Shown piece after piece: positions 1 through 64,000 of a stretch of DNA of 64,000 bases. Location: the IMG/VR virus record IMGVR_UViG_3300021957_000025, positions 1,156 through 65,155 of that record. One strand, written 5' to 3'. The notes below the pieces were generated by a model. The model was not told the origin of the DNA. It saw only the letters and a list, made by a program, of their open reading frames with translations, and did not search any database. The translations under genes were made by a program, and so were the position numbers. The stretch comes from a virus. Its lineage: Duplodnaviria; Caudoviricetes. Position 1 is the first letter of the stretch, and the number at the start of each line of letters is the position of its first letter.

Positions 1-124
1 TAGAATGACCTTTCATCATGTCTCTTAGACCTTGAAGAAAGTTAATTGCACCACGACCACCCTCAATACCTTGATTGATGATTTCGTCTTCTAAATGTTC
101 TAAATGTAGGTTTTTTGCACTCAT
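1..124 (-). CDS. 5' part of a conserved T4-like marine phage protein (MSAKNLHLEHLEDEII...), truncated by the window edge
   Basis: Hand-translated. The KNxHLEHLED N-terminus is typical of a conserved cyanophage-type protein. Promoter lies immediately upstream. Confidence 0.75.
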   Translation of the reverse strand, partial: MSAKNLHLEHLEDEIINQGIEGGRGAINFLQGLRDMMKGHS

Positions 125-131
125 AGTAGGT

Positions 132-160
132 ATTATACACCAATTTGGTGTCCTTGTCTA
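132..160 (-). promoter_or_regulatory. sigma70-type promoter TAGACA-N17-TATAAT, with a late-type CATAAATA box just upstream
   Basis: Read directly. The -10 box is 7 nt from the ATG at 124. Confidence 0.7.
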
Positions 161-183
161 CTATTTATGTATTTTTTAGCTGT

Positions 184-573
184 CTAAGAACTTGCTAAGG
201 TCGTTTCACCAGCATCAACTCTAGATTGAATGTGGTTAAGGTCTGTGGTAATTGCATCAATTGAAGTCTGCAAGACTGTAGGTGTATCAGCATTCTGTTC
301 GATTGCATTTGCTGGAGAACCATTTTCTGTTGATGTACGTTCTGTGTACATATCTACAAACACTTGGTCTAAATCAGTTGTGTTAACACCTTGAGCATTG
401 TGCCAAACTAAAAATGCATCTCTTCCAGCTCCAGTCCATTCTGCTGGGGATGTATCTGATTTAGTTTCACCTACAAAATATGTTTTTTCAACCCCATTAT
501 GCCAATCGAGTTGGTTCTGTAGTGAATTTTTTTTAGTAGTTAATTCGCTGATTAGGTCTGTAAGTTCTGACAT
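184..573 (-). CDS. hypothetical protein (129 aa)
   Basis: ORF with GGAG Shine-Dalgarno (SD) and an upstream ATAAATA late box. Confidence 0.7.
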   Translation of the reverse strand: MSELTDLISELTTKKNSLQNQLDWHNGVEKTYFVGETKSDTSPAEWTGAGRDAFLVWHNAQGVNTTDLDQVFVDMYTERTSTENGSPANAIEQNADTPTVLQTSIDAITTDLNHIQSRVDAGETTLASS

Positions 574-603
574 GTATAACTCCGTATATGTTTACGTAAT
601 TAT

Positions 604-780
604 TTATGTTTTAGAGAGCGGTGTCGAGTGCAATTTGTCCTCGATTTTGTCAATTTTTTTGGTGAGTTTTTTTGTTGCAGATGTGTCGTGTTCCTTCTTT
701 GCTTCACGAAGTTTCTTTTTTAGTGCAATCTTTTCCTCGATTGCACTTATTACATCTGAGGATTTCAAGTTAGTAGTCAT
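604..780 (-). CDS. small Lys-rich coiled-coil hypothetical protein
   Basis: ORF 604..813. The start MTTNLK downstream of a TATAAATA box is more likely. Confidence 0.6.
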   Translation of the reverse strand: MTTNLKSSDVISAIEEKIALKKKLREAKKEHDTSATKKLTKKIDKIEDKLHSTPLSKT

Positions 781-794
781 AATATCATATGTAT

Positions 795-2315
795 TTATAG
801 CATCTCTGAACACCTATTATATGCTTCGGTGCCAGTAGTGAACTCAAAGGTTTCATTTGTAGTATAGTCTCTTCCAGTACATTCTTCTATAAGAGTTCCA
901 TTGCTCATCTGTTGTCTGAACATCCAGTTTCCTATGGTTGAATTACCACCTTCATATAAGTTAAAATCAAAATTATATAGAAGATATAGATTATTCTGTG
1001 AACCGCTCATGTTCATATCAATACTAGTGATATCGTTGTATAACTGAATTAGGTCTGTTGTGTATCTATTTGCCATTATGTAGGCTACATCATCGTTAAA
1101 GTAAGGATTATTAACAGTGTCATGTATTCTGTATTCAAATCCTCTAGTTGATGAGTTGTTGTCACGTACTTTAATCACACTTCTATACTCATCTCTGACA
1201 GCCAGTTCTACACTCATATCTCCAGTGAATTTTACGAATGTTTTCTCGTAGTTGTATCCACCAACTTCTTTTTGTTGTTCTACAGATATGTGTACCCTGT
1301 ATCCATCTACAATAGTTTCGTTGTCTTTGATGAGTTCTTCATAGTTCTCTGATATAAGAACCGATGAATTGGCTTCTAGATTTGCCATAGTAATTTCTAT
1401 AGGTGAACTTTCTTGGTCTAATATTTGACCAGTCGAATTACCCACTATACCATTAAAGTTGTGCCTACGGTTATATCTGAACCACTCATCTTCTTGTGTG
1501 CTTACAGTCTGATTTTGTATATCAAAAGTAACTGAAGAAAATGTTTCGTTATTAAGTATCTTACTGATAACATCTTCTGTTAAAAGACCCCTAAATCCCA
1601 TATTGTATTGGTCTTTAAGAACATTCTCAATCGTGTGTAGTGTGGTGAGAAAATCTACTACCTTTTCACCTATGGCTTGTTGTGTAGTATCTCCCGAGGC
1701 AATGAAATCATCGTAGAAATAGTATCTACTAATATTGAAATTGGTTTCCAAGTTATAGAGGAATGTGTCTACATCCCCTTGAATTGAGTATGCAATACTA
1801 TTTGCAGTAGAACCACATCCGTCTGCAACTGATATACTGCTACTCATTTGACTATTGATTGCAGTGAGTAACATGGTTGTGAATGGGGTGACATTTGCTT
1901 TATACGTACTATCACCGTGTGGGAAGTACATCATAGTATATGCACTTTCTACATACCCTCTTGTCGAATCGTATGCACCTATTGGTACTTCTGCAACCCT
2001 CGGGCGGGATAATCCACAGTTGGTGGTGAAGTTGCTTATTGCATCAAAATCTGATTCTAGAAACTCATATTCATTAGTATCAGAATTCCATACACCCGAG
2101 GGTTCTCCATCGTCCTGTGTCAAGTTGAAATTGAAATCAACAAAGACATTGGCACCTTCTACATATCCATCGATTACCTTAGTTCCGTAAATCGGGGATG
2201 ATGATACTGGTGGGGTTGATAAAGACTGTAATGATTGTAGTTCGGGTGAAGAACTTCCACCCCCGCCACAACTAACTAATACAGTAAGTATTGGTATAAT
2301 AATTAAATTTTTCAT
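795..2315 (-). CDS. large lipoprotein (probably outer membrane)
   Basis: MKNLIIIPILTVLVSC lipobox, GGGGSSS linker and a KVIDGYVEGANVFVDxNxNxxxDxGEP motif; GAGG SD. Confidence 0.75.
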   Translation of the reverse strand: MKNLIIIPILTVLVSCGGGGSSSPELQSLQSLSTPPVSSSPIYGTKVIDGYVEGANVFVDFNFNLTQDDGEPSGVWNSDTNEYEFLESDFDAISNFTTNCGLSRPRVAEVPIGAYDSTRGYVESAYTMMYFPHGDSTYKANVTPFTTMLLTAINSQMSSSISVADGCGSTANSIAYSIQGDVDTFLYNLETNFNISRYYFYDDFIASGDTTQQAIGEKVVDFLTTLHTIENVLKDQYNMGFRGLLTEDVISKILNNETFSSVTFDIQNQTVSTQEDEWFRYNRRHNFNGIVGNSTGQILDQESSPIEITMANLEANSSVLISENYEELIKDNETIVDGYRVHISVEQQKEVGGYNYEKTFVKFTGDMSVELAVRDEYRSVIKVRDNNSSTRGFEYRIHDTVNNPYFNDDVAYIMANRYTTDLIQLYNDITSIDMNMSGSQNNLYLLYNFDFNLYEGGNSTIGNWMFRQQMSNGTLIEECTGRDYTTNETFEFTTGTEAYNRCSEML

Positions 2316-2340
2316 AAGACCTCTCATAATCTATAGTATT

Positions 2341-2369
2341 ATTATACTACGATGACTATGATTAGTCAA
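2341..2369 (-). promoter_or_regulatory. sigma70 promoter TTGACT-N17-TATAAT for the lipoprotein gene
   Basis: Near-consensus boxes and spacing. Confidence 0.8.
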
Positions 2370-2375
2370 TGGGCT

Positions 2376-3104
2376 TTATCGGTTTCGGTAAGTTTCTCTA
2401 TCAAGCCTTGGGCGTGCTTTTGGGTTAGACCCTTTCTTATAATGGTCAATAGGTTTTAGACCTTTGGACATATCGATTTGACTTGCAGCTTCAACGATTT
2501 TTATATTACCCGACAATGTTATTCTAGGAGTAGCACACTTGTTGGGTGATACTGCATGAAAGATTGTCGAAGGAAAGATGTATAATGTCCCTTTATCTCT
2601 AATTTGTGGTACATAGTCTCGATGATTTTCATAAGCTCCTAGGAGCTCTTTTAGACATGCATCGCTATTGGTTGCATTCCTATTCTTAAACACAATATGA
2701 GAGTTTCCAGTTTCATGTACATAACACCATGAGAAATCAGAACAATTAGTACCTTGATGGTCATGGGAATCTTGAAATCCACCCTCATCGTATGTGTTAA
2801 TCCAAGGCATTTCCATCATACTGGTAATGTCACACTTGGGCCCCAGTAGACTCAAGAACTGCGTTTGGAACGTATCATAGATGATATCTAATATTGGTGC
2901 ATAATCTACTTGTAAATTTAGTTCAGAAGCTTGTGACGTTTTACAACTACTGTATGTAAATTCTTCTTCACATAATTCATCTAAATTTTTATCCTCAAAC
3001 CACTCATCAAATGGTGTTGGGTCTAGTTCTATTGCAGTTATAGGAACACCCCATAACAAATCATCAGACCTTGAATTCTGAAAAATCTCTTTTTTGTCCA
3101 TCAT
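2376..3104 (-). CDS. 2OG-Fe(II) oxygenase (TIGR02466-like)
   Basis: WIN..GGFQDSHDH, IFPSTIFHAV and RITLSGN motifs; probable start MMDKK with GAGG SD. Confidence 0.8.
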   Translation of the reverse strand: MMDKKEIFQNSRSDDLLWGVPITAIELDPTPFDEWFEDKNLDELCEEEFTYSSCKTSQASELNLQVDYAPILDIIYDTFQTQFLSLLGPKCDITSMMEMPWINTYDEGGFQDSHDHQGTNCSDFSWCYVHETGNSHIVFKNRNATNSDACLKELLGAYENHRDYVPQIRDKGTLYIFPSTIFHAVSPNKCATPRITLSGNIKIVEAASQIDMSKGLKPIDHYKKGSNPKARPRLDRETYRNR

Positions 3105-4461
3105 TTCTTCCTCTATCAAACACTGGTACTGAATCATCGACGGCTGAGTCTATCAGTTCTTCTTGTGCTTCTTGTTCACAGTCGTAGAGTTTCATTCTAC
3201 TTCTGTCGACACCAATAACAAACCTTTTGAATACGGTTGGGTCATTGTATCTATTCTTTAATTGTTTGACCACCATTTGGTCTAACTCTTCTAATTCATC
3301 ACTGGTAATCAGTGCAAACATGAAGTCTGCAGTCGCTGGTAATCCAAATGATTCTGAAGTATCAGTAAGTTCTACATCTGTAGAACCATATCCACTTCTT
3401 GTTGTTTGTGTTGCACTCATGATTGGTACATCAAACTCTACTGCAAGTCCTCTAAGTTCCTCTGCAATACTCTTTACTAGTGTATATGAGTTTGCACCAC
3501 TGCCTGGCTTGACTCTTGCACTTGAACATATATTTAGATAGTCGATATAAATCATATCGGGTTTGAAATCTTTCTTAATGTTCAGTTCTTGTAATAGATG
3601 TCGGAAGTGACCAACATGTGCTGATGCAGTAGGGTACTCTTTGACAATCAATTTACCTTTGGTCTTCTCTTTGATTTTGTCAATCTTCTTATCAAATTGT
3701 GTCTTAGATAAGTCGGGCAAGTCTTTCATAGGGATGTTCAATGTGTTTGAATCTATCCTCTCTGCAATCCTTTCCTCTGACATTTCAAGTGTGATATAAA
3801 GTACATTCTTGTTCATCATCAAGTTGGCTGATGCCATGTGACACATAAACAGTGACTTACCAACACCAGTACCAGCAAGACATATGTTTAGAGTCTTGTT
3901 GGGAAGACCACCTTTGGTAACCTTGTTGAAGTATTCCAAGTCAAATGGAAGTTTTTCTTCTTCAGTGTGGTAGAATTCGAATCTATCATCTGAGTTTTCA
4001 ATGAAATCGTGACCAATGTTAGTGTCAAACGATACAGATAAAGCTTCTTTTAAAAGGTCGGGTATTTCTCCAGTCGAACGTTGGGACTTTTTGTCGATGA
4101 CTTCGATACTGTCCATGACTGCAATATAGATTGCTCTATCTTGACACCATTTCTCAGTTTCTTCTACCAACCATTCGGTTGGAGTCTCTTCACTGTCCTT
4201 ACTAATACTATCTACAATAGTTTTTGCGTTCGATAACTGTCCGTCATTAAGAGACGTATTGTTATCAAGATTTATGAGAAGTGCTTCCACTGTAGGTGGT
4301 TTAGTGTACTTATCGAAGTATGAAACTACTTCGTTGAACACAGTCTTCTCGTCCGACTCGGAGAAATACTCTTCCTTAAGGAATGGTATTACCTTCCTTG
4401 TAAAAGATTCACTCTGAACTAAGTTCTTCAGTATCGTCTGTTCTAGTCTCACTTGTTCCAT
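3064..4461 (-). CDS. gp41: replicative DNA helicase
   Basis: LAGTGVGKS Walker A, IDYLNI, SATQTTR and KQLKNRY motifs. Confidence 0.95.
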
Positions 4462-5464
4462 ACTTAAAATATTCCTGTGCTTTCTTCTCGAGCAGTTCCA
4501 TCACATCGGGTGTGAAGTACTTCTCGGGATTATTATTAATCGTCTTTCCGAAATCGGTTTTACCTGTAGGTAGTTTAACACGAGTTCCTTCTTTTGTAAA
4601 GACGCCAAATGCAAGTGCCATGTCTAATAGACCATAGTACCTATCTAATCCTTTTTCATAAGAAAGTCTAACATCCACTATTCTATTTTCTACAGTCAAT
4701 CTTGACTTTGCATTCTTACAGTGAATGATATTTCCGATTATCTCTGTCCCATCCTTCTCTTTCTTTTTAGATAGATAGATGATAGACGATGCAGCGTACT
4801 TGAGTCCACTACCACCACCCATTTCTTTCTGAGGGAACATAGAACCAATCACATCATATGTGTGGTTTGTGACAATCATAGGAACACCAACTCGACCAAG
4901 TTTCAAAGTTAGAACTCTAAATGCACCTTTTACAATTTGTGCTCGAGTCATATCCTTTGTCTCTTTACCTTCTGCAGTATCTTCGATTTCTTTGGTTGTT
5001 GATAACATACCAAGTGAATCTAAACACATCATCAAAGGTGGACGTTTGGATTTTGGGGTTTCAGCATACTTATCCAGTATACTAATCGATTGAGTTCTGA
5101 ATTCTTGTACAGTAACCACTGGGACAATAATCATCCTAGAGGAATCAATTCCCCTAGATTCAATCATATCCTTTGATATTGCTGACTCAGACTCAAAGTA
5201 TATAACTGCAGAATCGGGATTATCAGATAGGAATTGTTTTACTATGCCTAATGCAAAGTATGTTTTACCTGTTGCTGATTCTCCTGCGATTGCAGTAATT
5301 TTGTTGTCGGGAAGTCCACCGTATAGTGAACCACTTAATAGTGCATTGAAAATGTGACTACCTGTGTCTACAAAGGTATCAACATCTCCAGCTGCAACAC
5401 CGTCCGAAACAATATTTGCATATTCGTTTCCCGATGCTTTTACTAAATCTTTAATAAATGACAT
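4409..5464 (-). CDS. uvsX: RecA-like recombinase UvsX
   Basis: [15 protein letters not shown] and [12 protein letters not shown] motifs; adjacent to gp41. Confidence 0.95.
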
Positions 5465-5488
5465 AACACTTCTCCATAATGTATATCC

Positions 5489-5517
5489 ATTATAGACTAT
5501 GTTTGGGGTTTGTGCAA
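5489..5517 (-). promoter_or_regulatory. sigma70 promoter TTGCAC-N17-TATAAT for uvsX-gp41
   Basis: Read directly. Confidence 0.75.
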
Positions 5518-5524
5518 GGGGGTT

Positions 5525-5704
5525 TTAAAGTTTTTTTTCTATATTAGATAACTTTTTACCAACTTCAGACATTTTTTTGTCGAACCTAGTATGTTCCTTC
5601 ATCATAGCCTTTAACTCTGACATTCCTAATTCCAAGTGGATTATGAATCCGAATATTGCACATATCATTGCAATATAGAAACAATCCATTGGTGATATAG
5701 GCAC
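5525..5704 (-). CDS. small membrane-anchored coiled-coil protein (59 aa, GTG start)
   Basis: Hand-translated MPISPMDCFYIAMICAIFGFIIHLELG...; start overlaps the upstream stop; absent from the ORF track. Confidence 0.6.
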   Translation of the reverse strand: MPISPMDCFYIAMICAIFGFIIHLELGMSELKAMMKEHTRFDKKMSEVGKKLSNIEKKL

Positions 5705-6165
5705 TACAATACCTCGTCAATCTGTTCTTGAGTGACGACTCCTTTCTCCATTAGAAGCTTTCTATGCTCCATGTGACGTTCTGTTGTGGTGTCTTTATTC
5801 TCACCAGTATATTCCACTGCATGATGGTCAAGAATCATTTGTTTGTTGACATTGATGACTGATTCATCTTCGTTATGAACAAATAACTCTCCAAGTATGC
5901 GTCCGAATTTTCCTTTGTCGTGACTAACGAGGGTAATATTACCTTCTGATAGAAGATGTGTAAGATGTTTTTTAGATGCTTTACCAAACAATTTCTCCAC
6001 TAGGTCTCTTGTTCTTGATTCGGGTGTATCTATACCCATTAGACGCACTCTCTGTTTTTTTAGAACAGTAGAGAAGCCTAAGTCTATGTTGACATCAACT
6101 GTGTCGCCATCGACTATTTTAGTTATCGTAACGTGAAATTCACTTTGTTTAAAATATGTGGCCAT
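5704..6165 (-). CDS. thermonuclease (SNase-like)
   Basis: IVDGDTVD, RVRLMGIDTPE and KGKFGRILG motifs; start MATYF is 5 nt after TAAATA. Confidence 0.9.
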   Translation of the reverse strand: MATYFKQSEFHVTITKIVDGDTVDVNIDLGFSTVLKKQRVRLMGIDTPESRTRDLVEKLFGKASKKHLTHLLSEGNITLVSHDKGKFGRILGELFVHNEDESVINVNKQMILDHHAVEYTGENKDTTTERHMEHRKLLMEKGVVTQEQIDEVL

Positions 6166-6169
6166 GTGA

Positions 6170-6592
6170 TTATTTAGGATAATTGTGTCTGCGATGTTCC
6201 AACTTGGTATCGTAATCAATCATTGCCTTTTTGATTGCGTCTTCGGCAAGAACAGAACAATGAAGTTTAATCGGCGGAAGGTCTAACGCATCAGCGATGT
6301 CTTTATCCTTAATTAGTTTAGCTTCTTCGATAGTCTTACCCATCATCATATCAACAAACATGGACGAACTTGCAATTGCACTTCCACATCCATAGGTTTT
6401 AAACTTTACGTCAATGATTTTTTCATCATCGTCCAGTAATAATTGCAATTGCATTACATCACCACAGGCTGGTGCGCCTGCAAGTCCTGTTGCAACATGT
6501 GGGTCGTCTTTGTCTAATCGACCTACGGAGTGTTTTTTGGGGTTCGCAAGTACTGCTTCAAATCTTTGAACTACTTCTTTTGAGTATGCCAT
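6170..6592 (-). CDS. iscU: Fe-S cluster scaffold IscU
   Basis: GAPACGDVM, FKTYGCGSAIASSS and LPPIKLHCSVLAEDAI; all three Cys ligands present. Confidence 0.95.
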   Translation of the reverse strand: MAYSKEVVQRFEAVLANPKKHSVGRLDKDDPHVATGLAGAPACGDVMQLQLLLDDDEKIIDVKFKTYGCGSAIASSSMFVDMMMGKTIEEAKLIKDKDIADALDLPPIKLHCSVLAEDAIKKAMIDYDTKLEHRRHNYPK

Positions 6593-6600
6593 AACGTTAT

Positions 6601-9093
6601 TTATCCGAAAAAAGAATCTAGCGAAGCAACTGGTTCAACATTCCAGCCAATCTTTTCTATAACCACCTTCAATGGTTCTATGAATGACTTGTCGAATTGC
6701 ATATCATAATCGATATACTTATGCAAGTCGAACTCCTTTGGTAGAACGTTCATAAATGATATGACGTTCTCATTGATTGGATTCGGTGTTGTGAGATAAG
6801 TGAAGTGTAGTTTCTCTCCACTCTTAATCAACTCATAACGCTTGTGAATATTCTTCTTAGTTAGATGATGATTGTAAAGTAATGCACCGCGTACGTGTAT
6901 GGGTGTACCCTTTCCGTAAATCATCGATGGGTCTGCATACTGTCCTAGGTTATTACAACCCCTAGGTGAAGACATGTCTTCGGGTGGTAACCTACGGAAG
7001 TCCATACGAGCATTCTCTACGAAATCCCATAGTTCTTCTTCGTCACCTTGCATAACAATCTTGAATGCATCTGTAAGTTTACCTCTAACCCATTGTGGTG
7101 TACTGGACTTTGCAGTCTCAATACCCATCATCTTGAGTTTAGGTTCGGCTAGTCGGACTCCTTCGTTGTCGATGACGTTGAGGATGTATCTTTTCTTTGC
7201 AGTCCAAATCCCACGGTCTGCGATGACCTCTCTCCCCATCTCCATCTTTTGTTCGAAGGCATTTGTGTATTTTGCAAGTTCTTGGAAACCTTTGTCAAGA
7301 ACGTCTTCCATGTGTGACTTTGCGATTGAGTCGATGAAGTTTGTAATTTTTTGTTTATCAGTCTCATTAGGCATTACCTGCTGTATCAGTTTGTCTAGTG
7401 TAATATAAACAGAATCGGTATCCATTGCAACAACATAGTCTTCATCTGTCTTAAGTGTGGTATTTAACCAATCATTGATTGTCTTCTCTGCATGTTTAAT
7501 AATCAGCTGACCCGACAATGTGATTGCCTCTGCAAGTTGTGGGTCAAAGAATGCAAAGTATTGGTTTGCCAAAGCACCATATGCTGAGTTCAAAGCAATC
7601 TTCCTAACCTGTTGGTTATTGTAAGAACGTTTGATTAATGTGTTGAGTTCGTTCTTACGTTTCCTATCTGTACAAGTTTGTAGTTCCTTCTGATACCCAA
7701 TCATTTTACCCTTCCACATCTTACGTTCGTCATAGAACTTCTGCATAAGTTCGGGAAGGAATCCTTGTTTATCGTTTGAGAACCTAGCCCCGTTTGGTGT
7801 GATACCGAGTGCGCCATCAACAATCGTTTCCTTGTTGAATAATTTTTCTACGGATGTATCGGTCAATCCTCTCTGCATTTTCTCGGGTGAGATATTGTAC
7901 TGCATGATGATATGTGGATACAGTGAGTTCAAATCGAATGAGACAACCCATTCATGTTTACCCACGATAGGTTCTTTGACATATGCACCTTGGATTCTAT
8001 CACCTTTTGTTTGTGACAGCTTCTGTGGTGGTGTTGCAATTTTCTGTTCCTTCAGAAAGTTATAGATGATTGTTTCCCAATACTTAACCATACCAAAAGT
8101 GTCGTTGTAATTACACTTAGCATTGTAAGACATTGCAAGAATCAATTCCATCAAACCTAGTTTCTCCTCTAGGTCTTCTACCAAGGTAACATCCTTTACG
8201 TTGTAAGCAAGGAACTTGGAATAATTGTTTCTGTATAGATGGTGAAGAGAACCTTCCTCTTCATATGATATCTTTGATTTACCTAGTTCCACATTTGCAA
8301 TGTGGTCTAGTCTGTATGACTCTTGGTTTACAAAAGTATGTTTTTTGTAAAGCTCTAGGTAATCAATGACATTGATTCCATACAGATTAAAGACCTGTTG
8401 GGTAGAACCCCAGTTGGTCTTGAACTCTCTGACATCACACATGTTCCATGGTGAAAACTTTCTATGTGATTCCGAACCGAATACTCTGTCCACACGATTA
8501 CAAAGGTAAGTGATGTCAAAAGTATTAACGTTCCAACCAGTAATGATGTCGAACTTTTCTTTTCTCCAGTACTTGATGAACTGTTCAAGTAGGTCTTTCT
8601 CATCCTGTGCTTCATGATAATGTACGGAAGCTGGTGCTTCGTCCCACGGCCCAATTCCGAATGTATGAGCCATAAATCTAAAAGGTTTGATGGTGATTGC
8701 GTTTACTTTTTCCAAAGCTTGCATGGGTTCGGGAAACCCATCTTCACATTCACACTCAATATCTAGTGTTGCAATCTTGATAACTTTTGGGTCATACTTG
8801 ATGTCCCCTTGAAACTTATCAGCAATGTATGTATAGATGTATCTATCATACCCATGGATTTCCATCCCTGCTGTTCCAGCAAACTTCTCTCGGAACTTTC
8901 TTGCACCACCCATTGAACTGAGATTAACAGCCTCAAGGTTCTTCCCATCCAATGATTTGAATGCAGAAGGTTTTTTGGTTGGGACGTAATGATTAGGACG
9001 GTAGTCCACAGACATTTGAACCTGTTTCTTACCTTGATAACCTTTTACGAGTATTTTGTCGCGAGTTCGACACACATTAGTATAAAAATCCAT
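6601..9093 (-). CDS. gp43: family B DNA polymerase
   Basis: LDIE exonuclease motif, SFDLNSLYP, KIALNSAYG, DTDS and KKRY; uninterrupted. Confidence 0.97.
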   Translation of the reverse strand: MDFYTNVCRTRDKILVKGYQGKKQVQMSVDYRPNHYVPTKKPSAFKSLDGKNLEAVNLSSMGGARKFREKFAGTAGMEIHGYDRYIYTYIADKFQGDIKYDPKVIKIATLDIECECEDGFPEPMQALEKVNAITIKPFRFMAHTFGIGPWDEAPASVHYHEAQDEKDLLEQFIKYWRKEKFDIITGWNVNTFDITYLCNRVDRVFGSESHRKFSPWNMCDVREFKTNWGSTQQVFNLYGINVIDYLELYKKHTFVNQESYRLDHIANVELGKSKISYEEEGSLHHLYRNNYSKFLAYNVKDVTLVEDLEEKLGLMELILAMSYNAKCNYNDTFGMVKYWETIIYNFLKEQKIATPPQKLSQTKGDRIQGAYVKEPIVGKHEWVVSFDLNSLYPHIIMQYNISPEKMQRGLTDTSVEKLFNKETIVDGALGITPNGARFSNDKQGFLPELMQKFYDERKMWKGKMIGYQKELQTCTDRKRKNELNTLIKRSYNNQQVRKIALNSAYGALANQYFAFFDPQLAEAITLSGQLIIKHAEKTINDWLNTTLKTDEDYVVAMDTDSVYITLDKLIQQVMPNETDKQKITNFIDSIAKSHMEDVLDKGFQELAKYTNAFEQKMEMGREVIADRGIWTAKKRYILNVIDNEGVRLAEPKLKMMGIETAKSSTPQWVRGKLTDAFKIVMQGDEEELWDFVENARMDFRRLPPEDMSSPRGCNNLGQYADPSMIYGKGTPIHVRGALLYNHHLTKKNIHKRYELIKSGEKLHFTYLTTPNPINENVISFMNVLPKEFDLHKYIDYDMQFDKSFIEPLKVVIEKIGWNVEPVASLDSFFG

Positions 9094-9099
9094 ACTGTT

Positions 9100-9128
9100 A
9101 TTATAACAGAAAGAGGTCTATTCTACAA
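9100..9128 (-). promoter_or_regulatory. sigma70-type promoter TTGTAG-N17-TATAAT, 6 nt before the gp43 ATG
   Basis: Read directly; extended -10 (TG) present; no SD. Confidence 0.65.
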
Positions 9129-9339
9129 GTGTTTTTTTGGTTGGATGTAGTAATTCTTTTACTGATTTTAGCTTATCTTGAGCATCTGCAAGTTTCTCAA
9201 CTTCTGCATCTACTGCCTGAACGATATCAGAATGTTCTCCGATACCTGCTGGGTTTTGTTGGTAGACTTGAATGTTTGCAGTGTGTACTGCAATATCACC
9301 TTCGTACTTCTTTTCTAATGCTCTTAATATATCTGCCAC
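9118..9339 (-). CDS. conserved T4-like marine phage hypothetical protein
   Basis: NPAGIGEHSDIV motif, typical of the small gene next to gp43. Confidence 0.8.
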   Translation of the reverse strand: MADILRALEKKYEGDIAVHTANIQVYQQNPAGIGEHSDIVQAVDAEVEKLADAQDKLKSVKELLHPTKKTLVE

Positions 9340-9340
9340 T

Positions 9341-9607
9341 TTATTTATTTCCAGTTAACACCTTGTAGTTTTGTGCAAGGTTTGGTCTAGGTTCAAAACA
9401 AGACACTACTCTGACTTTAGAAATCTTAAAAGTATAGTCCTTTGCATAAGGTATCCATGGAGCTAAACCAACTTCCATTTGACCACCTTGAATCTCAACA
9501 ATACAAGCATGTGCTTCTTCTACTACGTACTTGAATAATTTTTCTGTCACTTTACCAATAACGACATCTCCGTTTTCTAAACGGAGACATTTGATAGGGT
9601 TAGACAT
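9341..9607 (-). CDS. Sm-like fold hypothetical protein
   Basis: IKCLRLENGDVVIG...LAPWIPY pattern. Confidence 0.65.
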   Translation of the reverse strand: MSNPIKCLRLENGDVVIGKVTEKLFKYVVEEAHACIVEIQGGQMEVGLAPWIPYAKDYTFKISKVRVVSCFEPRPNLAQNYKVLTGNK

Positions 9608-10055
9608 TTAGTACTGACTCCTGTAATTCAACTGAACGTCTTCCGACTTGTCTGAACCAACGAGAGTCTTCCATTTCGACTGCCATTTTTTTCCAGTCTT
9701 CTGATACAACTGCTTTCCACATGTTGTTGAACTTACCAAAACGACTTCCACCTAAGTTGAATGTCATGTTGACTAGTACATGTTGAATGTCTTCGGGTAA
9801 AGAATAGAAATCCTTTCCACCTTTTGATTCAAACACATGGATTGTTTCATCTACGTGTTTATCAAAATCTGCTTCGTAGTATGCATCTACTACTGATTGT
9901 GATACTGGAGTTCCTGCTGGTTGTCCATGTTCTGCATCACCTTCTTTAATTAGATGTCCAACACCAAGTGTTAGATATCCTAATGAGTCTGCGTATACTT
10001 CAAGTACCTCGCCCTCATGACGCTTAATTTGTGCTTTCAATACTTCTTTATTCAT
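9600..10055 (-). CDS. T4-lysozyme-family muramidase (GH24)
   Basis: HEG...YADSLGYLT gives E-x8-D-x5-T spacing as in T4 lysozyme; SRWFRQVGRR. Confidence 0.9.
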   Translation of the reverse strand: MNKEVLKAQIKRHEGEVLEVYADSLGYLTLGVGHLIKEGDAEHGQPAGTPVSQSVVDAYYEADFDKHVDETIHVFESKGGKDFYSLPEDIQHVLVNMTFNLGGSRFGKFNNMWKAVVSEDWKKMAVEMEDSRWFRQVGRRSVELQESVLNV

Positions 10056-10071
10056 TGATTAATCCTTACTG

Positions 10072-10236
10072 TTATGCTGGGTCGGGTGGAGTATCAGTCT
10101 TCTCTACCCATGTGTAAGTTGAGTAGACTACTTTAAGTTCTTCAACAAGGCCTTCTTCACAGGAGAAAATATACATTTCCTGTCCTTCCTCTACCGTGTC
10201 GCTTGTTAATCTAAATTTATGATGTTCTAGTGCCAT
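10072..10236 (-). CDS. small acidic hypothetical protein (54 aa)
   Basis: Hand-translated MALEHHKFRLTSDTVEEGQEMY...; fills the gap between neighbours. Confidence 0.55.
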   Translation of the reverse strand: MALEHHKFRLTSDTVEEGQEMYIFSCEEGLVEELKVVYSTYTWVEKTDTPPDPA

Positions 10237-10534
10237 CTTCTTTCTCCCTCTTCATTTGTTCCTCGACAAGTTCCATTAATATGTCACCCATGAGGTCGTT
10301 TAATTCACTATTATTTAGGAGTTCCTCAAGTCCAATATCCGTCTTTTCCTGGCCATGTGGAAATCTTCTTATAGTTCTTGTGAAGTTAATATTTGGTTTA
10401 CCTTCTTCGAATTGTATCTTACCATATTGGTATACAAGTCCGTCCCATTCTCCACCTGTTAGTTCGATGGCTGCATCATCCTCATTGGGATTCTCTACGA
10501 CCATGTAGACTTTCTTATGAAATAATTCTGTCAT
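10217..10534 (-). CDS. conserved T4-like hypothetical protein
   Basis: AIELTGGEWDGLVYQYGKI...MGDILMEL pattern; probable start MTELF. Confidence 0.7.
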   Translation of the reverse strand: MTELFHKKVYMVVENPNEDDAAIELTGGEWDGLVYQYGKIQFEEGKPNINFTRTIRRFPHGQEKTDIGLEELLNNSELNDLMGDILMELVEEQMKREKEDGTRTS

Positions 10535-11051
10535 AAATCTCTTCCTCAATTTTCATAGATGATTCTATGCAATCGTTATCACGAATCTGCAATTGTCCTA
10601 GTAGATTCATGTTTGTTAATATGTTGTTTATCTGACTCCGTCTCCCCTTCAACCACACTTCGGACTGTGTGTCTCCACGTTCTGCGTGACGATTGTGCTC
10701 TTCCGATAACTCTACTGTTAGTACGTAAACGCGTGCTTCGTGATTGTCTATTAACCATTCTATATCCTTACCTCGAAAGTATCTATCACCTTCGATTAAT
10801 ACATGTTTATATGCAATGTTCATTGCTTCAATGAACTCTCTGAACTGTGGTATAGAACCGTGAGAGAGCTTATCAGTTCCACCGAATGTCTCTCCCTCGG
10901 GATATTGACCGACTACTAATATGTCACCATGTTCTTGGCACTTAAATAGTTTCATTGGTTCAACCAATTTAGGTTCGTCCAATCTAGATATAAGTCTTCT
11001 CATAAGAGTCGACTTTCCCGAACATGGAACTCCACCGACCATGAATATCAT
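10515..11051 (-). CDS. P-loop kinase of the type associated with DNA base modification
   Basis: GGVPCSGKST Walker A, VVGQY..GETFGGTDKLS and VLIEGDR; abuts the TET gene. Confidence 0.75.
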   Translation of the reverse strand: MIFMVGGVPCSGKSTLMRRLISRLDEPKLVEPMKLFKCQEHGDILVVGQYPEGETFGGTDKLSHGSIPQFREFIEAMNIAYKHVLIEGDRYFRGKDIEWLIDNHEARVYVLTVELSEEHNRHAERGDTQSEVWLKGRRSQINNILTNMNLLGQLQIRDNDCIESSMKIEEEIYDRIIS

Positions 11052-12053
11052 TTAAAAGAAACCGTCCAGTGAACCTTTCTCTTCATACTTTCCAGCATGA
11101 GGGCCAATAGGATTCTCTGATTTTCCAGCTCTCCCTTTAGTTGCAACATGTTCATCACAATATGCAACACATGATAATCTCACTCCTTCACCAGTGATAG
11201 GTGATACACCGTGCAATTCATTTGAATCTGCAATCAGTACGTCTCCATCATCTGCTTCAATAGCAATACCATATCTAGGGAAACATAAGTATGCACCCCC
11301 AAATTCTCCAATACGGAAGACACACATAGTTGTCATTCCGAACTCTAAATCTTTACCATCCAAATGTGCAGACATCTTTGCAGTCCCACCAGTTGAATAT
11401 TTGTTTGCAGATAACGCTGTCATAGGAGAACCACCAATGTGGTATTTCTCTTCTATACATTCATCTGCAAATGTTCTTTGCATATTCCATATCTCGGGAA
11501 CTGCAGTCTTTAGTGCTTGTTCATTGACGTTAGCAATCTGTGATAGGATTTCAAACTTTTCTTTGTTTGCTTTCTTGTCCATCCATCCACTGCCCTTAAT
11601 CATTCCTGTGAATCTGCCACGTTTATACCCGATTAGAACGGAATGAATCTCATTTGCTTCTGCAATACGATTGAACTCACCGTTCTTCTTAAGTGGATAA
11701 TAACTGTTTGGAGTTCTTAGGACATAGTCTTTACCTTCGATTAATCCTTTTGCTTTCATTTCTTCGTGGTTGATAGGCCCGGCTGCATTTGCTCTCATTG
11801 TAGATGTATCATCAATAGAAAACAATGTGTCTTTAATTAAATGATACTGGTCACCTTTGTATGCTCTCTTTACAATACATGCAAGTAGTGTTTCACCCAT
11901 GAGTGTACCATGAGGCTTATAAATTTTGATGATGTCGTCTTTAACATCTATAGATGATATAACAGTATCGTAAGAATCTTCATTGAGATACTTACCATTC
12001 CATTTGTCGAAGGTTTCTTTAAACCCTAAGTCTGTCTTTGCAGTAAATTCCAT
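11052..12053 (-). CDS. TET/JBP-family 5-methylpyrimidine dioxygenase
   Basis: AHLDGKD (HxD), GGAYLCFPRY, ELHGVSPI (distal His) and RLSCVAY (2OG-binding Arg); overlaps the MTase gene. Confidence 0.8.
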   Translation of the reverse strand: MEFTAKTDLGFKETFDKWNGKYLNEDSYDTVISSIDVKDDIIKIYKPHGTLMGETLLACIVKRAYKGDQYHLIKDTLFSIDDTSTMRANAAGPINHEEMKAKGLIEGKDYVLRTPNSYYPLKKNGEFNRIAEANEIHSVLIGYKRGRFTGMIKGSGWMDKKANKEKFEILSQIANVNEQALKTAVPEIWNMQRTFADECIEEKYHIGGSPMTALSANKYSTGGTAKMSAHLDGKDLEFGMTTMCVFRIGEFGGAYLCFPRYGIAIEADDGDVLIADSNELHGVSPITGEGVRLSCVAYCDEHVATKGRAGKSENPIGPHAGKYEEKGSLDGFF

Positions 12054-13303
12054 GGTTCTAATATTTGTCCTTTGATGTTTTCAACTAAGTAGTACATACA
12101 TAATGGTGCTACCATCAATCCAATTCTTGCACCCTTGTCGTTGTAATCACCAGTCATTTTATAATCATTTGGTAGAGTCATTAATCTCACCATTTCTTTT
12201 GGTGTGTAAATTCTTTTACCACTATGGTGGAAATGATTACCACCCATAAACTTTGGTTGACAACCCTGTTCAGTTAATGAATGAGCTGGTAGATGTTTAG
12301 GAACTATTCTTGACATGTAGTAAGAATGCTTTTCATCTTCGGGTTGTATGTGTCCGTTCTTAATCTGTTCTTGGAACCATGGTTTAACAATGTGGTCTCC
12401 AATAGATGTGTATGCTTGATTGTCTCTTTGTTTAAGAACTTCTGCAACTCCAGTACATGGGCCACAACCTTCAAACTTCTCATCGGGATGCACATCGAAT
12501 CCATTTACCCAGTGTCCTTTTGATGATTCATCCATTGCAGTTTCTAAATATTTTGCATCTGTAATATTTTCTTCATCAGTTTCTAAGTCTGAAATTGCAT
12601 CTTCAATAGATGCAAATTCTTTTACTGGGTCGGGGAAGACTGAAGACATACACATCCAAGGCATTCCAATACCTTCGAGTACATCATCACGTACACCAAC
12701 CATGAATACTCTTTCTCTCTTCTGAGGTACACCATGCTGATGACCCTTCATGATTTTCCAAGTCACTGAGTATCCTAGTGCTTCAAAATCGTTTACCATC
12801 TTGTTTAGATGGTCTCTTGCATAGTCCATTGAAAGACCTTTCACGTTCTCACATACTATAACTTTAGGCATTAACCCTTCGGCAATCCTAATCATTTCCC
12901 ATGTTAGGTCTTCAATGTTCTGTTGTTTCATACCATATGCCATCTTCTCTTGGTTCCATCCTTCTTTCTTGGAACCTGCCATAGAAAATGGTGGACAAGG
13001 TGGTGACCCATCCATGATATCTAATTCGTATTTCTTAAGTCCACTAAGCTCCATGATACCTTCTGCAGTGACTTCTTTGATGTCTCTACATTCGTGTACT
13101 GTGTTAGGGAAGTTTTCTAGGTAGGTGTCAACATGTAACTGTTGGAATTCGTTCATGTAACGAACGTCACCACCTGCTAGTTTGTAACCACATGAAGAAC
13201 CCCCACCGCCTGCAAAGAAAGTAATGTAATTAAACTGTTTACTTTCACTGTTACGGTGAAGGTCTTCTAGGTTGTATTGAAAATATTTATTATCACTCAT
13301 CAT
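12026..13303 (-). CDS. DNA cytosine-5 methyltransferase
   Basis: Motif I FAGGGG, motif IV GSPPC, motif VI ENV, motif VIII PQKRERV. Confidence 0.93.
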   Translation of the reverse strand: MMSDNKYFQYNLEDLHRNSESKQFNYITFFAGGGGSSCGYKLAGGDVRYMNEFQQLHVDTYLENFPNTVHECRDIKEVTAEGIMELSGLKKYELDIMDGSPPCPPFSMAGSKKEGWNQEKMAYGMKQQNIEDLTWEMIRIAEGLMPKVIVCENVKGLSMDYARDHLNKMVNDFEALGYSVTWKIMKGHQHGVPQKRERVFMVGVRDDVLEGIGMPWMCMSSVFPDPVKEFASIEDAISDLETDEENITDAKYLETAMDESSKGHWVNGFDVHPDEKFEGCGPCTGVAEVLKQRDNQAYTSIGDHIVKPWFQEQIKNGHIQPEDEKHSYYMSRIVPKHLPAHSLTEQGCQPKFMGGNHFHHSGKRIYTPKEMVRLMTLPNDYKMTGDYNDKGARIGLMVAPLCMYYLVENIKGQILEPWNLLQRQT

Positions 13304-13345
13304 GACTCCATTATACTATATTTAGCACAATTAGAATAGAGTGTT

Positions 13346-13873
13346 TTAAAGATTTTCTAATAGATTTTCGGGTGTGGAAATCTCATAAGGGTCTGACTCT
13401 GCATTGTCTTGATAGCCATCTTCGATGAATGCTTTTTCAATTACACCATCATTAACAACTACTGCATATCTCCAAGACCTGTATCCAAAACCAAGATTTG
13501 ATTTAGAACATTCTGCACCAATCAAGTGAGTGAACTCACCGTTACCATCGGGAAGAGGGTAAACGTTTTTGATACCTAATGATTCGAACCATGAGTTCAT
13601 TACGAATGTATCATTAACTGATACACAGTAAATCTCATCAATACCTTTCTCTTGGAACTTCTCAAAGTTCTCATCGAAGCCAGGCAACTGTTGAGTTGAA
13701 CATGTTGGTGTAAATGCGCCAGGCAATCCAAATACAATTACTCTTTTACCAGCAAACTGTTCTACAGTGTCTAATGCTACAAATTCACCACCGACTCTCT
13801 GTGGTAGGATTACTTCGGGTACTCTAGTTTCCCCTTCAATAATTTCCAATCCCATTCTTCTTTCATCTGTCAT
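13346..13873 (-). CDS. peroxiredoxin (Prx5-like)
   Basis: LPGAFTPTCS, VSVNDTFVM and RSWRYA motifs. Confidence 0.93.
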   Translation of the reverse strand: MTDERRMGLEIIEGETRVPEVILPQRVGGEFVALDTVEQFAGKRVIVFGLPGAFTPTCSTQQLPGFDENFEKFQEKGIDEIYCVSVNDTFVMNSWFESLGIKNVYPLPDGNGEFTHLIGAECSKSNLGFGYRSWRYAVVVNDGVIEKAFIEDGYQDNAESDPYEISTPENLLENL

Positions 13874-13893
13874 AATCTATACTCCATAATAAT

Positions 13894-13933
13894 AGATACA
13901 CCTATTATACAACATAACAGGTGTATCTGTAAG
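13894..13933 (-). promoter_or_regulatory. long hairpin after hsp20 (possible terminator) overlapping a CTTACA-N18-TATAAT promoter for the peroxiredoxin gene
   Basis: Perfect 10-bp inverted repeat AGATACACCT/AGGTGTATCT flanks the -10 box; extends by G-U pairs on the minus strand. Confidence 0.55.
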
Positions 13934-13941
13934 ATGGTTTT

Positions 13942-14370
13942 TTAAGAAATTTTGATTTCTTGAGGTTTGTCTTCTTCGGGTATTACTCTCTCAAGTGATA
14001 CGCTTAGAATACCATCCTTCATGTCTGCACCTTTAACGACAATATCGTCTGCTAGTGTAAACTTTCTAGTGAAATTTCTAGAAGAAAGTCCTTGATGGAC
14101 GAACTCCCTTGCATTTCCTTGGTCTTTCTGATTACCCATAACGATAAGAACTTCTTTCTCTTTTGAGATTGAAATTTCTTTCTTATTGAATCCAGCAACT
14201 GCAAGTTCAATTTGGAAGTTTTCCTCATCTACTTTTACAATATTGTAAGGTGGATAGTTAGAATTAGATTGTACATCTGCACGTTCTAATAGTTGAAGAG
14301 TTCTGTCGAACCCGATTGCGAATGGAAATTCTGTTGTGAATTTTCCGAAGACATCATTGAAATGTGTCAT
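13942..14370 (-). CDS. hsp20: small heat shock protein Hsp20 (IbpA-like)
   Basis: NYPPYNI, IELAVAGF and DGILSVSLER motifs. Confidence 0.95.
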   Translation of the reverse strand: MTHFNDVFGKFTTEFPFAIGFDRTLQLLERADVQSNSNYPPYNIVKVDEENFQIELAVAGFNKKEISISKEKEVLIVMGNQKDQGNAREFVHQGLSSRNFTRKFTLADDIVVKGADMKDGILSVSLERVIPEEDKPQEIKIS

Positions 14371-14438
14371 AGTTTTTCTCCTTTATTAAGCAAGTTTATA
14401 ATATGTAACCTCTAATGAGCATTACAATGGTATTTATA
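14371..14438 (-). promoter_or_regulatory. TATAAATA late promoter plus ROSE-like RNA thermometer in the hsp20 5' UTR
   Basis: Hairpin UGUAAUGCUC-AUUA-GAGGUUACA, then CUUGCU-uaauaa-AGGAG masking the SD. Confidence 0.65.
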
Positions 14439-14486
14439 ACACCATACTACTATTATATGGGTTTTTTCTGAAATTTCAAGGGGGTT

Positions 14487-15080
14487 TTATCTTTTATTGC
14501 AATATTTTTTTGCATTACTTATTTGTTGAACATTATTTACAACCACTACAGACATAAGAATGTTCATCCAGTCGAATGTATCTGAAGTCAATCTGTCTTC
14601 TCTTCTATCTATTTCTATAGCAGGTAATAGAATTGCAGTCTTAACTGCGAACATTTTACCTACTGAAGGAGACTCTCCTACAAGTGGATTTAGTTCTTTC
14701 ACACAATCGTATTTAAGTCCACGATATGTTGTGTAGATATCTGCAAGTTGTAGGGTATAGAATAAAGTCCAATCAAACGTATTAGGTAATTCAGATGGTG
14801 TAAACTGTAACTGGTTCAGATTTTCCTTTGACTGTGATTCTATCAACTTCAGAGAATGCTCTAGATGGACACTGTCGATATGTTGCTTCGCCCAACAGCA
14901 CGTCCACCCCATCATAATTTCGTGTTTGTCCTTCGAGTCTAGCACCAAGGTTGACGGCATCTCCAATGACGGAATAGTCAAATCTAAGTTCTGACCCCAT
15001 GTTTCCAACGATGCACTCACCAGTGTTAATACCAATGCCAACATTGATAGGGGGAAGACCGAGTGGTTTGAGTTCTTCAT
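14487..15080 (-). CDS. DUF5658-like membrane or secreted protein overlapping the cyclase 3' end; start uncertain
   Basis: LQLADIYTTYRGL...ELNPL motif; no in-frame start between the cyclase stop and this motif. Confidence 0.6.
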   Translation of the reverse strand: MKNSNHSVFPLSMLALVLTLVSASLETWGQNLDLTIPSLEMPSTLVLDSKDKHEIMMGWTCCWAKQHIDSVHLEHSLKLIESQSKENLNQLQFTPSELPNTFDWTLFYTLQLADIYTTYRGLKYDCVKELNPLVGESPSVGKMFAVKTAILLPAIEIDRREDRLTSDTFDWMNILMSVVVVNNVQQISNAKKYCNKR

Positions 15081-16632
15081 TGAGTTCCTTGGTAGCAATT
15101 AGTATTTCTTCTGCAGACTTGACTGCCATCTCGGCATGGTTCGGACAGTCCATTGGAGCATTCCAAAAACTCATTATACAATCGCCCATGTATTTGTCTA
15201 TAGTTCCACCATTATTTAGAATTATCTTAGTCTGTAAGTCCAAGAATCTGTTAATCAATTCTACCAATCCTTCGGGGTCATCATTCTTCATGAACGCTTC
15301 ACTTATTGGGGTGAATCCACATATGTCCATAAACATGAAGGTAAGTTCCTTTCTATCTCCACCAAGTTTCAATTTTGATGGGTCTTTTTGGAGCTCTTCA
15401 ATCATGTCGGGGGATAAATACTTTTGGAACTGCTTCTTAATCTGTTGTTTTTCTTGATATGTAATGTAGTACTTGTTGAAAGAAGCATGTCCGAACACCA
15501 CCAAGGAGGCAATCGATGAGAAGAAGGTATCGAAAAGAACGAGCTCTGAAGTCCAAATATAATAACTCCCGCCAATCTGGCATCCTACAAGCAATAGACT
15601 CCCTACCCCCGAAAGAAGTGTGGGAGCTTTGTAGACCAAACCCAATATCGTTATTAGGACTAACAGAAGAAGAACGGATTCTAAGGATTCAAGATAGTAG
15701 GATTGTTGTATTTGAACTCCTGTCAAAACGGTTTGGAGCAGGTTTGCTTGCACTTCGTGGGGATACATTACTCCCCTTGGGGTTGAAACTGGATTATTCA
15801 AACCCTCAGCTGTCAGACCCCATACAAGAATCTTATTCTCAAAATTAGATTCGGGTAGGTCAACTGCAGATATTCTATGGAATTTATTCCAATAGGAAAC
15901 CATTACGTCTGAAGTTGGAGTTGTTGTAATAGGTTTGTCTCTCCCCATTCTAACCCATTCAACTCCAGCTTCGGGTGTAATCTTAGTTTGATAAGACGGC
16001 TGGTCACGTAAGGCACGTAATGTCTCTAAAACTAGAGATGGATATACCTGTCCGTTTGCAGTAACCATAAGGGGTACAGACCGCGTAGTCCCATCAAAAT
16101 TAGGTGTCCCAGTGACAGCTGGAGTAGCCGTTACAACTCCTATACCGTAAGTGTTTTTAGCAAGTATTGGAATGGGTTGGACTATCCCAGTGAAATTCCA
16201 CAACCAATTCTTTGCATCTCCACCACCAAAAGTAGAGTTACCTACGAATGGTAATGCACCTGTATCTTTTTGAATTGTTGGAGCAGCTCCGAGGATTGTA
16301 AGTCTATTGACTAACCCCTCAGCAAATAGATTGTCTTGTGAAGGGTCTCTATCACTTTCCGAAAAAAGAGTAGAGAACAAATGAGTGTTAGAGTAATGAG
16401 TGTTAAGAAGAATGTCACGGTAAATACCACGGCGAATAGGATACTGTCCAAAAGTCTCAAGACTCTTCTCATCAATATCAACAAGTACGATGTCATCGAC
16501 ATAGAATTCACCCTGTTGTTGGTGAAGGTAATCAAACCACGACCATGAGATGTTTTCAACAAAATAAGGATTCCATATCTTTAGAGCAAAGATTGCTACG
16601 ATTGTTATTAATACTGATTTCCACGAAAACAT
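14791..16632 (-). CDS. CHASE2-domain class III adenylate cyclase
   Basis: N-terminal TM helix; CHASE2 (IVLVDIDEKSL...TPRGVMYPHEVQAN); TM helices; cyclase motifs FMDICGFT, DKYMGDCIM and FDYSVIGDAVNLGARLE. Confidence 0.93.
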   Translation of the reverse strand: MFSWKSVLITIVAIFALKIWNPYFVENISWSWFDYLHQQQGEFYVDDIVLVDIDEKSLETFGQYPIRRGIYRDILLNTHYSNTHLFSTLFSESDRDPSQDNLFAEGLVNRLTILGAAPTIQKDTGALPFVGNSTFGGGDAKNWLWNFTGIVQPIPILAKNTYGIGVVTATPAVTGTPNFDGTTRSVPLMVTANGQVYPSLVLETLRALRDQPSYQTKITPEAGVEWVRMGRDKPITTTPTSDVMVSYWNKFHRISAVDLPESNFENKILVWGLTAEGLNNPVSTPRGVMYPHEVQANLLQTVLTGVQIQQSYYLESLESVLLLLVLITILGLVYKAPTLLSGVGSLLLVGCQIGGSYYIWTSELVLFDTFFSSIASLVVFGHASFNKYYITYQEKQQIKKQFQKYLSPDMIEELQKDPSKLKLGGDRKELTFMFMDICGFTPISEAFMKNDDPEGLVELINRFLDLQTKIILNNGGTIDKYMGDCIMSFWNAPMDCPNHAEMAVKSAEEILIATKELNEELKPLGLPPINVGIGINTGECIVGNMGSELRFDYSVIGDAVNLGARLEGQTRNYDGVDVLLGEATYRQCPSRAFSEVDRITVKGKSEPVTVYTI

Positions 16633-16633
16633 T

Positions 16634-16903
16634 TTATGAGAATTTCTTCTGTACCCATTTAAAGACTGTATAAATGGATAGACCATAGAATGCAAGTACA
16701 GACATGGGCAATGCTATGTACGCAAGTTCCCATGGTGATAAAAACAGAACTTCCCAACCAAAATTTATAGCTGCCTCAACGTCACCCAAAGGTTCAAGTG
16801 TTGCTGGCAATGCAATTTCATTCTCTTCAAAGAGGTCTAGTATCTCATTAAACTGTTCTTCAGTATAACACTCGTAAAACTCGGGTGGGCATTCTGCGTT
16901 CAT
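16634..16903 (-). CDS. small membrane protein
   Basis: Start MNAEC overlaps the curlin stop; C-terminal hydrophobic helix. Confidence 0.65.
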   Translation of the reverse strand: MNAECPPEFYECYTEEQFNEILDLFEENEIALPATLEPLGDVEAAINFGWEVLFLSPWELAYIALPMSVLAFYGLSIYTVFKWVQKKFS

Positions 16904-17538
16904 TCCTGTGTTACCGATAATGTACAACCATTAGAAGTCTGACAGTTTTGTGTTAGATTATAAATTTGATTTGTGGAACTATCTTGCAATAGGTTTAAAG
17001 TTGTTGCATAGTTTCCTTGAAGTGTTATTGTTGAAGTGTGACTTCCACTACCTTTCTGTGTAACATTAGTGACGGAGTTATCGCTGTTTCCATAATAGTA
17101 TGTGGTTGAAGTGTGACTTCCACTACCCGATTGAGATAAGTCGTGGTCTACACCATCGACATGAACGTCTATGTTGTGTAGGTGTGTTCCATTTTGATAC
17201 ACATCCACCTCATTATTATTACCCCATATGTGTCTACCATATGTTGCACCACCAATCTGTTCTACGTTTTCAGTATTATTGGTTCCATCTACATCACCAC
17301 CCCAAGCCTTTCCCGACCCCCAATAAGAGACCCAAGAAATGGAATTACCATTACCTGTTTGTGTAAAGTTGAATGTGTTGCCACCGTGAGCAAAAGAGAA
17401 ATCAACTTTGTTGTTGTAACCTGTTTGAATTATAGAGAGGTCTACATCACCACTCTCAACTTGTTCAACATGGACATGATTTTCGTCTGCCCATGTCGAC
17501 AAGCTTATCAATAAAGTTAATAATAAACTTTTCTTCAT
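16900..17538 (-). CDS. curlin-repeat secreted protein (CsgB-like)
   Basis: Signal peptide; QTGYNN, QTGNGN and QKGSGS repeats; C-terminal CQTSNGC. Confidence 0.75.
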   Translation of the reverse strand: MKKSLLLTLLISLSTWADENHVHVEQVESGDVDLSIIQTGYNNKVDFSFAHGGNTFNFTQTGNGNSISWVSYWGSGKAWGGDVDGTNNTENVEQIGGATYGRHIWGNNNEVDVYQNGTHLHNIDVHVDGVDHDLSQSGSGSHTSTTYYYGNSDNSVTNVTQKGSGSHTSTITLQGNYATTLNLLQDSSTNQIYNLTQNCQTSNGCTLSVTQE

Positions 17539-17550
17539 ATCATATTCTTC

Positions 17551-17697
17551 TTAGAATAACCATAAAAATACTAAACATAAGACAACTCCCTCACCGAATG
17601 CTAACCACAACATGTGGTAATCATCCAATCTCATAGCTTTCTGAAACCCAAATAATTGTGCTTCATGCCATGCACGGAACTTTTCTATAATATTCAT
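17551..17697 (-). CDS. small membrane protein (48 aa)
   Basis: Hand-translated MNIIEKFRAWHEAQLFG...VLCLVFLWLF; GGAG SD. Confidence 0.65.
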   Translation of the reverse strand: MNIIEKFRAWHEAQLFGFQKAMRLDDYHMLWLAFGEGVVLCLVFLWLF

Positions 17698-17705
17698 ATA
17701 TTCTC

Positions 17706-18833
17706 CTAGTTTGTTTGTGTGATAGTAATATTTATAGACGAACCATCACCCACTTGTATTAGTGACTCCTTTTCGTCTGTTATGGTTCTAATGGATGCTT
17801 GTGCAAACATTGGTAATCTAATGGAAATAACTCCATTAACTTCCCTGTAGAACCATATCTGGCCCAGACCCTTGTCTACAATTGTATTGTATTGAGTGTC
17901 TTTGTCAAACCCCGAACCTGTTCCTTGAATACGAACACTTCCGAATGCTTGTCGTTCTCTATCGATACCAACCTTACGGTCAATCTCTAAGACAACGTCC
18001 AGTAAATCTTGTAAGAAATCGACATCTAATAAATCTCTATCGAGTTCTGTATATTCTAATTCATCATCTTCGAAATAGTCTTCTTCTAAATCATTGAACT
18101 CTAGGAAGTCTACGTCTAGAATATTACTACTATCATTCTCTGAACCACTTTCTTCTGATATCTGTTCTGTCACCTCTTCGGGTGGAGATACAATGAAGTA
18201 GTTATCAATTAGATTGGGTGTAATCCCATTCACTACAACTGGTTTTGTAGGTGAATCATCATAAGTTGAAACCATTGTTGTCTGATATGCTTCATTCATG
18301 GTCACCGAACCACCAGCATTACTTACTACAATTTCTCCCGAGGGAGCACCCCATTTATCGGGGAGCAGAATTATCAATGACCTTCCGATTTCATCAATAC
18401 TAGTTGTGAAATCTGTGCCTCTGACTGTTATCTGTGCAGTAGGTGTAGTTATATTTATGTTCGCTTTGTTTATTTTACCACCAAAACCCGAAGCAAATCG
18501 AGCGGTGCCTTGTGCCATTCTTATGGCCATCTTTGACTTGGATGGGTCGGGGTCATAGTAAACCTCGTCTATCCAAACTTTGGAGTGTTCTGTTAAGTCT
18601 AGTTCCTCGTCTCCTTGGAACTGAATTTTCATTCTTCCATTCTGAGTTTGTGCTGTATCATACATTAGCACTTCAGGCATCTCAGATGCTGAGATGACGG
18701 TAGTCTCACCGTCTCTCTGCAACCCAGCGTATCCTGTTTGTTCTGTAATCTCACCTATTGGTTCACCATGAAGTGAACCAATAAGTAAAAGATTAATCGT
18801 TATCGTCTTTTTGAACGATGTCAATATTTGCAT
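17706..18833 (-). CDS. FecR-domain exported protein
   Basis: DTAQTQNGRMKIQF...LTEHSKVWIDE, QGTARFASG and TPTAQITVRGTDF motifs; acidic linker. Confidence 0.85.
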   Translation of the reverse strand: MQILTSFKKTITINLLLIGSLHGEPIGEITEQTGYAGLQRDGETTVISASEMPEVLMYDTAQTQNGRMKIQFQGDEELDLTEHSKVWIDEVYYDPDPSKSKMAIRMAQGTARFASGFGGKINKANINITTPTAQITVRGTDFTTSIDEIGRSLIILLPDKWGAPSGEIVVSNAGGSVTMNEAYQTTMVSTYDDSPTKPVVVNGITPNLIDNYFIVSPPEEVTEQISEESGSENDSSNILDVDFLEFNDLEEDYFEDDELEYTELDRDLLDVDFLQDLLDVVLEIDRKVGIDRERQAFGSVRIQGTGSGFDKDTQYNTIVDKGLGQIWFYREVNGVISIRLPMFAQASIRTITDEKESLIQVGDGSSINITITQTN

Positions 18834-19521
18834 TAGAAGTCACGAAAGTCACATCGATAATACCACTACAAGATTGTCCAGTTGGGCATCCTGTATCTGA
18901 ACCACTCTTCTGAATGATGTCGATATCATTACTTGAACCAGTTAAGATTGCAGTAATGCTGTTATCAGTTGCATCTGATTGATTAGTGTTAATGTCATTA
19001 GATGAACCTGTAACAGTCCAGTTCCAAACAGCATTGTCACTATCTATCTTAGTAGTGAATATGTTTGATGAACCAGCAACTACTAAATCCCAGTTAAGGT
19101 ATTCAGCACTAGCATCTGCACCAATATCAATATCAAATGTATTAGACGAACCTGTAACAGTACCTAACATATTTAACTCGTCAGCACTATTTTGACCAAT
19201 GTTCCAGTCCATAACATTTGAATCACCAGTGAAGGTGAGGTTTATAGTTGCTGAGTCAGCAATCATAGGCCCGAATAGTTTGTTACTGTCTCCAAATTGG
19301 ACAAGTGTAAACGTATTAGATGCACCAGTTAAAACCATATCAGCAGATGTTCCCGAGAAATCATCTAGACCAACTTTGTTTCCATATCCTTTCTGTGTAA
19401 AATCTAGTACTAAACCAGTACCACTTTGATTCAACCATATTTCATTGTCGTCTGCTCCAGCAAATGCTGTAGTAGAAAACCCTAATGTTAAACATAATGT
19501 AATGAATAATTTATTCTTCAT
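18793..19521 (-). CDS. curlin-like beta-solenoid secreted protein (CsgA/B-like)
   Basis: Signal peptide ending AFA; repeated QxGxxN and (T/A)GSSN units; C-terminal CPTGQSC. Confidence 0.7.
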   Translation of the reverse strand: MKNKLFITLCLTLGFSTTAFAGADDNEIWLNQSGTGLVLDFTQKGYGNKVGLDDFSGTSADMVLTGASNTFTLVQFGDSNKLFGPMIADSATINLTFTGDSNVMDWNIGQNSADELNMLGTVTGSSNTFDIDIGADASAEYLNWDLVVAGSSNIFTTKIDSDNAVWNWTVTGSSNDINTNQSDATDNSITAILTGSSNDIDIIQKSGSDTGCPTGQSCSGIIDVTFVTSNANIDIVQKDDND

Positions 19522-20419
19522 TTTGTTTATCCTCTATTTGATGTCCCTCGTTTCTTCCATGAGTTCCGTGTGGATGTCGATGACCATCTTTAATTACCCA
19601 AAAACTTCTATCGTGTCCTTGGTATATTAGTTCTAAGACAGCTAGTTCAATTGCAGAACGAGTTGCTTTCGTAACTCCTTCATTCGCTGCTATACCGTCT
19701 TCCATTTCCACCAACTTCGTATCCATATCCACGAAGCGGAATACATCATAACCACCGCCTGTACTTAAAATCGTCTTTGTAGTCTGTACATTTAGTAAAA
19801 TTTCACCAGTTAAAGTTGATATTCCTCTCAACGATACCGTGACAACATCTCTACGATAGGAAACACTTGAACCAATACCTAAGTATCTTGCGCCTCGCCC
19901 ACCACTTTCAATGTTTGTATCATAACCAATTATCCCACCGTCAAGTAGGATACCAGCAAACAAGAGAGGTTGAATGCCCGTTGGAGCATCCTCATTACCT
20001 TCCTGTCTTGCAAAGTCTTCTCTAGTAGAACGAATGATTTGTCTCTCTCTTACAAGTGCGTCTAAACTTGTACGTTCTACTACTCTAAACCATTTACCTT
20101 TTCCAGCAGTCTTAAGTGCATCAATTAAAAATGATTCTGCACCTTGTGTGACTGCAGTAGAGAATGATGCAATGTTATCCATTCTCTTCCTTTGTCCTGT
20201 CTTATCTAAGAACCCATACACTGCAACTACTGGCATATTGTCAGCAGGTGGTAAGTCTGCAAGTTCTTGGTACGTAGGTATATTTACTACTTCTGCCTGT
20301 TCGACACATTCACCTACTCGTTCCATAACCAATGATGTACAGGAATCCGTCATGCTTGGTATGGCAGCACACCCGCTGATGAGCAAGACTAACAGTCCTA
20401 CTATTCCTAAGTTTTTCAT
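19511..20419 (-). CDS. csgG: curli secretion channel lipoprotein CsgG
   Basis: LISGC lipobox, VAVYGFLDKTGQ, FSTAVTQGA, WFRVVER and GGIIGYDTN motifs. Confidence 0.93.
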   Translation of the reverse strand: MKNLGIVGLLVLLISGCAAIPSMTDSCTSLVMERVGECVEQAEVVNIPTYQELADLPPADNMPVVAVYGFLDKTGQRKRMDNIASFSTAVTQGAESFLIDALKTAGKGKWFRVVERTSLDALVRERQIIRSTREDFARQEGNEDAPTGIQPLLFAGILLDGGIIGYDTNIESGGRGARYLGIGSSVSYRRDVVTVSLRGISTLTGEILLNVQTTKTILSTGGGYDVFRFVDMDTKLVEMEDGIAANEGVTKATRSAIELAVLELIYQGHDRSFWVIKDGHRHPHGTHGRNEGHQIEDKQNEE

Positions 20420-20878
20420 TTAAAAACTACCAGTACCGATTGGTATATCTAAAGTTGTAGTTGTTCCATCACTTGCTACAATGGTTAGACGAATGAATTC
20501 CACACCGTCTTCTCCAACCATCTGTTCGTATGTAACTGTATTACCTTCTATAGTGAAGACACCGTATGTTACAGCTTCACCGTTAGAGAACATATTCTCT
20601 ACTAATTGTTTTGCAAGTTGAGCATAGATTCTGCTCTCTACGTTCCTTAAAAATTTGGCAAGTGTCGTGTTATTTGCTTCTCTATCTGCCTTTGCAATTG
20701 CATCTTCAACGTCTTGTGCTATCTTATCACGTCTTGATTTCTCTTGGTTCTCAATGGTAAGATAATGTGCTGATTGACCTACCCCATTAAAACTAGGACT
20801 CTTAAATCCAAATACAATTTCATCTGCATTTACAGACATACACATCATCATTAAAATTATACTACTTACTATTCTCAT
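20420..20878 (-). CDS. csgF: curli assembly protein CsgF
   Basis: Signal peptide then EIVFGFKSPSFNG; immediately upstream of csgG. Confidence 0.85.
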   Translation of the reverse strand: MRIVSSIILMMMCMSVNADEIVFGFKSPSFNGVGQSAHYLTIENQEKSRRDKIAQDVEDAIAKADREANNTTLAKFLRNVESRIYAQLAKQLVENMFSNGEAVTYGVFTIEGNTVTYEQMVGEDGVEFIRLTIVASDGTTTTLDIPIGTGSF

Positions 20879-21131
20879 TTTTAGCTGCCTCTTTCTTAGC
20901 GTTCTCTTTATATTCGAGAACTACGTCTACCTTTTGTTGGAGACGAATCAAATCTTGGTCTAACATTCTGACTTGGTCGATGACTTTTATTAGTGCAAAA
21001 TGTTGCTTCTCAATTTCGGGTTCTAGCTTCTCACCTACAAACCACCAAATGTAATAGATGAAATAACCCAACCCAACTGCCATAACGATTGGAAATCCGT
21101 AATCACTTATTACCGCTACAAGACTTTCCAT
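20862..21131 (-). CDS. single-TM coiled-coil protein (GFPI motif)
   Basis: MESLVAVISDYGFPIVMAVGLGYF; start coupled to the upstream stop. Confidence 0.7.
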   Translation of the reverse strand: MESLVAVISDYGFPIVMAVGLGYFIYYIWWFVGEKLEPEIEKQHFALIKVIDQVRMLDQDLIRLQQKVDVVLEYKENAKKEAAKNENSK

Positions 21132-21238
21132 TAGATGAACAATAACCCTAACAGAAATCCTATGTTGAGACCCAGTGAACACATGAGAACAAAGTCCCTA
21201 GTAAATGTGTATTCAACCATTACTATTTCATTTCTCAT
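21131..21238 (-). CDS. 35-aa hydrophobic micropeptide
   Basis: Hand-translated MRNEIVMVEYTFTRDFVLMCSLGLNIGFLLGLLFI; TAATG overlaps at both ends. Confidence 0.55.
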   Translation of the reverse strand: MRNEIVMVEYTFTRDFVLMCSLGLNIGFLLGLLFI

Positions 21239-21534
21239 TAGTCACGTCTCACATCTAGTTTTCCATCTTCTATAAAATTTTCTGCACGTGCTACACGTTC
21301 TATATCGGGACGGAGTTCCAATGCAGCGGAAACTAGCATGTCAATCTTAATCATTTCATTTGACATGGTTCTTGCACGGTTCTCTAGTGAGTTGCAAAAC
21401 ATTGTTAACGTTTTAATGTCGTCAACTACGCCTTCTAGAATTTGTTTGATGACTATGAAGATAAAAAATCCCATCACAAGGCTCCCTGCAATCGGGGCTC
21501 CCACTTCACCTATCAAAACAAATATATCATTCAT
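21238..21534 (-). CDS. single-TM coiled-coil protein (GAPI motif), first gene of the curli operon
   Basis: MNDIFVLIGEVGAPIAGSLVMGFFIF; resembles 20862..21131; ATG is 5 nt after TAAATA. Confidence 0.7.
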   Translation of the reverse strand: MNDIFVLIGEVGAPIAGSLVMGFFIFIVIKQILEGVVDDIKTLTMFCNSLENRARTMSNEMIKIDMLVSAALELRPDIERVARAENFIEDGKLDVRRD

Positions 21535-21568
21535 GCAATTATTTATTCTTTTCACTTTCTTATACGCC

Positions 21569-21595
21569 AAAAAAAGGGACTCTTTTGAGTCCCTT
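21569..21595 (-). terminator. rho-independent terminator upstream of the curli operon
   Basis: AAGGGACUC-AAAA-GAGUCCCUU followed by a U run. Confidence 0.85.
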
Positions 21596-21614
21596 CTCAA
21601 GACATCGTAAAGAG

Positions 21615-21863
21615 TTATTTCAATTGTTCACGAATTTCGCTGATGACTGCAGCCTTTGCGCCAGATTTCTTAACCTTAAGGTTCTTCTTCTCTGCAAGTT
21701 CTACCAATTGATTCTTAGTTAATTTTTTTAACTCTGAAACCGTTGGTGCCTTTGGCTTGGATGGTGTAGTCTTCTTAGATACTGAAGATTTTTTCTTCTT
21801 ATCTTTGACAACGAAAAACACGAATGCAACAGCCAGTATTGCTACTATTACTATTCCGTCCAT
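21615..21863 (-). CDS. membrane-anchored basic protein with a SAP/Rho-N-like C-terminal motif
   Basis: N-terminal TM, Lys-rich linker, LKKLTKNQLVELAEKKNL...KAAVISEI. Confidence 0.65.
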   Translation of the reverse strand: MDGIVIVAILAVAFVFFVVKDKKKKSSVSKKTTPSKPKAPTVSELKKLTKNQLVELAEKKNLKVKKSGAKAAVISEIREQLK

Positions 21864-21881
21864 AATGTTCTCCTAATTAAA

Positions 21882-22076
21882 TTACTTATCAAGTAATGGG
21901 TTCTTGTCCTTTGCTTTACCTATTGCTAGAGCAAAGACTTCTATGTATTTATAGCACTTTGCCCAAAGAGCATCGTCTTTTGGTGTGTCCGTCATCATTA
22001 CAATGACTGAACATATAGAAATAATCGCTGGTATTGCTGACATGAATGCCCAAATACTACTTATAAAATCCCACAT
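21882..22076 (-). CDS. small membrane protein (holin-like)
   Basis: Hydrophobic N-terminal half, then TDTPKDD...LAIGKAK. Confidence 0.6.
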   Translation of the reverse strand: MWDFISSIWAFMSAIPAIISICSVIVMMTDTPKDDALWAKCYKYIEVFALAIGKAKDKNPLLDK

Positions 22077-22112
22077 ATGTTTTCTCCGTTAGTTGTTAAC
22101 AGAGGTATTTAT

Positions 22113-22523
22113 CTATTTAGACCCACCAATAGAGTATTTTGTGGTCAATTTCCAGTTGGTTTTCTCTTTGTATGGAATGATTTTGATTTGGGATAGGGGT
22201 GCAGTAGGTTCTACTATCTTAGAAGGGTCAACCAAAGTAATGAGTTTCCATTGTTCTAGAAGCTTACAGATAGTATTTCTTCTACCAATATCAGACTCAT
22301 CTATGTTTGTAGGTTTACCATCGAGTTTGAACAACTCTTTGAAGTGAGTGATGTAGTAATGACCACGCTTATGTAGGATATGACATGATTGGAATAGTTC
22401 CTGTTCTCTTCTAGACGCAACACCTATGCGTGATAGTGTTTCCCTTATCTTTAGGAAATCATCTTTTTCGGGGAAGGTTACTTCGACTAATTCTGAAACT
22501 ATTTTTTCTTGTGCATCATCCAT
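22113..22523 (-). CDS. regA: translational repressor RegA
   Basis: DDFLKIRETLSRIGVAS and QSCHILHKRGHYYITHFKELF motifs. Confidence 0.96.
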   Translation of the reverse strand: MDDAQEKIVSELVEVTFPEKDDFLKIRETLSRIGVASRREQELFQSCHILHKRGHYYITHFKELFKLDGKPTNIDESDIGRRNTICKLLEQWKLITLVDPSKIVEPTAPLSQIKIIPYKEKTNWKLTTKYSIGGSK

Positions 22524-22908
22524 TGTTATTACCACCAGTATTCATTCTGTTTTTCAACTCACGTAATTCTTTATCAGATAGAAGCGTATAAAGTTCTTTA
22601 GCTTCTCGGGTTGACATCTGATAATATTCTTTTACGACATCGAGTTTTTTACTAACATATGGTTTAGACCACTTAGAAAATCTTTGTCGTTTTCGTAAAG
22701 TATTTAGGAAAAACACATATTGAAGACGGTTGTCTACACCGTGACGACAATTCATTTCGTTAGTAAAGAAAACAGAATCTTGGTGGTAAGACAAAGATTT
22801 GTTTATTAGGAATGGTTGATATGCTTTCTCTTCGATATCATCAACCATGATATCAGTTTTATCGGAAGAGACCGACTTGACAAAATCGAATGGATTCCGT
22901 TTTTGCAT
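22516..22908 (-). CDS. gp62: clamp loader small subunit
   Basis: YQPFLINKSLS and RKRQRFSKW motifs; synteny with gp44 and regA. Confidence 0.92.
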   Translation of the reverse strand: MQKRNPFDFVKSVSSDKTDIMVDDIEEKAYQPFLINKSLSYHQDSVFFTNEMNCRHGVDNRLQYVFFLNTLRKRQRFSKWSKPYVSKKLDVVKEYYQMSTREAKELYTLLSDKELRELKNRMNTGGNNNG

Positions 22909-22909
22909 C

Positions 22910-23170
22910 TTAAGTATTTCTTATGTAAGAATCGAGTAGTTCTTGACCACTAAGAGCTTCACCGAAGTAAATAATCTCACCGCTTGACTTTATTGTTCTT
23001 TGTACGACACCGTTGTTGTATTCAACGTCCAGTACTGAACCATCATTACGTCTAGTGTCGTACCACATTGAAGTGAATGAATGTGCATGGATGGATTTAA
23101 CACCACTAGCCCATTCTTCAGCTTCTAGTAATAGTCTTTGTCGTTCTACTCTCTCGTTATGTTCTGTCAT
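22910..23170 (-). CDS. hypothetical protein
   Basis: Coupled ORF between gp44 and gp62. Confidence 0.65.
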   Translation of the reverse strand: MTEHNERVERQRLLLEAEEWASGVKSIHAHSFTSMWYDTRRNDGSVLDVEYNNGVVQRTIKSSGEIIYFGEALSGQELLDSYIRNT

Positions 23171-24105
23171 TTGAACTTACATTCTCCCATGATTTCAGTT
23201 AGACAAGCAACAAAGTTTATCTCTGAATCCATTGCAAATGCAGACTTGTATTGATAGTCTGCAATAATTAACACACACGCTGGAATTGATTGGGGCTCCA
23301 ATTGTAATTCTAACGCATTGAAAACTTTTCTGAATAATGTATTAAAGTCATTATCTGAATTAGTACCAACCCATTTTCTCATGGCTGACCAATTCTTTTC
23401 TTTGATGTTATTAATCAAGGGGGTTAACTTCTCTTCGGAGAGAGTTGAAATTAACCCACTATCAATAACACCACTTGCACCGTATCGTTGAATCTCATTG
23501 AGGACTCTTCGAAAATCGGGGAAGAATTTCATGATGAGTTCTGCAAGAACTCTTTCATCGGCCTCAATGTTTTCTTGTACACATATTCGTATACATCTAT
23601 CCAACATCTGTTGTGCAAGTTGTGGTTTTAGTTTTGGTGTGATACCAAAATCAATAACTGTAGTTCTAGAATGTAATGGTGGAATAATCCTATTCTTGTA
23701 ATTACATGTAAAGATAAATCTACAGTTGGATGAGAACTCTTCTATAAAGTTTCTCAAAGCTGGTTGAACTGAGTCTGCAGAAATGTAATCTGCTTCGTCA
23801 AGGATTACGACCTTTGCACCACCCGATAATGAAACCGAAGATGCAAAGTTCTTAATCTTTGTTCTGAGTGTGTCAATCAAACGTCCTTCATCAGAACCGT
23901 TGATTACTATAAAGTCTGCATCGAGTTCGTTACACAATGCTTTTGCAACTGTCGTTTTACCGACACCTGCTGACCCACACAATAATAGATTAGGTACTTC
24001 TCCATTCTTGACAAATTCCTTAAAGGTATCTTTAAGTTCCTTTGGCAGTATCGTCTCTTCAATTGTTTGCGGACGATACTTTTCTACATAGAGAAACTCA
24101 TTCAT
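23167..24105 (-). CDS. gp44: clamp loader large subunit
   Basis: VEKYRP, GSAGVGKTT and ILDEAD motifs; start MNEFL. Confidence 0.95.
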   Translation of the reverse strand: MNEFLYVEKYRPQTIEETILPKELKDTFKEFVKNGEVPNLLLCGSAGVGKTTVAKALCNELDADFIVINGSDEGRLIDTLRTKIKNFASSVSLSGGAKVVILDEADYISADSVQPALRNFIEEFSSNCRFIFTCNYKNRIIPPLHSRTTVIDFGITPKLKPQLAQQMLDRCIRICVQENIEADERVLAELIMKFFPDFRRVLNEIQRYGASGVIDSGLISTLSEEKLTPLINNIKEKNWSAMRKWVGTNSDNDFNTLFRKVFNALELQLEPQSIPACVLIIADYQYKSAFAMDSEINFVACLTEIMGECKFK

Positions 24106-24212
24106 AAGAACAAACCCCCCACCGAGTTTGCAGTGCAGTCCACCCAATGATGAGTGGGGACTACTCCCGCGTATATTGCAGAGACTGGCACAATATTCAC
24201 ACTACTATTATA
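24106..24212 (-). ncRNA. candidate structured cis-regulatory 5' UTR of gp44, with an upstream TATAAT
   Basis: GC-rich intergenic stretch folding into three consecutive hairpins. Confidence 0.45.
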
Positions 24213-24216
24213 TAGG

Positions 24217-24888
24217 TTATACATTGTATTTGCTATCTGGCTCCAGTGCAATAAAATACTCTAAGTCTACATCTGCATTATTGAAATGAGATATACCTTT
24301 TGATGATACTTGAACATCATAGTTACCATCTAGAATTTTAAGATTCTCCATCTTGAAATTCATTTCATAAGATGTCCCATCACTTTCTGCTTCTACAATT
24401 CTTGAGAATGTATTAGAAGTAGGACTCTTCTTATCTGTAACAACTAATGTTACTGTAGTACCATCTGATTTGAGAATCAAATCATTAACACCTAGAACAG
24501 CTGCAGCTTTCTTAAGGTCGGTCAATAGTGTTGACGTTACTTTGAAAGTAATCTCTGCCTCTGGCATGGTTATCATCTTCTCGGGTGCAGTTACCATACC
24601 TTCCGCTGCATAGAAATATGCAAGAGAGGAATTGTTATCTGCCACAGACAATGAGGAATCATTGAATTGGAAGTCGGGGTCGTCCATTAAAGACGTTGCA
24701 CCTAAGAATTCTGGCAGGTTGTAGATACTGAAGTCTTGAGGAAAGTCCTCAGCCACAGTTGCTACTGCAAGAATGTTTTTCATATTGGAAATAGTTTCCA
24801 GTTTGTTGCCTGTTTTGACTCGAATGCCCGAGTTGATTGTTGAGAAGTTCTTTAGAACATCCTTCGTATCATTACTAATTTTCATCAC
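24217..24888 (-). CDS. gp45: sliding clamp
   Basis: LKNFSTINSGI, FSIYNLPEFL and YFIALEPDS motifs. Confidence 0.95.
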   Translation of the reverse strand: MMKISNDTKDVLKNFSTINSGIRVKTGNKLETISNMKNILAVATVAEDFPQDFSIYNLPEFLGATSLMDDPDFQFNDSSLSVADNNSSLAYFYAAEGMVTAPEKMITMPEAEITFKVTSTLLTDLKKAAAVLGVNDLILKSDGTTVTLVVTDKKSPTSNTFSRIVEAESDGTSYEMNFKMENLKILDGNYDVQVSSKGISHFNNADVDLEYFIALEPDSKYNV

Positions 24889-25172
24889 TAGTTAGTCTCC
24901 TTATAGGTATCGTGGTTGTACAATGCAAGGAATCCATAGTGGATAACCTTGAGAAGGTCAGCACGATTATATCCGCCCTTCTTGCCGTATCGTTGTGCAT
25001 ATTTCATCACGTTACCGATACAAAATCCTTCACCGTGTCCACCGTCCATGATAAACTCAGTTGCCTGAAACTTATCTTTGGAGTAGTGTTCACCGTATGT
25101 CTTGTCTACGTAGAGTTTGAACTCTTTGAGCAGCCTCTCTTCGTTGTATTTGTAATCTATTTGTCTTGGCAT
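24888..25172 (-). CDS. DUF3310-like protein
   Basis: HY...GFCIGNVMKYAQRYGKK...DLLKVIHY. Confidence 0.85.
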   Translation of the reverse strand: MPRQIDYKYNEERLLKEFKLYVDKTYGEHYSKDKFQATEFIMDGGHGEGFCIGNVMKYAQRYGKKGGYNRADLLKVIHYGFLALYNHDTYKETN

Positions 25173-25178
25173 GGTTCT

Positions 25179-25207
25179 ATTATACTACCCTTGTTCTGAT
25201 TGTGCAA
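25179..25207 (-). promoter_or_regulatory. sigma70 promoter TTGCAC-N17-TATAAT, 6 nt before the ATG
   Basis: Read directly; embedded in the upstream gene's 3' end. Confidence 0.7.
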
Positions 25208-26477
25208 TAGTGTTTTCTAACAAAGTTTTCTTTTGTATAGGGTTTATTTCTCTATACATTATATTGTATCCACTTCCACCTTGAGCTTGTATAAGCAAAT
25301 TCATATTATCTAATTTTTTCTCAAACTCAATTTTATTTTTTGCAAAATTGTTCCAGTATTCGATTCCAGTGTGATAATATAATACCACTAAATCTTTCTT
25401 AGACCTTACGGCTTTAGAAGATAAGGACTTAGACCATTCATTAAAGAATCCTCTTAACATTCCACTAGAAGTTATAATGCAATGTGTAGTTTTGTCCTTG
25501 TATTCATTGTTTGCTTCTTCTTGAGCAGCTGCTTTTGTGGTTTTAACAAATTTCTCATTTGGTGCAAGGCCACTTGGTTTTAAAAGCTGTTTCTTTATTT
25601 TAGCCTTCAATGATTTTAAGTCGTTAGAAGAAAAACCATGTCTTTTTAATTTGACAGTCACAACTGGGTCGTCATGCTTCTTATTATTATCTTTACAATA
25701 TTGAACGATAGTGTTGACGATAGTTGTAGTGTCTTGAGCTTTAGGTTTAAAGTCATGTTCTGCATTATCTAACTGACCAATCTCTTGGAGTTCAGTCTCA
25801 ATAAGTTTTGACCACATTGATTCGGGTATAAAAATAACTGGTAAAGTTATATCAGAGTCTTCACCAAAATATTTCTTACCAGCTGCACATGTATGGTTTT
25901 TACTAAGTCTTGTGTGTTTACCCTTTCCTTTAAAGTTCTCTAGAACAATCAAGTGTTTCTCAGATAGTTCTCCAGTCCAAAAGGAAGGGTCGTCCATTAA
26001 TTTGTCATATATTTTTTTGACATGTGAAGGGTCAACTCCATCTTCTTCTCTAACTTGATATGTATCCCACCCAAGTATTTCTTTTAAAGCGTAATCACCA
26101 GTTTCATAAAATTTACTTTCAAGTGCTTCTAGACATTGAATAAAGAATTTTGATTCTGCTTTGAATGCACCCGAGTTAGATTCATTGTAGTATTCTTTAC
26201 TTAGTTTTGCATCGTTATCATGTAGATAATCTTGTTCAAACTTCCTACACTCTGCTTCAGTTCCAGTAAATAAAACTTGATACTCTGAATCATATGTAGC
26301 CAAATCTTTCTTATAAGCTGAACTGTGAGTCACCACCGTTCCTTGATAAGTTCCATCGGGGTAACCAATTTTACTTCCCATGTATTTGTTCCTACCCCTC
26401 TTCTGAACTACTACAAGATAGCAGTGATAGAGGCAATCTGCCTCTAACACACTATTACATTTCCAATTAATCATCAT
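25185..26477 (-). CDS. hypothetical protein with an N-terminal GIY-YIG/Seg-like domain
   Basis: CYLV...KYMGSKIG...TYQGT...FEQDYL...YYNESN pattern; start uncertain. Confidence 0.55.
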   Translation of the reverse strand: MMINWKCNSVLEADCLYHCYLVVVQKRGRNKYMGSKIGYPDGTYQGTVVTHSSAYKKDLATYDSEYQVLFTGTEAECRKFEQDYLHDNDAKLSKEYYNESNSGAFKAESKFFIQCLEALESKFYETGDYALKEILGWDTYQVREEDGVDPSHVKKIYDKLMDDPSFWTGELSEKHLIVLENFKGKGKHTRLSKNHTCAAGKKYFGEDSDITLPVIFIPESMWSKLIETELQEIGQLDNAEHDFKPKAQDTTTIVNTIVQYCKDNNKKHDDPVVTVKLKRHGFSSNDLKSLKAKIKKQLLKPSGLAPNEKFVKTTKAAAQEEANNEYKDKTTHCIITSSGMLRGFFNEWSKSLSSKAVRSKKDLVVLYYHTGIEYWNNFAKNKIEFEKKLDNMNLLIQAQGGSGYNIMYREINPIQKKTLLENTIAQSEQG

Positions 26478-27726
26478 TGCTGTCACCTTCTGTAGTTTCC
26501 TCAGCATTCAAGTCTACCCCAGCATCAATCTTGGAGTAGAGGTCGAGGATACTATTTCTAGTTTCTTCATCGAACCTTGAGATACACATTGTGATTGACT
26601 TCAACTTGTCATTGAACATTCTGAATGCATTGACAATGTGAACCAACCTTCTAGTCGTGACAACATCATCGATACCACCTTCGTAGTATGTCTTTCTGAT
26701 TATGTCAGCCCAGTCGACAAGCTTCTCAACGAAGTCTTCATCAACGGCACCAGTCAATTCCATTTCTTTTGCAAGGATTGACTTCTCAGTTTTCACTGGT
26801 GGATATTCTTGTTGCATCGTGATTGCAAATCTTTCCAACATTGCTTCATTCATGATTTGAGTCCCGATGAATTTACCATCGTCTGACCCTTGACCTTTCG
26901 TGTTTGCAGTTGCAAGGATTGTGAAACCTTCTTTAGGTGAAACCCACTCACCAGTTTTCTTGATTAGGTATCCTTTACCTTCAAGAACTGATTGTAGACA
27001 CATCAACTTGTTTGAACCCAAGTCAACTTCGTCAAGAAGTAACACGGCACCTTTTCTCATTGCTTTGATAACTGGGCCTTCTCTGAAGACAACGTTACCA
27101 TTAACAAGAGTGTGACCACCCATCAAATCATCTTCATCGGTTTCGATGGTGATGTTGACTCTGTAAAGTTCTCTCTTCAATTGAGCACAAGTTTGTTCAA
27201 TCATAAGAGTTTTACCATTACCACTCAGACCAGTAACGAATACTGGAAAGAAGATTTTGGATTTAATAATATTTTTGACATCTTTGAAATGTCCAAAAGG
27301 AACATAGTTAGACATCTTCTCGGGAATGATTTTAATTCCATCATCGAGTAGATTAACTGACTCTGTTTGTGCAGCCACTGGCATATTACTTGGGGAAGCA
27401 ATTGACACCACTGGTGCTGGAGCAACAACACTAGTTGCACTCTCTGAATATCCACCGTTGTAACCACCGATTACAGCTTGAAGATTGTACAACAAAGGCC
27501 CAGTCTCTTGAGCTTCTTTGAAGTTATACTTCGAGGATTTTATCCATGAAGGGAAATATCCATCAAAGGCATCTTTGATTTCTTTCCTTCCAAAGGATTC
27601 TTGGTTAGGGAATTTGTTGACCAGTTCTCCCAAGAACTCCACCCTATCGGGTGTGTAAGAAAATTTCTTACCGTTTACGTCAATTGAATTTATCATAGTC
27701 TCTCCGTTTTTCAATTCTTTTCTCAT
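26467..27726 (-). CDS. MoxR-type AAA+ ATPase (phage 'CobS')
   Basis: TGLSGNGKT, LLLDEVDL, ATANTKGQG and NEAMLERF motifs; the start may be MINSI. Confidence 0.92.
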   Translation of the reverse strand: MRKELKNGETMINSIDVNGKKFSYTPDRVEFLGELVNKFPNQESFGRKEIKDAFDGYFPSWIKSSKYNFKEAQETGPLLYNLQAVIGGYNGGYSESATSVVAPAPVVSIASPSNMPVAAQTESVNLLDDGIKIIPEKMSNYVPFGHFKDVKNIIKSKIFFPVFVTGLSGNGKTLMIEQTCAQLKRELYRVNITIETDEDDLMGGHTLVNGNVVFREGPVIKAMRKGAVLLLDEVDLGSNKLMCLQSVLEGKGYLIKKTGEWVSPKEGFTILATANTKGQGSDDGKFIGTQIMNEAMLERFAITMQQEYPPVKTEKSILAKEMELTGAVDEDFVEKLVDWADIIRKTYYEGGIDDVVTTRRLVHIVNAFRMFNDKLKSITMCISRFDEETRNSILDLYSKIDAGVDLNAEETTEGDSNDD

Positions 27727-27733
27727 CTTTTAT

Positions 27734-27766
27734 AGTATATCAAAAAGCCGATGGCACTGTCAAGGC
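27734..27766 (-). promoter_or_regulatory. early promoter copy 1: GCCTTGACAGTGCC...TGATATACT
   Basis: One of three near-identical promoters. Confidence 0.8.
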
Positions 27767-28038
27767 TATTTCAGCGACTCGAATCTAGTTCCCATCTTCT
27801 CCACACATTTAATAATACCCTTCTTATTCTTCTCAGTAAGATACTTCTCACCTTTATTGACCCAAATTCTGAATGCAAAACACTCCTTCTCTTCAGTCTT
27901 GCACTCATTAATCTTTGGACACTCATGGAAGGTGCATGGGGCAGGCCCAACATCCATCACTGCATCAGCAAACTTTGAATAGTCTGTATTGTGATTAATG
28001 TAATATGCATCGTCTACTCTAAGTGGTTCTCTATTCAT
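27766..28038 (-). CDS. Cys-rich hypothetical protein
   Basis: PCTFHECPKINEC...CFAFRIWV; coupled to the upstream gene. Confidence 0.7.
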   Translation of the reverse strand: MNREPLRVDDAYYINHNTDYSKFADAVMDVGPAPCTFHECPKINECKTEEKECFAFRIWVNKGEKYLTEKNKKGIIKCVEKMGTRFESLK

Positions 28039-30413
28039 TATGAAATCTCCTTTATAAATTCATTTGTTAAAAATCTTGAAGTTGTTTTTGCTTTCTGATT
28101 TCTCTTGAAAGCAGCCATCACTTTTGACTTCTTGGCGTCAACCAAGTCGTTATCTAATTCGTCTGAACCATCAACACCAAGTGAAGAAGTTGCAGTCAAA
28201 AACATTTTGTTGTAGCCGTGACAATCAACAACCAAACCATTCTTTCTAATCTCACTCCAAAGTTGTCTGTCATTGTCCCACCATGTATCTTTTAAAGAAG
28301 TGTAACCTAGGACTTCACCCATGTCTCTCTTCTTGTCTAGAACAAAGTAACCAGTGATAGTGACGTTGCAAGTTTTAGAAATCCAAGACAATAAGTTCTG
28401 AGTCTTTTGGAAAGCAGATTGATTATAGTATCTACTTCTTTTTTTGTCACCGTAAGGGAAAACTTTGTTTGAGTATGGGTCAATTATTTCTTCAATAGTT
28501 TGCACACCCCAAGAGTCAATCCCTTGCTCTTTGGCCCATTCATTCTTTGCATCTGATGAAACATTTAGTAATGGACTTCCGTGTGAGAATCCATCGGTGA
28601 TTACAGTCAAGATACTTTTCTCAATTCCGTAAGCACTGTTGAACTCGGGTAACAATTTTCTCATTGCAACCAAGCAATGGTCAAGTGGTGTACCACCAAG
28701 TCTGTAAGCCATTGGTCTGATATCTGTGTCGAACCAAAAGTATGGATTTGTTTCACAGTCTATTGCAAACTCACCATCGTAAAATGCATTGTGCAACTCT
28801 TCAGTTTTATTTGTACTTCTCCAACCCAACTTACCTAGGAAGTGACACATCCATAATGAAGCAACGTTGTTCATCATTTCTCTATACTTCTTGTTGTTCA
28901 TTTCGTTAGAGAACAATTCAACTAGGAAACCTTCGTCACCCATTCCTGTCCACTCTTCTCTATTGTAAGCATCTGTGAAGAGATAAACTCTGTGAGGGAT
29001 GTTTGCTTTTCTGCAGAACTCTGAAAGAATGATTGCTTGTTCTAGTAACTCAGCACAACTGTTTCCAATTGAACCACTCCAATCAAGTAAAACATTTAGA
29101 CCATGATTCTGTCCATCAGGCAAGTAAGTAACTCTTTTGAAAACATCATCAACGATTTGGTATTTTGCAAGTTTGTTCATATCTAACTTACCAGTTTTAC
29201 CACTGAAAGCTTTAACACTTCTCTGTGCAGTCTGCTTCATTTCAAACTCTTTTGCCATGTGAGCAACAAGTTTTTTGTTCTTGTCAATAAGTTTCTTTGC
29301 AGTGTACTGAATCTTAGGAATGTTTTTCTCAGACTCAGATGGTCTTTCTGTGGAGTATTCATTGAAGAATGCTTTCCAGTCTGCAAGAACTTTGTCATGA
29401 CCAACCACGATATTCATATCATTGTTTTTGAAAGTATCTCTTAGGTTGATTTGCTCTCTCCAAACGTTTTTATCATCGATGAACATTTCTTCATTGTTAT
29501 GTGCATGGTGTTCAGTGAGTGATTCTCTAGCACCACCCTCACCATCGTAATCATTTTTACTTGCAACACCACCTTCTTTAGAAGCACCAGTAGTTTTCTT
29601 CTCTGACTCTGACTCTTCTATATCATCCTCTTCACCGTCTAAGTCTTGGTCACCGTCTCCAAGTTCGGGTGCTTCGGGAAGTGAATCTTCTGTCTCTTCT
29701 TCATCATCAGCTTCTGAATCTGAAGTATCATCATTCCATTCGTCACCATCATCTGACTCATCCCAATCACCTTGGTCTTCATCTTCTATATCTTCATCAT
29801 CAAGGTCGAACATTTTAGGAACGATTGATTCATCATTCTCATCTCTAACTTCGTTTTCTTTTGACCAGTTGTAGATTGCTTCAGCACAAACTTCAACGTC
29901 TTCCCAAGAAGTACAAGCCTCTGCCATGTTCAAGAACTTATACTCTTGGTCGGTCAACTCAATTTGAACCCTAGAACCACACTTAGTAATCAAGTTGATT
30001 TTGTCAATGCATGAAAGTGTGTTCAAGTCTCTTCCGTTAAGACCGAAGAAATCCTTTTCCATCAACTCATTGTATGCAGTGTAGAAAGATTTTCTTAATC
30101 CTTGGAATTTGTTCTTGATTGCTTTCTCAATTCTAACATCTTCAACAACGTTGAGATATCCTTTGAGTGTTTTGTTTTTAGACAATGCATTGTGAAGTCC
30201 CTCGTAAGGTGTATTCAATGCATGTCCAACTTCGTGACCCATGAACAGGTCATAAAGTTCGTTACTGATATCATCTTTGAAAGTAGGACAAGCAAGTATC
30301 CTATTCTTTACATCAAAGTATGCAGTTGGTATTGGTTTATGAACAATAGTAATGTTCTCTGTTGCCATTAGTTTGGCAAGTTGGTCTTTTTGGTTTCTTT
30401 TTGTCTCAGTCAT
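28038..30413 (-). CDS. CobT-like metallopeptidase/VWA protein (MoxR partner)
   Basis: HEVGH, NVVEDVRIE, acidic linker, DWSGS MIDAS motif, GGTPL and ITDG. Confidence 0.9.
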   Translation of the reverse strand: MTETKRNQKDQLAKLMATENITIVHKPIPTAYFDVKNRILACPTFKDDISNELYDLFMGHEVGHALNTPYEGLHNALSKNKTLKGYLNVVEDVRIEKAIKNKFQGLRKSFYTAYNELMEKDFFGLNGRDLNTLSCIDKINLITKCGSRVQIELTDQEYKFLNMAEACTSWEDVEVCAEAIYNWSKENEVRDENDESIVPKMFDLDDEDIEDEDQGDWDESDDGDEWNDDTSDSEADDEEETEDSLPEAPELGDGDQDLDGEEDDIEESESEKKTTGASKEGGVASKNDYDGEGGARESLTEHHAHNNEEMFIDDKNVWREQINLRDTFKNNDMNIVVGHDKVLADWKAFFNEYSTERPSESEKNIPKIQYTAKKLIDKNKKLVAHMAKEFEMKQTAQRSVKAFSGKTGKLDMNKLAKYQIVDDVFKRVTYLPDGQNHGLNVLLDWSGSIGNSCAELLEQAIILSEFCRKANIPHRVYLFTDAYNREEWTGMGDEGFLVELFSNEMNNKKYREMMNNVASLWMCHFLGKLGWRSTNKTEELHNAFYDGEFAIDCETNPYFWFDTDIRPMAYRLGGTPLDHCLVAMRKLLPEFNSAYGIEKSILTVITDGFSHGSPLLNVSSDAKNEWAKEQGIDSWGVQTIEEIIDPYSNKVFPYGDKKRSRYYNQSAFQKTQNLLSWISKTCNVTITGYFVLDKKRDMGEVLGYTSLKDTWWDNDRQLWSEIRKNGLVVDCHGYNKMFLTATSSLGVDGSDELDNDLVDAKKSKVMAAFKRNQKAKTTSRFLTNEFIKEIS

Positions 30414-30419
30414 AAGTAT

Positions 30420-30453
30420 ATGCTATCATTAGCTGCATGGCATTGTCAAGGCC
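30420..30453 (-). promoter_or_regulatory. early promoter copy 2: GGCCTTGACAATGCC...TGATAGCAT
   Basis: Repeat family; -10 box is 6 nt from the ATG. Confidence 0.75.
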
Positions 30454-30638
30454 TAGAGCGTAATAAATTTTCTCCTTGATTTAGAGAATTGTTTCATTGG
30501 AGATTTGAAGATGATTTCTTCTTTGGTTCCAGTCTTGATGTATCCAACTAGTTGTCCAGCATCGTTGACTATGTAAGTATGGTTTGGAACTGTAGTCTTT
30601 GACTCAGTCCAGTCCGTAATCTCTTTTAGGTACTTCAT
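30453..30638 (-). CDS. hypothetical protein (61 aa)
   Basis: LKEITDW..PNHTY...FSKSRRKF; GAGG SD and own promoter. Confidence 0.75.
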   Translation of the reverse strand: MKYLKEITDWTESKTTVPNHTYIVNDAGQLVGYIKTGTKEEIIFKSPMKQFSKSRRKFITL

Positions 30639-30666
30639 CCCTCATCCTTTTTCATAATATACACAT

Positions 30667-30700
30667 AGTATATCAAAAAGCTTAGGGCATTGTCAAGGCC
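30667..30700 (-). promoter_or_regulatory. early promoter copy 3: GGCCTTGACAATGCC...TGATATACT
   Basis: Repeat family. Confidence 0.8.
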
Positions 30701-30703
30701 TGA

Positions 30704-31375
30704 TTAGCGGGGGGTGTAGGAGTTTTGTCTGTGGATTTGGTGTTGGTTTTGGTCTAGTTCGATGGGTGAATCGGGGATAATTCTGTCTTCGATGTCTGTG
30801 AACCACATGGATATGGTGTGTCTTGGGCCTCTTCTTACTGTCTCAACCCCATGTTCAAGGTATAGACCTTGAAAAAGAAGTCCCTCACCCGCCTGTGGTG
30901 GGTGCTCATGGCCTATTGGGAAGGTCTCACTGGGTGGAAAGTAGGTCTGTCCACCGTTATAATTGTCATTTAGATATAGAATACACGTCCATTCCCTAGA
31001 GTTTCCTTCTTGGGGGACAGCACCCTCATTGATTTCTGAGTTGGAATAGGTATCAAAGTGTGGTTTCTGAACTCCACCTATGTCCCATTCATTGAGTGCT
31101 AACATTTCGGGATAGAAATGTTGTCCTGTTTCTTTAAAGATGTGGGATGTACATGCCTGTGCAGAACGTCTAAAGATATCACGAACCCATGGTGTCTTTA
31201 TGTGACAAAAGTCTATGGCACGATAATCAGAACCGTCACCAACTGTTCTTAAGTGTTTATGCTGTAGATGATAGTGTATTAGACTCAGACTGTCCTTCTG
31301 ACTCAGAAGGTTGGGAATCACTATTGGCTGCAGCACTGTTTTGGATGTACTTTGCAAATGCTTGTCGTTCTTCAT
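30704..31375 (-). CDS. prolyl-4-hydroxylase-like 2OG-Fe(II) oxygenase
   Basis: PHFD, ILYLNDNYNGGQTYF, HGV and RHTISMWF motifs; starts inside def. Confidence 0.85.
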   Translation of the reverse strand: MKNDKHLQSTSKTVLQPIVIPNLLSQKDSLSLIHYHLQHKHLRTVGDGSDYRAIDFCHIKTPWVRDIFRRSAQACTSHIFKETGQHFYPEMLALNEWDIGGVQKPHFDTYSNSEINEGAVPQEGNSREWTCILYLNDNYNGGQTYFPPSETFPIGHEHPPQAGEGLLFQGLYLEHGVETVRRGPRHTISMWFTDIEDRIIPDSPIELDQNQHQIHRQNSYTPR

Positions 31376-31874
31376 ATTTTATTCTCTTTGCACGTTCTTT
31401 GGGACGTGACTTCAATGCTCTATCTAACTTCAATCTAGATGCACGTTGTAGGAAGATGATACCATTTAGATGGTCAACTTCATGTTGGACACATCTAGAG
31501 GCAAGACCTTCTAGACTGACCACTTTATCTTCACCCTGTGCATTCTGATACTTCAACTCAATCAACTTTGCACGTTTTATCATAAGGTATATATCGGGGA
31601 ACGATAAGCACCCTTCTTTCATCAAGTCGGTCTCTTGTGATACCTTTGTTATTTCGGGATTGAAAAATGCAACTATCCCTTGGTCTTGAGATTTCATTAC
31701 AAAAACTCTTGCATCCAATCCTACTTGGTTTGCACTTAGACCGATTCCACCAAACCTTTCCATTGCTTCTGTTAAAGATTTTTCAATCTCTTCAGCATCG
31801 GTACGATTTTCGAAATCAAATACGAGGGGTGGGGTTCTTAAAACCTTACTGGCTTCTTCTATCAATTGATACAT
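31257..31874 (-). CDS. def: peptide deformylase
   Basis: GIGLSANQVG, EGCLS and QHEVDHLNG motifs. Confidence 0.95.
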   Translation of the reverse strand: MYQLIEEASKVLRTPPLVFDFENRTDAEEIEKSLTEAMERFGGIGLSANQVGLDARVFVMKSQDQGIVAFFNPEITKVSQETDLMKEGCLSFPDIYLMIKRAKLIELKYQNAQGEDKVVSLEGLASRCVQHEVDHLNGIIFLQRASRLKLDRALKSRPKERAKRIKYEERQAFAKYIQNSAAANSDSQPSESEGQSESNTLSSTA

Positions 31875-31876
31875 AA

Positions 31877-33220
31877 TTACTTCTTTAGTAGGCCGTTATA
31901 TTTTACGGCGAGGTTATAAAATTGTCCGAGTTTCTTAAGTCCAGCATGTCCTGCTTTGTTAGTCCTCACTGACATCTGCATGGTGTACGTTGTATCTTTC
32001 GATGCAAGGTGTAGGAACCAATTCTGTTTCGATGATTTAGAAGCTTCTGCTTTAATGAACTTAACTACTGGTAAAAATACTCCGAGTTCATCATCATCTG
32101 TAACCTGTTCATACGTAGAACCGATACCCTTAATTACTTTAGTTGGTACGCCTGGGGCTTCACGTAAAATCTCTTTCTTTATATAGTCAAATGATTTACC
32201 ACCCTGTTTACCATTCTTATTGAATAGGTCTATCAGTGCTTGTCTGACTATCTCTAAGTGTTCGTTATAGTACTGTTCGTACTTACCATTATTATTCTTA
32301 TCAAAATCCTTTAGGACTTGTTGGGTAATCTTTCTATCTTTACTGTCATAGGTTTTTGCAGAAGGCATACCCTCAATCTTAGAGAACACTTCTTTGTGTA
32401 ACTTTGCAGATAACTTAGGTACTTGATTCCCCTCTTTAAATGCTTGGAAGATTGGGTTTACGTATGTGTTGAGTTTAGGTTCTGAAGTTTTCTTACCACC
32501 TGCTTTAAGAGAGGTTCCTAAGATTGCACCATCCGTAAACTGAAGGAAGATGTCGCCTGGATGTTTGGATGGAACACCAGCTGGTTTTGCACGGTATCCC
32601 CAAAAAACATTCTTGATTGACTTCGCTTTCATTTCATCATAGATATACTTTGTAATACCTATTGCATTCTCTACTTTCTCTTGAAACTTGGATGAGTCTT
32701 CTGCTTGTGCAATGAAGTCCTTTGCAGATTGTTTATCTGAACTACCTACACACTTTAATTTATCTACATTCTGTTCAAGTATCCACTCATAGAATGATGA
32801 AACTGAACTAGGTTTGTAGCCTTTCTCCCATGCAATACAAGGGAACAACTCTGTGATACTTGAGTTTAGTGTTGTCTCATTCATGCCACCACTCTTAGGT
32901 TTAAACATGATGATTGCACGGTCTCCATTCAATGATGGGATGAAGATAGGGTCAAAACTTGATAGTGAACTTCCCTTTACCTCGGCATGAATGTCTGCAT
33001 TCCGTAACTTCTTTTCTACCTCGTCTCTATCACCATCTCTGTCTTGTGTCTTAACAACAAAAACTGTAGTCTTACTATTAGATTTCTTATGTTTCTCAAT
33101 GGTCAATCCATCGGTTACTTCTGAAGGCAAGTCTTTTACTTCTAATGCTTCATCGAGTGTTGGGATATCTAATTTGATATCTTCCAGTTTTGGGTCGAGT
33201 AGTTGTGAGAATGATTTCAT
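31877..33220 (-). CDS. hypothetical protein, possible PD-(D/E)XK nuclease or internal head protein
   Basis: ELFPC...PGDIFL...GTSLK; MKSF N-terminus; late box 5 nt before the ATG. Confidence 0.55.
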   Translation of the reverse strand: MKSFSQLLDPKLEDIKLDIPTLDEALEVKDLPSEVTDGLTIEKHKKSNSKTTVFVVKTQDRDGDRDEVEKKLRNADIHAEVKGSSLSSFDPIFIPSLNGDRAIIMFKPKSGGMNETTLNSSITELFPCIAWEKGYKPSSVSSFYEWILEQNVDKLKCVGSSDKQSAKDFIAQAEDSSKFQEKVENAIGITKYIYDEMKAKSIKNVFWGYRAKPAGVPSKHPGDIFLQFTDGAILGTSLKAGGKKTSEPKLNTYVNPIFQAFKEGNQVPKLSAKLHKEVFSKIEGMPSAKTYDSKDRKITQQVLKDFDKNNNGKYEQYYNEHLEIVRQALIDLFNKNGKQGGKSFDYIKKEILREAPGVPTKVIKGIGSTYEQVTDDDELGVFLPVVKFIKAEASKSSKQNWFLHLASKDTTYTMQMSVRTNKAGHAGLKKLGQFYNLAVKYNGLLKK

Positions 33221-33233
33221 AATACTATTTATC

Positions 33234-34949
33234 CTAATCTGCCAGTCTAGAGAAGTTTTTATGTTTCTCGAATCTTAATACATTACTGAACTTATCATAT
33301 AATGTATCACCTTTATGACTAATGATAAATGCATTTACTCCATCTGTCAAGGTGTTTAACAGCTTTAAAAATTCATCTGTACCAGCAACATCTAAAGATG
33401 AGTCAAAGACTTCGTCTAGGATTAGTAAATTGGTGTTCACACTGTTCTTCATTCTTGCTACACTTCTCCATGTGAATAGAAGTGCAAGGTCGATTCTCAT
33501 CTTCTCACCCTGTGAAAAGTTTTCGTATTTGAATACGTCTCTGAATCTTGATTTAATTGTTTCGTCAAATGATTCATCTAACTCAAACCCAACATAAAAC
33601 TCTAACTGTGCAAGATACTTATTAATAAGCTTATTCATAATAGGAACATACTGCTTAATAATCTTTTCCTTTACACCTTGGTCTCTAAGTAGAGTTGTTG
33701 CAATGTCATAGTAGTGAGTTCTGTCCACTAAAGCTTTGTGTTTAGTATGCAGAACATCTAACTCATCTTCACCTTTGGTTATTCTCTCATGTACATCTGT
33801 ACCACCATCGGATTCGATTTTTAATTCTTCAATTTCACCATTGATTTTTTGAATGTATTTTTGATTGGATAAGATTTCAGTTTGATGTAGACCTACTTGT
33901 CTTTGAATATTGTCGATGTCGGTTTGGATATCACTGATTTCGATGATTCGTTTTGAAGCAGCCCCGACTCCATCTTCAATCTGTTGGAGTGCATGTGCAA
34001 TCTCCGTTGCCTTCTTAGTCTTTGATTCGAGGTGTTCCTTTTTATGCTCTTCATCTAACCCTTGTTTACATGTTGGACATTCATCATTCTCTTCATAGAA
34101 CTCAACTTCTTTTAATGCTTTCTTTCTTGCATTAGTAAGTTGTTTCTCCATATCTTGTAAGTCTTTTAACTTTTTAGTAATGGAATCTTTATCGGAAATT
34201 GTTAACTGTATAGTTGTAATCTCTTCACTGTTAGTATCTATAACTTCTAACAGCTCACCTATATGAATGTTGGTGTCTACTACTGTTTGTTCGAACTGAG
34301 TAATCTTTGCCATTCTATTTTCTGTCATGACCTTGACTTGTTCATTAAGACCACTGAGTCTTTCCTCTAGAATCTCAACTTGATGTTGAGTATCCTTTAA
34401 ATCAATTTGATGTGCAGCCTTTTTCTTTCTCAATAGTTGCATCATGGTGGTGAAGATATTAATATCTAGCAAGTCTTCTACAAGTTTTCTCCTATCCTTT
34501 GCTCTAAGTTGCATGAAGGGGGTGAAGTTTGCAGAACCTAAGATTGCAACCTGTGTAAACGAACGATAAGACATCTTAAGAATATGTTTCTCTATATGGT
34601 CTTGATAATCTCTTACTGTTGCATCTTGATTGACAAGTACTGAGTTAACATATAGTTCAAAGATGTTTGGTTTTGCACCACGAATAATTTTATATTGTTT
34701 CTTACCAATTGAAAACTCAATCTCTACTACTAAAGCTTTCTCATTGATACTATTAATAAGAAGTTCTTTCTTTAGATTCCTAAATCCACGTCCATACAAT
34801 CCGAAACATAATGCATCTAAAAGTGTGGACTTACCAGCTCCATTGTCTCCTAGAATAAGTGTCGTTTGATGTCCGTTTAATTCTATCTCTGTAAATGTAT
34901 TACCCGATGAAAGTAAATTCTTCCATCGTACCTTCTCAAAATTTATCAT
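33234..34949 (-). CDS. gp46: recombination endonuclease ATPase subunit (Rad50/SbcC-like)
   Basis: GDNGAGKST, CPTC zinc hook, FSQGEK and LDEVFD motifs. Confidence 0.96.
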   Translation of the reverse strand: MINFEKVRWKNLLSSGNTFTEIELNGHQTTLILGDNGAGKSTLLDALCFGLYGRGFRNLKKELLINSINEKALVVEIEFSIGKKQYKIIRGAKPNIFELYVNSVLVNQDATVRDYQDHIEKHILKMSYRSFTQVAILGSANFTPFMQLRAKDRRKLVEDLLDINIFTTMMQLLRKKKAAHQIDLKDTQHQVEILEERLSGLNEQVKVMTENRMAKITQFEQTVVDTNIHIGELLEVIDTNSEEITTIQLTISDKDSITKKLKDLQDMEKQLTNARKKALKEVEFYEENDECPTCKQGLDEEHKKEHLESKTKKATEIAHALQQIEDGVGAASKRIIEISDIQTDIDNIQRQVGLHQTEILSNQKYIQKINGEIEELKIESDGGTDVHERITKGEDELDVLHTKHKALVDRTHYYDIATTLLRDQGVKEKIIKQYVPIMNKLINKYLAQLEFYVGFELDESFDETIKSRFRDVFKYENFSQGEKMRIDLALLFTWRSVARMKNSVNTNLLILDEVFDSSLDVAGTDEFLKLLNTLTDGVNAFIISHKGDTLYDKFSNVLRFEKHKNFSRLAD

Positions 34950-36016
34950 AAATAAGTGTGTTCATCCAATGCCTCGTTATACAAAGTTTTCATTATCTCA
35001 TCGAGTTTTTCTTTCTTACCTTGTATCTCTAACCCCTCAACATACTTGGATAATATAGTTAGGGTATCGTCTACTCCTTCGATTTCTTCATCATCAAAGA
35101 AGTCCATGTGCTTATTATCATCAACAACTGCAACGTGTAATGGATTAGAAGCATGTACCTTATCAAGGAATGAGTCAAACCAATACGGATTGTCTTTGTT
35201 AACAACAATAATTTTTACAAACTTGCCGTCGAATTTTGAGTAGTCTAAGTCCTGTAGCTCTTCAAAATCTTTTATCTTACCATCATCATAATAACCTTTC
35301 TCAAACATAGTGAGAGGATTATGTACTGGAGTAATCTCTTTTGTTTCTGTATCAAAAATATGGAAGTACTTCTTGTCATTGTAATCAGACCAAGTAAATT
35401 CCATTTGAGAACCTAGGTATCTAACATTCTTTACTTCTGACTTGTGATGGAAGTGACCACTGTACACCTGTTCAAATCTCTTAAGATAGGATATGTCTAG
35501 TCCATGCTGACATGTCATGTTGGGTAATAGTAATGCACCTTCTATCTCAAAGTGTCCCATACAATGAGTTGCAGCTGCCGTCTGCATGAAATCTACCATG
35601 TCTGCATAGTTCTCGGGGTTAATCCATGGAACTAATGCAATAGGAAAATCATCATATTCCTTTACAATAGGGTCGGCATATACGGTAATATTAGGTTGAT
35701 TGTATAACAATAGTTCGGGACTATTGACATCATTTGTGTTCTTATAATATGTATCATGGTTACCTAGAATCAAGTCCATCTTGATTCCCCTTTCATTCAT
35801 GGGTTCAACAAAGTGTTCGATGTTTGCTTTCATCGATGCAAAGTTTACGTACTTGCGTCTATCAAAGTAATCACCCATATGGATAATCTGTTTGATGTTA
35901 TGCTCATCTAGATATGGGAAGAATACCTCTTCATAAAAACGTCCTTGATACTTGGACATCTCAACCATATCTGAACGGACACCACAATGGGTATCATTTA
36001 ATATCGCTATCTTCAT
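34946..36016 (-). CDS. gp47: recombination endonuclease nuclease subunit (Mre11/SbcD-like)
   Basis: NDTHCG, MGDYFD, GNHD and SGHFH motifs. Confidence 0.96.
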   Translation of the reverse strand: MKIAILNDTHCGVRSDMVEMSKYQGRFYEEVFFPYLDEHNIKQIIHMGDYFDRRKYVNFASMKANIEHFVEPMNERGIKMDLILGNHDTYYKNTNDVNSPELLLYNQPNITVYADPIVKEYDDFPIALVPWINPENYADMVDFMQTAAATHCMGHFEIEGALLLPNMTCQHGLDISYLKRFEQVYSGHFHHKSEVKNVRYLGSQMEFTWSDYNDKKYFHIFDTETKEITPVHNPLTMFEKGYYDDGKIKDFEELQDLDYSKFDGKFVKIIVVNKDNPYWFDSFLDKVHASNPLHVAVVDDNKHMDFFDDEEIEGVDDTLTILSKYVEGLEIQGKKEKLDEIMKTLYNEALDEHTYL

Positions 36017-36570
36017 TCAGTAAAGTTTTCTAAGTTCTTGTTTACTTTCTTTTTTTTGTTTTTGGATTTACGTGGTTCGTATTCTACACGATTCATATTC
36101 TCTTGCATCCACTCCACGTTAGAGTTAACTAATGATGGGTCATGTTGACCATCGATAGTTGCAAATGAATCCATAGTAATAGATGATTCCATGATTTGTT
36201 TTTGCTTGATGTAGACTTGTTTCTTTTCTTTCTGAATCCTTCTTAAGAAAGCGTAATAACAAATCTGTGTAACATATGCAAATGCATTGTTGGATTTTTC
36301 AACGTTGAAGTTACCAATGTATTGGATACAATTTTCGATTGCATCGCAAATCATTTCGTCACGGTAAGTATAGTTGATGAAATTGGGTCGAGTGGATAAT
36401 CGGGTTGCAATCTTATAGATACACTCACCAATATATTCAGTCATTCGAGGGGGGGTTTTCCCAGCAGAAGTTGCTTCTTTTACAGAGGAGTTAAACTCTG
36501 CGACTGCAGCTGTAAACTCTTTGTTATTGACATAGTGTTCTGCTTTTTTGGGGTCTTTTTTCGTAGTCAT
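36013..36570 (-). CDS. gp55: late-transcription sigma factor
   Basis: HYVNNKEF, PNFINYTYRDEM and AFLRRIQKEKKQ motifs. Confidence 0.96.
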   Translation of the reverse strand: MTTKKDPKKAEHYVNNKEFTAAVAEFNSSVKEATSAGKTPPRMTEYIGECIYKIATRLSTRPNFINYTYRDEMICDAIENCIQYIGNFNVEKSNNAFAYVTQICYYAFLRRIQKEKKQVYIKQKQIMESSITMDSFATIDGQHDPSLVNSNVEWMQENMNRVEYEPRKSKNKKKKVNKNLENFTE

Positions 36571-36576
36571 GTATAC

Positions 36577-36605
36577 ATTATACCTGTTTATCGTAGTATT
36601 GTAAG
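36577..36605 (-). promoter_or_regulatory. sigma70 promoter CTTACA-N17-TATAAT, 6 nt before the gp55 ATG
   Basis: Read directly. Confidence 0.7.
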
Positions 36606-36701
36606 GGGCTTTTTAAATTAAATTTATTTATAAAAGCCTATAGACAACTGAGGAAAGTATGATAAAATGAATATGTCCCGCGGGGGATATACTTAGCTAG
36701 A

Positions 36702-36920
36702 CTACTTCTCTGTTACGAACTCATTCAATTGTCTTGCAGTCCTAATAACTTCTTCACCAGTGATTTCTCTTAGTGGTAAAGGTTTCTTATCATTTGGGAA
36801 CGAATCGTTGTGAGCGTAGACGGCGTCAACTTCCCTTTGATAATTAGAGGTTAAGATACCTTCTGATAGGGATAGTAGTTCGGCTCGGATTTCAAAGCCT
36901 GATTTTGTTGTGTTTGACAT
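36702..36920 (-). CDS. conserved marine phage hypothetical protein
   Basis: KSGFEIRAELL...EVIRTARQLNEFV; AGGAG SD after an AC-rich leader. Confidence 0.75.
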   Translation of the reverse strand: MSNTTKSGFEIRAELLSLSEGILTSNYQREVDAVYAHNDSFPNDKKPLPLREITGEEVIRTARQLNEFVTEK

Positions 36921-36981
36921 ATGTTTCTCCTGTGTGTATATGTGTGTGTTGTAAAATTATTCTTACCTAGTATATAGGTGT

Positions 36982-37152
36982 TTACAAGAATAAGTTTATT
37001 AAAGAGAATGCTAATAGCATGAATCCGAAAACACAGACTTGGACTATGGTAGCCCAAAAGATTTGTTTCATAGGATGTATTTCTACTATACGTTCCATCC
37101 ATTTTTCTGAAGGGGAAAGGTTTACAATCTGTAATAGTTTATCTTCTTTCAT
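36982..37152 (-). CDS. membrane micropeptide 5 (56 aa)
   Basis: MKEDKLLQIVNLSPSEKWMERIVEIHPMKQIFWATIVQVCVFGFMLLAFSLINLFL; ATGA overlap. Confidence 0.7.
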   Translation of the reverse strand: MKEDKLLQIVNLSPSEKWMERIVEIHPMKQIFWATIVQVCVFGFMLLAFSLINLFL

Positions 37153-37268
37153 AATGTTTGTATGTGTTTTTTAAATTGTTCGTAGTCTCTCACTGCACGT
37201 AACGCTCCTGGCTCTCTATCTAGAAATACCCAAGAGGTAAGTAAAATGAATACTATACTATATTTCAT
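37149..37268 (-). CDS. micropeptide 4 (39 aa)
   Basis: MKYSIVFILLTSWVFLDREPGALRAVRDYEQFKKHIQTL; ATGA overlaps. Confidence 0.6.
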   Translation of the reverse strand: MKYSIVFILLTSWVFLDREPGALRAVRDYEQFKKHIQTL

Positions 37269-37348
37269 CTTGGGTTGTAAAGGTAGAGGGCGATTACAAT
37301 TAGTATCTGAAAAGTCAGACCACTAATCAGTAACCACAAATCAGACAT
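37265..37348 (-). CDS. micropeptide 3 (27 aa)
   Basis: MSDLWLLISGLTFQILIVIALYLYNPR; overlapping start and stop. Confidence 0.55.
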   Translation of the reverse strand: MSDLWLLISGLTFQILIVIALYLYNPR

Positions 37349-37442
37349 TAGGAACCAACGCAAATATAGAACCACAGAAAAGCAGACAGAGACAAATAAT
37401 CTCCGTCTGCTCTCGTAGTTTGTTAAGTTTCTTGGTTGACAT
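37341..37442 (-). CDS. micropeptide 2 (33 aa)
   Basis: MSTKKLNKLREQTEIICLCLLFCGSIFALVPNV; TAATG overlap. Confidence 0.6.
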   Translation of the reverse strand: MSTKKLNKLREQTEIICLCLLFCGSIFALVPNV

Positions 37443-37600
37443 TACTTCGAAGCTATGATAACTAAGAATGGTAACGCAAATGGAAGAGTCATCAGCACTA
37501 GAAATTCGATAGTGTCACAGATTGCACAAACACGTTTGTCCTCTTTGACTTCTCTAGCTTTTCGCACCATGCTCTTCGCAATCAATGTTGCTGTTGACAT
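37442..37600 (-). CDS. micropeptide 1 (52 aa)
   Basis: MSTATLIAKSMVRKAREVKEDKRVCAICDTIEFLVLMTLPFALPFLVIIASK; AAGGA SD. Confidence 0.7.
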   Translation of the reverse strand: MSTATLIAKSMVRKAREVKEDKRVCAICDTIEFLVLMTLPFALPFLVIIASK

Positions 37601-37687
37601 GGTTTTCCTTTAAGGTTAAGTTATAAAAATATTGTATAATAGTATATAGACACGGATTATACGCACTTATTTAGACAAATAAAAATC

Positions 37688-38149
37688 CTAATGAATTATT
37701 TTTTCGGGGTCGAAGTCTTCAAGGTCGAAGTCTTCATCGATTAAGTCCATGTCTTCGGGGACAAGGGACTCCATTACTTTTGTTAAATATTCTCTACGTA
37801 CATCATCGGGTACATTCCTTTTGTTGGTTAGTGGTATGCTTTGTGTCTCTACCATCTCTAACCATCTTGATGAAGCTTCATCATAGAATGGAACAAACTG
37901 TTGATTCATATTACTACGGTATAGTATTTGGTCATTTGGAATAACGATGATTGGGTCATCACTAAGAGGTGCATACGGATAGAAGGTTGCAAGAGTTTCA
38001 AGTTTATTTTGCACGGTTAACTGACACATCATAGGTAGTGTTATCTCAATACCTTTAGTTGTGTCTCTTACCATACCCACCACTTCACTACCAGTTTTTA
38101 GTTTTACAACTTCGTATTTTTGTGGTGTTAAATCTGAGGGTCGTGTCAT
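37688..38149 (-). CDS. conserved Sm-like fold protein downstream of uvsW
   Basis: VVKLKTGSEVVG...IIH; usual position in marine T4-like phages. Confidence 0.75.
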   Translation of the reverse strand: MTRPSDLTPQKYEVVKLKTGSEVVGMVRDTTKGIEITLPMMCQLTVQNKLETLATFYPYAPLSDDPIIVIPNDQILYRSNMNQQFVPFYDEASSRWLEMVETQSIPLTNKRNVPDDVRREYLTKVMESLVPEDMDLIDEDFDLEDFDPEKIIH

Positions 38150-39570
38150 TTTAAATCGAACTGCCTTATCTCGTATGTAAAGTTTTCTTCGTTGTATATA
38201 TTTATACGTTCTTTAAGGTGATTGAGAGTATGATTGTTACATTGTAAGTCATCTGATATATCAAATAACCTCATCTCTGTTTTACCGTCAGCCTTACGAA
38301 GTCCTCTACCTATAGATTGAAGGTTTCTGATTCGACTTTTACTTGGGGATGCGAAGACAATATTGTCTATTCGTTTGATGTTAACACCTGTAGAGAAAGT
38401 TCCGTATGATGCTAGTATGACGTTATTGTCACTTCTCTCTACTATTTCTCTAACTGCTTCTCGGTCTTCTACATCTGTCCCACCATTGACATAGTGGAGC
38501 GTTCCCTTTCTTCGTGTGACCATGGGGTTGAACATTTCCCATAGTGGTTGTCCATGTTTCTCAATGTATTGAAATAGTACTAGGGTATTACCTTTCAGTG
38601 ACCCCACAAGATTAGTTATGAAATGATTTCTTTCTTGGTGTGATACTAGATAATCCATCTCATCTTGGTATGACATTTTTTTCTGTTTAGTATGACGAAG
38701 TATGACACATTCTATTTTTAAATTTGCAATCGTTCCCGAATCCATCAACTCCTTTGTGCTTATGACCTTTTTGACAGGGCCGAATAAACCTTCTAGTTGT
38801 AGTCTGTGTACTTCTGTTCCGTCCAGTGTACCAGTACATCCAATACGTACAGCAGTAGTCTTCATCTTTTCAAGTATACCTTTCAGTACATTTGCTTTGA
38901 ATAGATGAGCTTCGTCTCCTATTACAACATCGAATGATTGCATTACTTCCTTTGGTGCTTTACTGAATGACTGCCATGTGGTAACTGTGATTGGTGCATC
39001 GAAAACTTCTTGACCATGATAGATTTTACAGATAGGGTCTTTGTATCCGTAGTCTTTAAAATCCTTAGTCATCTGTTCCACTAATGATGTGGTGGGTACG
39101 ATGATGACTGTCTTAGAGTCATAGTATCTTGCAAGTAAATAAATGATTAGAGACTTACCACTTGCAGTGGGTGATAATAATAGTTGCCTACCATATTGAA
39201 CTGCAGTTTTAAAAGCTTCTAACTGGTAATCTCTTGGTGCAAATGGAAGGTCTAATATACTAATCCAATCTTCTATTGATATCGGCCCGTTGTTTCTTTC
39301 CTTCTTACCAATAACATCTTGAATACCTTCAAACTCGTAACCTCGTTCTCTGCAGAACTCATCTACGTATGGAAGTAACCCAATATAAATCTTGTGTGTT
39401 TTGATTGAGAAAAGATATACTTTACCGTCCCACCATTTGTTTTTATAACTTGGCATGAACTTTGCGTTCGGTACAGCAAAGGAAAAATAGTCGTGAAGGT
39501 CTTTGGCTAGACCATCATCACAGTCTACCCTCATGAAACATTCGTCCACCTTTGATACTGTGACTTTCAT
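38146..39570 (-). CDS. uvsW: SF2 helicase UvsW
   Basis: SPTASGKS, GDEAH and QSIGRGLR motifs; start MKVTV. Confidence 0.96.
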   Translation of the reverse strand: MKVTVSKVDECFMRVDCDDGLAKDLHDYFSFAVPNAKFMPSYKNKWWDGKVYLFSIKTHKIYIGLLPYVDEFCRERGYEFEGIQDVIGKKERNNGPISIEDWISILDLPFAPRDYQLEAFKTAVQYGRQLLLSPTASGKSLIIYLLARYYDSKTVIIVPTTSLVEQMTKDFKDYGYKDPICKIYHGQEVFDAPITVTTWQSFSKAPKEVMQSFDVVIGDEAHLFKANVLKGILEKMKTTAVRIGCTGTLDGTEVHRLQLEGLFGPVKKVISTKELMDSGTIANLKIECVILRHTKQKKMSYQDEMDYLVSHQERNHFITNLVGSLKGNTLVLFQYIEKHGQPLWEMFNPMVTRRKGTLHYVNGGTDVEDREAVREIVERSDNNVILASYGTFSTGVNIKRIDNIVFASPSKSRIRNLQSIGRGLRKADGKTEMRLFDISDDLQCNNHTLNHLKERINIYNEENFTYEIRQFDLK

Positions 39571-39571
39571 T

Positions 39572-40279
39572 TTATCTGTAAGGATGTCCACAAAACCAGC
39601 CAACTAAACTGGTTCGGGTTCCACTGGTGACAGGCGTCACTTGATGGTGTACAAAAGATGGGAACAATAATAATGACCCCTTTTGTTTTGCAGAGTTAGG
39701 AATCTGACGGTAGTAATCCCTCATGTCTCTAGTGTAATCTTTTGAAGTAAGTGTGTCCTTTGAACGAACATCTTCTATCCATTGAAAGTTACCACCCTCG
39801 TATTCATCGGGGTCTGTCAATTGTATGGACATACTTAACTTTCTAATCATACCATTGTTTTCATACGGTACGTCACCAGCATCTTGATGCCATGTGTAAA
39901 ACCCACCACGTTCACCTTGTTGTGCATGATATGTTGTATGTTGAAGTGGTTCAGCATATTCTATGTCGACATTCCATCCACTCTGTTTAGAACCCATAGT
40001 AACAGCTTGTTCTATCCTTGTCCAAACGTCTCCTAGAAGCTTTCCATGGTCTCCATGTAACCATCTAATATCTGATGCTCTTATGTTATCAACGACTTTA
40101 CCACCTGCTCCATTGGCTCTTTTATTGATTACCTCAGCATCGGGGTCTAATCCTACTCTTCCACCTTGCCCTACTGCACCTTCCTCTAAATCGAATTCTG
40201 CAGCTTTACCATTAATAAATTCAACTTCATCTGAAGTTAAAAGTGAAGGGTATGTGAATAGGTAGTTACGTAAATTCAT
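39572..40279 (-). CDS. PKHD-type 2OG-Fe(II) oxygenase
   Basis: YTWHQD, RKLSMSIQL, YEGG and FPSFVHHQVTPVTSGTRTSLVGW motifs. Confidence 0.9.
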   Translation of the reverse strand: MNLRNYLFTYPSLLTSDEVEFINGKAAEFDLEEGAVGQGGRVGLDPDAEVINKRANGAGGKVVDNIRASDIRWLHGDHGKLLGDVWTRIEQAVTMGSKQSGWNVDIEYAEPLQHTTYHAQQGERGGFYTWHQDAGDVPYENNGMIRKLSMSIQLTDPDEYEGGNFQWIEDVRSKDTLTSKDYTRDMRDYYRQIPNSAKQKGSLLLFPSFVHHQVTPVTSGTRTSLVGWFCGHPYR

Positions 40280-40722
40280 TATTGACCTGCCATGAATTTT
40301 CTCCAATCAATCGTGTTCTTGATTGTTTGGTGTCTCCATGTGATGTTCTGCATACATTCTTTAAGGAAGTCTACAGTAACTTTTAGATACTCAATCTTTG
40401 CATTGAGTTGTTGTAAATCTGTATCGGCATTGAAAAAGATGTTCATATCATTCTTCATAATTTTAAGACCATCGAATGGGTCGGGGTTCCAACCTAGTTC
40501 CTTTATTCTATCATCATCCATTTTACCATTGAACCACAACCACTTATCTTTAAGTAAAGTATTGTATTGTTCTTGGTATCTTTTGTGAACTAGTATTTTA
40601 GTAGTGAGTAAGTCTTGGTATTTTGCATGAAGCTTAGGTACTTCTAAGGATGCAGTATCCAATTCAATGTCATCTATTTCACAGTCACTTGCCCACTGGG
40701 CTTTCAATTCTTCTAAAGTCAT
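40279..40722 (-). CDS. uvsY: recombination mediator UvsY
   Basis: PKLHAKY and IKNTIDWRKFMAG motifs. Confidence 0.93.
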   Translation of the reverse strand: MTLEELKAQWASDCEIDDIELDTASLEVPKLHAKYQDLLTTKILVHKRYQEQYNTLLKDKWLWFNGKMDDDRIKELGWNPDPFDGLKIMKNDMNIFFNADTDLQQLNAKIEYLKVTVDFLKECMQNITWRHQTIKNTIDWRKFMAGQ

Positions 40723-40750
40723 AATAATATTATATCACGAAAACGTGAAT

Positions 40751-41287
40751 CTAACTAGTGGTTTCTATGTCGTAGTAAGTAAATTTAAACTCAATAGTTG
40801 CAACCACAGATTCACCATCTGCACCCGATTCAAACTCTAATCCACTTAGACCGATTGGAAAGCAGTCATGGAATCTAAAGTATCTATTGGGTATGTTTTT
40901 GTTTGTTGTTGTAATAAGAGTGATATCAGATACTTCTGAGCCTGCATCTCCCTTATCCGAAGACGTTCCTATTAGATTTCTACTGGTACCAACATAGGTC
41001 TCATAATCTTTAGGGTCTTTAATTGGTACAATTGCATTCATCCATTCGTACACTTCTTTGAAGTTCTCTAGGTCTTCATCCACCAAGAAGTCTACAGATA
41101 GATTTTCAAATGTAACTTTGTCGCCTGGAAAATATGCATCCAACCCAACCCCAGCACCGTGTGCTAATTCTGAGAATGACACGCCTGGAATATTACACTT
41201 CTTGACAAAGTATTCTGCAGTTGGTATCCTATCAATAAGAAGTCTAAAGTTGTTCTTATTGAGAAGAGATTTGTTGATATCACCCAT
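40751..41287 (-). CDS. gp3: tail tube terminator/completion protein
   Basis: NIPGVS, PGDKVTF, FLVDEDLENF and FPIGLSGLEF motifs. Confidence 0.9.
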   Translation of the reverse strand: MGDINKSLLNKNNFRLLIDRIPTAEYFVKKCNIPGVSFSELAHGAGVGLDAYFPGDKVTFENLSVDFLVDEDLENFKEVYEWMNAIVPIKDPKDYETYVGTSRNLIGTSSDKGDAGSEVSDITLITTTNKNIPNRYFRFHDCFPIGLSGLEFESGADGESVVATIEFKFTYYDIETTS

Positions 41288-41498
41288 GGACTCTTGTTAT
41301 CCGTTTGTTAGTAGTGATGTCGTGATAATCGTCACCCCTATACTCTCTTGTTGTAGTTTCTTCACATAGATATCCTTCTTGGATATAAGTGGTTACAGTT
41401 TTTCTAGAGATTACATTTGTGTTCTCTCGACCTTGTGGAAATGTTTTTGCTTCCCATGGGCCCTCTAAAACTTGTACACTCTTTTCATAATTTGACAT
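41280..41498 (-). CDS. hypothetical protein
   Basis: ORF with GGAG SD and a CTAAATA late box. Confidence 0.7.
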   Translation of the reverse strand: MSNYEKSVQVLEGPWEAKTFPQGRENTNVISRKTVTTYIQEGYLCEETTTREYRGDDYHDITTNKRITRVHG

Positions 41499-41516
41499 AT
41501 TGTTCTCCGTATATAC

Positions 41517-42314
41517 TTATTTAGGTGTTTTGATATGCCAGAACCTACGGAAGTGAACATAATTTGGTGGTATTGATGCAAACTTACATGCCTTATTTGG
41601 ATTCTTAGGATGCACATCTTCCAGTGTCCAACTGTATACGTCTCTTCTATAGACTTCGTTAGGTATGATTATACCAAAGTCATTATCCAAATCTTCATCA
41701 TCATATCTTGCGTATATCTTACCTATCTCATCTAAGTATTCTTCTACATGTGTATCATTAAATGAAGCTTCCCACTGGTCGAACCCATTAAAGACTCTAC
41801 AATTTCTCTTCTTTGCTTCGCCTGGAGCTCCATGTACAGCAGACATCTTTTCTTGTCTAAACCATGGTGCCGGCATTGGTAATGTATTGACTGCAGTCTC
41901 TAAAAACATTTCATCAGTATGATTAAATGCTCTTCTCAAATCATCGTAGATATTTTTAACGTGATACAGAGTACCAAAGTGAATAATCAAATCCCACTTT
42001 CTTCTGAACGACCATTCTTCATTATGATTGATACATAACTTCTCTGAGTCTGTGTCTATTGAATCTAATAATTCCTGTCTTGCATCTGCATAGGATACAG
42101 TTGCACCTAACTTTTCAAAGTGTCTACCAATTAGTCCATGTGCAGTTCCTAGTTCTAGGATAGTCTTCCCATCAAACCAATCTTCACCTTTACAATCGAT
42201 AACCTTTTTAACTCGTGCTTCCGTTGGAAGGTACATTGTGTGTTCGTCATCTGTGATTGGATTCTTCCATTTAAAGAAACCTTCCAACCCCTCACCATAC
42301 TTAATCATCTTCAT
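41517..42314 (-). CDS. class I SAM-dependent methyltransferase
   Basis: ILELGTAHG, ADAR and WDLIIHFGTLYHV motifs; ATG 5 nt after TAAATA. Confidence 0.8.
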   Translation of the reverse strand: MKMIKYGEGLEGFFKWKNPITDDEHTMYLPTEARVKKVIDCKGEDWFDGKTILELGTAHGLIGRHFEKLGATVSYADARQELLDSIDTDSEKLCINHNEEWSFRRKWDLIIHFGTLYHVKNIYDDLRRAFNHTDEMFLETAVNTLPMPAPWFRQEKMSAVHGAPGEAKKRNCRVFNGFDQWEASFNDTHVEEYLDEIGKIYARYDDEDLDNDFGIIIPNEVYRRDVYSWTLEDVHPKNPNKACKFASIPPNYVHFRRFWHIKTPK

Positions 42315-42330
42315 ACAGGTATTTATCGCC

Positions 42331-42358
42331 AAAAAAAACCCCTCGTGAGAGGGGTTTT
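42331..42358 (-). terminator. rho-independent terminator after gp23
   Basis: AAAACCCCUC-UCAC-GAGGGG followed by U8. Confidence 0.9.
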
Positions 42359-42392
42359 AGTATTCCAATTAAGGAATGAGAACCTAAGTTCC

Positions 42393-43697
42393 TTACAGAA
42401 TGTTAGACACTGCCATCTTTCTGTAGTACTGGTTAGTTCCATTGGATGCAAGTCCGTCAGCAGGTACATTACCTACGAATGGATTTGAAACCATACCATA
42501 TCTAGTTTTGAAACCGATTTTTGGTTGGAATGTGTTCTCACCTACTGCACGAACCATTTGTAATGGAACGTATGGGCAATAGAAAAGACCAGCATCATAA
42601 GGGTTAGTTCCTCTATAACCTACTGTTAAGTAGTCAACACCAGCATATGGGTCAACATATACTTTAACTCTTCCGTTTAGAAGACCAGCAAAAGTATTAC
42701 CAGTATCGTCAACGTTTAAGTTTGTGTTAAGAGCAGGAGTGTAATCTAATACACCTGCCATTGAAAGAGCAGAAGCTACATCACTTGAACAAAGGATAAA
42801 GTTACCTTTTCCTCTTCTTGTATCTTTAGCGATGAAGTTTGATTCTCTTTCGATTTGGAACAATAATCCTTTGAATTTCTCAACAGACCATCTACCGTTA
42901 GCATCAACATCTAAGTTGAAAGTACCTGCTGAAGCTGTTGAAGCTGCACCAGTTTTTGCTTGTAAGTTAACATTTCTGATAACTTCACGGTTGATTTCTG
43001 CAAGAATTTCTGATGAAAGAATATTTGCAAGTTCTGATTCTGCGTCAAGACCGTGGATTGCTTTGAGGTCTTGTGCAAGTTCGAGTGTGTACTCAGCTTT
43101 TAATGCTCTGGATTTAGCAGTGACAGTAGCTTTCTCGATTGAGAATGCCATCTCTGCAAAGTGATTTCCTGCTGCATCACCTAATGCTTCAGCAGAAGCA
43201 GTACTCATACCACCACTTGTAGTGGATGCGTATGAAGGAGATGATGTGTCGAAAGGGTCACCTATTGGGTCTGAACCTAGTGAAGTACCTGTTCCTTGAG
43301 GAGATGCAGAGTAATCAGTTCTTGCTTCGTTATGAAGTGCTTCTGATTTTGCAGCTCTATCGGCGTCAGTATCATCGTTATATCTTGCTTTCATAGCAAA
43401 GATAAGTCCAGTTGGGCCTGTCATTGGTTGAACACCACAAATGTCGTATGCAACGAGATTTGGCATAGCACGTCTTACTAATGAAATCAAAATAGGATTC
43501 CAGTTTGCAACCGCGCTTCCAGTAGCATTTAAAGGTGCTGCTTCTTCCAAGTTTCCTTGCTCTTCGAAAAGGGCCTTCTCTTGGTTTTCAAGAATAACAG
43601 CAGTAACAGCACGCTTGTAGTTGTCTTCGATTTTTGGCAAATCGGAGTGTTCTAGAATTGGCTCCCACTTTTCTTGTAAGTTTTCTGATAAAAACAT
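42393..43697 (-). CDS. gp23: major capsid protein
   Basis: ICGVQPMTGPTGLIFAM, KSRALKAEY and FQPKIGFKTRYG motifs. Confidence 0.98.
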   Translation of the reverse strand: MFLSENLQEKWEPILEHSDLPKIEDNYKRAVTAVILENQEKALFEEQGNLEEAAPLNATGSAVANWNPILISLVRRAMPNLVAYDICGVQPMTGPTGLIFAMKARYNDDTDADRAAKSEALHNEARTDYSASPQGTGTSLGSDPIGDPFDTSSPSYASTTSGGMSTASAEALGDAAGNHFAEMAFSIEKATVTAKSRALKAEYTLELAQDLKAIHGLDAESELANILSSEILAEINREVIRNVNLQAKTGAASTASAGTFNLDVDANGRWSVEKFKGLLFQIERESNFIAKDTRRGKGNFILCSSDVASALSMAGVLDYTPALNTNLNVDDTGNTFAGLLNGRVKVYVDPYAGVDYLTVGYRGTNPYDAGLFYCPYVPLQMVRAVGENTFQPKIGFKTRYGMVSNPFVGNVPADGLASNGTNQYYRKMAVSNIL

Positions 43698-43715
43698 TTT
43701 ATTTTTCCTTTAAAT

Positions 43716-45056
43716 TTAACCTAATGGTTTTAGTTTAGTTATTGCTTGAGTGTACTGTTGCATGTCGGGAGCAAGTAGTGGTTCTTTCTTTTCAGAAAGT
43801 TCCCCTGTTCCTTCTTCTACAATAGTATCCTCAACTAGTTTATCACTCTCTTTTGGAAAGTAAGCTTCAGCGATTTCTGCAATCTTCTCAGCGAAGTCTG
43901 CTTCATCTTTGAAGTCTACACCATTAGATAATGATTCTAGCTTCTCTTTTTGTGACTCGGACAAACTGTCACCAGCTGCCTTAACCACGTTACTTCTCTT
44001 GAGGGCATCTAACTCTTCTGTGACATCAATATTTTTACTGACTTCACCATCAAGCTTTTGCTCCATCTCATCGAGACGATTTGCGAGTTCATCGATAACG
44101 TTGTACTTATCTTCTGGCACGTCAACATAGTGTTCTGTGAACAATGTTTTCAAACCATCGATGAAGTTCTCTGTCATCTCTGCTCTCAATCCTCTTTCTA
44201 TTGCAAGTTCGTTTTCTTTCGTCCACTCGTCTGCAACATATGAAAGATATTTGTCAACGCCTTCCGCAAGGTCAGCTTTGACTTTTTCCACTGAGGATTT
44301 TAATTCTTCTGAATATTGGGTTTCTAAAGACTCTTTAATCTCTTCTATTTTAGATGAGACTGCAGCCTTGAAGATAGTTCTTGCTTTCTCAGCACTTTCT
44401 TCCGAAAGGTCTAGTGCTTCAGAGATTTTAGATAGGTCGTCTTCTACTTCAATCTCGACTAGGTTTGCTTCGAGCTCTGCAGAAGTTTCTTCGTCAACGA
44501 TTTCCTCTTTGACTTCTTCTTCCTCTTCTTCTTTTTCAGACCACTTTTCAGCAAGTTCTGCAACTGCTTCTTCGTCCATAGACTTTAGTGATTCTACAAT
44601 TTTTCTAGCTACTTCTGCTTTAGTCAAGGTCTCGTCAACTTCGTCTTCTGATATAGAACTGAATCTACTTTGAAGTTCTTCCTTAGTCATTTCCTTCATG
44701 TTGTTGACGATAGCTTTGATTGATTCCATTTTTGTTGCCTTAACAACATCTTTAGACTCTTCTTCTTCTGAAACTTTTGCAAGTTTAGGTTGACTGTCAC
44801 CTTTTCCAGCATTCTTTTGATGTGCATCACCACTAACTGGTTTCACATTTTCTGCTTTCTTCTGTGCATCAACTGCTTTGTCAACAGGATTTTCTTCGGG
44901 TTTGACGACTTCAGCTTTACCGCTTTCGATTTTCTCGGCATCTGATGAACCTTGCTTAACAGGTTTCGCGTCACCTTTTTGAGCACCATCTGTAGGTTGC
45001 TTCTCTTCAGAAACTTCTACTTCTGTACTTTCTAGGTTATTTTCTAACTCTGCCAT
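43716..45056 (-). CDS. gp22: prohead core scaffold protein
   Basis: Acidic coiled coil, KARTIFKAAV and YLSYVADEW motifs; synteny. Confidence 0.92.
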   Translation of the reverse strand: MAELENNLESTEVEVSEEKQPTDGAQKGDAKPVKQGSSDAEKIESGKAEVVKPEENPVDKAVDAQKKAENVKPVSGDAHQKNAGKGDSQPKLAKVSEEEESKDVVKATKMESIKAIVNNMKEMTKEELQSRFSSISEDEVDETLTKAEVARKIVESLKSMDEEAVAELAEKWSEKEEEEEEVKEEIVDEETSAELEANLVEIEVEDDLSKISEALDLSEESAEKARTIFKAAVSSKIEEIKESLETQYSEELKSSVEKVKADLAEGVDKYLSYVADEWTKENELAIERGLRAEMTENFIDGLKTLFTEHYVDVPEDKYNVIDELANRLDEMEQKLDGEVSKNIDVTEELDALKRSNVVKAAGDSLSESQKEKLESLSNGVDFKDEADFAEKIAEIAEAYFPKESDKLVEDTIVEEGTGELSEKKEPLLAPDMQQYTQAITKLKPLG

Positions 45057-45094
45057 GTTTTTCTCCTGTTTGAGTTTACTTTTTTATTTATATG

Positions 45095-45748
45095 TTATAG
45101 GCTTTCAACAAACCTTTTCCATAGATTTAACTTGGTTTCTTCCAATTTATTCAGTTTAGCACCCCTTAATTCGGTTCGCATCTTCTCTGAATCAACTGCT
45201 TTCAATATACCATTAGACATAATCCACTCTACACCTTCGTATATACCTTCAACGAAGGCCTCGGGTGCAGAAGGGTCTGCAACTATATCGGCTGCTGTTG
45301 CTAATTGAAAGTCCCCTTTTACGTATTGAGCTCCACCTTTTTCTTCCAAGGAACCTAATCCTCTAGATGATACTCCTAGTTTGGCACCGTCATCAATCAA
45401 ATTTCTTACGATTTGACCGTTTGGTGTGCTCAAAATCTTTGCACGTCCCACATAATTGTTACCATCTTCTTCTAAAGATGTGATTAAGTGTGACACTTTG
45501 TCAAGATTAATAGTCGGGCCCTCGGGATGTCCGAGTTCTCCAAATGCTCTATCTTTCTCAACGAATTCTTTTCTGTAACGGTTTACTTCTTTTTCCATTA
45601 TCTCTTTAGGATATACACGTCCGTTACGGTTCTTAATTTCAGACTGCATGAAAACACCTTCGATGAAGTATTCCTTCTGTCCCTTTGCGTTTTCTTCGAT
45701 GACAACTGGTGTCATTTGATAATCGTTATACTCTGATATTAATTTCAT
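45095..45748 (-). CDS. gp21: prohead protease
   Basis: NRNGRVY, GELGHP, GVSSRGLGS and DIVADPSAP motifs. Confidence 0.96.
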   Translation of the reverse strand: MKLISEYNDYQMTPVVIEENAKGQKEYFIEGVFMQSEIKNRNGRVYPKEIMEKEVNRYRKEFVEKDRAFGELGHPEGPTINLDKVSHLITSLEEDGNNYVGRAKILSTPNGQIVRNLIDDGAKLGVSSRGLGSLEEKGGAQYVKGDFQLATAADIVADPSAPEAFVEGIYEGVEWIMSNGILKAVDSEKMRTELRGAKLNKLEETKLNLWKRFVESL

Positions 45749-46034
45749 GTATTATTTCCTCTATGTTTATTCCTTCTTCAGACATGTTTGACATAATCTT
45801 TCTAATGTCTTTCATCTCTTTTTCAGCAGATTTCAAATCTTTGTAAGGTGAATCACCACTAAACAAATTCCCATCCATATAAACATCTACTTTATTTCTT
45901 TTGTTCTGTACAAAAGAAACTGAAACTTTCTTTCCACCAATCTTTAAAACATCAACCTTGAGCTCCTTTGAACCACTAGGCAATTTTAGTTTTGCCTCGT
46001 TCAACTCAGATTGTACTGTTCTAAATGACTTCAC
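45726..46034 (-). CDS. prohead core protein (gp68-like), GTG start
   Basis: VKSFRTVQSELNEA; position between gp20 and gp21. Confidence 0.65.
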   Translation of the reverse strand: MKSFRTVQSELNEAKLKLPSGSKELKVDVLKIGGKKVSVSFVQNKRNKVDVYMDGNLFSGDSPYKDLKSAEKEMKDIRKIMSNMSEEGINIEEIIHEINIRV

Positions 46035-46035
46035 C

Positions 46036-46212
46036 TTACTCTCCTGTAGGTTCCTGTGGTGTATCCATCCAGTCGACTTGAGCATTAACTCTCTTCATGT
46101 CTACTGCATCTGCAGCTGCTTTCTTAATTCCATCACCGATAGAACCTTTTGCAGCTTCAAGTTGACCTGCTTCTATTTGGTCAACGATTTGTTTTGATAT
46201 TTCACTACTCAT
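46036..46212 (-). CDS. prohead core protein (gp67-like, 58 aa)
   Basis: Hand-translated MSSEISKQIVDQIEAGQLEAAK...; GGAG SD; follows gp20. Confidence 0.7.
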   Translation of the reverse strand: MSSEISKQIVDQIEAGQLEAAKGSIGDGIKKAAADAVDMKRVNAQVDWMDTPQEPTGE

Positions 46213-46221
46213 AATTTACTC

Positions 46222-47760
46222 CTAAAAACCACCGAAGTCGTCATCGTCTTCGTTACCACCCTCTTCATTGCCACCTTCATCTTTAATCTGTTGGTCAATG
46301 ATACGGATATCTTCTTCTGTCTGTCTCAGTATATACTTTCTAACATACTCGTCTGAATAGTATTTACCAACATAGTCAGCTGCCTGTGAGAGAGTATCTA
46401 GTCTCTCTCTTAAAATCTCTGCATCCTTCAACTCTGTAAAATGGTTGTCGGTTGCATAATCATACAAGAGAAAGTCCTTGAATTTATCGAACTCTTCTCC
46501 TGTTACAATTTCCTTAAGTACTAATTGTGTCTTAAGAATATCTGTAAAAACTCTTCCAAACTTCTTCTGAAGTCTGTTTGTGAACTTATTAAACTTAAGT
46601 TCATCTCTAGAAATCTCTGAAGCACGACCCATGTTAAACCCATTGTCTGCTTCCATTCTAGATGAAGGTACATTTAGAGACTGATATAACTTCTTCTTGA
46701 AGTATTCGATATCATCTATATCTGCTAGGTTTTGTCCGCCTGGCAATGTAGTAATCTCTGTTCCTCTACCACCTTCTCTTCTAGGCAACCAAAAATCTTC
46801 CAACATACTCATATGTTTTCTATCATCTTTGATTTCACCTGTATCTGCATTGTAAACCAACTTGTTCTTGTATCGGTTCATTACATCAGCAAGATACTGT
46901 TCTGCTTTTGCTTTCGGAAGGTTACCTACGTCAATGTAGAATATTCTTCTTTCGGGAGCTCTTGATATCCTATAGATAACAAGTGCATCTTCCATCATTG
47001 ATAACTGATTTGCAGTCTTCAATGCCTTGTGCAGATACCCGATGACTACGTTCTTAGTGTAGTCAAGTAATCCCGAAGTCGTATAAGTAACTGCCTCGGG
47101 TGCAATTCGTACAGTGTTTCCTTCCGCTGCACTGGATTTATCAAAACCCTTATCATTGAAAACGAAAAACTCTTCTATCGCTGAAATCCTTTCGACCTTA
47201 GTCTTGGGGTCTCTTTCTTTCTCAATGTTTCTGACCTTCTTAATTTTAATAGGGTCAATGTTTCTTAGGTCTACTATACCACCTTTAGGTTTTTTAGCGT
47301 CAACGACCTTATGGAAGTATACCCTTCCATCTACGTACCATTTTCGGAAAATTTCATGAGAGTTCTGATTGAACTTCATCATTGATAGGATGTTGTAAAA
47401 CTCGTTTTGTATCTTTGTTTTGATACTATCAGAGAGTTTAACATCTCTGAGGTCGAGTGTGACTATCCTATCAGAACTATCCGATGTGATACACTCATTA
47501 ACTATATCTTCGATTGCAGAATCACATTCTGGCACCAAAGATACTTCACGATATCTACGAATGAGTTCTGCCTCATTCTTGATACCACCTTCCATGTCGA
47601 TGTAAGCACCGTATGCTCCACCACCCACGAAACCACTTTGTTGTTGAATGACGGGCGTACCGTCATCGTCAACTGGTGGAACGAAAGAAGGTGCCTTCGG
47701 CAACTCCTTCGCTCTTAGTTCATCCTTTTTACGGGATATTTCAAATCCTAAAAATTCCAT
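46222..47760 (-). CDS. gp20: portal vertex protein
   Basis: WYVDGR, YRISRAPERRIFYIDVGNLPK and EDFWLPRREGGRGTEI motifs. Confidence 0.98.
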   Translation of the reverse strand: MEFLGFEISRKKDELRAKELPKAPSFVPPVDDDGTPVIQQQSGFVGGGAYGAYIDMEGGIKNEAELIRRYREVSLVPECDSAIEDIVNECITSDSSDRIVTLDLRDVKLSDSIKTKIQNEFYNILSMMKFNQNSHEIFRKWYVDGRVYFHKVVDAKKPKGGIVDLRNIDPIKIKKVRNIEKERDPKTKVERISAIEEFFVFNDKGFDKSSAAEGNTVRIAPEAVTYTTSGLLDYTKNVVIGYLHKALKTANQLSMMEDALVIYRISRAPERRIFYIDVGNLPKAKAEQYLADVMNRYKNKLVYNADTGEIKDDRKHMSMLEDFWLPRREGGRGTEITTLPGGQNLADIDDIEYFKKKLYQSLNVPSSRMEADNGFNMGRASEISRDELKFNKFTNRLQKKFGRVFTDILKTQLVLKEIVTGEEFDKFKDFLLYDYATDNHFTELKDAEILRERLDTLSQAADYVGKYYSDEYVRKYILRQTEEDIRIIDQQIKDEGGNEEGGNEDDDDFGGF

Positions 47761-47802
47761 ACTATTATTTATACCACCTAAAAGTGGTGTTATTCACTGT
47801 TC

Positions 47803-48300
47803 TTAAAGAACTCTTTCCCAGTGAGAGAAGGTTAAATCAACTGTAAATTCCTCTACTGCATCTACTGTGTCATAACCTAATGTTATTTCACCGATGTTTT
47901 TAGGGAACATGTTGAAGAACTCATATCTCGCTAGTACAGAGTCGTCTTTGTTTAACTGTTCTACAAACGCTCTACTTAATAAGTAGTCCGTTGTTGTAGC
48001 ACCTTCACCACTGTCCATTGCTTGAATTTCAGTCTGCCATGCTTCTAGAGCAGTTCTTGCTGAAAATTCCATGTCATTGATGATGGTTATTGACCAGTCT
48101 GCAAAAGTACGTTCTCCTGCTAGTTTAAGGTTATGTCCTCTGAAAGGAATGATGACTTCGCCTAAAGTTCCTGCTGGGATGTTTGCACCCTTACACATGA
48201 ACTCGATATTGTTACCAGCTCTAGGTAGGAATACTCTAAATCGGTTAGCTCTTGGGCCACCACCGACTAGTTGTGCTTTAAATTGGTCTATTGTTGCCAT
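47803..48300 (-). CDS. gp19: tail tube protein
   Basis: GGGPRANRF and AGERTFADWSITIIND motifs. Confidence 0.95.
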   Translation of the reverse strand: MATIDQFKAQLVGGGPRANRFRVFLPRAGNNIEFMCKGANIPAGTLGEVIIPFRGHNLKLAGERTFADWSITIINDMEFSARTALEAWQTEIQAMDSGEGATTTDYLLSRAFVEQLNKDDSVLARYEFFNMFPKNIGEITLGYDTVDAVEEFTVDLTFSHWERVL

Positions 48301-48311
48301 GTTTTATCTCC

Positions 48312-50306
48312 TTAAACTGCACCATATATTTCACTAAACTCAACCCCCGACCTTGCAGCCACGAAGTTAAGAGTGATAAAGTTAATACTTCTAGAAGGTT
48401 TCACAAAGATAGAACATACAAATTCGTTTCTATCGATGACTGAATCAGTGTTGTTTGTTTCGTCACAAACTACTGAGAAATCTACTAGTCCTCTTCTGTT
48501 TTTAACATCTCTTAAGAAAGGTTCAACAGCTGCTCTGAATTGAGCTCTTGTGAATGCATCGTTGAATTCAAAGAGTTGTGATTTAGCTGCAGTTGATATT
48601 GCCTTTTCTAGGACGATGAACAATCTTCTTACATTGATTCTGTCGAATGCAGAAGGACTTGTTAATGCAGTCTTATCACCATAAAGGATTGTACCTTGGC
48701 CTGGGAATGTTACTACTGGGTTGACTCTTGCTCTGTACAAGTCATCTCTTGATGATTGTGAAGGATTGAATGCAAGTTTTGTGATACCTAGGTATTGTCC
48801 TCTAGAGAATCCTGCTGGTGAGAACCATGCATCTCTAAGAAGGTCTGACCTTGCCATGATGCCTGCTGTGTGACCATTAGCTGGTACGTAACAGTACTTA
48901 TCATTGAATCGGTCATACTGGTATGTCCAACCGCTGTCGATTACGGCATATGAACTTGAAGACATTGTACTTGCAGTTGTAATAACGTTAGATGCTTGTG
49001 TTGACTCTGAAGTAACACCAACAACGTCTGCACGTCTTGGAGAAACGATTGCAATACAATCCTTTCTATTTTCTGCAACTAATACTGCTTGGTTAGCAAG
49101 TGTTGTCCAGTCTGCAATTGTATCTTGGTCTGTACCACTACCGTTATCACATCTTGTTGAACCAACAATCAAGAATGAGATGTCATGTAAATCCCCATCT
49201 TTGAAATGGTCTTCCCATGCACCGTACTTCTGAGCTGCAGTTGGAGTTCTTCCATCTGCACCATTTGCTAGGGATGCTGTCATTGGTAATGTTGGAAACA
49301 AGAATGATGTTGTAGCAGATGCCAAGTGAGTTCTGTCTTGGTTTGCTGGAGTAATCATTGCAGTGTTATGTCCACTCCAATATACCCATTCTGATTTGTT
49401 ACCAATTACTTTTTTGTAATAATTTGATTGGCCTGATGCGTCTTTAGCATCTGATGCCATTGACACGAATGCATATGTTTCTAAAATGCTGTGAGGTATT
49501 CCAGTGATTGTTCCATCTTCATCAGCAACTACTACGTGTATTTCGTCATTTGAACCACCAGCTGCAAGTGCAGATGCACTCTTGCCTGGAGCTTTGTCGA
49601 AAGATGAGTAGAATTCCCAGTATCTATTAACTGCTGTTCCACTTGCCACTGTAGCAATTAGACCCGAACCTGTTGGTTGACCTATTGCTTCGACTGTGAT
49701 GTTGTCTGAGTTGATTGCTGTAACTCTGTACTGTTGTGTGATTGCACCGAATGTGACGATGTCTCTTACTTTACATAATGCACCACCACCAGTTGCAAGA
49801 GTGATAACTGTTTGACCAGCTGCTTCCTCTCCACTAGTTGTAGTCGCTGCATCATTGTAATATGCATCGGATGAAGCACATACTGAAACTTTAAGTGAAT
49901 TACCTAAAGAACCAGCACATCTAGATGTCCACTGTCCTACTGTACCAACGAGAGCTCCACTCTCGTATGATTGAACATATTCATCGTGATTTTTTAGAAG
50001 TGAAGAATTTGACCCACCACTGTTTGCACTAAACAAACCTGTTGAGTTAACTCTTACTACTCTTAATGATGAACCATATCTTAAAAATGCTTCTGCTGAA
50101 TAGAAGTCTTCTGCTCCAGCGTTAGTATTAGCTGGTTCTGAAAACTCATCGACTAAACCCTTTGCGTCTGAAACTGTCTTTACTTCATCAACAGGGCCCC
50201 ATTGGAATGAACCAGCGAAAGCACCACTTGTGCTTGATACTGCTGGTACAACATTTGTAAGGTCAACCTCTTTGACCTGTACGCCTGGTGATACTTGAAA
50301 TGCCAT
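48312..50306 (-). CDS. gp18: tail sheath protein
   Basis: SPGVQVKEVDLT, WFSPAG, FDRINVRRLF and FEFND motifs. Confidence 0.97.
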   Translation of the reverse strand: MAFQVSPGVQVKEVDLTNVVPAVSSTSGAFAGSFQWGPVDEVKTVSDAKGLVDEFSEPANTNAGAEDFYSAEAFLRYGSSLRVVRVNSTGLFSANSGGSNSSLLKNHDEYVQSYESGALVGTVGQWTSRCAGSLGNSLKVSVCASSDAYYNDAATTTSGEEAAGQTVITLATGGGALCKVRDIVTFGAITQQYRVTAINSDNITVEAIGQPTGSGLIATVASGTAVNRYWEFYSSFDKAPGKSASALAAGGSNDEIHVVVADEDGTITGIPHSILETYAFVSMASDAKDASGQSNYYKKVIGNKSEWVYWSGHNTAMITPANQDRTHLASATTSFLFPTLPMTASLANGADGRTPTAAQKYGAWEDHFKDGDLHDISFLIVGSTRCDNGSGTDQDTIADWTTLANQAVLVAENRKDCIAIVSPRRADVVGVTSESTQASNVITTASTMSSSSYAVIDSGWTYQYDRFNDKYCYVPANGHTAGIMARSDLLRDAWFSPAGFSRGQYLGITKLAFNPSQSSRDDLYRARVNPVVTFPGQGTILYGDKTALTSPSAFDRINVRRLFIVLEKAISTAAKSQLFEFNDAFTRAQFRAAVEPFLRDVKNRRGLVDFSVVCDETNNTDSVIDRNEFVCSIFVKPSRSINFITLNFVAARSGVEFSEIYGAV

Positions 50307-50389
50307 ACTTTTTCTCCTGTTAATGTAAAAAGTTGTTTACTGTTTTATTTATAACTTTTAATTTCCTACTAATAGCATTATTACTATTA

Positions 50390-51976
50390 CTACATGTTTT
50401 TGTGATACCATCTATCACCTTGATTATCTACAAACGATGCAGCTTGTTCAGTTGTCTCTCCAAATACACCTGCTGGAAGCAAGTCATCTTGAATAATCTT
50501 CTGTTGTTCTGCATACAACAAGTCTTTAACTTGTGTGTCTGTTAAGTGATAAAAATATTCTGTGGTGATAAACCAACTAAACATGACAACATTCATTACC
50601 ATGTCATCGTGATATCCTCTATCAGCTTCAAAACTAGTACCTTTATTTATGAAGGTCATAAGCTCGGTGATAGTAGGTCTATCTACGAGTTCTAATCTAT
50701 GTTCTTCTAACAACTCTTTCATTGTAGAACAACCGATTCGTTTAATCTTTCTCGACATCGTAACTCCGATGTCTTCTGCTTTTGCAAAACCTTGAGTAAA
50801 GACGTTCTCGTATTCTATATCATAGTGTAATTGGTTTGCCACCATAGCACCTTCATTATTATTCTCAATTATAACAATTGGTTTATTATAAGGTGTTACA
50901 AACTTATTTATAATATCGGGGAAGAGAAGGGGACTTATCATGTTATCTCGATATACAGCAACCTGTTTAAAGGGTTGTGTGGACACATCGAAGATAGTAA
51001 ATGTAGACCAATCCATACCTCTACCCTTGGCAACATCAACTGTACATATGTACTCATGTCCTTCTGCTGGTCTATTATACATAACAAACCCATCTTTCTC
51101 ATACTCTCCATCTACTGCTTTCATTTCCAATAGTGTGTTACTATTAATAAGAGTATTACCAGTTCCTAGGAATGAGTTACCATATTCCTGCTCGAACTGT
51201 GCTTCAGATGTGTTTGCAATAGTCTGTTCTTTCCATTCCTCATCTCGGCCCGGCACATCAAACCAGTTAATAAGAAAGTCTTTGTACTCTGATTGTCCGT
51301 GTACTGCACTCTCATATATTTTATGAAACATATTACCAACACCGTTTGCAGTAGATGTAATGATAACCTTAGATTCTTTACCCGATGTTACCACTGGATA
51401 TGTTGCAGTATAGAAAGTTGCAGCGTCTTCTACGAATGCAAACTCATCTAGATATAGTAAGTTAATAGACATACCACGAATCGAACTTGAAGATGTCGCA
51501 GCTGCAACAACCTTCGAGTCGTTTGCAAATTCTATAGAACCTTTGTTAAGAATCTTAACGCCGGGCTGTAAAAAGAAAGGAACTGATTCTAGCATGGTAA
51601 CAATACGTGCAATCATCTCTCTTGCAATTGCACCTTTGTTTGCAAGAACCGCTACAGTAACCTCGGGATGAAATACTAGATACCACAATAAGTATGCACA
51701 TGATGTGATTGACTTACCACTCTGTCTTGATGCAAGAACTACATTGAATCGATTGGTGTTGTAGTGATTTATAAGTTTGTCTTGATAACCACGGAGTTTG
51801 AACGGCACCATACCTTCATCTAGTGAGATAATCTGTGTGTAGTTTTCAATGAAATGACAAGGGTCTTCAGAACACTTGACGTATTCTGCAAGTTCTTCTT
51901 TGGTATACTGGATATCAATCCCAGCTCTCTTGATGAGATTATTACCTAAGTACCCCTCATTTGTTGGTTGTACCAT
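50390..51976 (-). CDS. gp17: terminase large subunit
   Basis: SRQSGKS, LDEFAF, ITSTANG and HDDMVM motifs. Confidence 0.97.
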   Translation of the reverse strand: MVQPTNEGYLGNNLIKRAGIDIQYTKEELAEYVKCSEDPCHFIENYTQIISLDEGMVPFKLRGYQDKLINHYNTNRFNVVLASRQSGKSITSCAYLLWYLVFHPEVTVAVLANKGAIAREMIARIVTMLESVPFFLQPGVKILNKGSIEFANDSKVVAAATSSSSIRGMSINLLYLDEFAFVEDAATFYTATYPVVTSGKESKVIITSTANGVGNMFHKIYESAVHGQSEYKDFLINWFDVPGRDEEWKEQTIANTSEAQFEQEYGNSFLGTGNTLINSNTLLEMKAVDGEYEKDGFVMYNRPAEGHEYICTVDVAKGRGMDWSTFTIFDVSTQPFKQVAVYRDNMISPLLFPDIINKFVTPYNKPIVIIENNNEGAMVANQLHYDIEYENVFTQGFAKAEDIGVTMSRKIKRIGCSTMKELLEEHRLELVDRPTITELMTFINKGTSFEADRGYHDDMVMNVVMFSWFITTEYFYHLTDTQVKDLLYAEQQKIIQDDLLPAGVFGETTEQAASFVDNQGDRWYHKNM

Positions 51977-52395
51977 TATTCTTTATTCTTTTTTAGAAAC
52001 TTTTGTAGTTCTGAAGTTGAACCTACGTATAGGTGATTGTGTTGTGTACCAATTTTCTGACCTTCTTCGTCCTTTTCTAATTCTTTAATTTTCTTCTGTA
52101 GGTCTAAAAGTTTTTCTGCAGTATCACCGACTGTTTTCAGAAGCTGCCCAGCAACCTCGTATGCACGTGGATGTTCCGTTTCTTTTGCAACATCCAATAT
52201 ACCATCGATTGCATCTTGTCCACGCTCTACTAAACCATACAAGTTTTCACGAGCATATTTGTAATCGTTTACTATGGATTCTCCCCTGTCTTTAGTAGTG
52301 GGAAGTTGTTTAGGAAGTATCTCTACCTCTTGTTTGATTTCAGTGTTGATATCTAGGATATCATCTAACTGTTTATCTATCGTATCTTTTGCCAT
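51976..52395 (-). CDS. gp16: terminase small subunit
   Basis: DYKYAR, EHPRAYEV and VGSTSELQK motifs. Confidence 0.93.
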   Translation of the reverse strand: MAKDTIDKQLDDILDINTEIKQEVEILPKQLPTTKDRGESIVNDYKYARENLYGLVERGQDAIDGILDVAKETEHPRAYEVAGQLLKTVGDTAEKLLDLQKKIKELEKDEEGQKIGTQHNHLYVGSTSELQKFLKKNKE

Positions 52396-52397
52396 TA

Positions 52398-53471
52398 TTA
52401 ACTCGCATCTGTAGTCCTATCGCCTGCAAAACTTCTAGTAGAACCATCATCATAAAACGTTACTGTCTCTGCAACAACAAAGGTGTCATCGGGATTGACC
52501 GAACCAACAAACTTAAGATTGGTTTTTGCATCTAGTGTCACTGCACTTGATACTACAATACTTTGTTTGTCCTCAGCAATAGAGGATATAGTTGGATTCG
52601 TTCCTAAATTGGTACCGAACACTTCATCGTTTACACTTATCTTTGTATTTATTGCTGTTGGGAATGTTATTGTGGTGGACGAAGATACTGCATTTGAAAC
52701 AGCTGCAAAAGCTGGTTCATATGATTTGACCTCTTTAACCAATCCACTGTCTTCTATTTCACTGGTAGTGAATAGACCACTTGCAGTCTTAACTTGTCCT
52801 TGCACTCCGTCTGATATGTATGTTCTTTCGATAACATTCTTAATAATTTCACCAGTATATACTGGGCCGAAGAAGTACAGTTTCATCTGAAACTCCAATG
52901 TGTATTCTATAACACGTCTTTCTTCGAACGTACCTTCGTATTGGTCTTCCATTGATACGGAACTTAGAATAATTGGAACATCTCTATGGTCTGTCATAGA
53001 ATCAATCATCTTCATAGTAACCGTATATTCGGGTTGGAAATATGGCAGTATTTGTTCTACTATTTGTAGTGCATCATTCATGTTCTTTGCAAGAATTGAT
53101 AGACTAAATGTTAAATTGTATGGTGCTGGTTGATACTGAAATCCTCTCTTTCCTGTATCTGAACTTTCCAAATCGGATTTAGTATGTCGTATTAGTTTAT
53201 TTTGTTGTCTAGATGCATCATATTCAAACCCTGTAAGTTCGAATGCAAGTCTAGGCATACTAATTGCAGTTCTCATACCATCACCAAGGTCAGCATCTTC
53301 TGCTAGTCTTTGCAAGAACTTTTGTTTTGGCCCGTATGATATTGGTACCTTTTGTTCTGTTAGAACTGTACCATCTGATTTGGTTTTCTTAATTGTAATG
53401 TTATTGAACAGTGTTCCAAAAATGGATACTGCTCGTTTGAAAGTTTCATTATAAAAATAGGTACCGAACAT
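52398..53471 (-). CDS. gp15: tail sheath stabilizer/terminator with a C-terminal insertion
   Basis: FGTLFNNI, VPISYGPKQKFL and QIVEQILPYFQP motifs. Confidence 0.93.
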   Translation of the reverse strand: MFGTYFYNETFKRAVSIFGTLFNNITIKKTKSDGTVLTEQKVPISYGPKQKFLQRLAEDADLGDGMRTAISMPRLAFELTGFEYDASRQQNKLIRHTKSDLESSDTGKRGFQYQPAPYNLTFSLSILAKNMNDALQIVEQILPYFQPEYTVTMKMIDSMTDHRDVPIILSSVSMEDQYEGTFEERRVIEYTLEFQMKLYFFGPVYTGEIIKNVIERTYISDGVQGQVKTASGLFTTSEIEDSGLVKEVKSYEPAFAAVSNAVSSSTTITFPTAINTKISVNDEVFGTNLGTNPTISSIAEDKQSIVVSSAVTLDAKTNLKFVGSVNPDDTFVVAETVTFYDDGSTRSFAGDRTTDAS

Positions 53472-54334
53472 TATGTGACCTCACCGAATGGGTTAGTCTC
53501 TGAGAAATCTAAGTATCCATCTGCCTTGTCTTCAAAGTCTTTATTCTGTGCATCACCATCATTAGCAAACGTTAGCACGTCTGTAATCGATTCTATGACC
53601 ACTGTCTTACCACTTGATGCACCAACTAGGGTGTCACCAACTGCAAGTGTTCTAGTGACATCTTTGATAGTAAGTTTACGGATATTCCCAGTTGGGCCAG
53701 GTGTCCAACCAATGACTTCACCTGTTGCAGCTCCACTATAATTAAGAACCTCTTGAATCACAAAGTCTCCACTTGTATTTGAAACTTGCATTTCTATAGT
53801 ATAGGCTTGTTCGTTCTCCACTAAGTCTACCACTGTTCCAGTATCGAAATCTTCTCCACTGTATTCGAATAATTCACACTGCAGTTTGAATACAAACAGT
53901 TTTCCAACTTGATAGAATGGATTCTCATGTTCTACGAATTTTATTTCGAACATTGAACCACTCATAGGGAAGTAAATTAAATCACCTTCGTTGGGTCTCA
54001 ATGATGTTGTAAGGTTTGAATCTAGTGATATGAATCTTTCCCATGTTCTTAGGGATATAACGAATGTTGCTTGGTCTCTTACTTGTACACCGAACTTGGA
54101 CATGAGGTCTCCATCACCTTCAAATCCATCTGTATTTTCTAGATACATCTCTACTGAGTACGCATCTCCAAATTTAGACTGCACATCTTCACCAAGAATC
54201 GTGTCTTCTTCTACAATCTCTCTTGGTAGATAATACGTCTCGTGTCCAAACATCCTAAGTGACTCAACAACGATGTCTTCATATAACATCTGTTCAGTAT
54301 TAACTGCATGGTTAAAAAATACATTTGTCGGCAT
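53471..54334 (-). CDS. gp14: neck protein
   Basis: YYLPR, SKFG, RPNEGDLIYFP and DFSETNPFG motifs. Confidence 0.95.
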   Translation of the reverse strand: MPTNVFFNHAVNTEQMLYEDIVVESLRMFGHETYYLPREIVEEDTILGEDVQSKFGDAYSVEMYLENTDGFEGDGDLMSKFGVQVRDQATFVISLRTWERFISLDSNLTTSLRPNEGDLIYFPMSGSMFEIKFVEHENPFYQVGKLFVFKLQCELFEYSGEDFDTGTVVDLVENEQAYTIEMQVSNTSGDFVIQEVLNYSGAATGEVIGWTPGPTGNIRKLTIKDVTRTLAVGDTLVGASSGKTVVIESITDVLTFANDGDAQNKDFEDKADGYLDFSETNPFGEVT

Positions 54335-54338
54335 GTTT

Positions 54339-55154
54339 TTATCCCATTAAGTCCATGACTGGCATTTCAAAATTCAGTCTTGACTCTTCTTCTAATCTTG
54401 TAATTTCCTCTTGTGCTTCGGACTTCATCTGTGCAGCGTCTAATGTAACACCGCCCGGCAATGCAATTCCCGAAAACTTTGATAGGTTTTCACCCCACTG
54501 ATACTTAACTAATGCAGTACAGTATTTCTTCAACCACATGTCATTGTATACGTCTGTCATGTCTGTTGGGTCAATCTTTCTATAACATTCAATGATTAAG
54601 AACTCACCAGCAGTCAAACTGGATGCATCCAAATCTAGATACAATCTATTAGAATGCATGTTGTATCTTAAAGGTGTTCTTCCAACTAGAATATTATTCA
54701 TCATTGAAAGGTTCTGTTGCATCATTTCATAATGTAAAACGTTGGTTGAAGATAAGTCATACATGTCATTCAATCTTAATTGATATCTTAAGTCAAACAT
54801 ATTAAGGTTTGATTTATCATTGAATGGTAAAATGTTTATAACAGATAGTACATGTTCGGGTAAGGTAAGATAGTTCTGTTGTTCTTTGTAAGTTTGTCCA
54901 TCTATCACATGTCCACCTGCTGTAGCTGCAGAATGGGATTCGTTTGTTGTGAATGAGTCTATCTGATTTTGAGTTAGTTCGTGCTTAAGAAAACACTTCA
55001 CACTACCATCATAGCAGTATTCTCTAAAGTATTGAAGGCCTTCGTCAATTCTGTCATCGAACTGGTCATCATCCACGTTGATTTCCAACACAGGTGCGCC
55101 TAGTCTTCTCTTGACATACTCTTTGAGGGTTGCTTTTGAATTGGGTTCTGCCAT
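54339..55154 (-). CDS. gp13: neck protein
   Basis: RRLGAPVLEINV, QWGENLSKF and LPGGVTL motifs. Confidence 0.95.
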   Translation of the reverse strand: MAEPNSKATLKEYVKRRLGAPVLEINVDDDQFDDRIDEGLQYFREYCYDGSVKCFLKHELTQNQIDSFTTNESHSAATAGGHVIDGQTYKEQQNYLTLPEHVLSVINILPFNDKSNLNMFDLRYQLRLNDMYDLSSTNVLHYEMMQQNLSMMNNILVGRTPLRYNMHSNRLYLDLDASSLTAGEFLIIECYRKIDPTDMTDVYNDMWLKKYCTALVKYQWGENLSKFSGIALPGGVTLDAAQMKSEAQEEITRLEEESRLNFEMPVMDLMG

Positions 55155-55190
55155 AATAGTATTTCCTGTTTAATACTATTTATGCGTTTT

Positions 55191-55451
55191 TTATTCTTGG
55201 AAATAAGTCTTTGACGTAAGTTTGTCTATTTTGTCCGAAATACGATTCATTTGGTCAAGCAGTTTAGTCATGTCGCGTTCTATCTCCTCTCTTGTGACAT
55301 AATCTTTTGCTATTTCTTCACGTGTTTTATTGAGGAGAATACCTTGACGCGAAACTTCTGCTAAAGACGTTCTTAACAAGAATCCTATAGGTACTATGAT
55401 GAACACCGTAACGATGTTGAATAAGATATAAGGTGTGATAGTAATTTCCAT
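55191..55451 (-). CDS. single-TM coiled-coil protein
   Basis: TM helix then LLNKTREEIAKDYVT; late box 5 nt before the ATG. Confidence 0.75.
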   Translation of the reverse strand: MEITITPYILFNIVTVFIIVPIGFLLRTSLAEVSRQGILLNKTREEIAKDYVTREEIERDMTKLLDQMNRISDKIDKLTSKTYFQE

Positions 55452-55468
55452 ACTACTATTTAGAAAAT

Positions 55469-56179
55469 CTAGTTCAGTATGGGGTTGCCTTTCGAGTCTA
55501 ATTCGAAAACAAATTCATCTTCCGCTGGTAATTCCTGCCAAGGCTTTCTTGCGTCTGCAGAGTCACCAATGTATTGTACCCTACAATTAAAGGAGATTGA
55601 GTATCGGTCTTTGTCTGTGGGATTAGGTTCTACCATATGCATTGCACCACTAGGAAACATTACGAGTCTCCCAGTTTCTGGCTTGTATCCTATACTCTCT
55701 TGATGTCTTTGTACTGACGGATGGTCTGCAACTATCTTAGCATCGGTATTAATCATACTGAGGTCTCCCTCGTCACCGTCACCATGTACATAAAACACTC
55801 CACTATACCAACAACCATTATGTAAATGAGGTGTGTTCCATGCCCCTTTATCATTAATGTTTGCCCAAGTATTGTCTATACAAATCTGAGCTGCAGAGGG
55901 GTTGACCCCAAAATACAATTGTACTTCTTCTCTCAATGCAGTTTGTATGCATCTAATAATCTTTGCAAAAGACGGATGCTGTTCTATTCCATCGTGAGAC
56001 TGCCATCCAGTGTATCTGTTTGATATCTGTCTCCCCTTTGGGTCTCTTTGTCTCCACGCATTCATCTCATCTCTAAGAAAATTAAGATATTCGATGTCAA
56101 CAGCACCGTTACCATACCTTTCTTTATCAAGTAGGTCTCTTTCAAATATTACTGTGGGGAATGCTAATCTAACACTCAT
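55469..56179 (-). CDS. 2OG-Fe(II) oxygenase (TIGR02466-like)
   Basis: WANIN, PHLH, YSGVFY, FPSGAMHMVEPN and RYSISFN motifs. Confidence 0.9.
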   Translation of the reverse strand: MSVRLAFPTVIFERDLLDKERYGNGAVDIEYLNFLRDEMNAWRQRDPKGRQISNRYTGWQSHDGIEQHPSFAKIIRCIQTALREEVQLYFGVNPSAAQICIDNTWANINDKGAWNTPHLHNGCWYSGVFYVHGDGDEGDLSMINTDAKIVADHPSVQRHQESIGYKPETGRLVMFPSGAMHMVEPNPTDKDRYSISFNCRVQYIGDSADARKPWQELPAEDEFVFELDSKGNPILN

Positions 56180-57042
56180 GATTCTTCTCCTATTTCGGGA
56201 TTATGCATAGGACATTCGGGTGGTGGATTATCTTCTTTAAACATTCTACCCTTTTCATTCCAATACTTAATTCTTCGGTATGCCCCAGCCATTCCTTCTA
56301 TATGTCTTTTCTCTTCTCTAAGTTCGGGTGACCTATTCCATTCATCCATAGTTTTAATTTTTTCACCGTCTTCACCCACTCTATGTGTGGTTCTTACAGA
56401 ACGGTTTTCTTGCCAAGATTTATTATCGTATGTTATATATGATGCATTCCAAGTCTCTCTTCTGTAAGGTATTACTTGAACTAATGGTGTTCCTGCCTTA
56501 ATTGTAAAGGATTTACTTGTCTTAGGATAGAATATGATTTGTGAATTATCCATGTTAACATTAAATGTATCTGTATCTATGATACCTTGCCATGTTGCAA
56601 AATGAGTATTCTGAAACAAGAATGGGTCTAGGTATAGACAAGAATAGCCAGGCGGTGTTATAATATTCCAAGGACTTCTCATTTTGAATGCATCCATGGT
56701 GGGTGCATCTTCTTTCGGTAAATACGTAAAACTCTGACCCACTTGAGCTGCTGGATGTGTCGGGGAATGATATGGGTTCTCGGGGTCTGTCATAGCATGA
56801 GCTGCACCCTCGGTAGGAAGAATCACTTTCATATCTGCTTTTGCACAGATATACCATCCACTCTTTAACCAGTCATCCATTGCTGGACATGACCTAATGG
56901 TGTGTGTTTTATTTCCACGAACTACTTCTTGAACTTTCATAGTCTTCCACCAATCGGGAACAACCTTCTTTGCTAAGACTGGTTTCCATAATTCTGTGGT
57001 TCTCTTATCGTAAGTTGTGAATTCAATCGTAGGCATCTTCAC
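56176..57042 (-). CDS. conserved phage beta-rich protein found among oxygenase clusters
   Basis: PDWWK...TIRSCPAMDD...PWNIITPPGYSCL...GIIDTD...GTPLVQVIP. Confidence 0.7.
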   Translation of the reverse strand: MKMPTIEFTTYDKRTTELWKPVLAKKVVPDWWKTMKVQEVVRGNKTHTIRSCPAMDDWLKSGWYICAKADMKVILPTEGAAHAMTDPENPYHSPTHPAAQVGQSFTYLPKEDAPTMDAFKMRSPWNIITPPGYSCLYLDPFLFQNTHFATWQGIIDTDTFNVNMDNSQIIFYPKTSKSFTIKAGTPLVQVIPYRRETWNASYITYDNKSWQENRSVRTTHRVGEDGEKIKTMDEWNRSPELREEKRHIEGMAGAYRRIKYWNEKGRMFKEDNPPPECPMHNPEIGEES

Positions 57043-57727
57043 CCCATAAAGTTTTTATACTAATTTCATCTCCTCTTATTACCAAAGAACGTCTATCCAT
57101 ATATCGTGCCTTTGGAGATGGTGCATCTGCACCATGTGGAATTCTTCCGTCAAACATTAACAGTCTGTTCGGTTTAAAATATATCTCTTGTGTTTGGTGA
57201 TTCTTAATGTGGTTTGCTCTTCCATGGATTCCTTGTTGCATTTCATTATACAGTCTTAATGAACCGCCCCATGAATCATTCCAAAATCTATTTGGATAAT
57301 ATAGAAATGAAAGATTCCAACTATCATTGGAGTCACAATCTGCATGTGTGGTTCCTTCAAGTCCTTGAGTCTGTGAGTTCAATCCAAAGTATTGAAATCT
57401 TTCCCACATAAATCCAAAATCTGTTTGAAGTTTTCTATTAAACCAAGACATTAGGTAGGTATCGCTTGGTTCTATACCGTGTTCTAGTTCTAGGTTCTCA
57501 CCTCTAAAAAAACCAGCACCCCAAAAACTATGATGAGGCAATCCTGTAGGACTCCCACTACCAACTTGATTTGTCTTAGACCAATATTGTTTACGTGTAA
57601 TCTGCTTGTCTATAGCATGATGCATTGTTGTGGATAGATAATTATCAAGGACATACACATTCTTCAAAGGCATATCTTTGATATGAAAGGGTTCGTTAAT
57701 GAACTCTAACTCTACATCATCGAACAT
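57023..57727 (-). CDS. 2OG-Fe(II) oxygenase
   Basis: THAD, FLYYPN..W...WGG and PNRLLMFDGRIPHGA...R motifs. Confidence 0.88.
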   Translation of the reverse strand: MFDDVELEFINEPFHIKDMPLKNVYVLDNYLSTTMHHAIDKQITRKQYWSKTNQVGSGSPTGLPHHSFWGAGFFRGENLELEHGIEPSDTYLMSWFNRKLQTDFGFMWERFQYFGLNSQTQGLEGTTHADCDSNDSWNLSFLYYPNRFWNDSWGGSLRLYNEMQQGIHGRANHIKNHQTQEIYFKPNRLLMFDGRIPHGADAPSPKARYMDRRSLVIRGDEISIKTLWGEDAYD

Positions 57728-57730
57728 AAT

Positions 57731-58288
57731 CTATGCTCTAGTATCTTCGGGTATGTATGGACTTGGTAACTCACTTACGTAAGCATCAAAATCTTTAAGA
57801 AAATCTTCTCTAGTGGATTGAACTTCTTCAACAAGTTGAAATAAAACACAATTGACTGCGTCTGCATACTCCATGGCTCTTCTTGCATTGTTTCTATGGG
57901 GATGGTTTGAACCCTCTCTCCCAGCATAGGTTGCTTCACTCAAATCTTTAAATCTGTACTGAGCGCATTCTTCGTCAACATACTTGTCGACTTGCCTGAA
58001 TAGGTTATCCACAATTTGACTATTAAGACTATGACCCATAGGTGGTTCACTATTCTCAATATATTGTTCAATAATTTCACACTCTTCTTTTGAGAGTGCA
58101 ACTTTTTTTTGTTGGTCGAATCCTAGACCATCTTCCCAACGTTCAATTTTAACTTCGATATCATCATAGATGACAACATCATATTCAAACTCAAAAGCAG
58201 GTTTATCAACGTTTTCGTAGTTATACTCTAATCCGTTTGGTTTACGGACAAATATTGTACCATCGCTGTCGTATATAAATGCATTCAT
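57731..58288 (-). CDS. hypothetical protein (possible tail-fibre assembly chaperone)
   Basis: ORF with GAGG SD; the C-terminal helical region ending ELP resembles fibre-chaperone tails (weak). Confidence 0.6.
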   Translation of the reverse strand: MNAFIYDSDGTIFVRKPNGLEYNYENVDKPAFEFEYDVVIYDDIEVKIERWEDGLGFDQQKKVALSKEECEIIEQYIENSEPPMGHSLNSQIVDNLFRQVDKYVDEECAQYRFKDLSEATYAGREGSNHPHRNNARRAMEYADAVNCVLFQLVEEVQSTREDFLKDFDAYVSELPSPYIPEDTRA

Positions 58289-58319
58289 AATTATAGTTCC
58301 TCGTTACTATTATAACATA

Positions 58320-59897
58320 TTAATTGCCAATTGGCAACTTTCTTTTAACTTTTAAAAAGTCCTCTAGATTATTTATGGTGGAATAATCCATCCCCTTTAC
58401 CCAAGGGCCCCCACGTGTATAGTGGATACCACTATAATCATACTTCTCTTCGTGGTTATCATACCCTTCTACAAAGATATAGTGTTCGGGTATAGGAGAA
58501 ATCTTGTCTGTCCATTCGAATTGATGTAATTGTTTTCCTGTCCATGTGTTAACAACTTCGGGGGTCAACTTCTTACAATCTTCATGTCCGTTATTGAACA
58601 CCATCATACTAGACCATAGCTTCTTTGGATAGTCGATGTTTACTTCACCATCAAACTTTGTATCATCATGTTTGTATTGTGGATACTTAATACATGCAAC
58701 AGCATCGTTTGGATTTAGATAGTAGAACATTGGTAGTATACTTTTCTTAAAGATAAAATCATCATCAATAAAGATACTAAATCCTTCGTAATTCTCTAAG
58801 TAAGGTATTAAGAATCTACTGTATGTAAATTCAGTACTTTGATTTGCATACTCTCTAGTATACTCGGGAATCTCAGCAATGTCAAGTATTTTAACTTCGG
58901 GTTCCCATCTGACTTGGTCATGCATCCATCCATTACCGAAACCGCTTTTGATAGTTTCTAACAATGCAAACTTAGAACACTTAGACAAATCTCCATGTCT
59001 GCTATCATGTCCAATATAGATTGTTAGGGGTTTACCTTTTGCAAGTTCATAAACTTGTTTGTTGAATTCATGCACTTCATCTCTAAAATCTAAGTCCATC
59101 AATGCAGTATTGTATTCAATGCAACCATCAACATATGTGAATGAGCAATGATATGCTTTATCTAATCTTTTTAACTTATTATACCACATTTCTAGAACTT
59201 GGTCTAGGCTTGAAGGTTCAACCTTTACAACATCATAATCATCTAAGACCATGATTTCCATATCATTATTGTTCAATTCTTCAAACACACCACTTCTAAT
59301 AGAGCCTGGGTGTATTCTAAATGTATATGTTGGTTCGGTATTTAATCCTGTGATTCCATTGTTTATAACATATCCTTGAATTGGAGCTCTAAGACCTTCC
59401 TCTTGAATACTTTGAATCAACCAATGTGCTTTTGCACCATGATAATACATTGATAGTAATGAACCTTCAGATTGCTGATTTCTATCCACACCTTCCCAAT
59501 CAATTAATGTATCTAAATTAACATAACCATCTGCATCTTTCATATCCATTCCAGCATGGCCAGGAATTGGTGTCCTAGGTTTCTCTGCATATCCTACTGG
59601 TAAGAATTTGTGATAAGTTACAGACTCGTTTTTTAAACCATTAAACCCACCAAACCTATTTTCCTTTCTAAGGTATTCAAAGTCTGACCACTTTGCAATT
59701 TTTACTGGTGGTAATATCTCATCAAATAACCATTCAAGAATTTTATATATTTCTGTGGTTTTATCAAAGCCTGGTTCTATATTAAACGCACCTAAATGGA
59801 AATTACCAATACTCTGTCTGTCCTTCATTGACATGGACTTAAAGTCTTGGGGTATTATATGTTCTTTTGCTTCTTCAAGGGTAGTAATTTTCTTCAT
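58320..59897 (-). CDS. two-domain protein: ParB/Srx-like N-terminus and GT-A glycosyltransferase
   Basis: LIQSIQEEGLRAPI..IHPGSIR; YIGHDSR, STEFTYSRFLIPYL, DDDF (DxD), WSSMMVFN and HYTRGGPW; start MKKIT after a terminator and late box. Confidence 0.85.
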   Translation of the reverse strand: MKKITTLEEAKEHIIPQDFKSMSMKDRQSIGNFHLGAFNIEPGFDKTTEIYKILEWLFDEILPPVKIAKWSDFEYLRKENRFGGFNGLKNESVTYHKFLPVGYAEKPRTPIPGHAGMDMKDADGYVNLDTLIDWEGVDRNQQSEGSLLSMYYHGAKAHWLIQSIQEEGLRAPIQGYVINNGITGLNTEPTYTFRIHPGSIRSGVFEELNNNDMEIMVLDDYDVVKVEPSSLDQVLEMWYNKLKRLDKAYHCSFTYVDGCIEYNTALMDLDFRDEVHEFNKQVYELAKGKPLTIYIGHDSRHGDLSKCSKFALLETIKSGFGNGWMHDQVRWEPEVKILDIAEIPEYTREYANQSTEFTYSRFLIPYLENYEGFSIFIDDDFIFKKSILPMFYYLNPNDAVACIKYPQYKHDDTKFDGEVNIDYPKKLWSSMMVFNNGHEDCKKLTPEVVNTWTGKQLHQFEWTDKISPIPEHYIFVEGYDNHEEKYDYSGIHYTRGGPWVKGMDYSTINNLEDFLKVKRKLPIGN

Positions 59898-59914
59898 ACA
59901 TGTATTTAGTGAGC

Positions 59915-59941
59915 AAAAAAAACCCCTCTTTCGAGGGGTTT
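59915..59941 (-). terminator. rho-independent terminator after the repeat proteins
   Basis: AAACCCCUC-GAAA-GAGGGG followed by U8; same stem as the gp23 terminator. Confidence 0.9.
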
Positions 59942-59961
59942 GTTCACTGTCGGGTAAGTTC

Positions 59962-61404
59962 CTATGATGTAATTGGGGTTGCAGGCCACTGTTGTGAACC
60001 AACTCCATCCCATCTTGCTTCGGGGGTTTGACCCTGTCTTGCATACGTGAATGGACTTCTATGTTGATACGTAAATGGAGTCTGACCAGTTCTTTGATAT
60101 GTGAACGGACTTCTATGTTGATACGTAAACGGTGTTCGACCCTGTCTTGCATACGTGAATGGAGACCTGTGCTGATAAGTGAACGGTGTTTGACCTGTTC
60201 TCTGATAAGTAAACGGAGTCTGTGCATTACGTATATTAGGTTCTTGAGCAGCTGCAATGTATGGATACGGTTGCTGTGCATCTCTAATATTAGGTTCTTG
60301 AGCATTCACTGGATTCTGATAAGTGAACGGTGACCTATGCTGATATGTAGCAGGTTGACGTGCATTACTAGGATTCTGATAAGTGAACGGACTTCTATAT
60401 TGATAAGTAAACGGAGTCTGAGCATTACGTATATTAGGCTCCTGTTGACTTCTAATATTAGGTTCTTGTGCATTTCTAATATTAGGTTCTTGAGCAGATA
60501 CAGGGTTCCTATATGTAAATGGAGACCTATGACTGTACGTAAACGGAGTCTGAGCATTACGTATATTAGGCTCCTGTTGACTTCTAATATTAGGTTCTTG
60601 TGCAGAACGTATATTAGGTTCTTGAGCAGATACAGGGTTCCTATATGTAAATGGAGACCTATGACTGTACGTAAACGGTGTTTGACTGTTTCTAATATTA
60701 GGTTCCTGTTGACTTCTAATATTAGGTTGTTGAGCAGCTCTAATGTTCGGTTCTTGTGCAGATACAGGGTTCCTATAAGTGAAAGGTGACCTGTGCTGAT
60801 AAGTGAACGGAGTCTGAGCATTACGTATATTAGGTTCCTGTTGACTTCTAATATTAGGTTGTTGTGCTGACCTTATGTTTGGTTCTTGTGCAGATACAGG
60901 GTTCCTGTAAGTGAACGGACTTCTATATTGATAAGTAAACGGTGCTTGATTACTTCTAATATTAGGTTCTTGCTGACTTCTAATATTAGGTTCTTGTGCC
61001 GAACGTATATTAGGTTCTTGTGCAGATACAGGGTTCCTGTACGTAAATGGTGACCTATGGTTATAAGTAAACGGAGACCTATGACTGTACGTAAATGGAC
61101 TCCTTGCATTATTAGGTTGTCTCGCAGACATAGGATGTCTGTAAGTAAACGGATTCTGAAACGTAAACGGTTGCTGAGCATTCGCTGGATATCTTGCACT
61201 ATATGTAAATGGTGCTTGGAACGTAAACGGTTGCTGTGCATTCGCGGGATATCTTGCACTATACGTAAATGGTGTCTGTACATTTGCAGCGTTAGGTTGC
61301 TGTCCATTCGCTGGATATCTTGCACTATAAGTGAAAGGATTTTGCGATGCCACAGATTGCTGTCTGTTAGCAGTGTATGGTTGTTGTCTGTTACCTATTG
61401 GCAT
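59962..61404 (-). CDS. Pro/Gln/Arg/Tyr repeat protein B (480 aa), probable virion fibre
   Basis: AGGAG SD; built from xxQEPNIR and xxxxPFTY octamers. Confidence 0.8.
   Translation of the reverse strand: MPIGNRQQPYTANRQQSVASQNPFTYSARYPANGQQPNAANVQTPFTYSARYPANAQQPFTFQAPFTYSARYPANAQQPFTFQNPFTYRHPMSARQPNNARSPFTYSHRSPFTYNHRSPFTYRNPVSAQEPNIRSAQEPNIRSQQEPNIRSNQAPFTYQYRSPFTYRNPVSAQEPNIRSAQQPNIRSQQEPNIRNAQTPFTYQHRSPFTYRNPVSAQEPNIRAAQQPNIRSQQEPNIRNSQTPFTYSHRSPFTYRNPVSAQEPNIRSAQEPNIRSQQEPNIRNAQTPFTYSHRSPFTYRNPVSAQEPNIRNAQEPNIRSQQEPNIRNAQTPFTYQYRSPFTYQNPSNARQPATYQHRSPFTYQNPVNAQEPNIRDAQQPYPYIAAAQEPNIRNAQTPFTYQRTGQTPFTYQHRSPFTYARQGRTPFTYQHRSPFTYQRTGQTPFTYQHRSPFTYARQGQTPEARWDGVGSQQWPATPITS
60379..61038 (-). 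repeat. five tandem 132-nt (44-aa) coding repeats
   Basis: RNPVSAQEPNIR-SAQEPNIR-SQQEPNIR-NAQTPFTY-xxRSPFTY x5. Confidence 0.9.
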
Positions 61405-61451
61405 CTGTAACTCCTGTTAATTTAGTATTATATCTTTTCATAGTCATCGGC

Positions 61452-63032
61452 TTATGGTTCACAGAAGTTACCCCCACCAAACGGACTTCCATACGAGAAG
61501 TAGTAGGTGAATGGGAATCTAGCGTTATACTGTTGTGGTGACTGTGAGATAACAGGTTGTCTAGCATTTGCAATATACGGTACTCTATAAGTGAACGGAC
61601 TCCTTGAATTGGATATTGAAGGTTGTCTTGCATTAGCAATGTAAGGTACTCTGTATGTAAATGGATTCCTTGCACTATTCGGTTGTCTTGCATTAGCAAT
61701 GTACGGCACTCTGTATGTAAATGGGTTCCTCGCATTATTCGGTTGTCTTGCATTACTTGGTTGTTGATAAGTAAATGGTGCTTGGAATGTAAACGGTTGT
61801 TGAGCATTCTTAATCGTAGGTTGCTGAGCATTCTTAATCGTAGGTTGCTGTGCAGATACAGGACTTCTATACGTAAATGGAGACCTATGACTGTACGTAT
61901 ATGGAGACCTATGACTATAAGTTAACGGACTTCTATGTTGGTACGTAGAAGGTTGCCTTGCACTACGTATGTTTGGCTCTTGAGCAGATACAGGACTTCT
62001 ATACGTAAATGGAGACCTATGTTGATACGTAAACGGAGACCTATGACTATATGTTAAAGGTGACCTATGCTGATATGTAGAAGGTTGACGTGCATCTCTA
62101 ATATTAGGTTCTTGTGCAGATACAGGACTTCTATAAGTGAACGGAGACCTATGTTGATAAGTAAACGGAGACCTGTGACTATATGTTAACGGTGACCTAT
62201 GTTGATACGTAGCAGGTTGTCTTGCATCACGTATATTAGGCTCTTGTCCATTCACTGGACTTCTATATGTAAATGGAGACCTATGACTGTACGTATATGG
62301 AGACCTGTGACTATATGTTAACGGTGACCTATGTTGATACGTAGAAGGTTGACGTGCATCTCTAATATTAGGTTCTTGAGCATTCACTGGACTTCTATAT
62401 GTAAATGGAGACCTATGACTGTACGTATATGGAGACCTATGATTATAAGTTAACGGACTTCTATGTTGATACGTAGAAGGTTGTCTTGCATCACGTATAT
62501 TAGGCTCTTGTCCATTCACTGGATTTCTATAAGTGAAAGGTGTTTGACTATTACGTATATTAGGTTCTTGTCCATTCACTGGGTTTCTATAAGTGAAAGG
62601 AGACCTATGTTGATACGTAAATGGTGTTTGTCCCTGTCTAGCATATGTAAAAGGACTTCTATGTTGATACGTAGAAGGTTGTCTTGCATTTGCTATATAA
62701 GGGTACGGTTGTTGTGCTGACCTTATGTTTGGTTCTTGTCCATTCGCTATATAAGGATACGGTTGTTGTGCATCTCTTATGTTTGGTTGTTGTGCATTTG
62801 CAATATAAGGATACGGTTGTTGTGCATCCCTTATGTTTGGTTGTTGTGCATTTGCAATATATGGATATGGAATTTGAGTTGCAGTCTGCCCTGATGCATT
62901 GTTCCATCCAGTAGGGGTTTTAATATAGATTTGGTCGACTGCTTTCCATGTGGAAGAACCAGTCTTTACCCATGCACCTTGGGTTGAATTCCAACCTGCT
63001 GGTGTTTTGACCTTTTGTGAACCTGTTGCCAT
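61452..63032 (-). CDS. Pro/Gln/Arg/Tyr repeat protein A (526 aa), probable virion fibre
   Basis: N-terminal VKTPAGW..WVKTGSSTWK..YIKTPTGW module seen in fibre proteins; late box upstream. Confidence 0.8.
   Translation of the reverse strand: MATGSQKVKTPAGWNSTQGAWVKTGSSTWKAVDQIYIKTPTGWNNASGQTATQIPYPYIANAQQPNIRDAQQPYPYIANAQQPNIRDAQQPYPYIANGQEPNIRSAQQPYPYIANARQPSTYQHRSPFTYARQGQTPFTYQHRSPFTYRNPVNGQEPNIRNSQTPFTYRNPVNGQEPNIRDARQPSTYQHRSPLTYNHRSPYTYSHRSPFTYRSPVNAQEPNIRDARQPSTYQHRSPLTYSHRSPYTYSHRSPFTYRSPVNGQEPNIRDARQPATYQHRSPLTYSHRSPFTYQHRSPFTYRSPVSAQEPNIRDARQPSTYQHRSPLTYSHRSPFTYQHRSPFTYRSPVSAQEPNIRSARQPSTYQHRSPLTYSHRSPYTYSHRSPFTYRSPVSAQQPTIKNAQQPTIKNAQQPFTFQAPFTYQQPSNARQPNNARNPFTYRVPYIANARQPNSARNPFTYRVPYIANARQPSISNSRSPFTYRVPYIANARQPVISQSPQQYNARFPFTYYFSYGSPFGGGNFCEP
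61869..62528 (-). repeat. five tandem 132-nt (44-aa) coding repeats
   Basis: R(S/N)PVxxQEPNIR-DARQPSTY-QHRSPLTY-SHRSPxTY-xHRSPFTY x5. Confidence 0.9.
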
Positions 63033-63083
63033 TTAATTATCCATTAATAATACTGTTATTTATTAGAATTCTAAACTCCTAGA

Positions 63084-64000
63084 TTAGGAGTAAAGAATCC
63101 ACATATCACCAACCGCTCCATCTGAACTCTGTGGAGCAGATGTTGATTGGTACATATTTCTTGCAGTTCCACCACTGTTAGATGCATTTGTTATTGTTAA
63201 TGCACCTGTGGATACCGCTGCTGGTGTCACTGTTAATGCACCAGTTGAAGAACCTGTTGCAGTAGTTGTTCCGAATGCAAAACTTGATGCACTATCGTCC
63301 CAACCCATAAACACGTTACTTTCATCACCTCTTTCAATGACAATACCTGCGTCTCCAGCTGGAGCCCCAGTTGTCCCTGTTCCCAACTCAATCAAAGAAT
63401 CTTCGATGGTTGTGTTAGTTGAACTTACTGTTGAAGTAGAACCATTAACTGTTAGGTTACCACTTAATGTTAAGTCTCCAAACGTTACGTTACTTGAAGT
63501 TGCAACTGGCTGACCAATACTGAATGCACCACCACTATATGATACACCAGTTCCAGCACTTAAATGAGCTCTTGTCTCAGATGCACTTGGCCCTGTGTAA
63601 GTTATTGCACCAGTTGAACTATTATATGAAAGTGAACCATCTCCACCACTGTCTGTTACTGATACTAGACCTCTTACTTCTGCATCTGTTCTTTCTGTAA
63701 ATGAGATTGCACCAGTTCCACTGTTGTATGATAAATCTCCACCAGCAGATAATAAACCTCTGATATTTGCATCTGAGTAACCAGCAAGTGTAAGTGTTCC
63801 AGCTGCATCATCATATGTAGAAGTGATGTTTGTTCCACCAACTACTAATCCGTTTACGATGTCTTCTACTTGTTCTGTAGATAGTTGAGTGTTAGTTGTT
63901 GTGACCGAACCACCCAATGCAACTGATTGACCATCAACTGTTATTGTGCTGTTTGATAATTTTGCGTTTGCAATAGAACCTGCTAACATGGCATTAGTAA
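63084..64000 (-). CDS. C-terminal part of a tail-fibre/virion structural protein (continues beyond the window)
   Basis: G/S/T-rich; LSYNSxTGAI repeats, GNLTVNG, DAGIVIERG, terminal SAPQSSDGAVGDMWI. Confidence 0.85.
   Translation of the reverse strand, partial: TNAMLAGSIANAKLSNSTITVDGQSVALGGSVTTTNTQLSTEQVEDIVNGLVVGGTNITSTYDDAAGTLTLAGYSDANIRGLLSAGGDLSYNSGTGAISFTERTDAEVRGLVSVTDSGGDGSLSYNSSTGAITYTGPSASETRAHLSAGTGVSYSGGAFSIGQPVATSSNVTFGDLTLSGNLTVNGSTSTVSSTNTTIEDSLIELGTGTTGAPAGDAGIVIERGDESNVFMGWDDSASSFAFGTTTATGSSTGALTVTPAAVSTGALTITNASNSGGTARNMYQSTSAPQSSDGAVGDMWILYS

Follow-up and report, generated by a model that had tools for sequence, protein, structure and literature searches.

The stretch of DNA that we analysed, called the window below, comprises 64,000 nucleotides of IMG/VR virus record IMGVR_UViG_3300021957_000025 (positions 1,156 to 65,155), and the phage from which it comes is a marine T4-like myophage. 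Its cultured relative Melnitz (an OM43 phage; OM43 strain H5P1) serves as a point of reference throughout. An earlier note, made from the letters of the sequence, had pointed to three abutting or overlapping genes at positions 10515-13303. The limits of these genes in the ORF list are identical to those given then, and all three products score above the curated Pfam cut-offs. The trio and the other features to which we refer are as follows.

13942..14370, minus strand: Hsp20/alpha-crystallin small heat-shock protein, 142 aa, backbone neighbour (tblastn, 46-48% identity to annotated Hsp20/alpha-crystallin genes, Melnitz included)
13904..13933, minus strand: sigma-70-like promoter match nearest upstream of the peroxiredoxin-methylase-TET-kinase run (consensus match only, 10/12 hexamer positions)
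13346..13873, minus strand: peroxiredoxin, 175 aa, backbone neighbour typical of clade I/A clusters (PF08534 Redoxin, E 6.3e-27; phrog_2281, E 7.8e-65)
12026..13303, minus strand: DNA cytosine-C5 methyltransferase (the methylase), clade I type, 425 aa (PF00145; phrog_116; motifs)
11052..12053, minus strand: TET/JBP-family Fe(II)/2-oxoglutarate 5-methylpyrimidine dioxygenase (the TET), predicted to convert 5mC to 5hmC, 333 aa (PF12851)
10515..11051, minus strand: P-loop kinase of the DNA-base kinase family, predicted 5hmC DNA kinase, 178 aa (PF18751; phrog_800)
10217..10549, minus strand: small acidic protein, 110 aa, overlapping the 3' end of the kinase gene (phrog_3998, E 1.3e-6)
25185..26507, minus strand: g440, mobile gene, 440 aa, with a GIY-YIG nuclease-like N-terminus (motif only) followed by a probable ParB-like domain

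The order at the locus is Hsp20, peroxiredoxin, methylase, TET and kinase, with no additional gene between or beside the members of the trio. The methylase gene shares 28 nt with the TET gene, the latter abuts the kinase gene directly (0 nt between them), and the kinase gene overlaps the next ORF (10549..10217) by 35 nt. The single promoter region that had been placed before the trio is not supported: the nearest sigma-70-like matches lie upstream of the peroxiredoxin gene (13904..13933, overlapping a 16-bp hairpin) and of the Hsp20 gene (14479-14452), and the gap between peroxiredoxin and methylase is only 42 nt. Promoter-like matches in the region were not enriched relative to shuffled sequence (20 vs 20.1).

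The methylase matches PF00145 DNA_methylase (E 9e-49, 167 bits, above the curated cut-off) and phrog_116 (E 5.8e-65), and its PPC (C103), ENV, QxRxR and C-terminal motifs are invariant (alignment A4). Compared to Melnitz-type methylases, the target-recognition region contains a 22-residue insert with CGPC, which confirms the atypical CGPC insert noticed before in the variable region; it is present in the window and in locus L031 and absent from Melnitz and L047. Burke et al. (2021, PNAS 118:e2026742118) already described that clade I methylases, as compared to clade II, carry an additional insert within the target-recognition region, and the CGPC insert lies where they place it. The TET matches PF12851 Tet_JBP (E 1.6e-12, 47.4 bits vs a cut-off of 34.9) and is 53% identical to Melnitz gp6. 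Its iron ligands (H230-x-D232 and H281) and its 2-oxoglutarate-binding arginine (R292) are invariant in five sequences (alignment A5); a PDB sequence search with the TET profile gave no match.

Searches of P-loop base-modification kinase families, which had been suggested as a check, matched the third protein to PF18751 Ploopntkinase3 (E 1.2e-7, 31.9 bits, 4.9 bits above the cut-off of 27) and to phrog_800 (E 1.3e-12), the family in which the verified 5-hmU DNA kinase M6 gp54 is also found (2e-39). The original prediction of these kinase families goes back to Iyer et al. (2013). Residues G7, G12, K13, T15, G48, G53, G58, D60, E87, G88 and R121 are invariant in six sequences that include M6 gp54, and the motifs run in the order Walker A, G48..G53..G58-x-D60, E87-G88 and R121. 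The motif earlier written as G.Y...GG.D is present in the second of these, but with a longer spacer than written. Pairwise BLAST against M6 gp54 aligned the P-loop only (E 0.065, not significant), and the kinase is only a distant relative of the verified 5-hmU DNA kinases.

In the kinase tree, all 18 methylase-linked kinases form one clade (support 100/100) on a long stem, which would fit a change of substrate. Their nearest relatives outside this clade occur in methylase-less (thymine-type) clusters with an amino-acid:DNA transferase; in L050 and L052 the transferase gene is directly upstream of the kinase gene. More distant homologues are found in clusters with ParB, TET, glutamine amidotransferase, acetyltransferase-like (a weak GNAT match, below the Pfam cut-off) and amino-acid:DNA transferase genes, and in actinophage clusters of ParB, TET, transferase and kinase the kinase homologue is annotated “5-hmU DNA kinase”. 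A natural TET–kinase fusion exists as one 723-aa ORF in IMG/VR locus L065. Longer fused forms of the kinase were absent from the protein collection, a weak negative given the L065 fusion.

To assess conservation we used 80 IMG/VR loci anchored on a TET of at least 52% identity, 65 of which had enough downstream sequence to be evaluated for the kinase. The methylase gene was directly upstream of the TET gene in 77 of the 80 loci, and the kinase gene was present in 52 of the 65 evaluable relatives and absent from 13. When loci were anchored on the kinase instead, a TET gene lay upstream in 28/33, and in the other five less than 1.3 kb of sequence precedes the kinase gene. Such regularity far exceeds what chance would give, and the trio is conserved together, the earlier note having named the opposite outcome as one that would speak against it. 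In 15 loci, the window among them, the kinase gene directly follows the TET gene with nothing but backbone genes after it, so that a partner gene specific to the kinase cannot be recognised.

The kinase site is also a site of exchange. In L080-L083, where the TET is 85% identical and the backbone is the same, the kinase site holds an epimerase (PF01370), a TET-associated glycosyltransferase (PF20691) and a spermidine-synthase-like, or aminopropyltransferase-like, gene (PF01564). The same small gene and a lysozyme gene lie 3' of this module. The proposal that the kinase stands in place of a glycosyltransferase is therefore directly visible as a swap on one backbone, and it places the kinase in the slot of a 5hmC-decorating enzyme. 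The 110-aa gene lies 3' of the kinase gene in relatives and was considered as a partner in the module; since it also adjoins the glycosyltransferase module of the kinase-less L080-L083, we rejected it and regard it as a backbone gene.

Melnitz carries the methylase, TET and kinase genes plus one extra gene between TET and kinase. In its accessible text, the paper describing this phage mentions the methylase only and does not describe the TET and kinase genes; 62% of its ORFs are given as hypothetical. A gene occupies this position in 37 relatives, and none does in the window. These intervening genes are variable, and 21 of the 37 belong to a ParB-like family, which matched TET-associated ParB proteins with an hhalign probability of 91%. 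The ParB-like call is based on profile-profile comparison and motifs: Pfam searches with 28 of the intervening genes gave ParB_N for two (E of at least 0.028), HNH for two and GIY-YIG for one, and PADLOC gave nothing useful.

The mobile gene g440 is 73% identical to Melnitz gp7, the gene between TET and kinase in that phage, and has phmmer matches at the same position in L101 and L127, although the L101 copy is only 18% identical (alignment A6). In the window it lies 14 kb from the trio as a clean insertion of 1.28 kb, which the corresponding site in the related contigs G001 and G002 lacks. A profile of its family matched TET-associated ParB proteins (hhalign probability 70%, E 4e-5), while direct comparison to the in-cluster ParB-like family was not significant (probability 1.7%) and sequence searches of the PDB gave no match. 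The two genes are mutually exclusive in four records, and it could be speculated that g440 replaces the in-cluster gene; we downgraded this idea because g440 proved to be a mobile gene inserted cleanly at an unrelated position.

We also looked for the partner enzymes of known hypermodification pathways in four records: the 65-kb window contig, G001 (146 kb), G002 and the complete Melnitz genome. A ThyA-family hydroxymethylase (PF00303) was absent from all four. This extends to the whole contig the previous statement that the window lacks a dNMP hydroxymethylase, and it means that no pre-replicative route is visible. The search of the rest of the genome for amino-acid:DNA transferases, also proposed in the earlier note, gave no match to aGPT-Pplase (PF18724) at E<=1 in any of the four records, and a marine amino-acid:DNA transferase used as protein query found none either. 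The TET-associated glycosyltransferase was likewise not found, the complete Melnitz genome included.

We interpret the trio as a post-replicative cytosine modification module that would convert C to 5mC, 5hmC and then 5-phosphomethylcytosine in DNA, and we give this reading a probability of about 0.6. The methylase would methylate cytosine C5 in phage DNA, probably at GpC, and the TET would oxidise 5mC to 5hmC. These two post-replicative steps, which the earlier note had also proposed, are well supported by published experiments on this type of cluster. The locus has the clade I/A architecture, and in E. coli all tested pairs of a clade I/II methylase and a clade A/B TET gave methylation and most gave 5hmC; the characterised TETs act at GpC, and TET88, which comes from a kinase-bearing contig, is active at GC sites (Burke et al. 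2021). In the third step the hydroxymethyl group would receive the gamma-phosphate of ATP from the kinase, yielding 5-phosphomethylcytosine. We only infer this step, and our confidence in it is tempered by two points: the one tested 5-hmU DNA kinase preparation is reported to phosphorylate 5hmU but not 5hmC in DNA (PMC6457204), and the kinase is only distantly related to the verified ones. The modification would probably serve to protect phage DNA from host nucleases.

Since no recognisable transferase follows, the phosphate ester may be the final base, or an enzyme from an unrecognised family may displace it, and we give these two outcomes about equal weight. Three observations fit phospho-5hmC as a final base: the module holds the kinase alone, a glycosyltransferase module can take its place, and a complete related genome lacks any recognisable transferase. 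In its broadest form, the idea would make the methylase-linked kinases the first DNA-base kinases specific for 5hmC, and 5-phosphomethylcytosine, at sites set by the methylase, the final base of virion DNA in a widespread group of marine myophages including Melnitz; in this form it is somewhat doubtful. Somewhat doubtful too, in our estimate, is the refinement of the third step in which the phosphate on 5hmC is a leaving group. An enzyme of some unrecognised family, from the host or from another part of the phage genome, would replace it with an amine, an amino acid or another group to give a hypermodified cytosine. Precedent is on its side, since in characterised systems the phosphorylated base is always an intermediate, 5-phosphomethyl-dU being consumed by amino-acid:DNA transferases (PMC8989533). 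Burke et al. (2021) expected further modification by downstream hypothetical proteins; the transferase gene upstream of the L050 and L052 kinase genes and the large hypothetical fraction of Melnitz ORFs point the same way, and two tandem kinase paralogues in each of four loci (L104, L105, L107 and L108) hint at more elaborate chemistry. The empty transferase searches in the four records argue against it, however, as do the 15 loci in which the genes after the kinase are backbone genes that also flank the glycosyltransferase module.

The TET could also, or even mainly, oxidise thymine. The kinase would then be an ordinary 5-hmU DNA kinase acting on 5hmU made by the TET, and the methylase an independent anti-restriction gene. 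For most TET-family enzymes of phages the predicted activity is thymine oxidation, with a C5-methyltransferase in only 6% of such pathways (PMC13229309), TET89 oxidises both T and 5mC (Burke et al. 2021), the verified kinases of the family all act on 5hmU, and a ParB-like gene adjoins TET in most relatives, as in ParB-dependent thymine dioxygenases. We nevertheless consider this improbable, as thymine oxidation does not need the methylase that so regularly adjoins the TET in relatives and overlaps it here, as clade A/B TETs of the same architecture made 5hmC from the product of their cognate methylase, and as the methylase-linked kinases are set apart as a long-stemmed clade. Least probable of all is a kinase for nucleotides or polynucleotides, active in nucleotide supply or nucleic-acid end repair and placed beside methylase and TET by chance. 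Homologues are widely labelled “adenylate kinase”, “nucleotide kinase” and “thymidylate kinase”, and the kinase-family profile gave, among PDB matches that mostly covered the P-loop only, weak ones to polynucleotide kinase domains (4gp7, E 1.4e-4; T4 PNK, E 0.008); a PDB sequence search with the kinase alone was of no use. But the labels “adenylate kinase” and “terminase small subunit” are also carried by the verified DNA-base kinase M6 gp54, and no nucleotide-kinase Pfam family matched above its cut-off. Moreover, linkage of kinase and TET recurs in three unrelated cluster types and one gene fusion, and the kinase gene is exchanged for a glycosyltransferase module.

Returning to the cytosine pathway, if the kinase does act on 5hmC, phosphorylation of DNA bases would no longer be confined to thymine-derived ones but would include those derived from cytosine, and abundant ocean phages would possess a complete and entirely post-replicative route that leads from C through 5mC and 5hmC to phospho-5hmC. 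If the phosphate is retained, it would be the first nucleobase phosphate ester kept as a finished DNA modification and not as a leaving group. For the labelling of 5hmC, a DNA kinase specific for this base would be a useful reagent as well, since the tested 5-hmU DNA kinase preparation cannot perform this task. Our search of the available literature found no report of a tested 5hmC DNA kinase or of a phosphomethyl-cytosine base, and no Nanopore DNA runs containing the locus, in which systematic miscalls might mark modified sites, were listed; as cultured Melnitz carries methylase, TET and kinase, the question of phosphorylation is now testable.

Several known systems share parts of this arrangement. 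The 5-hmU DNA kinases (M6 gp54, PaMx11 gp49, ViI gp67/gp243, SP10 gp186 and PhiW-14 gp37; Lee et al. 2018, 2021) are, like the window kinase, small P-loop proteins of ~180 aa in phrog_800 with Walker A, G..G..G.D, EG and R motifs. Their substrate is a 5-hydroxymethylpyrimidine within polymeric DNA, which receives one phosphate. Their 5hmU is a pre-replicative product of a ThyA-like dUMP hydroxymethylase and they are always paired with an amino-acid:DNA transferase, whereas the window lacks both partner families, methylase and TET would supply the hydroxymethyl group, and the predicted substrate is 5hmC. The ParB-dependent thymine-dioxygenase clusters (O'Toole et al. 2026, PNAS), for example gp1-gp4 of Gordonia phage Wooper, also combine a TET with a PF18751 kinase (198 bits for that of Wooper). 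These clusters have an amino-acid:DNA transferase and no C5-methyltransferase; the window has the reverse, and its trio is without a ParB-like gene. Methylase/TET/glycosyltransferase clusters (Burke contigs 43, 14 and 69; PF20691 TAGT) share the backbone and the first two enzymes, but continue with an epimerase, a TET-associated glycosyltransferase and an aminopropyltransferase-like gene where the window has a single kinase.

The closest likeness is to the clade I/A type of Burke et al. (2021), which the window locus matches by architecture rather than by sequence placement. The clade I/A contigs, like the window, combine a heat-shock protein and a redoxin (both noted by those authors) with an insert-bearing methylase, a TET, a P-loop kinase replacing the glycosyltransferase and a lysozyme nearby. 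Their source collections overlap that of the window (IMG/VR, marine viromes), and the window may itself be one of these contigs. The window differs in that the kinase directly follows the TET, with neither a ParB-like gene between them nor a candidate transferase downstream. For their methylase/TET/kinase contigs 49, 76 and 88, Burke et al. (2021) already proposed that the kinase phosphorylates 5hmC. Both the gene set and the idea of 5hmC phosphorylation have thus been in print since 2021, and the window adds a further member to this type of cluster rather than a new kind.

The three genes of the putative modification pathway are found as minus-strand open reading frames (ORFs) at the position that the earlier note gave, and their Pfam families match the functions it assigned:

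13303..12026, minus strand: C5-methyltransferase (methylase), 425 aa; PF00145 DNA_methylase, E 9e-49
12053..11052, minus strand: TET/JBP dioxygenase (TET), 333 aa; PF12851 Tet_JBP, 47.4 bits against a cut-off of 34.9
11051..10515, minus strand: P-loop kinase, 178 aa; PF18751 Ploopntkinase3, 31.9 bits against a cut-off of 27
10549..10217, minus strand: small ORF overlapping the kinase 3' end, 110 aa; a backbone gene

The methylase and TET genes overlap by 28 nt, the TET and kinase genes abut, and the kinase overlaps the next ORF by 35 nt. All three enzymes exceed the curated Pfam cut-offs, the kinase doing so against a profile for P-loop base-modification kinases. In alignments the methylase has its PPC, ENV and QxRxR motifs, TET its catalytic residues (H230-x-D232, H281 and R292), and the kinase its Walker A motif, G48..G53..G58-x-D60, E87-G88 and R121. 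The “CGPC insert” reported previously in the methylase corresponds to 22 extra residues in the target-recognition region that methylases of the type found in phage Melnitz lack. On the other hand, the proposal that the trio sits behind one promoter region found no support. Only 42 nt lie upstream of the methylase, the nearest promoter-like matches precede the peroxiredoxin and Hsp20 genes, and the 20 such matches in the region are no enrichment over the 20.1 in shuffled sequence.

The window takes up 64 kb of an IMG/VR viral contig that is 65 kb long (36% complete by CheckV) and encodes T4-type replication genes: a family B polymerase, sliding clamp and clamp loader. Hsp20 and peroxiredoxin genes lie upstream of the trio; two small ORFs, a lysozyme and the polymerase lie downstream. 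The nearest cultured relative is the Methylophilales (OM43) phage Melnitz, in which the order is polymerase, methylase, TET, a 427-aa protein (gp7) and kinase, with 53% identity to the window in TET and 56% in the kinase. In the searched passages of the Melnitz paper the methylase is named (gene 5) and the TET and kinase genes are undescribed.

Several neighbors were also observed. A 634-aa ORF adjoining Hsp20 (14791-16695, minus strand) resembles a membrane-anchored class III nucleotide cyclase and is a putative member of that group. At 26467-30413 (minus strand) an AAA ATPase of the CbbQ/NorQ/MoxR type (PF07728, PF08406; PHROG label “porphyrin biosynthesis”) adjoins a 791-aa phrog_459 (“peptidase”) protein; we assume that these two may be the CobS/CobT-like pair of marine T4-like phages. 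A FecR-domain protein with homologues of CsgG and CsgF, components of the curli secretion pore, is encoded at 17706-20878 (minus strand), and curli-type genes have been described for Melnitz and pelagimyophages (PMC9004378).

To assess conservation, the kinase and TET were each used as anchors. The kinase-anchored search gave 33 IMG/VR loci (69-100% identity), with TET upstream of the kinase in 28 while the other five end <1.3 kb upstream of it; the methylase was visible in 25 of the 33 and the remaining eight are cut by contig ends. From the TET-anchored search we considered the best 80 of 109 confirmed loci (52-100% identity), several of which are on contigs common to the kinase-anchored set and are not independent lineages. 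The methylase was directly upstream of TET in 77 of these best 80. Sixty-five of the 80 were evaluable for the kinase (at least 2.5 kb downstream of TET, or kinase present): it was found in 52 and in none of the other 13. Most of the evaluable relatives keep the trio together. The kinase follows TET directly in 15 of the 52 loci, as in the window, and comes after an intervening gene in 37.

A different outcome was seen in loci L080-L083, where TET is 85% identical to that of the window and the same Hsp20, peroxiredoxin, methylase and TET backbone is present. The kinase is replaced by an NAD-dependent epimerase (PF01370), a TET-associated glycosyltransferase (PF20691) and a spermidine-synthase-like protein (PF01564), followed by the same small gene and then lysozyme. 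The kinase thus occupies the slot of a 5hmC-decorating enzyme. Because the 110-aa gene also follows the glycosyltransferase module, where there is no kinase, it belongs to the backbone and was ruled out as a kinase partner. In two further loci with methylase, TET and a ParB-like gene (L140:8261-9271 and L143), a 336-aa protein stands in place of the P-loop kinase, with genes for 147-aa and 426-aa proteins after it. The 336-aa protein weakly matches the ecdysteroid/aminoglycoside kinase-like fold (PF02958 at E 0.019, short of the cut-off) and may be a kinase of another type at this position.

Genes between TET and kinase in the 37 loci with an intervening gene
ParB-like family (330-424 aa): 21 of 37
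Pair of 319-aa and 184-aa proteins: 5 of 37
HNH-containing protein: 4 of 37
Protein of ~460 aa with an N-terminal DGGHR motif, DUF262/GmrSD-like by motif only: 3 of 37
g440, a mobile 440-aa gene also present in the window: 2 of 37
Unassigned gene: 2 of 37

This interval is hypervariable, with at least six unrelated gene types (L005, L025, L031, L033, L047, L048, L122, L129 and others). Several have ParB/DUF262-like motifs and some have HNH domains; the ~460-aa protein has a weak, sub-threshold HNH match at its C-terminus. The interval may be prone to insertion of homing-endonuclease-like genes, may house alternative helpers for TET, or both. The ParB-like family profile matched that of TET-associated ParB proteins (hhalign probability 91%, E 1e-6); these proteins in turn match ParB and Noc proteins of known structure at about 5e-13. 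Some phage thymine dioxygenases require a ParB partner on double-stranded DNA, according to the part of O'Toole et al. 2026 available to us. By analogy, the relatives' ParB-like gene is more likely a TET helper than a missing transferase. The trio of the window has no ParB-like gene.

The window carries g440 elsewhere (25185..26507, minus strand; 440 aa, 73% identical to Melnitz gp7 and 74% at the DNA level), where it forms a clean insertion of 1.28 kb with the sliding-clamp region on one side and the CbbQ/MoxR-like ATPase gene on the other. The same site is empty in two related contigs, G001 and G002. The family comprises 132 representative clusters. A 60-sequence profile matched TET-associated ParB proteins (probability 70%, E 4e-5), pointing to a probable ParB-like domain, and the N-terminus is GIY-YIG nuclease-like by motif only. 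In our reading g440 is mobile and nuclease-like, with the interval between TET and kinase as a frequent landing site; the gene may have a role in the modification pathway.

The kinase belongs to family phrog_800, which matched M6 gp54, a verified 5-hmU DNA kinase (E 2e-39), Gordonia phage Wooper gp4, annotated as such (E 1.9e-28), a homologue in Caulobacter phage Cr30 (E 4.7e-24), and the kinases of the window (E 1.3e-12) and Melnitz (E 2.8e-11). Pairwise BLAST of the window kinase with M6 gp54 aligned the P-loop alone. As far as the accessible text of two studies goes, verified kinases of this family transfer one phosphate onto 5hmU within DNA (PMC8989533), and one 5-hmU DNA kinase preparation did not accept 5hmC (PMC6457204). 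The family is wrongly labelled “terminase small subunit”, as is M6 gp54 in RefSeq (L044:11686-12249); 376 of the 410 matching phage records are Mycobacterium phages, and most listed homologues bear the name “adenylate kinase” or “terminase small subunit”.

A wider kinase search added 29 loci. Five were methylase-linked: in four of these the methylase and TET could be seen at least in part, and the fifth is cut by a contig end. Among the others, one cluster type consists of ParB, TET, glutamine amidotransferase, an acetyltransferase-like gene (weak GNAT match below Pfam's cut-off), amino-acid:DNA transferase and kinase, and a second, actinophage-type, of ParB, TET, amino-acid:DNA transferase and kinase. 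In L065:5402-7573 (plus strand), a locus with no visible methylase, a TET/JBP domain at residues 95-370 and a domain of this kinase family at residues 535-675 are fused in a single 723-aa ORF.

In a maximum-likelihood phylogeny of 44 kinases, all 18 methylase-linked kinases grouped together in one clade (100/100), whose stem is long (1.61) and which is nested (94/94) with marine ParB-TET loci and Cr30. M6 gp54 lay far off on a long branch, where its placement is unreliable. Thirteen positions, C10, C38, Q39, W99 and E118 among them, carry a residue that does not vary within the methylase-linked clade and seldom occurs outside it; they are candidates for specificity. Tandem paralogous kinases follow TET in L104 (5335-5871 and 5868-6401), L105, L107 and L108, the second copy being much diverged (branch length 1.54); they are reminiscent of phage ViI, which has two paralogous 5-hmU DNA kinases.

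In the proposed pathway the methylase would convert C to 5mC and TET would convert 5mC to 5hmC, both on replicated DNA, and the kinase is predicted to phosphorylate 5hmC in DNA using ATP. Support for the steps to 5hmC comes from assays published for this cluster type and from the motifs, which are intact in the window. For the phosphorylation, we infer the substrate from family membership, the recurrent linkage to TET (including the fusion), the glycosyltransferase-module swap and the separate methylase-linked clade.

The phosphate ester could be the final product or an intermediate carrying a leaving group. The window's contig, G001 (146 kb, 80% complete), G002 (97 kb, 54% complete) and the complete Melnitz genome were searched, the three metagenomic contigs being incomplete and divergent families being able to escape the profiles used. 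The amino-acid:DNA transferase family PF18724, the TET-associated glycosyltransferase family and the ThyA-family hydroxymethylase were absent from all four records, and a marine amino-acid:DNA transferase used as a protein query found no match in any of them. The ThyA result agrees with the earlier statement that the window encodes no dNMP hydroxymethylase. The kinase-only module and the lack of a detected transferase favor the ester as final product, while every characterised precedent favors an intermediate.

C to 5mC to 5hmC to phospho-5hmC is the best available reading of the trio, and as a hypothesis it has been in print since 2021. The literature searched reported neither a tested 5hmC DNA kinase nor a phosphomethyl-cytosine base. 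To that proposal our analysis adds the module swap, the methylase-linked kinase clade, the TET–kinase fusion and the lack of a detected transferase in a complete relative. Since the genes are carried by a cultured phage, Melnitz, the chemistry can be checked directly.

In the portion of Burke et al. 2021 (PMC8256090) available to us, contigs with methylase and TET were sought in IMG/VR and GOV 2.0. In clade I/A the pair is accompanied by a heat-shock protein and a redoxin, together with a P-loop kinase in some members and a glycosyltransferase in others, and an extra insert in the target-recognition region is a feature of clade I methylases. All clade I/II methylases methylated E. coli DNA when co-expressed with their clade A/B TETs, most pairs yielded 5hmC, and TET88, from a kinase contig, targeted GC sites. 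For contigs 49, 76 and 88 the kinase was proposed to be able to phosphorylate TET-made 5hmC, with downstream hypothetical proteins expected to modify it further. The window shares the clade I/A architecture while Melnitz shares that of clade II/B, and the interpretation in the earlier note therefore repeats this published proposal.

Follow-up and report, generated by a model that had tools for sequence, protein, structure and literature searches.

A region of the 64,000-nucleotide window (the whole stretch of DNA analysed here) carries the viral type VIII (curli) secretion module already published for marine viruses of the pelagiphage type, and its FecR-cyclase pair looks like a bacterial envelope sensor taken over by the phage, not an iron regulator. 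As a whole, the region is best explained, with a probability of roughly 55%, as a viral curli module with a FecR-CHASE2 link from the envelope to cAMP and a host read-out. The virus is a marine, T4-like phage, and the clamp loader in the window shares ~60% identity with its counterparts in Prochlorococcus phages and Pelagibacter phage Mosig. The sequence-only reading had taken the coupling of curli genes with FecR and a cyclase as new; it was already in print, as Wittmers et al. 2022 (PMC9599517) described the module in pelagiphages, both myo- and podoviruses, with FecR and the cyclase as parts of it. In the available portion of that paper, FecR is read as an iron regulator, CHASE2 is nowhere mentioned, and small proteins of the module are called histidine kinases; no kinase domain was found in the small proteins so named. 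New here are the recognition of the CHASE2 sensor domain in the phage cyclase and the view of the FecR-cyclase pair as a borrowed bacterial envelope sensor.

Gene layout and curli-type proteins

According to the ORF list, the cassette comprises eleven genes in one orientation that follow a strong terminator (window 14487-21600) and have small gaps or overlaps between them; all features given below lie on the minus strand. Two paralogous membrane/coiled-coil proteins are followed by CsgF, CsgG, curlin-like protein 1 and the FecR-domain protein, and then by a 48-aa protein, curlin-like protein 2, a 97-aa protein, the CHASE2 class III cyclase and a DUF5658-like gene. This gene content, named earlier from the sequence alone, was borne out by Pfam and PHROG. 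CsgF, CsgG, FecR, CHASE2 and Guanylate_cyc were confirmed by HMM searches, while both curlins and DUF5658 remained under their Pfam cut-offs; for 6 of the 11 ORFs, no Pfam family was found at E <= 0.01.

The predicted terminator is an intrinsic-terminator-like hairpin with a U-run (21569..21598; sequence and RNA fold) closing the upstream gene (21615-21863). Its fold of -24 kcal/mol (z -7.2) was equalled by none of 200 shuffles. The late box that had been noted, AATAAATA, is indeed present at 21540..21547, 5 nt upstream of ATG 21534, and is like the T4-type late promoter consensus; its core, ATAAATA, is found 27 times in the window where 20.6 copies would be expected, a count equalled or exceeded in 10 of 100 shuffles, so that the box alone is within chance and late expression of the cassette, as first proposed, is only a possibility. 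Metatranscriptome contigs of the upstream unit start at 21554-21670 (4 runs), and RNA contigs from two studies end at 21517 and 21519, which hints weakly that a transcript begins near the box. Such contigs, which come from RNA libraries with possible DNA content, covered 28-30 of 30 bins in window 12000-24000 (4 runs, 4 studies).

The first head protein (A; 21238..21534, 98 aa, likely true start ATG 21534) has one N-terminal TM segment by hydropathy and matches phrog_18771 (1.7e-23), with no Pfam family at E <= 1; in the Atlas it belongs to viral clusters only, of unknown function. Its paralogue B (20862..21131) has 89 aa from the likely true start ATG 21131 and matches the same family (1.9e-24) from residue 19 of the listed ORF, which, together with the paralogue alignment, upholds the relatedness proposed for the two. 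A profile search of B against the PDB returned coiled coils only (E >= 0.065). Two further small proteins have hydrophobic C-terminal segments (ORF list, hydropathy). The 48-aa protein (17551..17697) has tblastn relatives of 57-87% identity at the equivalent position in most close viral loci, and the 97-aa protein (16634..16927) is present in only part of the related loci and gave no family match in Pfam, NCBIfam and PADLOC-type scans.

The CsgF-like protein (20420..20878), with a signal peptide, matches Pfam CsgF (1e-13, 52 bits, cut-off 25.8) over profile positions 2-132 of 132 and phrog_35372 (2.3e-39). The CsgG-like outer-membrane lipoprotein (19511..20419), with lipobox LISGC, matches Pfam CsgG (3.4e-48, 164.2 bits, cut-off 20.8) and NCBIfam CsgG (169 bits, under the equivalog cut-off of 505); it aligns with the E. 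coli CsgG chains (2.5e-44) and retains the pore-loop stretch FSTAV. Both identities thus agree with the sequence-only reading, as does the statement that csgF and csgG occur in marine myophages; HTVC008M and Melnitz carry the module. The reported lack of csgE, csgC and csgD also held: CsgE was found in 0 of 5 phage records (the window record and 4 related ones), and CsgC and CsgD were not found by Pfam among the 11 cassette ORFs.

The identity of the two curlin-like proteins, both with signal peptides, rests on homology and fold, not on Pfam. Curlin-like protein 1 (18793..19521, 242 aa) has G-(D/S)-S-N repeats of ~25 residues and reached 10.3 bits with Curlin_rpt, under the cut-off of 20.7; it is related (BLASTP 2e-16) to a Melnitz protein that passes this model. 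Its all-beta predicted model (pLDDT 78.5) found Pontibacter CsgA (8c50_A) as the top match among 48,161 PDB representatives (Z 17.6, rmsd 8.7 A, 192 aligned), with generic beta-solenoids within ~2 Z of CsgA. Curlin-like protein 2 (16900..17538, 212 aa) likewise stayed under the cut-offs of Curlin_rpt (15.2 bits) and NCBIfam CsgA (3.4e-5), and is related (BLASTP 1e-15) to an HTVC008M protein with PA14 and Curlin_rpt (33.1 bits) domains. The two curlins originally proposed are therefore backed by homology and, for the first, a CsgA-like fold.

FecR protein, cyclase and their distribution

The secreted FecR-domain protein (17706..18833, 375 aa; Pfam FecR 4.7e-10, 40.2 bits, cut-off 24) has the identity first assigned to it. 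The predicted model (pLDDT 78.5) and family alignment give it a signal peptide, a FecR/PupR-like beta domain, an acidic disordered linker, a helix and a C-terminal beta domain; model residues 56-215 superpose on PupR 6ovk_R (Z 16.2, rmsd 2.6, 136 aligned).

The cyclase (14791..16632) comprises a TM segment, a periplasmic CHASE2 domain, further TM segments and a cytoplasmic catalytic domain. Pfam supports the predicted assignment to CHASE2 class III cyclases (CHASE2 2.6e-28, 99.7 bits, cut-off 26.3; Guanylate_cyc 3e-15, 56.7 bits, cut-off 21.9), as do phrog_35576 (8.6e-167) and alignments with PDB Cya2 and CyaB. Alignment with relatives places the likely true start at ATG 16632, M22 of the listed ORF; residue numbers here follow the 634-aa ORF from TTG 16695. 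The metal-binding Asp pair and NxxxR motif seen earlier are in place (D457, D505, N582 and R586), and the supposed Lys/Asp purine-selecting pair is in fact Lys/Ser (K501/S575), with Thr in relatives at the second position. All six residues are conserved across phage and Caulobacteraceae relatives, and the cyclase looks catalytically intact from its retained activity residues. Lys with Ser/Thr at the purine-selecting positions of cyclases goes with ATP, and Lys501 with Ser/Thr575, the make-up of ATP-using class IIIb cyclases, points to ATP as the probable substrate.

The DUF5658-like membrane protein (14487..15080, 197 aa, likely true start ATG 15080) shares 290 nt with the 3' end of the cyclase gene, read in a different frame. 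The gene named earlier is present and related (BLASTP 9e-23) to a free-standing gene of locus L082, with a Pfam score just below the cut-off (24.8 against 25.2 bits). Its Met-Lys start is invariant in 9 of 9 aligned relatives, and in the overlap check open runs of at least 97 codons in the alternative frame numbered 7 of 2163.

A FecR relative is encoded on 525 viral contigs, out of which 80 loci were kept for linkage counts. CsgF, CsgG and curlin 1 accompanied FecR in all 70 loci with room upstream, and 27 of the 31 loci with room downstream had the cyclase; the linkage of FecR and cyclase with csgFG in viruses is thus conserved. Four viral loci (L075-L078) hold FecR without the cyclase, and therefore FecR is not only a cyclase partner.

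Among 72 bacterial FecR loci, a CHASE2 cyclase lay directly downstream in 30 and nearby in 12 more, in keeping with the co-occurrence that had been asserted; 22 loci with room had no cyclase, and none of the 72 had curli genes. FecR followed by a CHASE2 cyclase is hence a widespread proteobacterial pair without curli genes, found near Crp-like regulators, TPR proteins and RTX/type I secretion genes. In a Pfam scan of neighbouring genes at nine such loci, a Crp-like regulator adjoined the pair in eight, a TPR protein followed the cyclase in seven, a large RTX-repeat protein lay downstream in three and an ABC exporter upstream in four. Two Caulobacteraceae MAGs carry CsgF-CsgG-curlin-curlin-FecR-CHASE2 cyclase amid ordinary chromosomal genes.

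Proposed mechanism and alternatives

Envelope-to-cAMP sensing by the cassette is plausible. The Sec-exported CsgG and CsgF homologues would build a channel across the outer membrane of the infected cell, through which the two exported curlin-like beta-solenoid proteins could exit to assemble at the cell surface. In the periplasm, the FecR-like protein would act as partner to the CHASE2 domain, as the fixed FecR-cyclase adjacency in bacteria suggests, and may tie pore, fibre or envelope state to cAMP synthesis. FecR may also have a further, cyclase-independent role, because some phages hold FecR and curli genes without the cyclase. The circuit had been called complete; nevertheless, no cNMP-binding domain was found in six phage records (the window record and five related ones, complete HTVC008M and Melnitz included), and any read-out therefore has to be host-encoded or unconventional. 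We infer that host proteins would read the cAMP, because the searched phage records encode no receptor for it. The signal may govern aggregation, the exclusion of other phages, host metabolism or the timing of lysis.

A possible but distinctly less probable explanation is that fibres are the sole purpose, with curli-like amyloid on infected cells clumping hosts ('sibling capture') or blocking other phages, and FecR and cyclase merely tuning amyloid expression from inside. This was already put forward in PMC7029224 and PMC9599517; the cassette does have the pore, CsgF and two curlin-like substrates, and the second curlin of HTVC008M carries a PA14 sugar-binding domain (27.7 bits). However, the periplasm-facing sensor domain of the cyclase argues for outside-in signalling, Pfam found no CsgD, Crp or other transcription factor in the cassette, and no cNMP receptor was found in the six records. 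Furthermore, 42 of 72 bacterial loci have the FecR-CHASE2 pair but no curli genes, and in the available text of PMC9004378 no clumping was seen in Melnitz cultures.

It is improbable that the cassette times lysis, the CsgG pore (with or without CsgF) opening in the manner of a pinholin or secretin and thereby depolarising or permeabilising the envelope. As an outer-membrane lipoprotein, judging by its lipobox and similarity to E. coli CsgG, CsgG cannot depolarise the inner membrane. The proposal, suggested for Melnitz in PMC9004378, could draw on the two head membrane/coiled-coil proteins of unknown function, but it gives no role to the two curlins, FecR and the cyclase, and no endolysin or spanin was found in the cassette by Pfam or PHROG.

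Less probable again is a Pycsar-like system, in which a cyclic nucleotide from the cyclase would gate the DUF5658-like protein as a small membrane effector permeabilising the membrane. The catalytic domain does match the Pycsar PycC models (PADLOC, 83.5 bits), but these are general class III cyclase models, and the specificity residues point to ATP. In one Caulobacteraceae locus, a same-strand PycTM gene follows the cyclase (Pfam 8.8e-25, PADLOC 63 bits), but the other has a TetR gene at that position and no PycTM was found in the window record. Similarly, a DUF5658-like membrane gene accompanies the cyclase, after or before it, in many phage loci, yet the protein has neither a PADLOC match nor a cNMP-binding domain. 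Iron or cofactor import through an open CsgG channel with iron-dependent regulation by FecR, raised in PMC9599517 and suggested by the Pfam family name, is very unlikely, as sequence and model show a signal peptide and FecR fold with no cytoplasmic anti-sigma part or membrane anchor, Pfam and PHROG found no ECF sigma factor or TonB-dependent transducer in the cassette, and the bacterial relatives adjoin CHASE2 cyclases, not iron transporters.

Comparison with known systems

The window shares its gene order with the pelagiphage T8SS of HTVC008M, Melnitz and HTVC023P-type podophages (PMC9599517, PMC7029224, PMC9004378), namely one or two small proteins, CsgF, CsgG, a curlin-repeat protein, FecR, a second curlin-repeat protein and the cyclase; the HTVC008M and Melnitz annotations have the same order. 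All carriers are marine, and HTVC008M proteins are 33-48% identical to those of the window across the cassette. The window lineage adds the 48-aa, 97-aa and cyclase-overlapping DUF5658-like genes, and, unlike in HTVC008M, its second curlin has no PA14 domain. With E. coli curli (csgBAC, csgDEFG) the window has in common the CsgG channel, CsgF, Q-x-G-x-G-N repeat proteins and a CsgA-like solenoid model. Unlike in E. coli, CsgE is absent from the five phage records and CsgC and CsgD from the cassette, and the repeats are longer (~25 residues) and under the Pfam cut-off; the E. coli operons, for their part, lack FecR and cyclase.

Pycsar (PycC and PycTM) resembles the window in pairing a class III-type cyclase domain with an adjacent small membrane protein, and in one bacterial relative the neighbour is a true PycTM. 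The cyclases of Pycsar are cytoplasmic proteins that sense infection, whereas the window cyclase has a periplasmic CHASE2 sensor and purine-type specificity residues. In the biofilm-linked Burkholderia BiofilmReg locus, a periplasmic FecR-domain gene lies directly before a CHASE2 sensor; as described in the available part of PMC5192318, the output is a histidine kinase with a response regulator instead of a cyclase, a LysM domain is part of the FecR protein, and the operon has no secretion pore.

The proteobacterial FecR-CHASE2-TPR loci, as in the phage, place a secreted FecR-domain protein directly before the CHASE2 cyclase. They differ in lacking curli genes (0 of 72) and in often having a Crp-like gene, which the phage records lack; their FecR proteins, at ~460-540 aa, exceed the phage protein in length and resemble it in the FecR domain alone, and their cyclases carry Glu, Asn or Gln in place of the Lys and Thr in place of the Asn. 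S. meliloti offers a precedent for such sensing: the outer-membrane protein NsrA feeds an outside protein signal to the CHASE2 cyclases CyaD1-CyaD2-CyaK, which act through the Crp-like Clr (available text of PMC13001267), and the targets of Clr include a FecR-domain gene (PMC5498481).

Gene content of the cassette and its coverage in RNA libraries

The cassette consists of 11 co-directional ORFs on the minus strand (window 14487-21600), with small gaps or overlaps between them. Its parts list comprises two small leading proteins (A and B), CsgF, CsgG, a first curlin-like protein, a FecR-domain protein, a 48-aa protein, a second curlin-like protein, a 97-aa protein, a CHASE2 cyclase and a DUF5658-like protein. 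ORF calling together with Pfam and PHROG returned the contiguous ~7-kb run of genes, and the gene set, described in an earlier sequence-only reading. By Pfam, the neighbours of the cassette are RegA and a gp44 clamp loader at one end and Hsp20 and peroxiredoxin at the other. The clamp loader has ~60% identity to those of Prochlorococcus phages and of Pelagibacter phage Mosig, and the source of the window is a marine T4-like myophage, whose record is 65 kb long with an estimated completeness of 36%. No tRNA genes or Rfam families were found in the window.

The Hsp20 and peroxiredoxin genes (window 13346-14370) lie directly downstream of the cassette, as they do in many related viral loci, and are preceded by a sigma-70-like match (14479-14452) and an ATAAATA box (14431-14437). 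Furthermore, a 425-aa ORF at window 12026-13303 shows, by eye, cytosine-5 DNA methyltransferase-like motifs (FAGGGG, PPCPPFS and ENVKG) in its translation.

At the head of the cassette, a hairpin with a U-run (21571-21598, minus strand) follows the 3' end of the preceding gene (21615-21863). Read in the sequence and then folded, it reaches -24 kcal/mol (z -7.2; equally stable shuffles 0/200), confirming the terminator that had been claimed there, and a promoter/terminator scan of the window did not have this hairpin among its calls. The AATAAATA box at 21540-21547 (minus strand), 5 nt ahead of the ATG at 21534, is indeed present where a late box had been placed, but the window contains 27 copies of its core ATAAATA where 20.6 are expected, a count reached by 10 of 100 shuffles. 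As this count is within chance, the box is no evidence by itself.

Part of the stretch was present in 22 public runs, 15 of which are recorded as RNA and 6 of which hold at least half of the sampled words. Four runs from four studies were mapped on window 12000-24000 as contigs, which give no true ends. These cover 28 to 30 of the 30 bins, a presence in RNA libraries that is to be read knowing that such libraries may hold DNA. The bins uncovered in some runs (16010-16811 and 17213-17613) are no sign of silence, and contig depth varies among genes, although contigs cannot rank expression. Single contigs span the small proteins, CsgF and CsgG (19941-21519) and CsgF, CsgG and the curlin (19269-21025). 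Contigs from two studies end at 21517 and 21519, and the next ones start at 21554 to 21670. This break fits the terminator and the AATAAATA box, a weak hint given that contigs lack true ends and are silent on timing.

Properties of the cassette proteins

CsgG scored 164.2 bits against a Pfam cut-off of 20.8, carries the lipobox LISGC as an export signal and matched E. coli CsgG chains at 2.5e-44, while CsgF scored 52 bits against a cut-off of 25.8 with the full profile covered, so that both genes stand as originally assigned. A comparison of this CsgF with solved CsgF chains gave no match at E ≤ 1. Known CsgF proteins carry an N-terminal plug motif. CsgE was found in none of five phage records (the window record and four related ones), and the Pfam scan of the 11 cassette ORFs revealed no CsgE, CsgC or CsgD, in line with the absence of all three already remarked upon.

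The two exported repeat proteins, curlin 1 (242 aa) and curlin 2 (212 aa), scored 10.3 and 15.2 bits with Curlin_rpt (cut-off 20.7) and matched NCBIfam CsgA and CsgB weakly, below the cut-off. Their homologues at the same positions in the Methylophilales phage Melnitz and the Pelagibacter phage HTVC008M (BLASTP 2e-16 and 1e-15) pass the Curlin_rpt cut-off with 26 and 33.1 bits, and the family alignment contains a Q-x-G-x-G-N motif and a G-(D/S)-S-N repeat every ~25 residues. The model of curlin 1 is all beta (pLDDT 78.5). Its best match among 48,161 PDB representatives was a Pontibacter CsgA subunit (8c50_A; Z 17.6, 192 aligned, rmsd 8.7, 19% identity), followed by generic beta-solenoids at Z ~15. 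This match came from a wide VIA search; Foldseek against the PDB returned nothing at E ≤ 0.001. The naming of two curlins is therefore backed by homology to passing phage proteins and by a CsgA-like model, but both window proteins remain under the Curlin_rpt cut-off.

Proteins A and B (98 and 89 aa) are paralogues that combine a single N-terminal membrane segment with a coiled coil, and both match phrog_18771 (1.7e-23 and 1.9e-24), which agrees with their description as two related transmembrane coiled-coil proteins. They have no Pfam family, HisKA and HATPase_c are absent at E ≤ 1, and a PDB profile search with the small membrane/coiled-coil proteins returned coiled coils only (E ≥ 0.065). 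We therefore reject the published name "histidine kinase" for proteins of 98 and 89 aa. An Atlas search with protein A yielded viral clusters of unknown function only, and PADLOC matched none of the small cassette proteins. In two phage-like contigs (L088 and L089), a small membrane/coiled-coil gene pair lies after the cyclase on the opposite strand and does not head the cassette.

The FecR-domain protein (375 aa, window 17706-18833) scored 40.2 bits against a Pfam cut-off of 24, as its earlier identification would require. Its model (pLDDT 78.5) begins with a signal-peptide-like helix (residues 3-20), followed by a beta domain (27-190, pLDDT > 90), an acidic, disordered segment (213-271), a helix (273-294) and a confident C-terminal beta domain (300-373) without a clear structural match. 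A structural match to PupR, an anti-sigma regulator, in its periplasmic domain spans residues 56-215 (6ovk_R; Z 16.2, rmsd 2.6, 136 aligned). Both the N-terminal cytoplasmic anti-sigma domain and a membrane anchor are absent, the beta domain starting at residue 27, and neither an ECF sigma factor nor a TonB-dependent transducer was found among 16 ORFs in and around the cassette (Pfam and PHROG). The protein thus shares the fold of FecR-type iron regulators, but we rejected that role in view of these missing parts. Bacterial FecR proteins beside CHASE2 cyclases have only the N-terminal FecR domain in common with it.

Several further features of this protein were observed. In the FecR family alignment (A3), the disordered linker contains repeated acidic L-D-x-D-F-L motifs and the C-terminus ends in I-x-I-x-Q (Gln373 in at least 90% of 32 sequences). 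The idea that this end is a curlin-like strand was dropped, since a profile-profile comparison of FecR with the curlin 1 family gave a probability of 2.6%. Model residues 23-123 match PDB 5ix9 ("Cell surface anchoring domain"; Z 9.7, rmsd 2.4, 74/76 residues, 20% identity), and an Atlas search with residues 272-375 gave no usable match.

The cyclase contains a CHASE2 domain (99.7 bits, residues 31-352) and a Guanylate_cyc domain (56.7 bits) by Pfam, with hydrophobic segments at ~22-46, 332-364 and 383-403. Residue numbers refer to the 634-aa ORF from the TTG at 16695; relatives begin at its M22, the ATG at 16632. Aligned to the solved Cya2 and CyaB domains and 18 relatives, it keeps D457, D505, K501, S575, N582 and R586. 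We take D457 and D505 to be the metal-binding Asp residues, Lys501 to contact the substrate with Ser575 as its partner, and Asn582 and Arg586 to act on the transition state. Lys with Thr or Ser is the mark of ATP-using class IIIb cyclases. Position 575 is Ser in the window and Thr in Caulobacteraceae and some phage-like relatives. The two metal-binding Asp residues and the NxxxR motif first noted by eye are accordingly in place; of the Lys/Asp pair, Lys501 is present but its partner is Ser575, not Asp. The catalytic site looks intact, and the protein is predicted from its residues to be a class III adenylate cyclase. The cyclases of ordinary bacterial FecR loci have Glu, Asn or Gln for Lys501 and Thr for Asn582, and by these deviations at key positions the phage enzymes are the more canonical ones.

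Among these bacterial enzymes are five CHASE2 cyclases beside Crp-like regulators (L100, L117, L119, L133 and L143), in which Glu, Asn or Gln replaces the substrate Lys and Thr replaces the transition-state Asn. In L133 the first metal Asp is replaced as well, by Asn, and the catalytic domain gave no Pfam Guanylate_cyc match at E ≤ 1e-4. These five bacterial enzymes may make another nucleotide or be inactive. The cyclases of L088 and L089 have Ser at the Asn582 position.

The DUF5658-like protein scored 24.8 bits, slightly below the Pfam cut-off of 25.2. Its gene begins within the cyclase gene, overlapping the last 290 nt (14791-15080) in a different reading frame. All 7 aligned sequences of the window type (type A; the window and six viral loci) preserve the Met-Lys start and the open frame, and the free-standing versions in viral loci L080 and L082 open with the same two residues. 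Alternative-frame open runs of such length numbered 7/2163 in the window's long genes.

Distribution of the module in viruses and bacteria

The cassette has the order published for the viral type VIII secretion system (T8SS) of pelagiphages, namely small protein(s)-CsgF-CsgG-curlin-repeat-FecR-(second curlin)-(adenylate cyclase). According to the accessible portion of that paper (Wittmers et al. 2022, PMC9599517), the cluster occurs in HTVC023P-type podophages and pelagimyophages and comprises one or two "histidine kinases", CsgF, CsgG, CsgA/B, FecR, often a second CsgA/B, and an adenylate cyclase. The same portion infers an alphaproteobacterial origin followed by myovirus-to-podovirus transfer, and reports the genes from all 65 GOV2.0 stations as well as from metatranscriptomes. 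It proposes superinfection defence, sibling capture or cofactor import as functions, takes FecR as an iron-dependent regulator, and states that bacterial T8SS operons do not include FecR and the cyclase; neither the word "CHASE" nor the word "promoter" is used in it. The viral curli-FecR-cyclase module is hence already described and is not new. In the main texts of two papers on the phage "curli operon" (PMC7029224 and PMC9004378), FecR and cyclase have 0 occurrences each, and CHASE2 and CsgG were not found together in one paper in the literature searched.

HTVC008M and Melnitz are annotated with the same gene order, and their cyclases are 40% and 34% identical to that of the window; with the published module, they bear out the statement that csgF/G occur in marine myophages. 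Among 50,697 deposited phage records, CsgG matches were confined to these two phages (six records) and one 1.5-kb fragment. An IMG/VR scan with the FecR alignment identified 525 viral contigs with a relative, and the best 80 of the 525 were examined by tblastn with the window proteins. Among these 80, CsgF, CsgG and curlin 1 were present in the same order in 70/70 loci with at least 3.2 kb upstream of FecR, and a cyclase in 27/31 loci with at least 3.5 kb downstream, so the linkage of FecR and cyclase with csgFG, which the sequence-only reading had asked to see surveyed, is conserved in phages. Four loci (L075-L078, FecR 44% identical) are cyclase-less, and in them ribonucleotide reductase genes, encoded on the opposite strand, come next. 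Three others (L080-L082) have a DUF5658-like gene between FecR and cyclase and are without the second curlin. The L082 record is 44.5 kb long at an estimated completeness of 80%, which indicates a different kind of phage and matches the published cross-family transfer. The FecR family as a whole counted 4389 proteins at E ≤ 0.001 (8000 candidates scored), or 3322 representatives at 50% identity.

In bacteria, with one genome taken per species, at least 510 loci had a FecR relative, and the best 80 of these were examined (phmmer with the window proteins, E ≤ 1e-3). Six (L084 and L087-L091) are phage-like contigs binned into MAGs and carry phage-specific small proteins, Hsp20 or peroxiredoxin. 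Two (L085 and L086), on 32- and 82-kb contigs of two Caulobacteraceae MAGs, have CsgF-CsgG-curlin-curlin-FecR-CHASE2 cyclase amid glycosyltransferases, a TonB-dependent receptor, methylmalonyl-CoA mutase, acyl-CoA dehydrogenase and the like, with neighbours differing between the genomes. These two cassettes contradict the statement, in the available part of PMC9599517, that FecR and cyclase lie outside bacterial T8SS operons. The cassette is rare in Caulobacteraceae: 2/301 genomes have a full-length match to the window FecR, and nine others match in the FecR domain only. When 19 cyclases were placed in a midpoint-rooted tree, in which long branches were flagged, the 13 curli-linked sequences formed a clade with support 100/100. 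The two Caulobacteraceae cyclases fall within this clade, adjacent to a phage-like contig, a topology compatible with either direction of transfer. At L085, 445 nt separate the CHASE2 cyclase from a PycTM gene that comes after it on the same strand (12524-13114; Pfam 8.8e-25, PADLOC 63 bits); in the sister MAG this place is taken by a TetR gene.

The other 72 loci (L092-L163), again among the best 80 of at least 510, are on ordinary proteobacterial chromosomes, and none of them (0/72) has a CsgG, CsgF, curlin or small-protein match. Within this same set, a CHASE2 cyclase lies directly downstream of FecR on the same strand in 30 loci and nearby in another arrangement in 12, upholding the co-occurrence of the two genes in bacteria; 22 have no cyclase despite room, and in 8 the flank is too short to tell. 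Pfam annotation of nine loci placed a Crp-like regulator (cNMP_binding and HTH_Crp_2) adjoining the FecR-cyclase pair in 8/9, a TPR protein after the cyclase in 7/9, a very large protein downstream, with RTX repeats in three, and an ABC exporter upstream in four.

A possible envelope sensor and its relation to known systems

We tentatively propose, with a probability of about 0.3, that the FecR-like protein and the CHASE2 cyclase constitute a portable two-protein envelope sensor, which bacteria couple to different surface-fibre machines (RTX adhesins/type I secretion in Gamma- and Betaproteobacteria, and curli/CsgGF in a few Alphaproteobacteria) and of which marine phages captured the curli-coupled version. 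In the most likely mode of action of the module, CsgG and CsgF would form an outer-membrane channel in the infected cell, through which the curlin-like proteins would be exported. FecR would pair with CHASE2 in the periplasm, with a conserved N-terminal domain that faces the cyclase and a variable C-terminal half that faces the surface machine, and the pair would turn some envelope or fibre state into cAMP. On the portable-sensor proposal, the C-terminal half would dock on that machine and the N-terminal domain would talk to CHASE2, and an infected cell could use cAMP to signal fibre assembly, pore load or cell contact, reprogramming a curli-less host.

A precedent for the phage pair may, by analogy, be found in S. 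meliloti, where CHASE2 cyclases answer an outside protein signal relayed by NsrA, an outer-membrane protein, and have the Crp-like Clr as their effector, according to the accessible part of PMC13001267; this NsrA route was the only case of a CHASE2 ligand or partner found in the literature consulted here. Clr targets include a FecR-domain gene (PMC5498481), and in a Burkholderia biofilm operon a LysM-FecR protein precedes a CHASE2 histidine kinase (PMC5192318, in the part available). A weak point of the sensor proposal is that FecR persists without the cyclase in some phages (L075-L078). Furthermore, the complete surface-to-cytoplasm circuit envisaged in the sequence-only reading is not supported, as no cNMP-binding domain was found in the window record and five related records, including the complete HTVC008M and Melnitz; any read-out would thus be a host protein or unconventional. 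The observation behind that reading is real and mostly accurate. Its circuit idea exceeds the published interpretation and is supported in part by the bacterial FecR-CHASE2 linkage, but as a whole it remains an inference.

Among the alternatives, a Pycsar-like function of the cyclase and the membrane gene is supported to some extent. PycC models match the catalytic domain with 83.5 bits, the DUF5658-like membrane gene travels with the phage cyclase, and in one Caulobacteraceae locus (L085) the cyclase is followed by a true PycTM gene. However, PycC models are general and the match is a generic one; PycTM is absent from the window record, and the specificity residues of the cyclase appear to point to a purine. 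Timing of lysis by a pinholin-like pore (PMC9004378, in the part available) does not fit, being at odds with CsgG as an outer-membrane lipoprotein and leaving most cassette genes unexplained.

In surface-ocean waters the module is very frequent, with 525 viral contigs with a FecR relative, 4389 related proteins and, in the accessible portion of PMC9599517, all 65 GOV2.0 stations, and it would give streamlined hosts a secretion and signalling function otherwise missing. Regarding FecR as the periplasmic partner of CHASE2, and not as an iron regulator, would alter which experiments make sense and would connect the phage module with the bacterial FecR-CHASE2 loci, a large class that has gone unstudied.

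Compared with known systems, Pycsar pairs a cyclase with an adjoining PycTM/PycTIR effector, whereas the window record is without PycTM and its small cassette proteins are without a PADLOC match. With the FecR/PupR anti-sigma regulators of iron uptake, the FecR-like protein has the periplasmic fold in common, but not their anti-sigma domain, anchor and partner genes. The cassette shares with the curli (type VIII) secretion system the CsgG lipoprotein channel and CsgF, but none of that system's accessory CsgE, CsgC and CsgD was found among its ORFs. Finally, as in CHASE2 sensor proteins, the window cyclase has its CHASE2 domain between membrane segments, ahead of the output domain.

What the first reader, a model, noticed from the sequence alone, without database searches (positions are those of the whole stretch)
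59962..63032. Two adjacent repeat proteins with the same 5 x 44-aa period and mirror-image motif order: a probable antiparallel heterodimeric beta-ribbon
Seen: both proteins contain exactly five 44-aa units (12+8+8+8+8), with Pro every 6-8 residues. The unit compositions are complementary: A has one PNIR and four PxTY segments, B has three PNIR and two PFTY. The flanks are mirrored. A's N-terminal motifs (QQPYPYIAxxQEPNIR, PFTYARQGQTP) recur at B's C-terminus, and A's C-terminal motifs (AQQPFTFQAPFTY, ARQPNNARxPFTY) recur at B's N-terminus. They are separate genes, since B has its own AGGAG SD. Inference: A runs outward and B runs back in register to form a long thin filament or ruler, so repeat number must co-evolve between two genes. 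This differs from standard trimeric tail fibres.
Basis: partly seen in the sequence, partly recalled or inferred. Interest (0 to 1): 0.85.

Follow-up and report, generated by a model that had tools for sequence, protein, structure and literature searches.

The report
Mirror-coded two-protein phage fibre
Two neighbouring genes of an uncultured marine T4-like phage encode long proline-punctuated repeat proteins that match each other segment for segment when one is read backwards, which suggests they zip together head-to-tail into one thin rod whose length both genes have to change together.

Summary
A (61452-63032, 526 aa) and B (59962-61404, 480 aa) each hold 5.1 copies of a 132-bp (44-aa) unit, and B has its own AGGAG.

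- In 74 of 78 related viral contigs A is directly followed by B. They are never fused.
- Rod lengths range from 231 to 548 aa and track each other (r 0.99). All 11 well-separated sister pairs changed both genes by nearly the same amount. Unmatched lengths occur only between near-identical contigs.
- Laying B backwards on A at one constant offset puts 87% of B's prolines on A's (window 61 of 65, z 12.9). This beats the best parallel fit in 53 of 53 pairs.
- 286 of 302 ten-residue landmarks have their counterpart at exactly the mirrored place.
- Spacings between shared prolines are all even.
- Within 8-residue intervals one chain carries PxTY and the other PNIR or PYIA: 946 complementary, 0 T:T, 0 N:N.

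No DNA inverted repeat explains this. My best reading is an antiparallel A:B duplex, probably a beta-ribbon fibre, with a conserved base and a variable tip. Physical binding, stoichiometry and virion location are not shown, and the structure predictors gave no usable answer. No known family fits.

The parts
61452..63032 (-). Gene A, 526 aa: N-terminal domain, rod, short Gly-rich tail
   Evidence: ORF and translation. The start MATGSQKV.. is conserved in 74 related loci.
62874..63032 (-). A residues 1-53: conserved N-terminal domain (two KTPxGWN motifs). Its last strand (aa 36-52) lies opposite B's C-terminal tail in the mirror alignment.
   Evidence: It holds 26 invariant residues among 34 aligned A proteins. 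Against 1.84 billion representatives it has 28 hits at E<=1e-3, of which 25 match from the first six residues of the hit protein (A-type proteins or short fragments) and 3 are weak internal multi-stretch matches. Mirror alignment.
62661..62870 (-). A residues 55-124: four PYPYIA ten-residue landmarks in 18-aa repeats (PYPYIAxAQQPNIRDAQQ)
   Evidence: y54, 72, 90, 108 in A face R9, 27, 45, 63 counted from B's C-end.
61861..62531 (-). A array: 5.1 x 132 bp (44 aa: T T T T' v N)
61455..61478 (-). A C-terminal tail GGGNFCEP. This is the place where relatives carry a Hint/BIL-like domain or a 145-155 aa tip domain.
61405..61451 (-). A-B spacer of 47 nt with AGGAG at 61415-61411
   Evidence: Among 36 distinct junctions in relatives there are always two genes, and 29 have an SD-like motif.
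59962..61404 (-). Gene B, 480 aa: rod over nearly its whole length plus a conserved C-terminal tail
   Evidence: The end ..RWDG..WP[AG]TPI[TS]S is conserved in relatives.
60404..61076 (-). B array: 5.1 x 132 bp (44 aa: T T' v N N N), the complement of A's unit when read backwards
60019..60207 (-). B residues 400-462: four xRQGxT ten-residue landmarks in 18-aa repeats, mirror partners of A's PYPYIA landmarks
59965..60015 (-). B residues 464-480: conserved tail RWDGVGSQQWPATPITS, placed opposite A residues 36-52 (W473 opposite W43)
58320..59909 (-). Conserved neighbour: 529-aa protein with a C-terminal GT8-like glycosyltransferase domain. The longer ORF up to 60305 is a repeat-driven 5' extension.
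55469..58288 (-). Conserved neighbours: orf185, a 2OG-Fe(II) oxygenase, orf288, a 2OG-Fe(II) oxygenase
63084..63998 (-). C-terminal part of a large virion structural protein just upstream of A. The contig ends here.
   Evidence: phrog_697 and phrog_6002. Syntenic in 76 of 78 loci. Contig end.

Best explanation
A and B are the two strands of one rod. They associate side by side over their whole length in opposite directions, so that A residue i lies next to B residue about 516 - i.

The rod is divided by prolines into 6-, 8- and 10-residue rungs. In each rung one chain supplies an aromatic PxTY segment and the other a PNIR, PYIA or PVxx segment.

The invariant parts, A's 53-aa N-domain and B's RWDG..WPxTPITS tail, come together at one end and probably dock the rod on the virion. 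A's C-end and B's N-end meet at the far end, which is where relatives carry variable tip modules.

Because the chains must stay in register, any insertion or deletion of repeats in one gene has to be matched in the other.

Shown here: the mirrored register, the complement rule, the length covariation and the obligate gene pairing.

Inferred:
- Direct physical contact between the chains.
- A two-stranded antiparallel beta ladder, from the even-only spacing.
- 1:1 stoichiometry.
- A role as a fibre. If straight, at about 3.3 A per residue, it would be about 150 nm in the window and 76-180 nm in relatives.
For: 1. Pairing of the genes. A is directly followed by B in 74 of 78 loci, and the other 4 are cut at a contig end. 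In one MAG-binned contig the order is B then A, and the mirror still holds: 24 of 26 B prolines at offset 35 against 15 for the best parallel fit.

2. Length. Among 51 unique tips the correlation of rod A with rod B is r = 0.988, and |rodA - rodB| <= 16 in 47 of 51. There are 25 independent sister pairs. All 11 with marker-tree distance >= 0.12 changed both rods alike: -144/-144, -77/-76, 16/16, -50/-46, 47/44, -29/-26, 161/160, -34/-17, 154/148, -46/-38, -21/-24. Eight did not change, and 6 unmatched changes all lie at distance <= 0.024.

3. Register. Reversed B over A at offset 35-36 matches on average 87% of B's prolines, against 55% for the best parallel offset. Antiparallel wins in 53 of 53 unique pairs. 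Against segment-shuffled B, z ranges from 6.1 to 13 with a median of 10.2. The window's peak is sharp: 61 at offset 35, and 0-5 at offsets 30-34 and 36-40.

4. Landmarks. The count of PYPYIA in A equals the count of xRQGxT in B in 45 of 53 pairs, over a range of 2-11, and the same holds the other way round. Of 302 landmarks in A, 286 have the complementary landmark in B at exactly the mirrored place and 9 more are one residue off.

5. Complement rule in 46 pairs and 1992 rungs. Among 8-mers: T:N 360, N:T 264, T:I 136, I:T 186, T:T 0, N:N 0, I:I 0. Among 6-mers: T:v 186, v:T 233, T:n 51, n:T 116, v:v 1, T:T 73. In the window 58 of 59 rungs are complementary.

6. Spacings between shared prolines are all even: 4, 6, 8, 10 ... 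20, n = 2050. In the window they are 6 x22, 8 x32, 10 x5, 14 x1.

7. It is not a nucleic-acid effect. There is no inverted DNA repeat >= 16 nt in 59962-63032.

8. Variable tip modules sit at A's C-end, and a small 85-100 aa ORF appears between A and B only where A has the extra tip domain.

9. The pair sits in the virion-gene block just upstream of gp13/gp14, the place of gp12 and wac in T4 (the T4 gene order is recalled).
Against: No experiment or confident model shows contact.

- Both chains are net basic: window A rod +40 and B +30, with means of +0.066 and +0.070 per residue. There is therefore no charge complementarity.
- The exact residue register is not fixed. Residue-pair mutual information is higher with B slid by 2 (1.64 bits) than with Pro opposite Pro (1.38 bits).
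- Six near-identical contig pairs differ in one gene only, by 18-88 aa. These are either real unmatched variants or assembly errors.
- T:T does occur in 6-residue rungs, 73 times.
- A two-stranded ribbon of more than 450 residues has no precedent that I know of (own knowledge). A bundle of several duplexes is equally compatible.
- Virion location is inferred from gene position only.
- The fold-back signal in single-chain paralogs is mixed. Pooled over 45 proteins, the classes of the segments that start at each shared proline show no such exclusion (N:N 17, y:y 44). The rule holds in the six third-paralog proteins checked and only partly or not at all in P0109 and P0111.
Confidence: 0.7

Rival explanations
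1. The pairing is real, but the product is not a receptor-reaching virion fibre. For example it could be a long basic beta-ribbon that lies along DNA or another polyanion (an internal or condensing protein), or a decoration or adhesive strand.
For: Both chains are strongly basic. B gives weak sub-threshold matches to the beta-ribbon arm region (profile positions 50-81 of 90) of HU-beta and HU-alpha: 28.7 and 24.6 bits against cut-offs of 157 and 162, with no stretch passing on its own. No PHROG tail-fibre family matches.
Against: The pair sits inside the virion-gene block next to a large structural protein and the neck genes. One end is conserved and the other variable, with swappable tip domains plus a small downstream ORF. 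That is the layout of host-range fibres (established knowledge of tail-fibre loci). The HU matches are far below threshold.
Confidence: 0.15
2. A and B co-assemble in parallel, for instance as a heterotrimeric triple beta-helix or another in-register parallel fibre.
For: The dominant octapeptide period resembles the gp5-type triple beta-helix (recalled). Central units of A and B share PFTYRNPVSAQEPNIR, and a segment-order alignment scores higher forwards than backwards in the window (54 against 10).
Against: The best parallel overlay matches fewer prolines in 53 of 53 pairs. In a parallel arrangement the ten-residue landmarks would lie at opposite ends, yet they match one-to-one in mirrored order. 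The forward score reflects only the shared direction of motifs inside units.
Confidence: 0.03
3. There is no direct contact. The two genes co-vary through concerted evolution of neighbouring repeat arrays, or because both proteins measure against a third template.
For: The genes are adjacent paralogous repeat arrays, and A's C-part is often similar to B's N-part.
Against: Gene conversion would make the arrays alike in the same direction. It would not make them complementary in type (T against N or I, with 0 T:T and 0 N:N among 8-mers) in mirrored order. Landmarks of different sequence (PYPYIA against xRQGxT) correspond exactly. Rod length varies 2.3-fold among phages with the same neighbouring genes. 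The register survives a swap of gene order.
Confidence: 0.05
4. The pattern is a nucleic-acid artefact: an inverted DNA duplication, mRNA pairing, or one ORF being the antisense of the other kind.
For: The PNIR codons form a short palindrome (CTAATATTAG) in the repeat consensus. Long ORFs are open in several frames on both strands.
Against: There is no inverted repeat >= 16 nt across both genes. The antisense translations of A's N-part are unlike B. Both frames are fixed by conserved starts and ends in 74 loci.
Confidence: 0.01

Closest known systems
Needle domain of the phage T4 long-tail-fibre tip, gp37
   Same: It is a thin phage fibre in which the chain runs out to the tip and back as extended antiparallel strands (recalled from the crystal-structure paper, which I did not see here). 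The passage I read in PMC6957217 confirms a needle with seven iron sites formed by His of three subunits.
   Different: In T4 the out and back strands belong to one chain of a homotrimer, the needle is short, and it is held by HxH iron sites. Here the two directions are separate gene products, the rods are 231-548 residues long, there is no HxH (0 in A and B), and no sequence match to any solved chain. Whether duplexes bundle in threes is unknown.
Obligate heteromeric fibrous proteins with matched rods (keratin type I/II, spectrin alpha/beta, collagen I alpha1/alpha2)
   Same: Separate genes encode chains that must fit along a long rod, so lengths and registers are constrained together (recalled).
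   Different: Those are alpha-helical coiled coils, spectrin repeats or Gly-X-Y triple helices. Here the period is 2 residues with proline-bounded rungs, there are no Gly-X-Y runs, and there is a rung-by-rung two-letter complement rule.
Bacterial intein-like (BIL) / Hint domains
   Same: Many relatives of A carry a domain after a Gly run that starts with Cys, has a T..H motif and ends in His-Asn, with no nucleophile after it. The passages read in PMC7765530 describe A-type BIL domains with terminal His-Asn, lying in hypervariable regions and cleaving at their own ends.
   Different: The window's A has no such domain (it ends GGGNFCEP). Pfam scores in the relative tested are below the gathering cut-offs: PF14890 31.1 against 35.8 and PF01079 21 against 29.7. 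Activity is untested.
Two-stranded beta-ribbon arms of HU/IHF, and single-layer beta rods such as SasG/Aap or OspA
   Same: These are solvent-exposed beta ribbons or single-layer sheets without a classical core. The HU arms are basic and contain proline (recalled).
   Different: The HU arms are about 25 residues of one chain. The match of B is far below threshold. SasG and OspA are single chains.

Membership tests
Pfam PF10511 Cementoin (trappin transglutaminase-substrate repeat) | Score at or above the gathering cut-off | tested here: met
   A scores 28.0 bits and B 29.1 bits against a cut-off of 27. For B no single stretch passes on its own.
Pfam PF10511 Cementoin (trappin transglutaminase-substrate repeat) | Hexapeptide repeats offering both Gln and Lys as cross-linking residues (recalled definition) | tested here: not met
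   B has 0 Lys and A has 7, most of them in the N-domain. The period is 6/8/10 within a 44-aa unit. I read the hit as compositional and do not file the proteins here.
T4 gp37-type fibre needle | HxH metal-binding motifs along the needle | tested here: not met
   0 HxH in A and 0 in B
T4 gp37-type fibre needle | Sequence similarity to solved fibre chains | tested here: not met
   phmmer of B against all PDB chains gave 0 hits at E<=1. The ESM Atlas lead 'gp37_trimer' scored 0.82, below the 0.9 level that counts.
T4 gp37-type fibre needle | Out-and-back antiparallel strands; trimer | tested here: inconclusive
   Antiparallel co-linearity is met, but between two chains. Oligomer state could not be tested with these tools.
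Collagen-like triple helix | Gly-X-Y repeats | tested here: not met
   0 runs of three G-X-Y in A or B. A has 15 Gly and B has 8.
gp5-type triple beta-helix (octapeptide VxGxxxxx, parallel homotrimer; recalled) | Octapeptide period | tested here: met
   8-residue spacing is the commonest
gp5-type triple beta-helix (octapeptide VxGxxxxx, parallel homotrimer; recalled) | Conserved Gly in each octapeptide; parallel in-register chains | tested here: not met
   Gly is nearly absent from the rods. The parallel overlay is inferior in 53 of 53 pairs.
Hint / BIL domain | Cys after the Gly run, T..H motif, terminal His-Asn | tested here: not met
   Absent from the window's A, which ends GGGNFCEP. Present in relatives such as L020, L028, L040, L046 and L070, where Pfam scores are below the cut-offs.
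HU/IHF (NCBIfam NF007945, NF008023) | Score at the curated cut-off | tested here: not met
   28.7 against 157 and 24.6 against 162, with 0 stretches
Annotated phage tail-fibre or structural families (PHROGs) | Any PHROG match | tested here: not met
   0 families for A and 0 for B at E<=1e-3

The most novel reading that the evidence does not exclude
A natural protein 'double strand'. Two gene products pair antiparallel through a two-letter, rung-by-rung complement rule: PxTY against PNIR, PYIA or PVxx, with 10-residue rungs opposite 10-residue rungs. This rule sets register and length much as base pairing does, so fibre length and sequence evolve by paired changes in two genes.

In lineages where a Hint/BIL-like domain sits at the end of the outgoing strand, its thioester chemistry may trim that strand or even join it to the start of the returning strand at the tip, closing the hairpin covalently.
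Probability: 0.3. Interest if true: 0.95.

Novelty: categorically new. Interest (0 to 1): 0.9.

Why it matters
If the two chains pair as the sequences imply, this is a fibrous-protein architecture not described for phages. The abstract of PMC12143355, seen in the search listing, describes tail fibres as trimeric proteins.

The complement rule could be read directly from sequence, so it can be tested by swap-and-compensate mutations and could be used to design rods of set length.

It also offers a worked natural case of two genes forced to change length together. There are at least 11 independent co-changes, and the unmatched variants seen only between near-identical contigs fit, if they are real, selection removing them.

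The family is common in marine viral metagenomes. 434 proteins scored E<=1e-3 among the 8000 candidates scored. Of the 24 sequencing runs listed, 20, from 15 studies, hold at least half of the window stretch.

The family has no annotation. It may be the host-range organ of an uncultured clade of T4-like phages.

Tried and rejected
**Structure and complex prediction**
- Complex prediction of window A 1-212 with B 304-480, each with my own alignment: the verdict was 'no answer', ipSAE 0.00 in both runs, and the partner's own fold was uncertain. This is evidence neither for nor against binding.
- AlphaFold2 on two single-chain relatives with alignments: P0109 gave mean pLDDT 35.8 and P0080 gave 31.2. 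The repeat regions were unmodelled, so no fold search was made.
- The window's own A and B were never folded.

**Searches that found nothing useful**
- megablast of 53000-64000 against cultured phages: no match.
- tblastn of A against cultured phages: 2 low-identity, partial records.
- PDB sequence search: 0 hits.
- ESM Atlas: best score 0.86, only leads.
- Proteins of 922-2630 aa, looking for fused forms: 0 of 5815 candidates. The tool itself calls this weak evidence.
- Exact look-up of A and B in the protein collection: not present.

**Analyses of mine that did not settle anything**
- Global segment-order alignment forwards against backwards favoured forwards. It is dominated by motif direction inside the units, so I rejected it as a test of orientation.
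- Quarter-by-quarter local alignment showed that flank similarity is clade-specific.
- Standardised contrasts through the origin (r = -0.04) were swamped by zero-length branches. I used sister pairs instead.
- The first code table compared segments that start at the same shared proline. These lie in adjacent rungs, so one search replaces it.
- Self-mirror scan of 62 single-chain paralogs: mostly z < 5, and the proline-anchored class table over the 45 with at least 10 shared proline pairs showed no exclusion. I accepted only the third-paralog class, and P0109 in part.

**Other**
- Logan contigs of 4 runs are broken inside the repeats, so copy number could not be checked. The RNA libraries hold the sequence, but that does not show transcription.
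- Literature searches turned up nothing on this family. None of the 15 papers listed held PYPYIA. These searches do not prove absence.
Full report
**What is there.** All genes of the window lie on the minus strand. A (61452..63032, 526 aa) and B (59962..61404, 480 aa) are adjacent ORFs. They are separated by 47 nt that hold AGGAG 6 nt before B's ATG. Tandem Repeats Finder reports a 132-bp period with 5.1 copies in both genes, at 61861-62531 and 60404-61076. Cut at prolines, A's unit reads T T T T' v N and B's reads T T' v N N N. Here T is an 8-residue PxTY segment, T' a 6-residue PFTY, v a 6-residue PVxx and N an 8-residue PNIR.

**Family searches.** Neither protein belongs to a described family.
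- PHROGs gives nothing.
- Pfam gives only a marginal, compositional Cementoin hit.
- NCBIfam gives nothing for A and two far sub-threshold HU-arm matches for B.
- No solved chain matches B at E<=1.

**Context.** The window is most of a 65,155-bp viral contig estimated 36% complete, and the contig ends at window position 64000. Downstream of B lie, in order:
- a 529-aa protein with a GT8-like domain,
- an unknown 185-aa ORF,
- a 2OG-Fe(II) oxygenase,
- an unknown 288-aa ORF,
- a second 2OG oxygenase,
- then gp13, gp14, gp15, both terminase subunits, sheath, tube, portal, protease, scaffold and major head protein.

Upstream of A is the end of a very large structural protein. The pair thus sits where T4 has gp12 and wac (T4 order recalled). 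No cultured phage is close: megablast finds nothing, and gp14 is at most about 42% identical to the gp14 of cyanomyoviruses. The stretch itself is widespread. Of the 24 runs listed, 20, from 15 marine or estuarine studies, hold at least half of its sampled words. Contigs identical to the window bridge the A/B junction in two DNA runs.

**Relatives.** A word-seeded search found 434 proteins at E<=1e-3 among the 8000 candidates scored. A scan of viral contigs returned 78 distinct loci. In 74 of them an A-type gene (MA[ST]G[SNK]Q..) is followed by a B-type gene (ending ..WPxTPI..). In the other four (L029, L042, L052, L072) a contig end removes one gene. The whole cassette from the large structural protein to gp14 is syntenic in 71-76 of the 78 loci. 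Among 36 distinct A/B junctions the genes are always separate, with gaps of -1 to 65 nt, or 283-529 nt (and 809 nt in L044, where A is broken) where extra sequence lies between them. No protein of 922-2630 aa matched A, which is weak evidence against a long fused form.

**Lengths co-vary.** I measured A's rod from the first PYPY to its C-terminal module and B's rod up to RWD. For the tree analysis I did the following.
- I used the 72 pairs that have all four marker genes.
- I removed duplicates and dropped L044, whose A is broken, which left 51 tips.
- I corrected one mis-measured rod (L078).

Rods span 231-548 aa. The correlation is 0.988, and 47 of 51 pairs differ by at most 16 residues. On a tree of four neighbouring genes, 25 non-overlapping sister pairs gave this result.
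- All 11 pairs at distance >= 0.12 changed both rods by nearly the same amount, from -144/-144 to +161/+160.
- 8 pairs did not change.
- 6 pairs changed in one gene only (18-88 aa), all at distance <= 0.024.

Unmatched forms therefore appear only at the tips. That fits selection against them, though metagenome assembly errors in repeats would give the same picture.

**The register is antiparallel.** Overlaying the proline positions of reversed B on A gives a single sharp optimum at the same offset (35-36) in almost all pairs. It matches on average 87% of B's prolines, against 55% for the best parallel offset, and it is better than parallel in 53 of 53 unique pairs. In the window 61 of B's 65 prolines coincide. 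Neighbouring offsets give 0-5, and a slip of one 44-aa unit gives 42. Shuffling the order of B's segments gives 21.2 +/- 3.1, so z is 12.9. Across the 53 pairs z is at least 6.1, with a median of 10.2.

Ten-residue segments serve as landmarks. The number of PYPYIA in A equals the number of xRQGxT in B in 45 of 53 pairs, over a range of 2-11, and the converse holds as well. Their places mirror exactly. In L037, twelve landmarks in A at 54, 72 ... 376 face twelve in B at 9, 27 ... 331 counted from B's C-end, always 45 apart. Overall 286 of 302 landmarks in A have their counterpart at exactly the mirrored place, and 9 more are one residue off. A contig binned with a Sphingobacteriales MAG has the genes in the order B then A and still shows the same offset, with 24 of 26 prolines matched. 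The two genes share no inverted DNA repeat of 16 nt or more, so this is a property of the proteins.

**A complement rule.** I took the stretch between two consecutive shared prolines as one rung and classified the A and B segments lying in it. This used the 46 of 53 pairs whose optimum is at offset 35-37. Seven were left out: L004, L009, L014, L043, L051, L056 and L062, most of them the unmatched-length forms. The total was 1992 rungs.
- 8-residue rungs: T:N 360, N:T 264, T:PYIA 136, PYIA:T 186. T:T, N:N and PYIA:PYIA are each 0.
- 6-residue rungs: mostly T against PVxx or PNxA (586 in total), with 73 T:T and 1 v:v.
- 10-residue rungs: PYPY.. against a 10-residue T segment in 269 of 281.

In the window 58 of 59 rungs are complementary. 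Spacings between shared prolines are without exception even, over 2050 spacings. That is the expectation if all prolines occupy the same class of position in a structure with a two-residue period, such as an antiparallel beta ladder (inference).

With Pro placed opposite Pro, the commonest facing pairs are P:P, Q:T, R:I, A:Y, Q:F, S:N and H:R, in both directions. Mutual information is higher still with B slid by two residues, which puts Tyr opposite Arg (803 cases, with no Y:Y or R:R). The fine register therefore stays open.

**Ends.** The conserved parts meet at one end. A's N-domain has 26 invariant residues among 34 sequences. Of its 28 hits among 1.84 billion representatives, 25 match from the first six residues of the hit protein (A-type proteins or short fragments) and 3 are weak internal matches. 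B's invariant R-W-D...W-P tail lies opposite A residues 36-52.

The other end is variable. A ends in one of three ways.
- Just after a Gly run, as in the window (GGGNFCEP).
- With a Hint/BIL-like domain inserted between the Gly run and a short tail. This domain starts with Cys, has T..H and ends in His-Asn, and the next residue is F, M, R, L, G or I.
- With an unrelated 145-155 aa domain.

Only in the third case do one or two small ORFs of 85-100 aa lie between A and B. This is the position that fibre chaperones take in known tail-fibre loci (established knowledge). The passages I read in PMC7765530 describe A-type BIL domains with terminal His-Asn in hypervariable proteins that cleave at their own ends. 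The primary papers were seen only as references there.

**Single-chain relatives.** A third paralog (MADEIYIN..., about 490 aa) lies about 7 kb upstream of A in many loci. That would be beyond the end of the window's contig. It folds back on itself in the same sense. In P0080 and P0074 the PYPY landmarks face RQG landmarks in cis, and the N-terminal strand faces ..GVFVN... In the six proteins of this class that I checked, the 8-residue rungs are complementary with no T:T. P0109 shows it in part and P0111 does not. Most other single-chain paralogs give no clear signal. In L088 this paralog is itself split into an outgoing gene ending in a Hint domain and a returning gene.

**Reading.** The simplest account of mirrored, residue-exact, complementary and co-varying sequences in two always-paired genes is that the chains lie against each other in opposite directions along the whole rod. 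I put this at about 0.85. I put a two-stranded beta ribbon as its basic form at about 0.55, and an external fibre with a conserved base and a variable tip at about 0.6. The combined statement gets 0.7, with stoichiometry and bundling left open. Straight, such a rod would measure about 150 nm (inference from 3.3 A per residue).

Against this reading:
- Both chains are basic.
- Nothing physical has been measured.
- A ribbon this long is unprecedented to my knowledge.

The parallel, no-contact and nucleic-acid rivals are each contradicted by specific results. A non-fibre role for the duplex remains possible.

**What could not be done.** The structure tools gave no usable answer. Copy number could not be verified in independent assemblies. 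Supplementary files of papers were not consulted. None of the claims here depends on them.

Noticed in passing
relatives: e.g. L020:8001-10100, L028:8001-9830, L046:8001-9485, L070:8001-9410; P0003, P0004, P0007: A Hint/BIL-like domain (Cys after a Gly run, T..H, terminal His-Asn, no nucleophile after it) is inserted between A's rod and a short tail (RQQK, GEEK, GIKP). That tail resembles the C-tails of Hint-less A proteins. B starts 3-40 nt later. The window's A lacks the domain.
   Followed up: partly
L017:7871-8153, L037, L065, L071, L078, L047 (between A and B): One or two small ORFs of 85-100 aa, rich in Asp and Glu by eye, occur between A and B only where A carries an extra 145-155 aa C-terminal domain. 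This is a chaperone-like position.
   Followed up: partly
L087:5995-7790 (contig binned with a Sphingobacteriales MAG); L088 (Verrucomicrobiales MAG): In L087 the gene order is B then A, with the same downstream cassette and the same mirror offset. The MAG labels may hint at hosts or may be mis-binned phage contigs.
   Followed up: partly
L088:3032-5457: The third paralog is split into two genes with overlapping stop and start. The first is an outgoing arm plus a domain plus Hint (560 aa). The second is a returning arm (247 aa) ending ..VPTAQFQL.
   Followed up: no
window 55469-59909: A cassette of a GT8-like protein, two 2OG-Fe(II) oxygenases and two unknown ORFs lies between B and gp13 and is syntenic in 74-76 of 78 loci. 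It could modify the Pro/Asn/Arg/Tyr-rich rods. Only the GT domain has distant relatives in cultured phages.
   Followed up: partly
window 58320-60305: The 661-aa ORF that overlaps B's 3' end is a stop-free extension through the repeats. Homology to relatives starts near 59909 (MKKITTLEEAKEH..).
   Followed up: yes
L004, L009, L014, L017, L051, L056 compared with their near-identical sisters: One gene differs by 18-88 aa while the partner gene and the flanking genes are identical or nearly so. These are either real unmatched variants or collapsed repeats in short-read assemblies.
   Followed up: no
window 60404-61076 and elsewhere in both genes: The PNIR codons form a short DNA palindrome (CTAATATTAG within CCTAATATTAGR) in the repeat consensus. 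No longer inverted repeat exists.
   Followed up: yes
window, whole: All 10 exact TATAAATA sites (a T4 late-promoter-like motif, recalled) lie on the gene strand, several just upstream of structural genes. Chance would give 4.9, and 3 of 100 shuffles reach 10. None lies directly before A or B. Upstream of A there is TAATAAATA.
   Followed up: no
A and B rods, window and 52 other pairs: Both chains are net basic: the window's A rod is +40 and B is +30. The aromatic content of the two chains is similar in the window's clade, but in some other clades B is much poorer in Tyr and Phe than A.
   Followed up: no
P0072, P0079, P0081, P0095, P0099, P0100 (MADKLFIK..) and P0119, P0120: These paralogs have 9-11 PYPYIA landmarks and 0-1 RQG landmarks. 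By the counting rule they should have an unseen partner chain rich in RQG landmarks.
   Followed up: no
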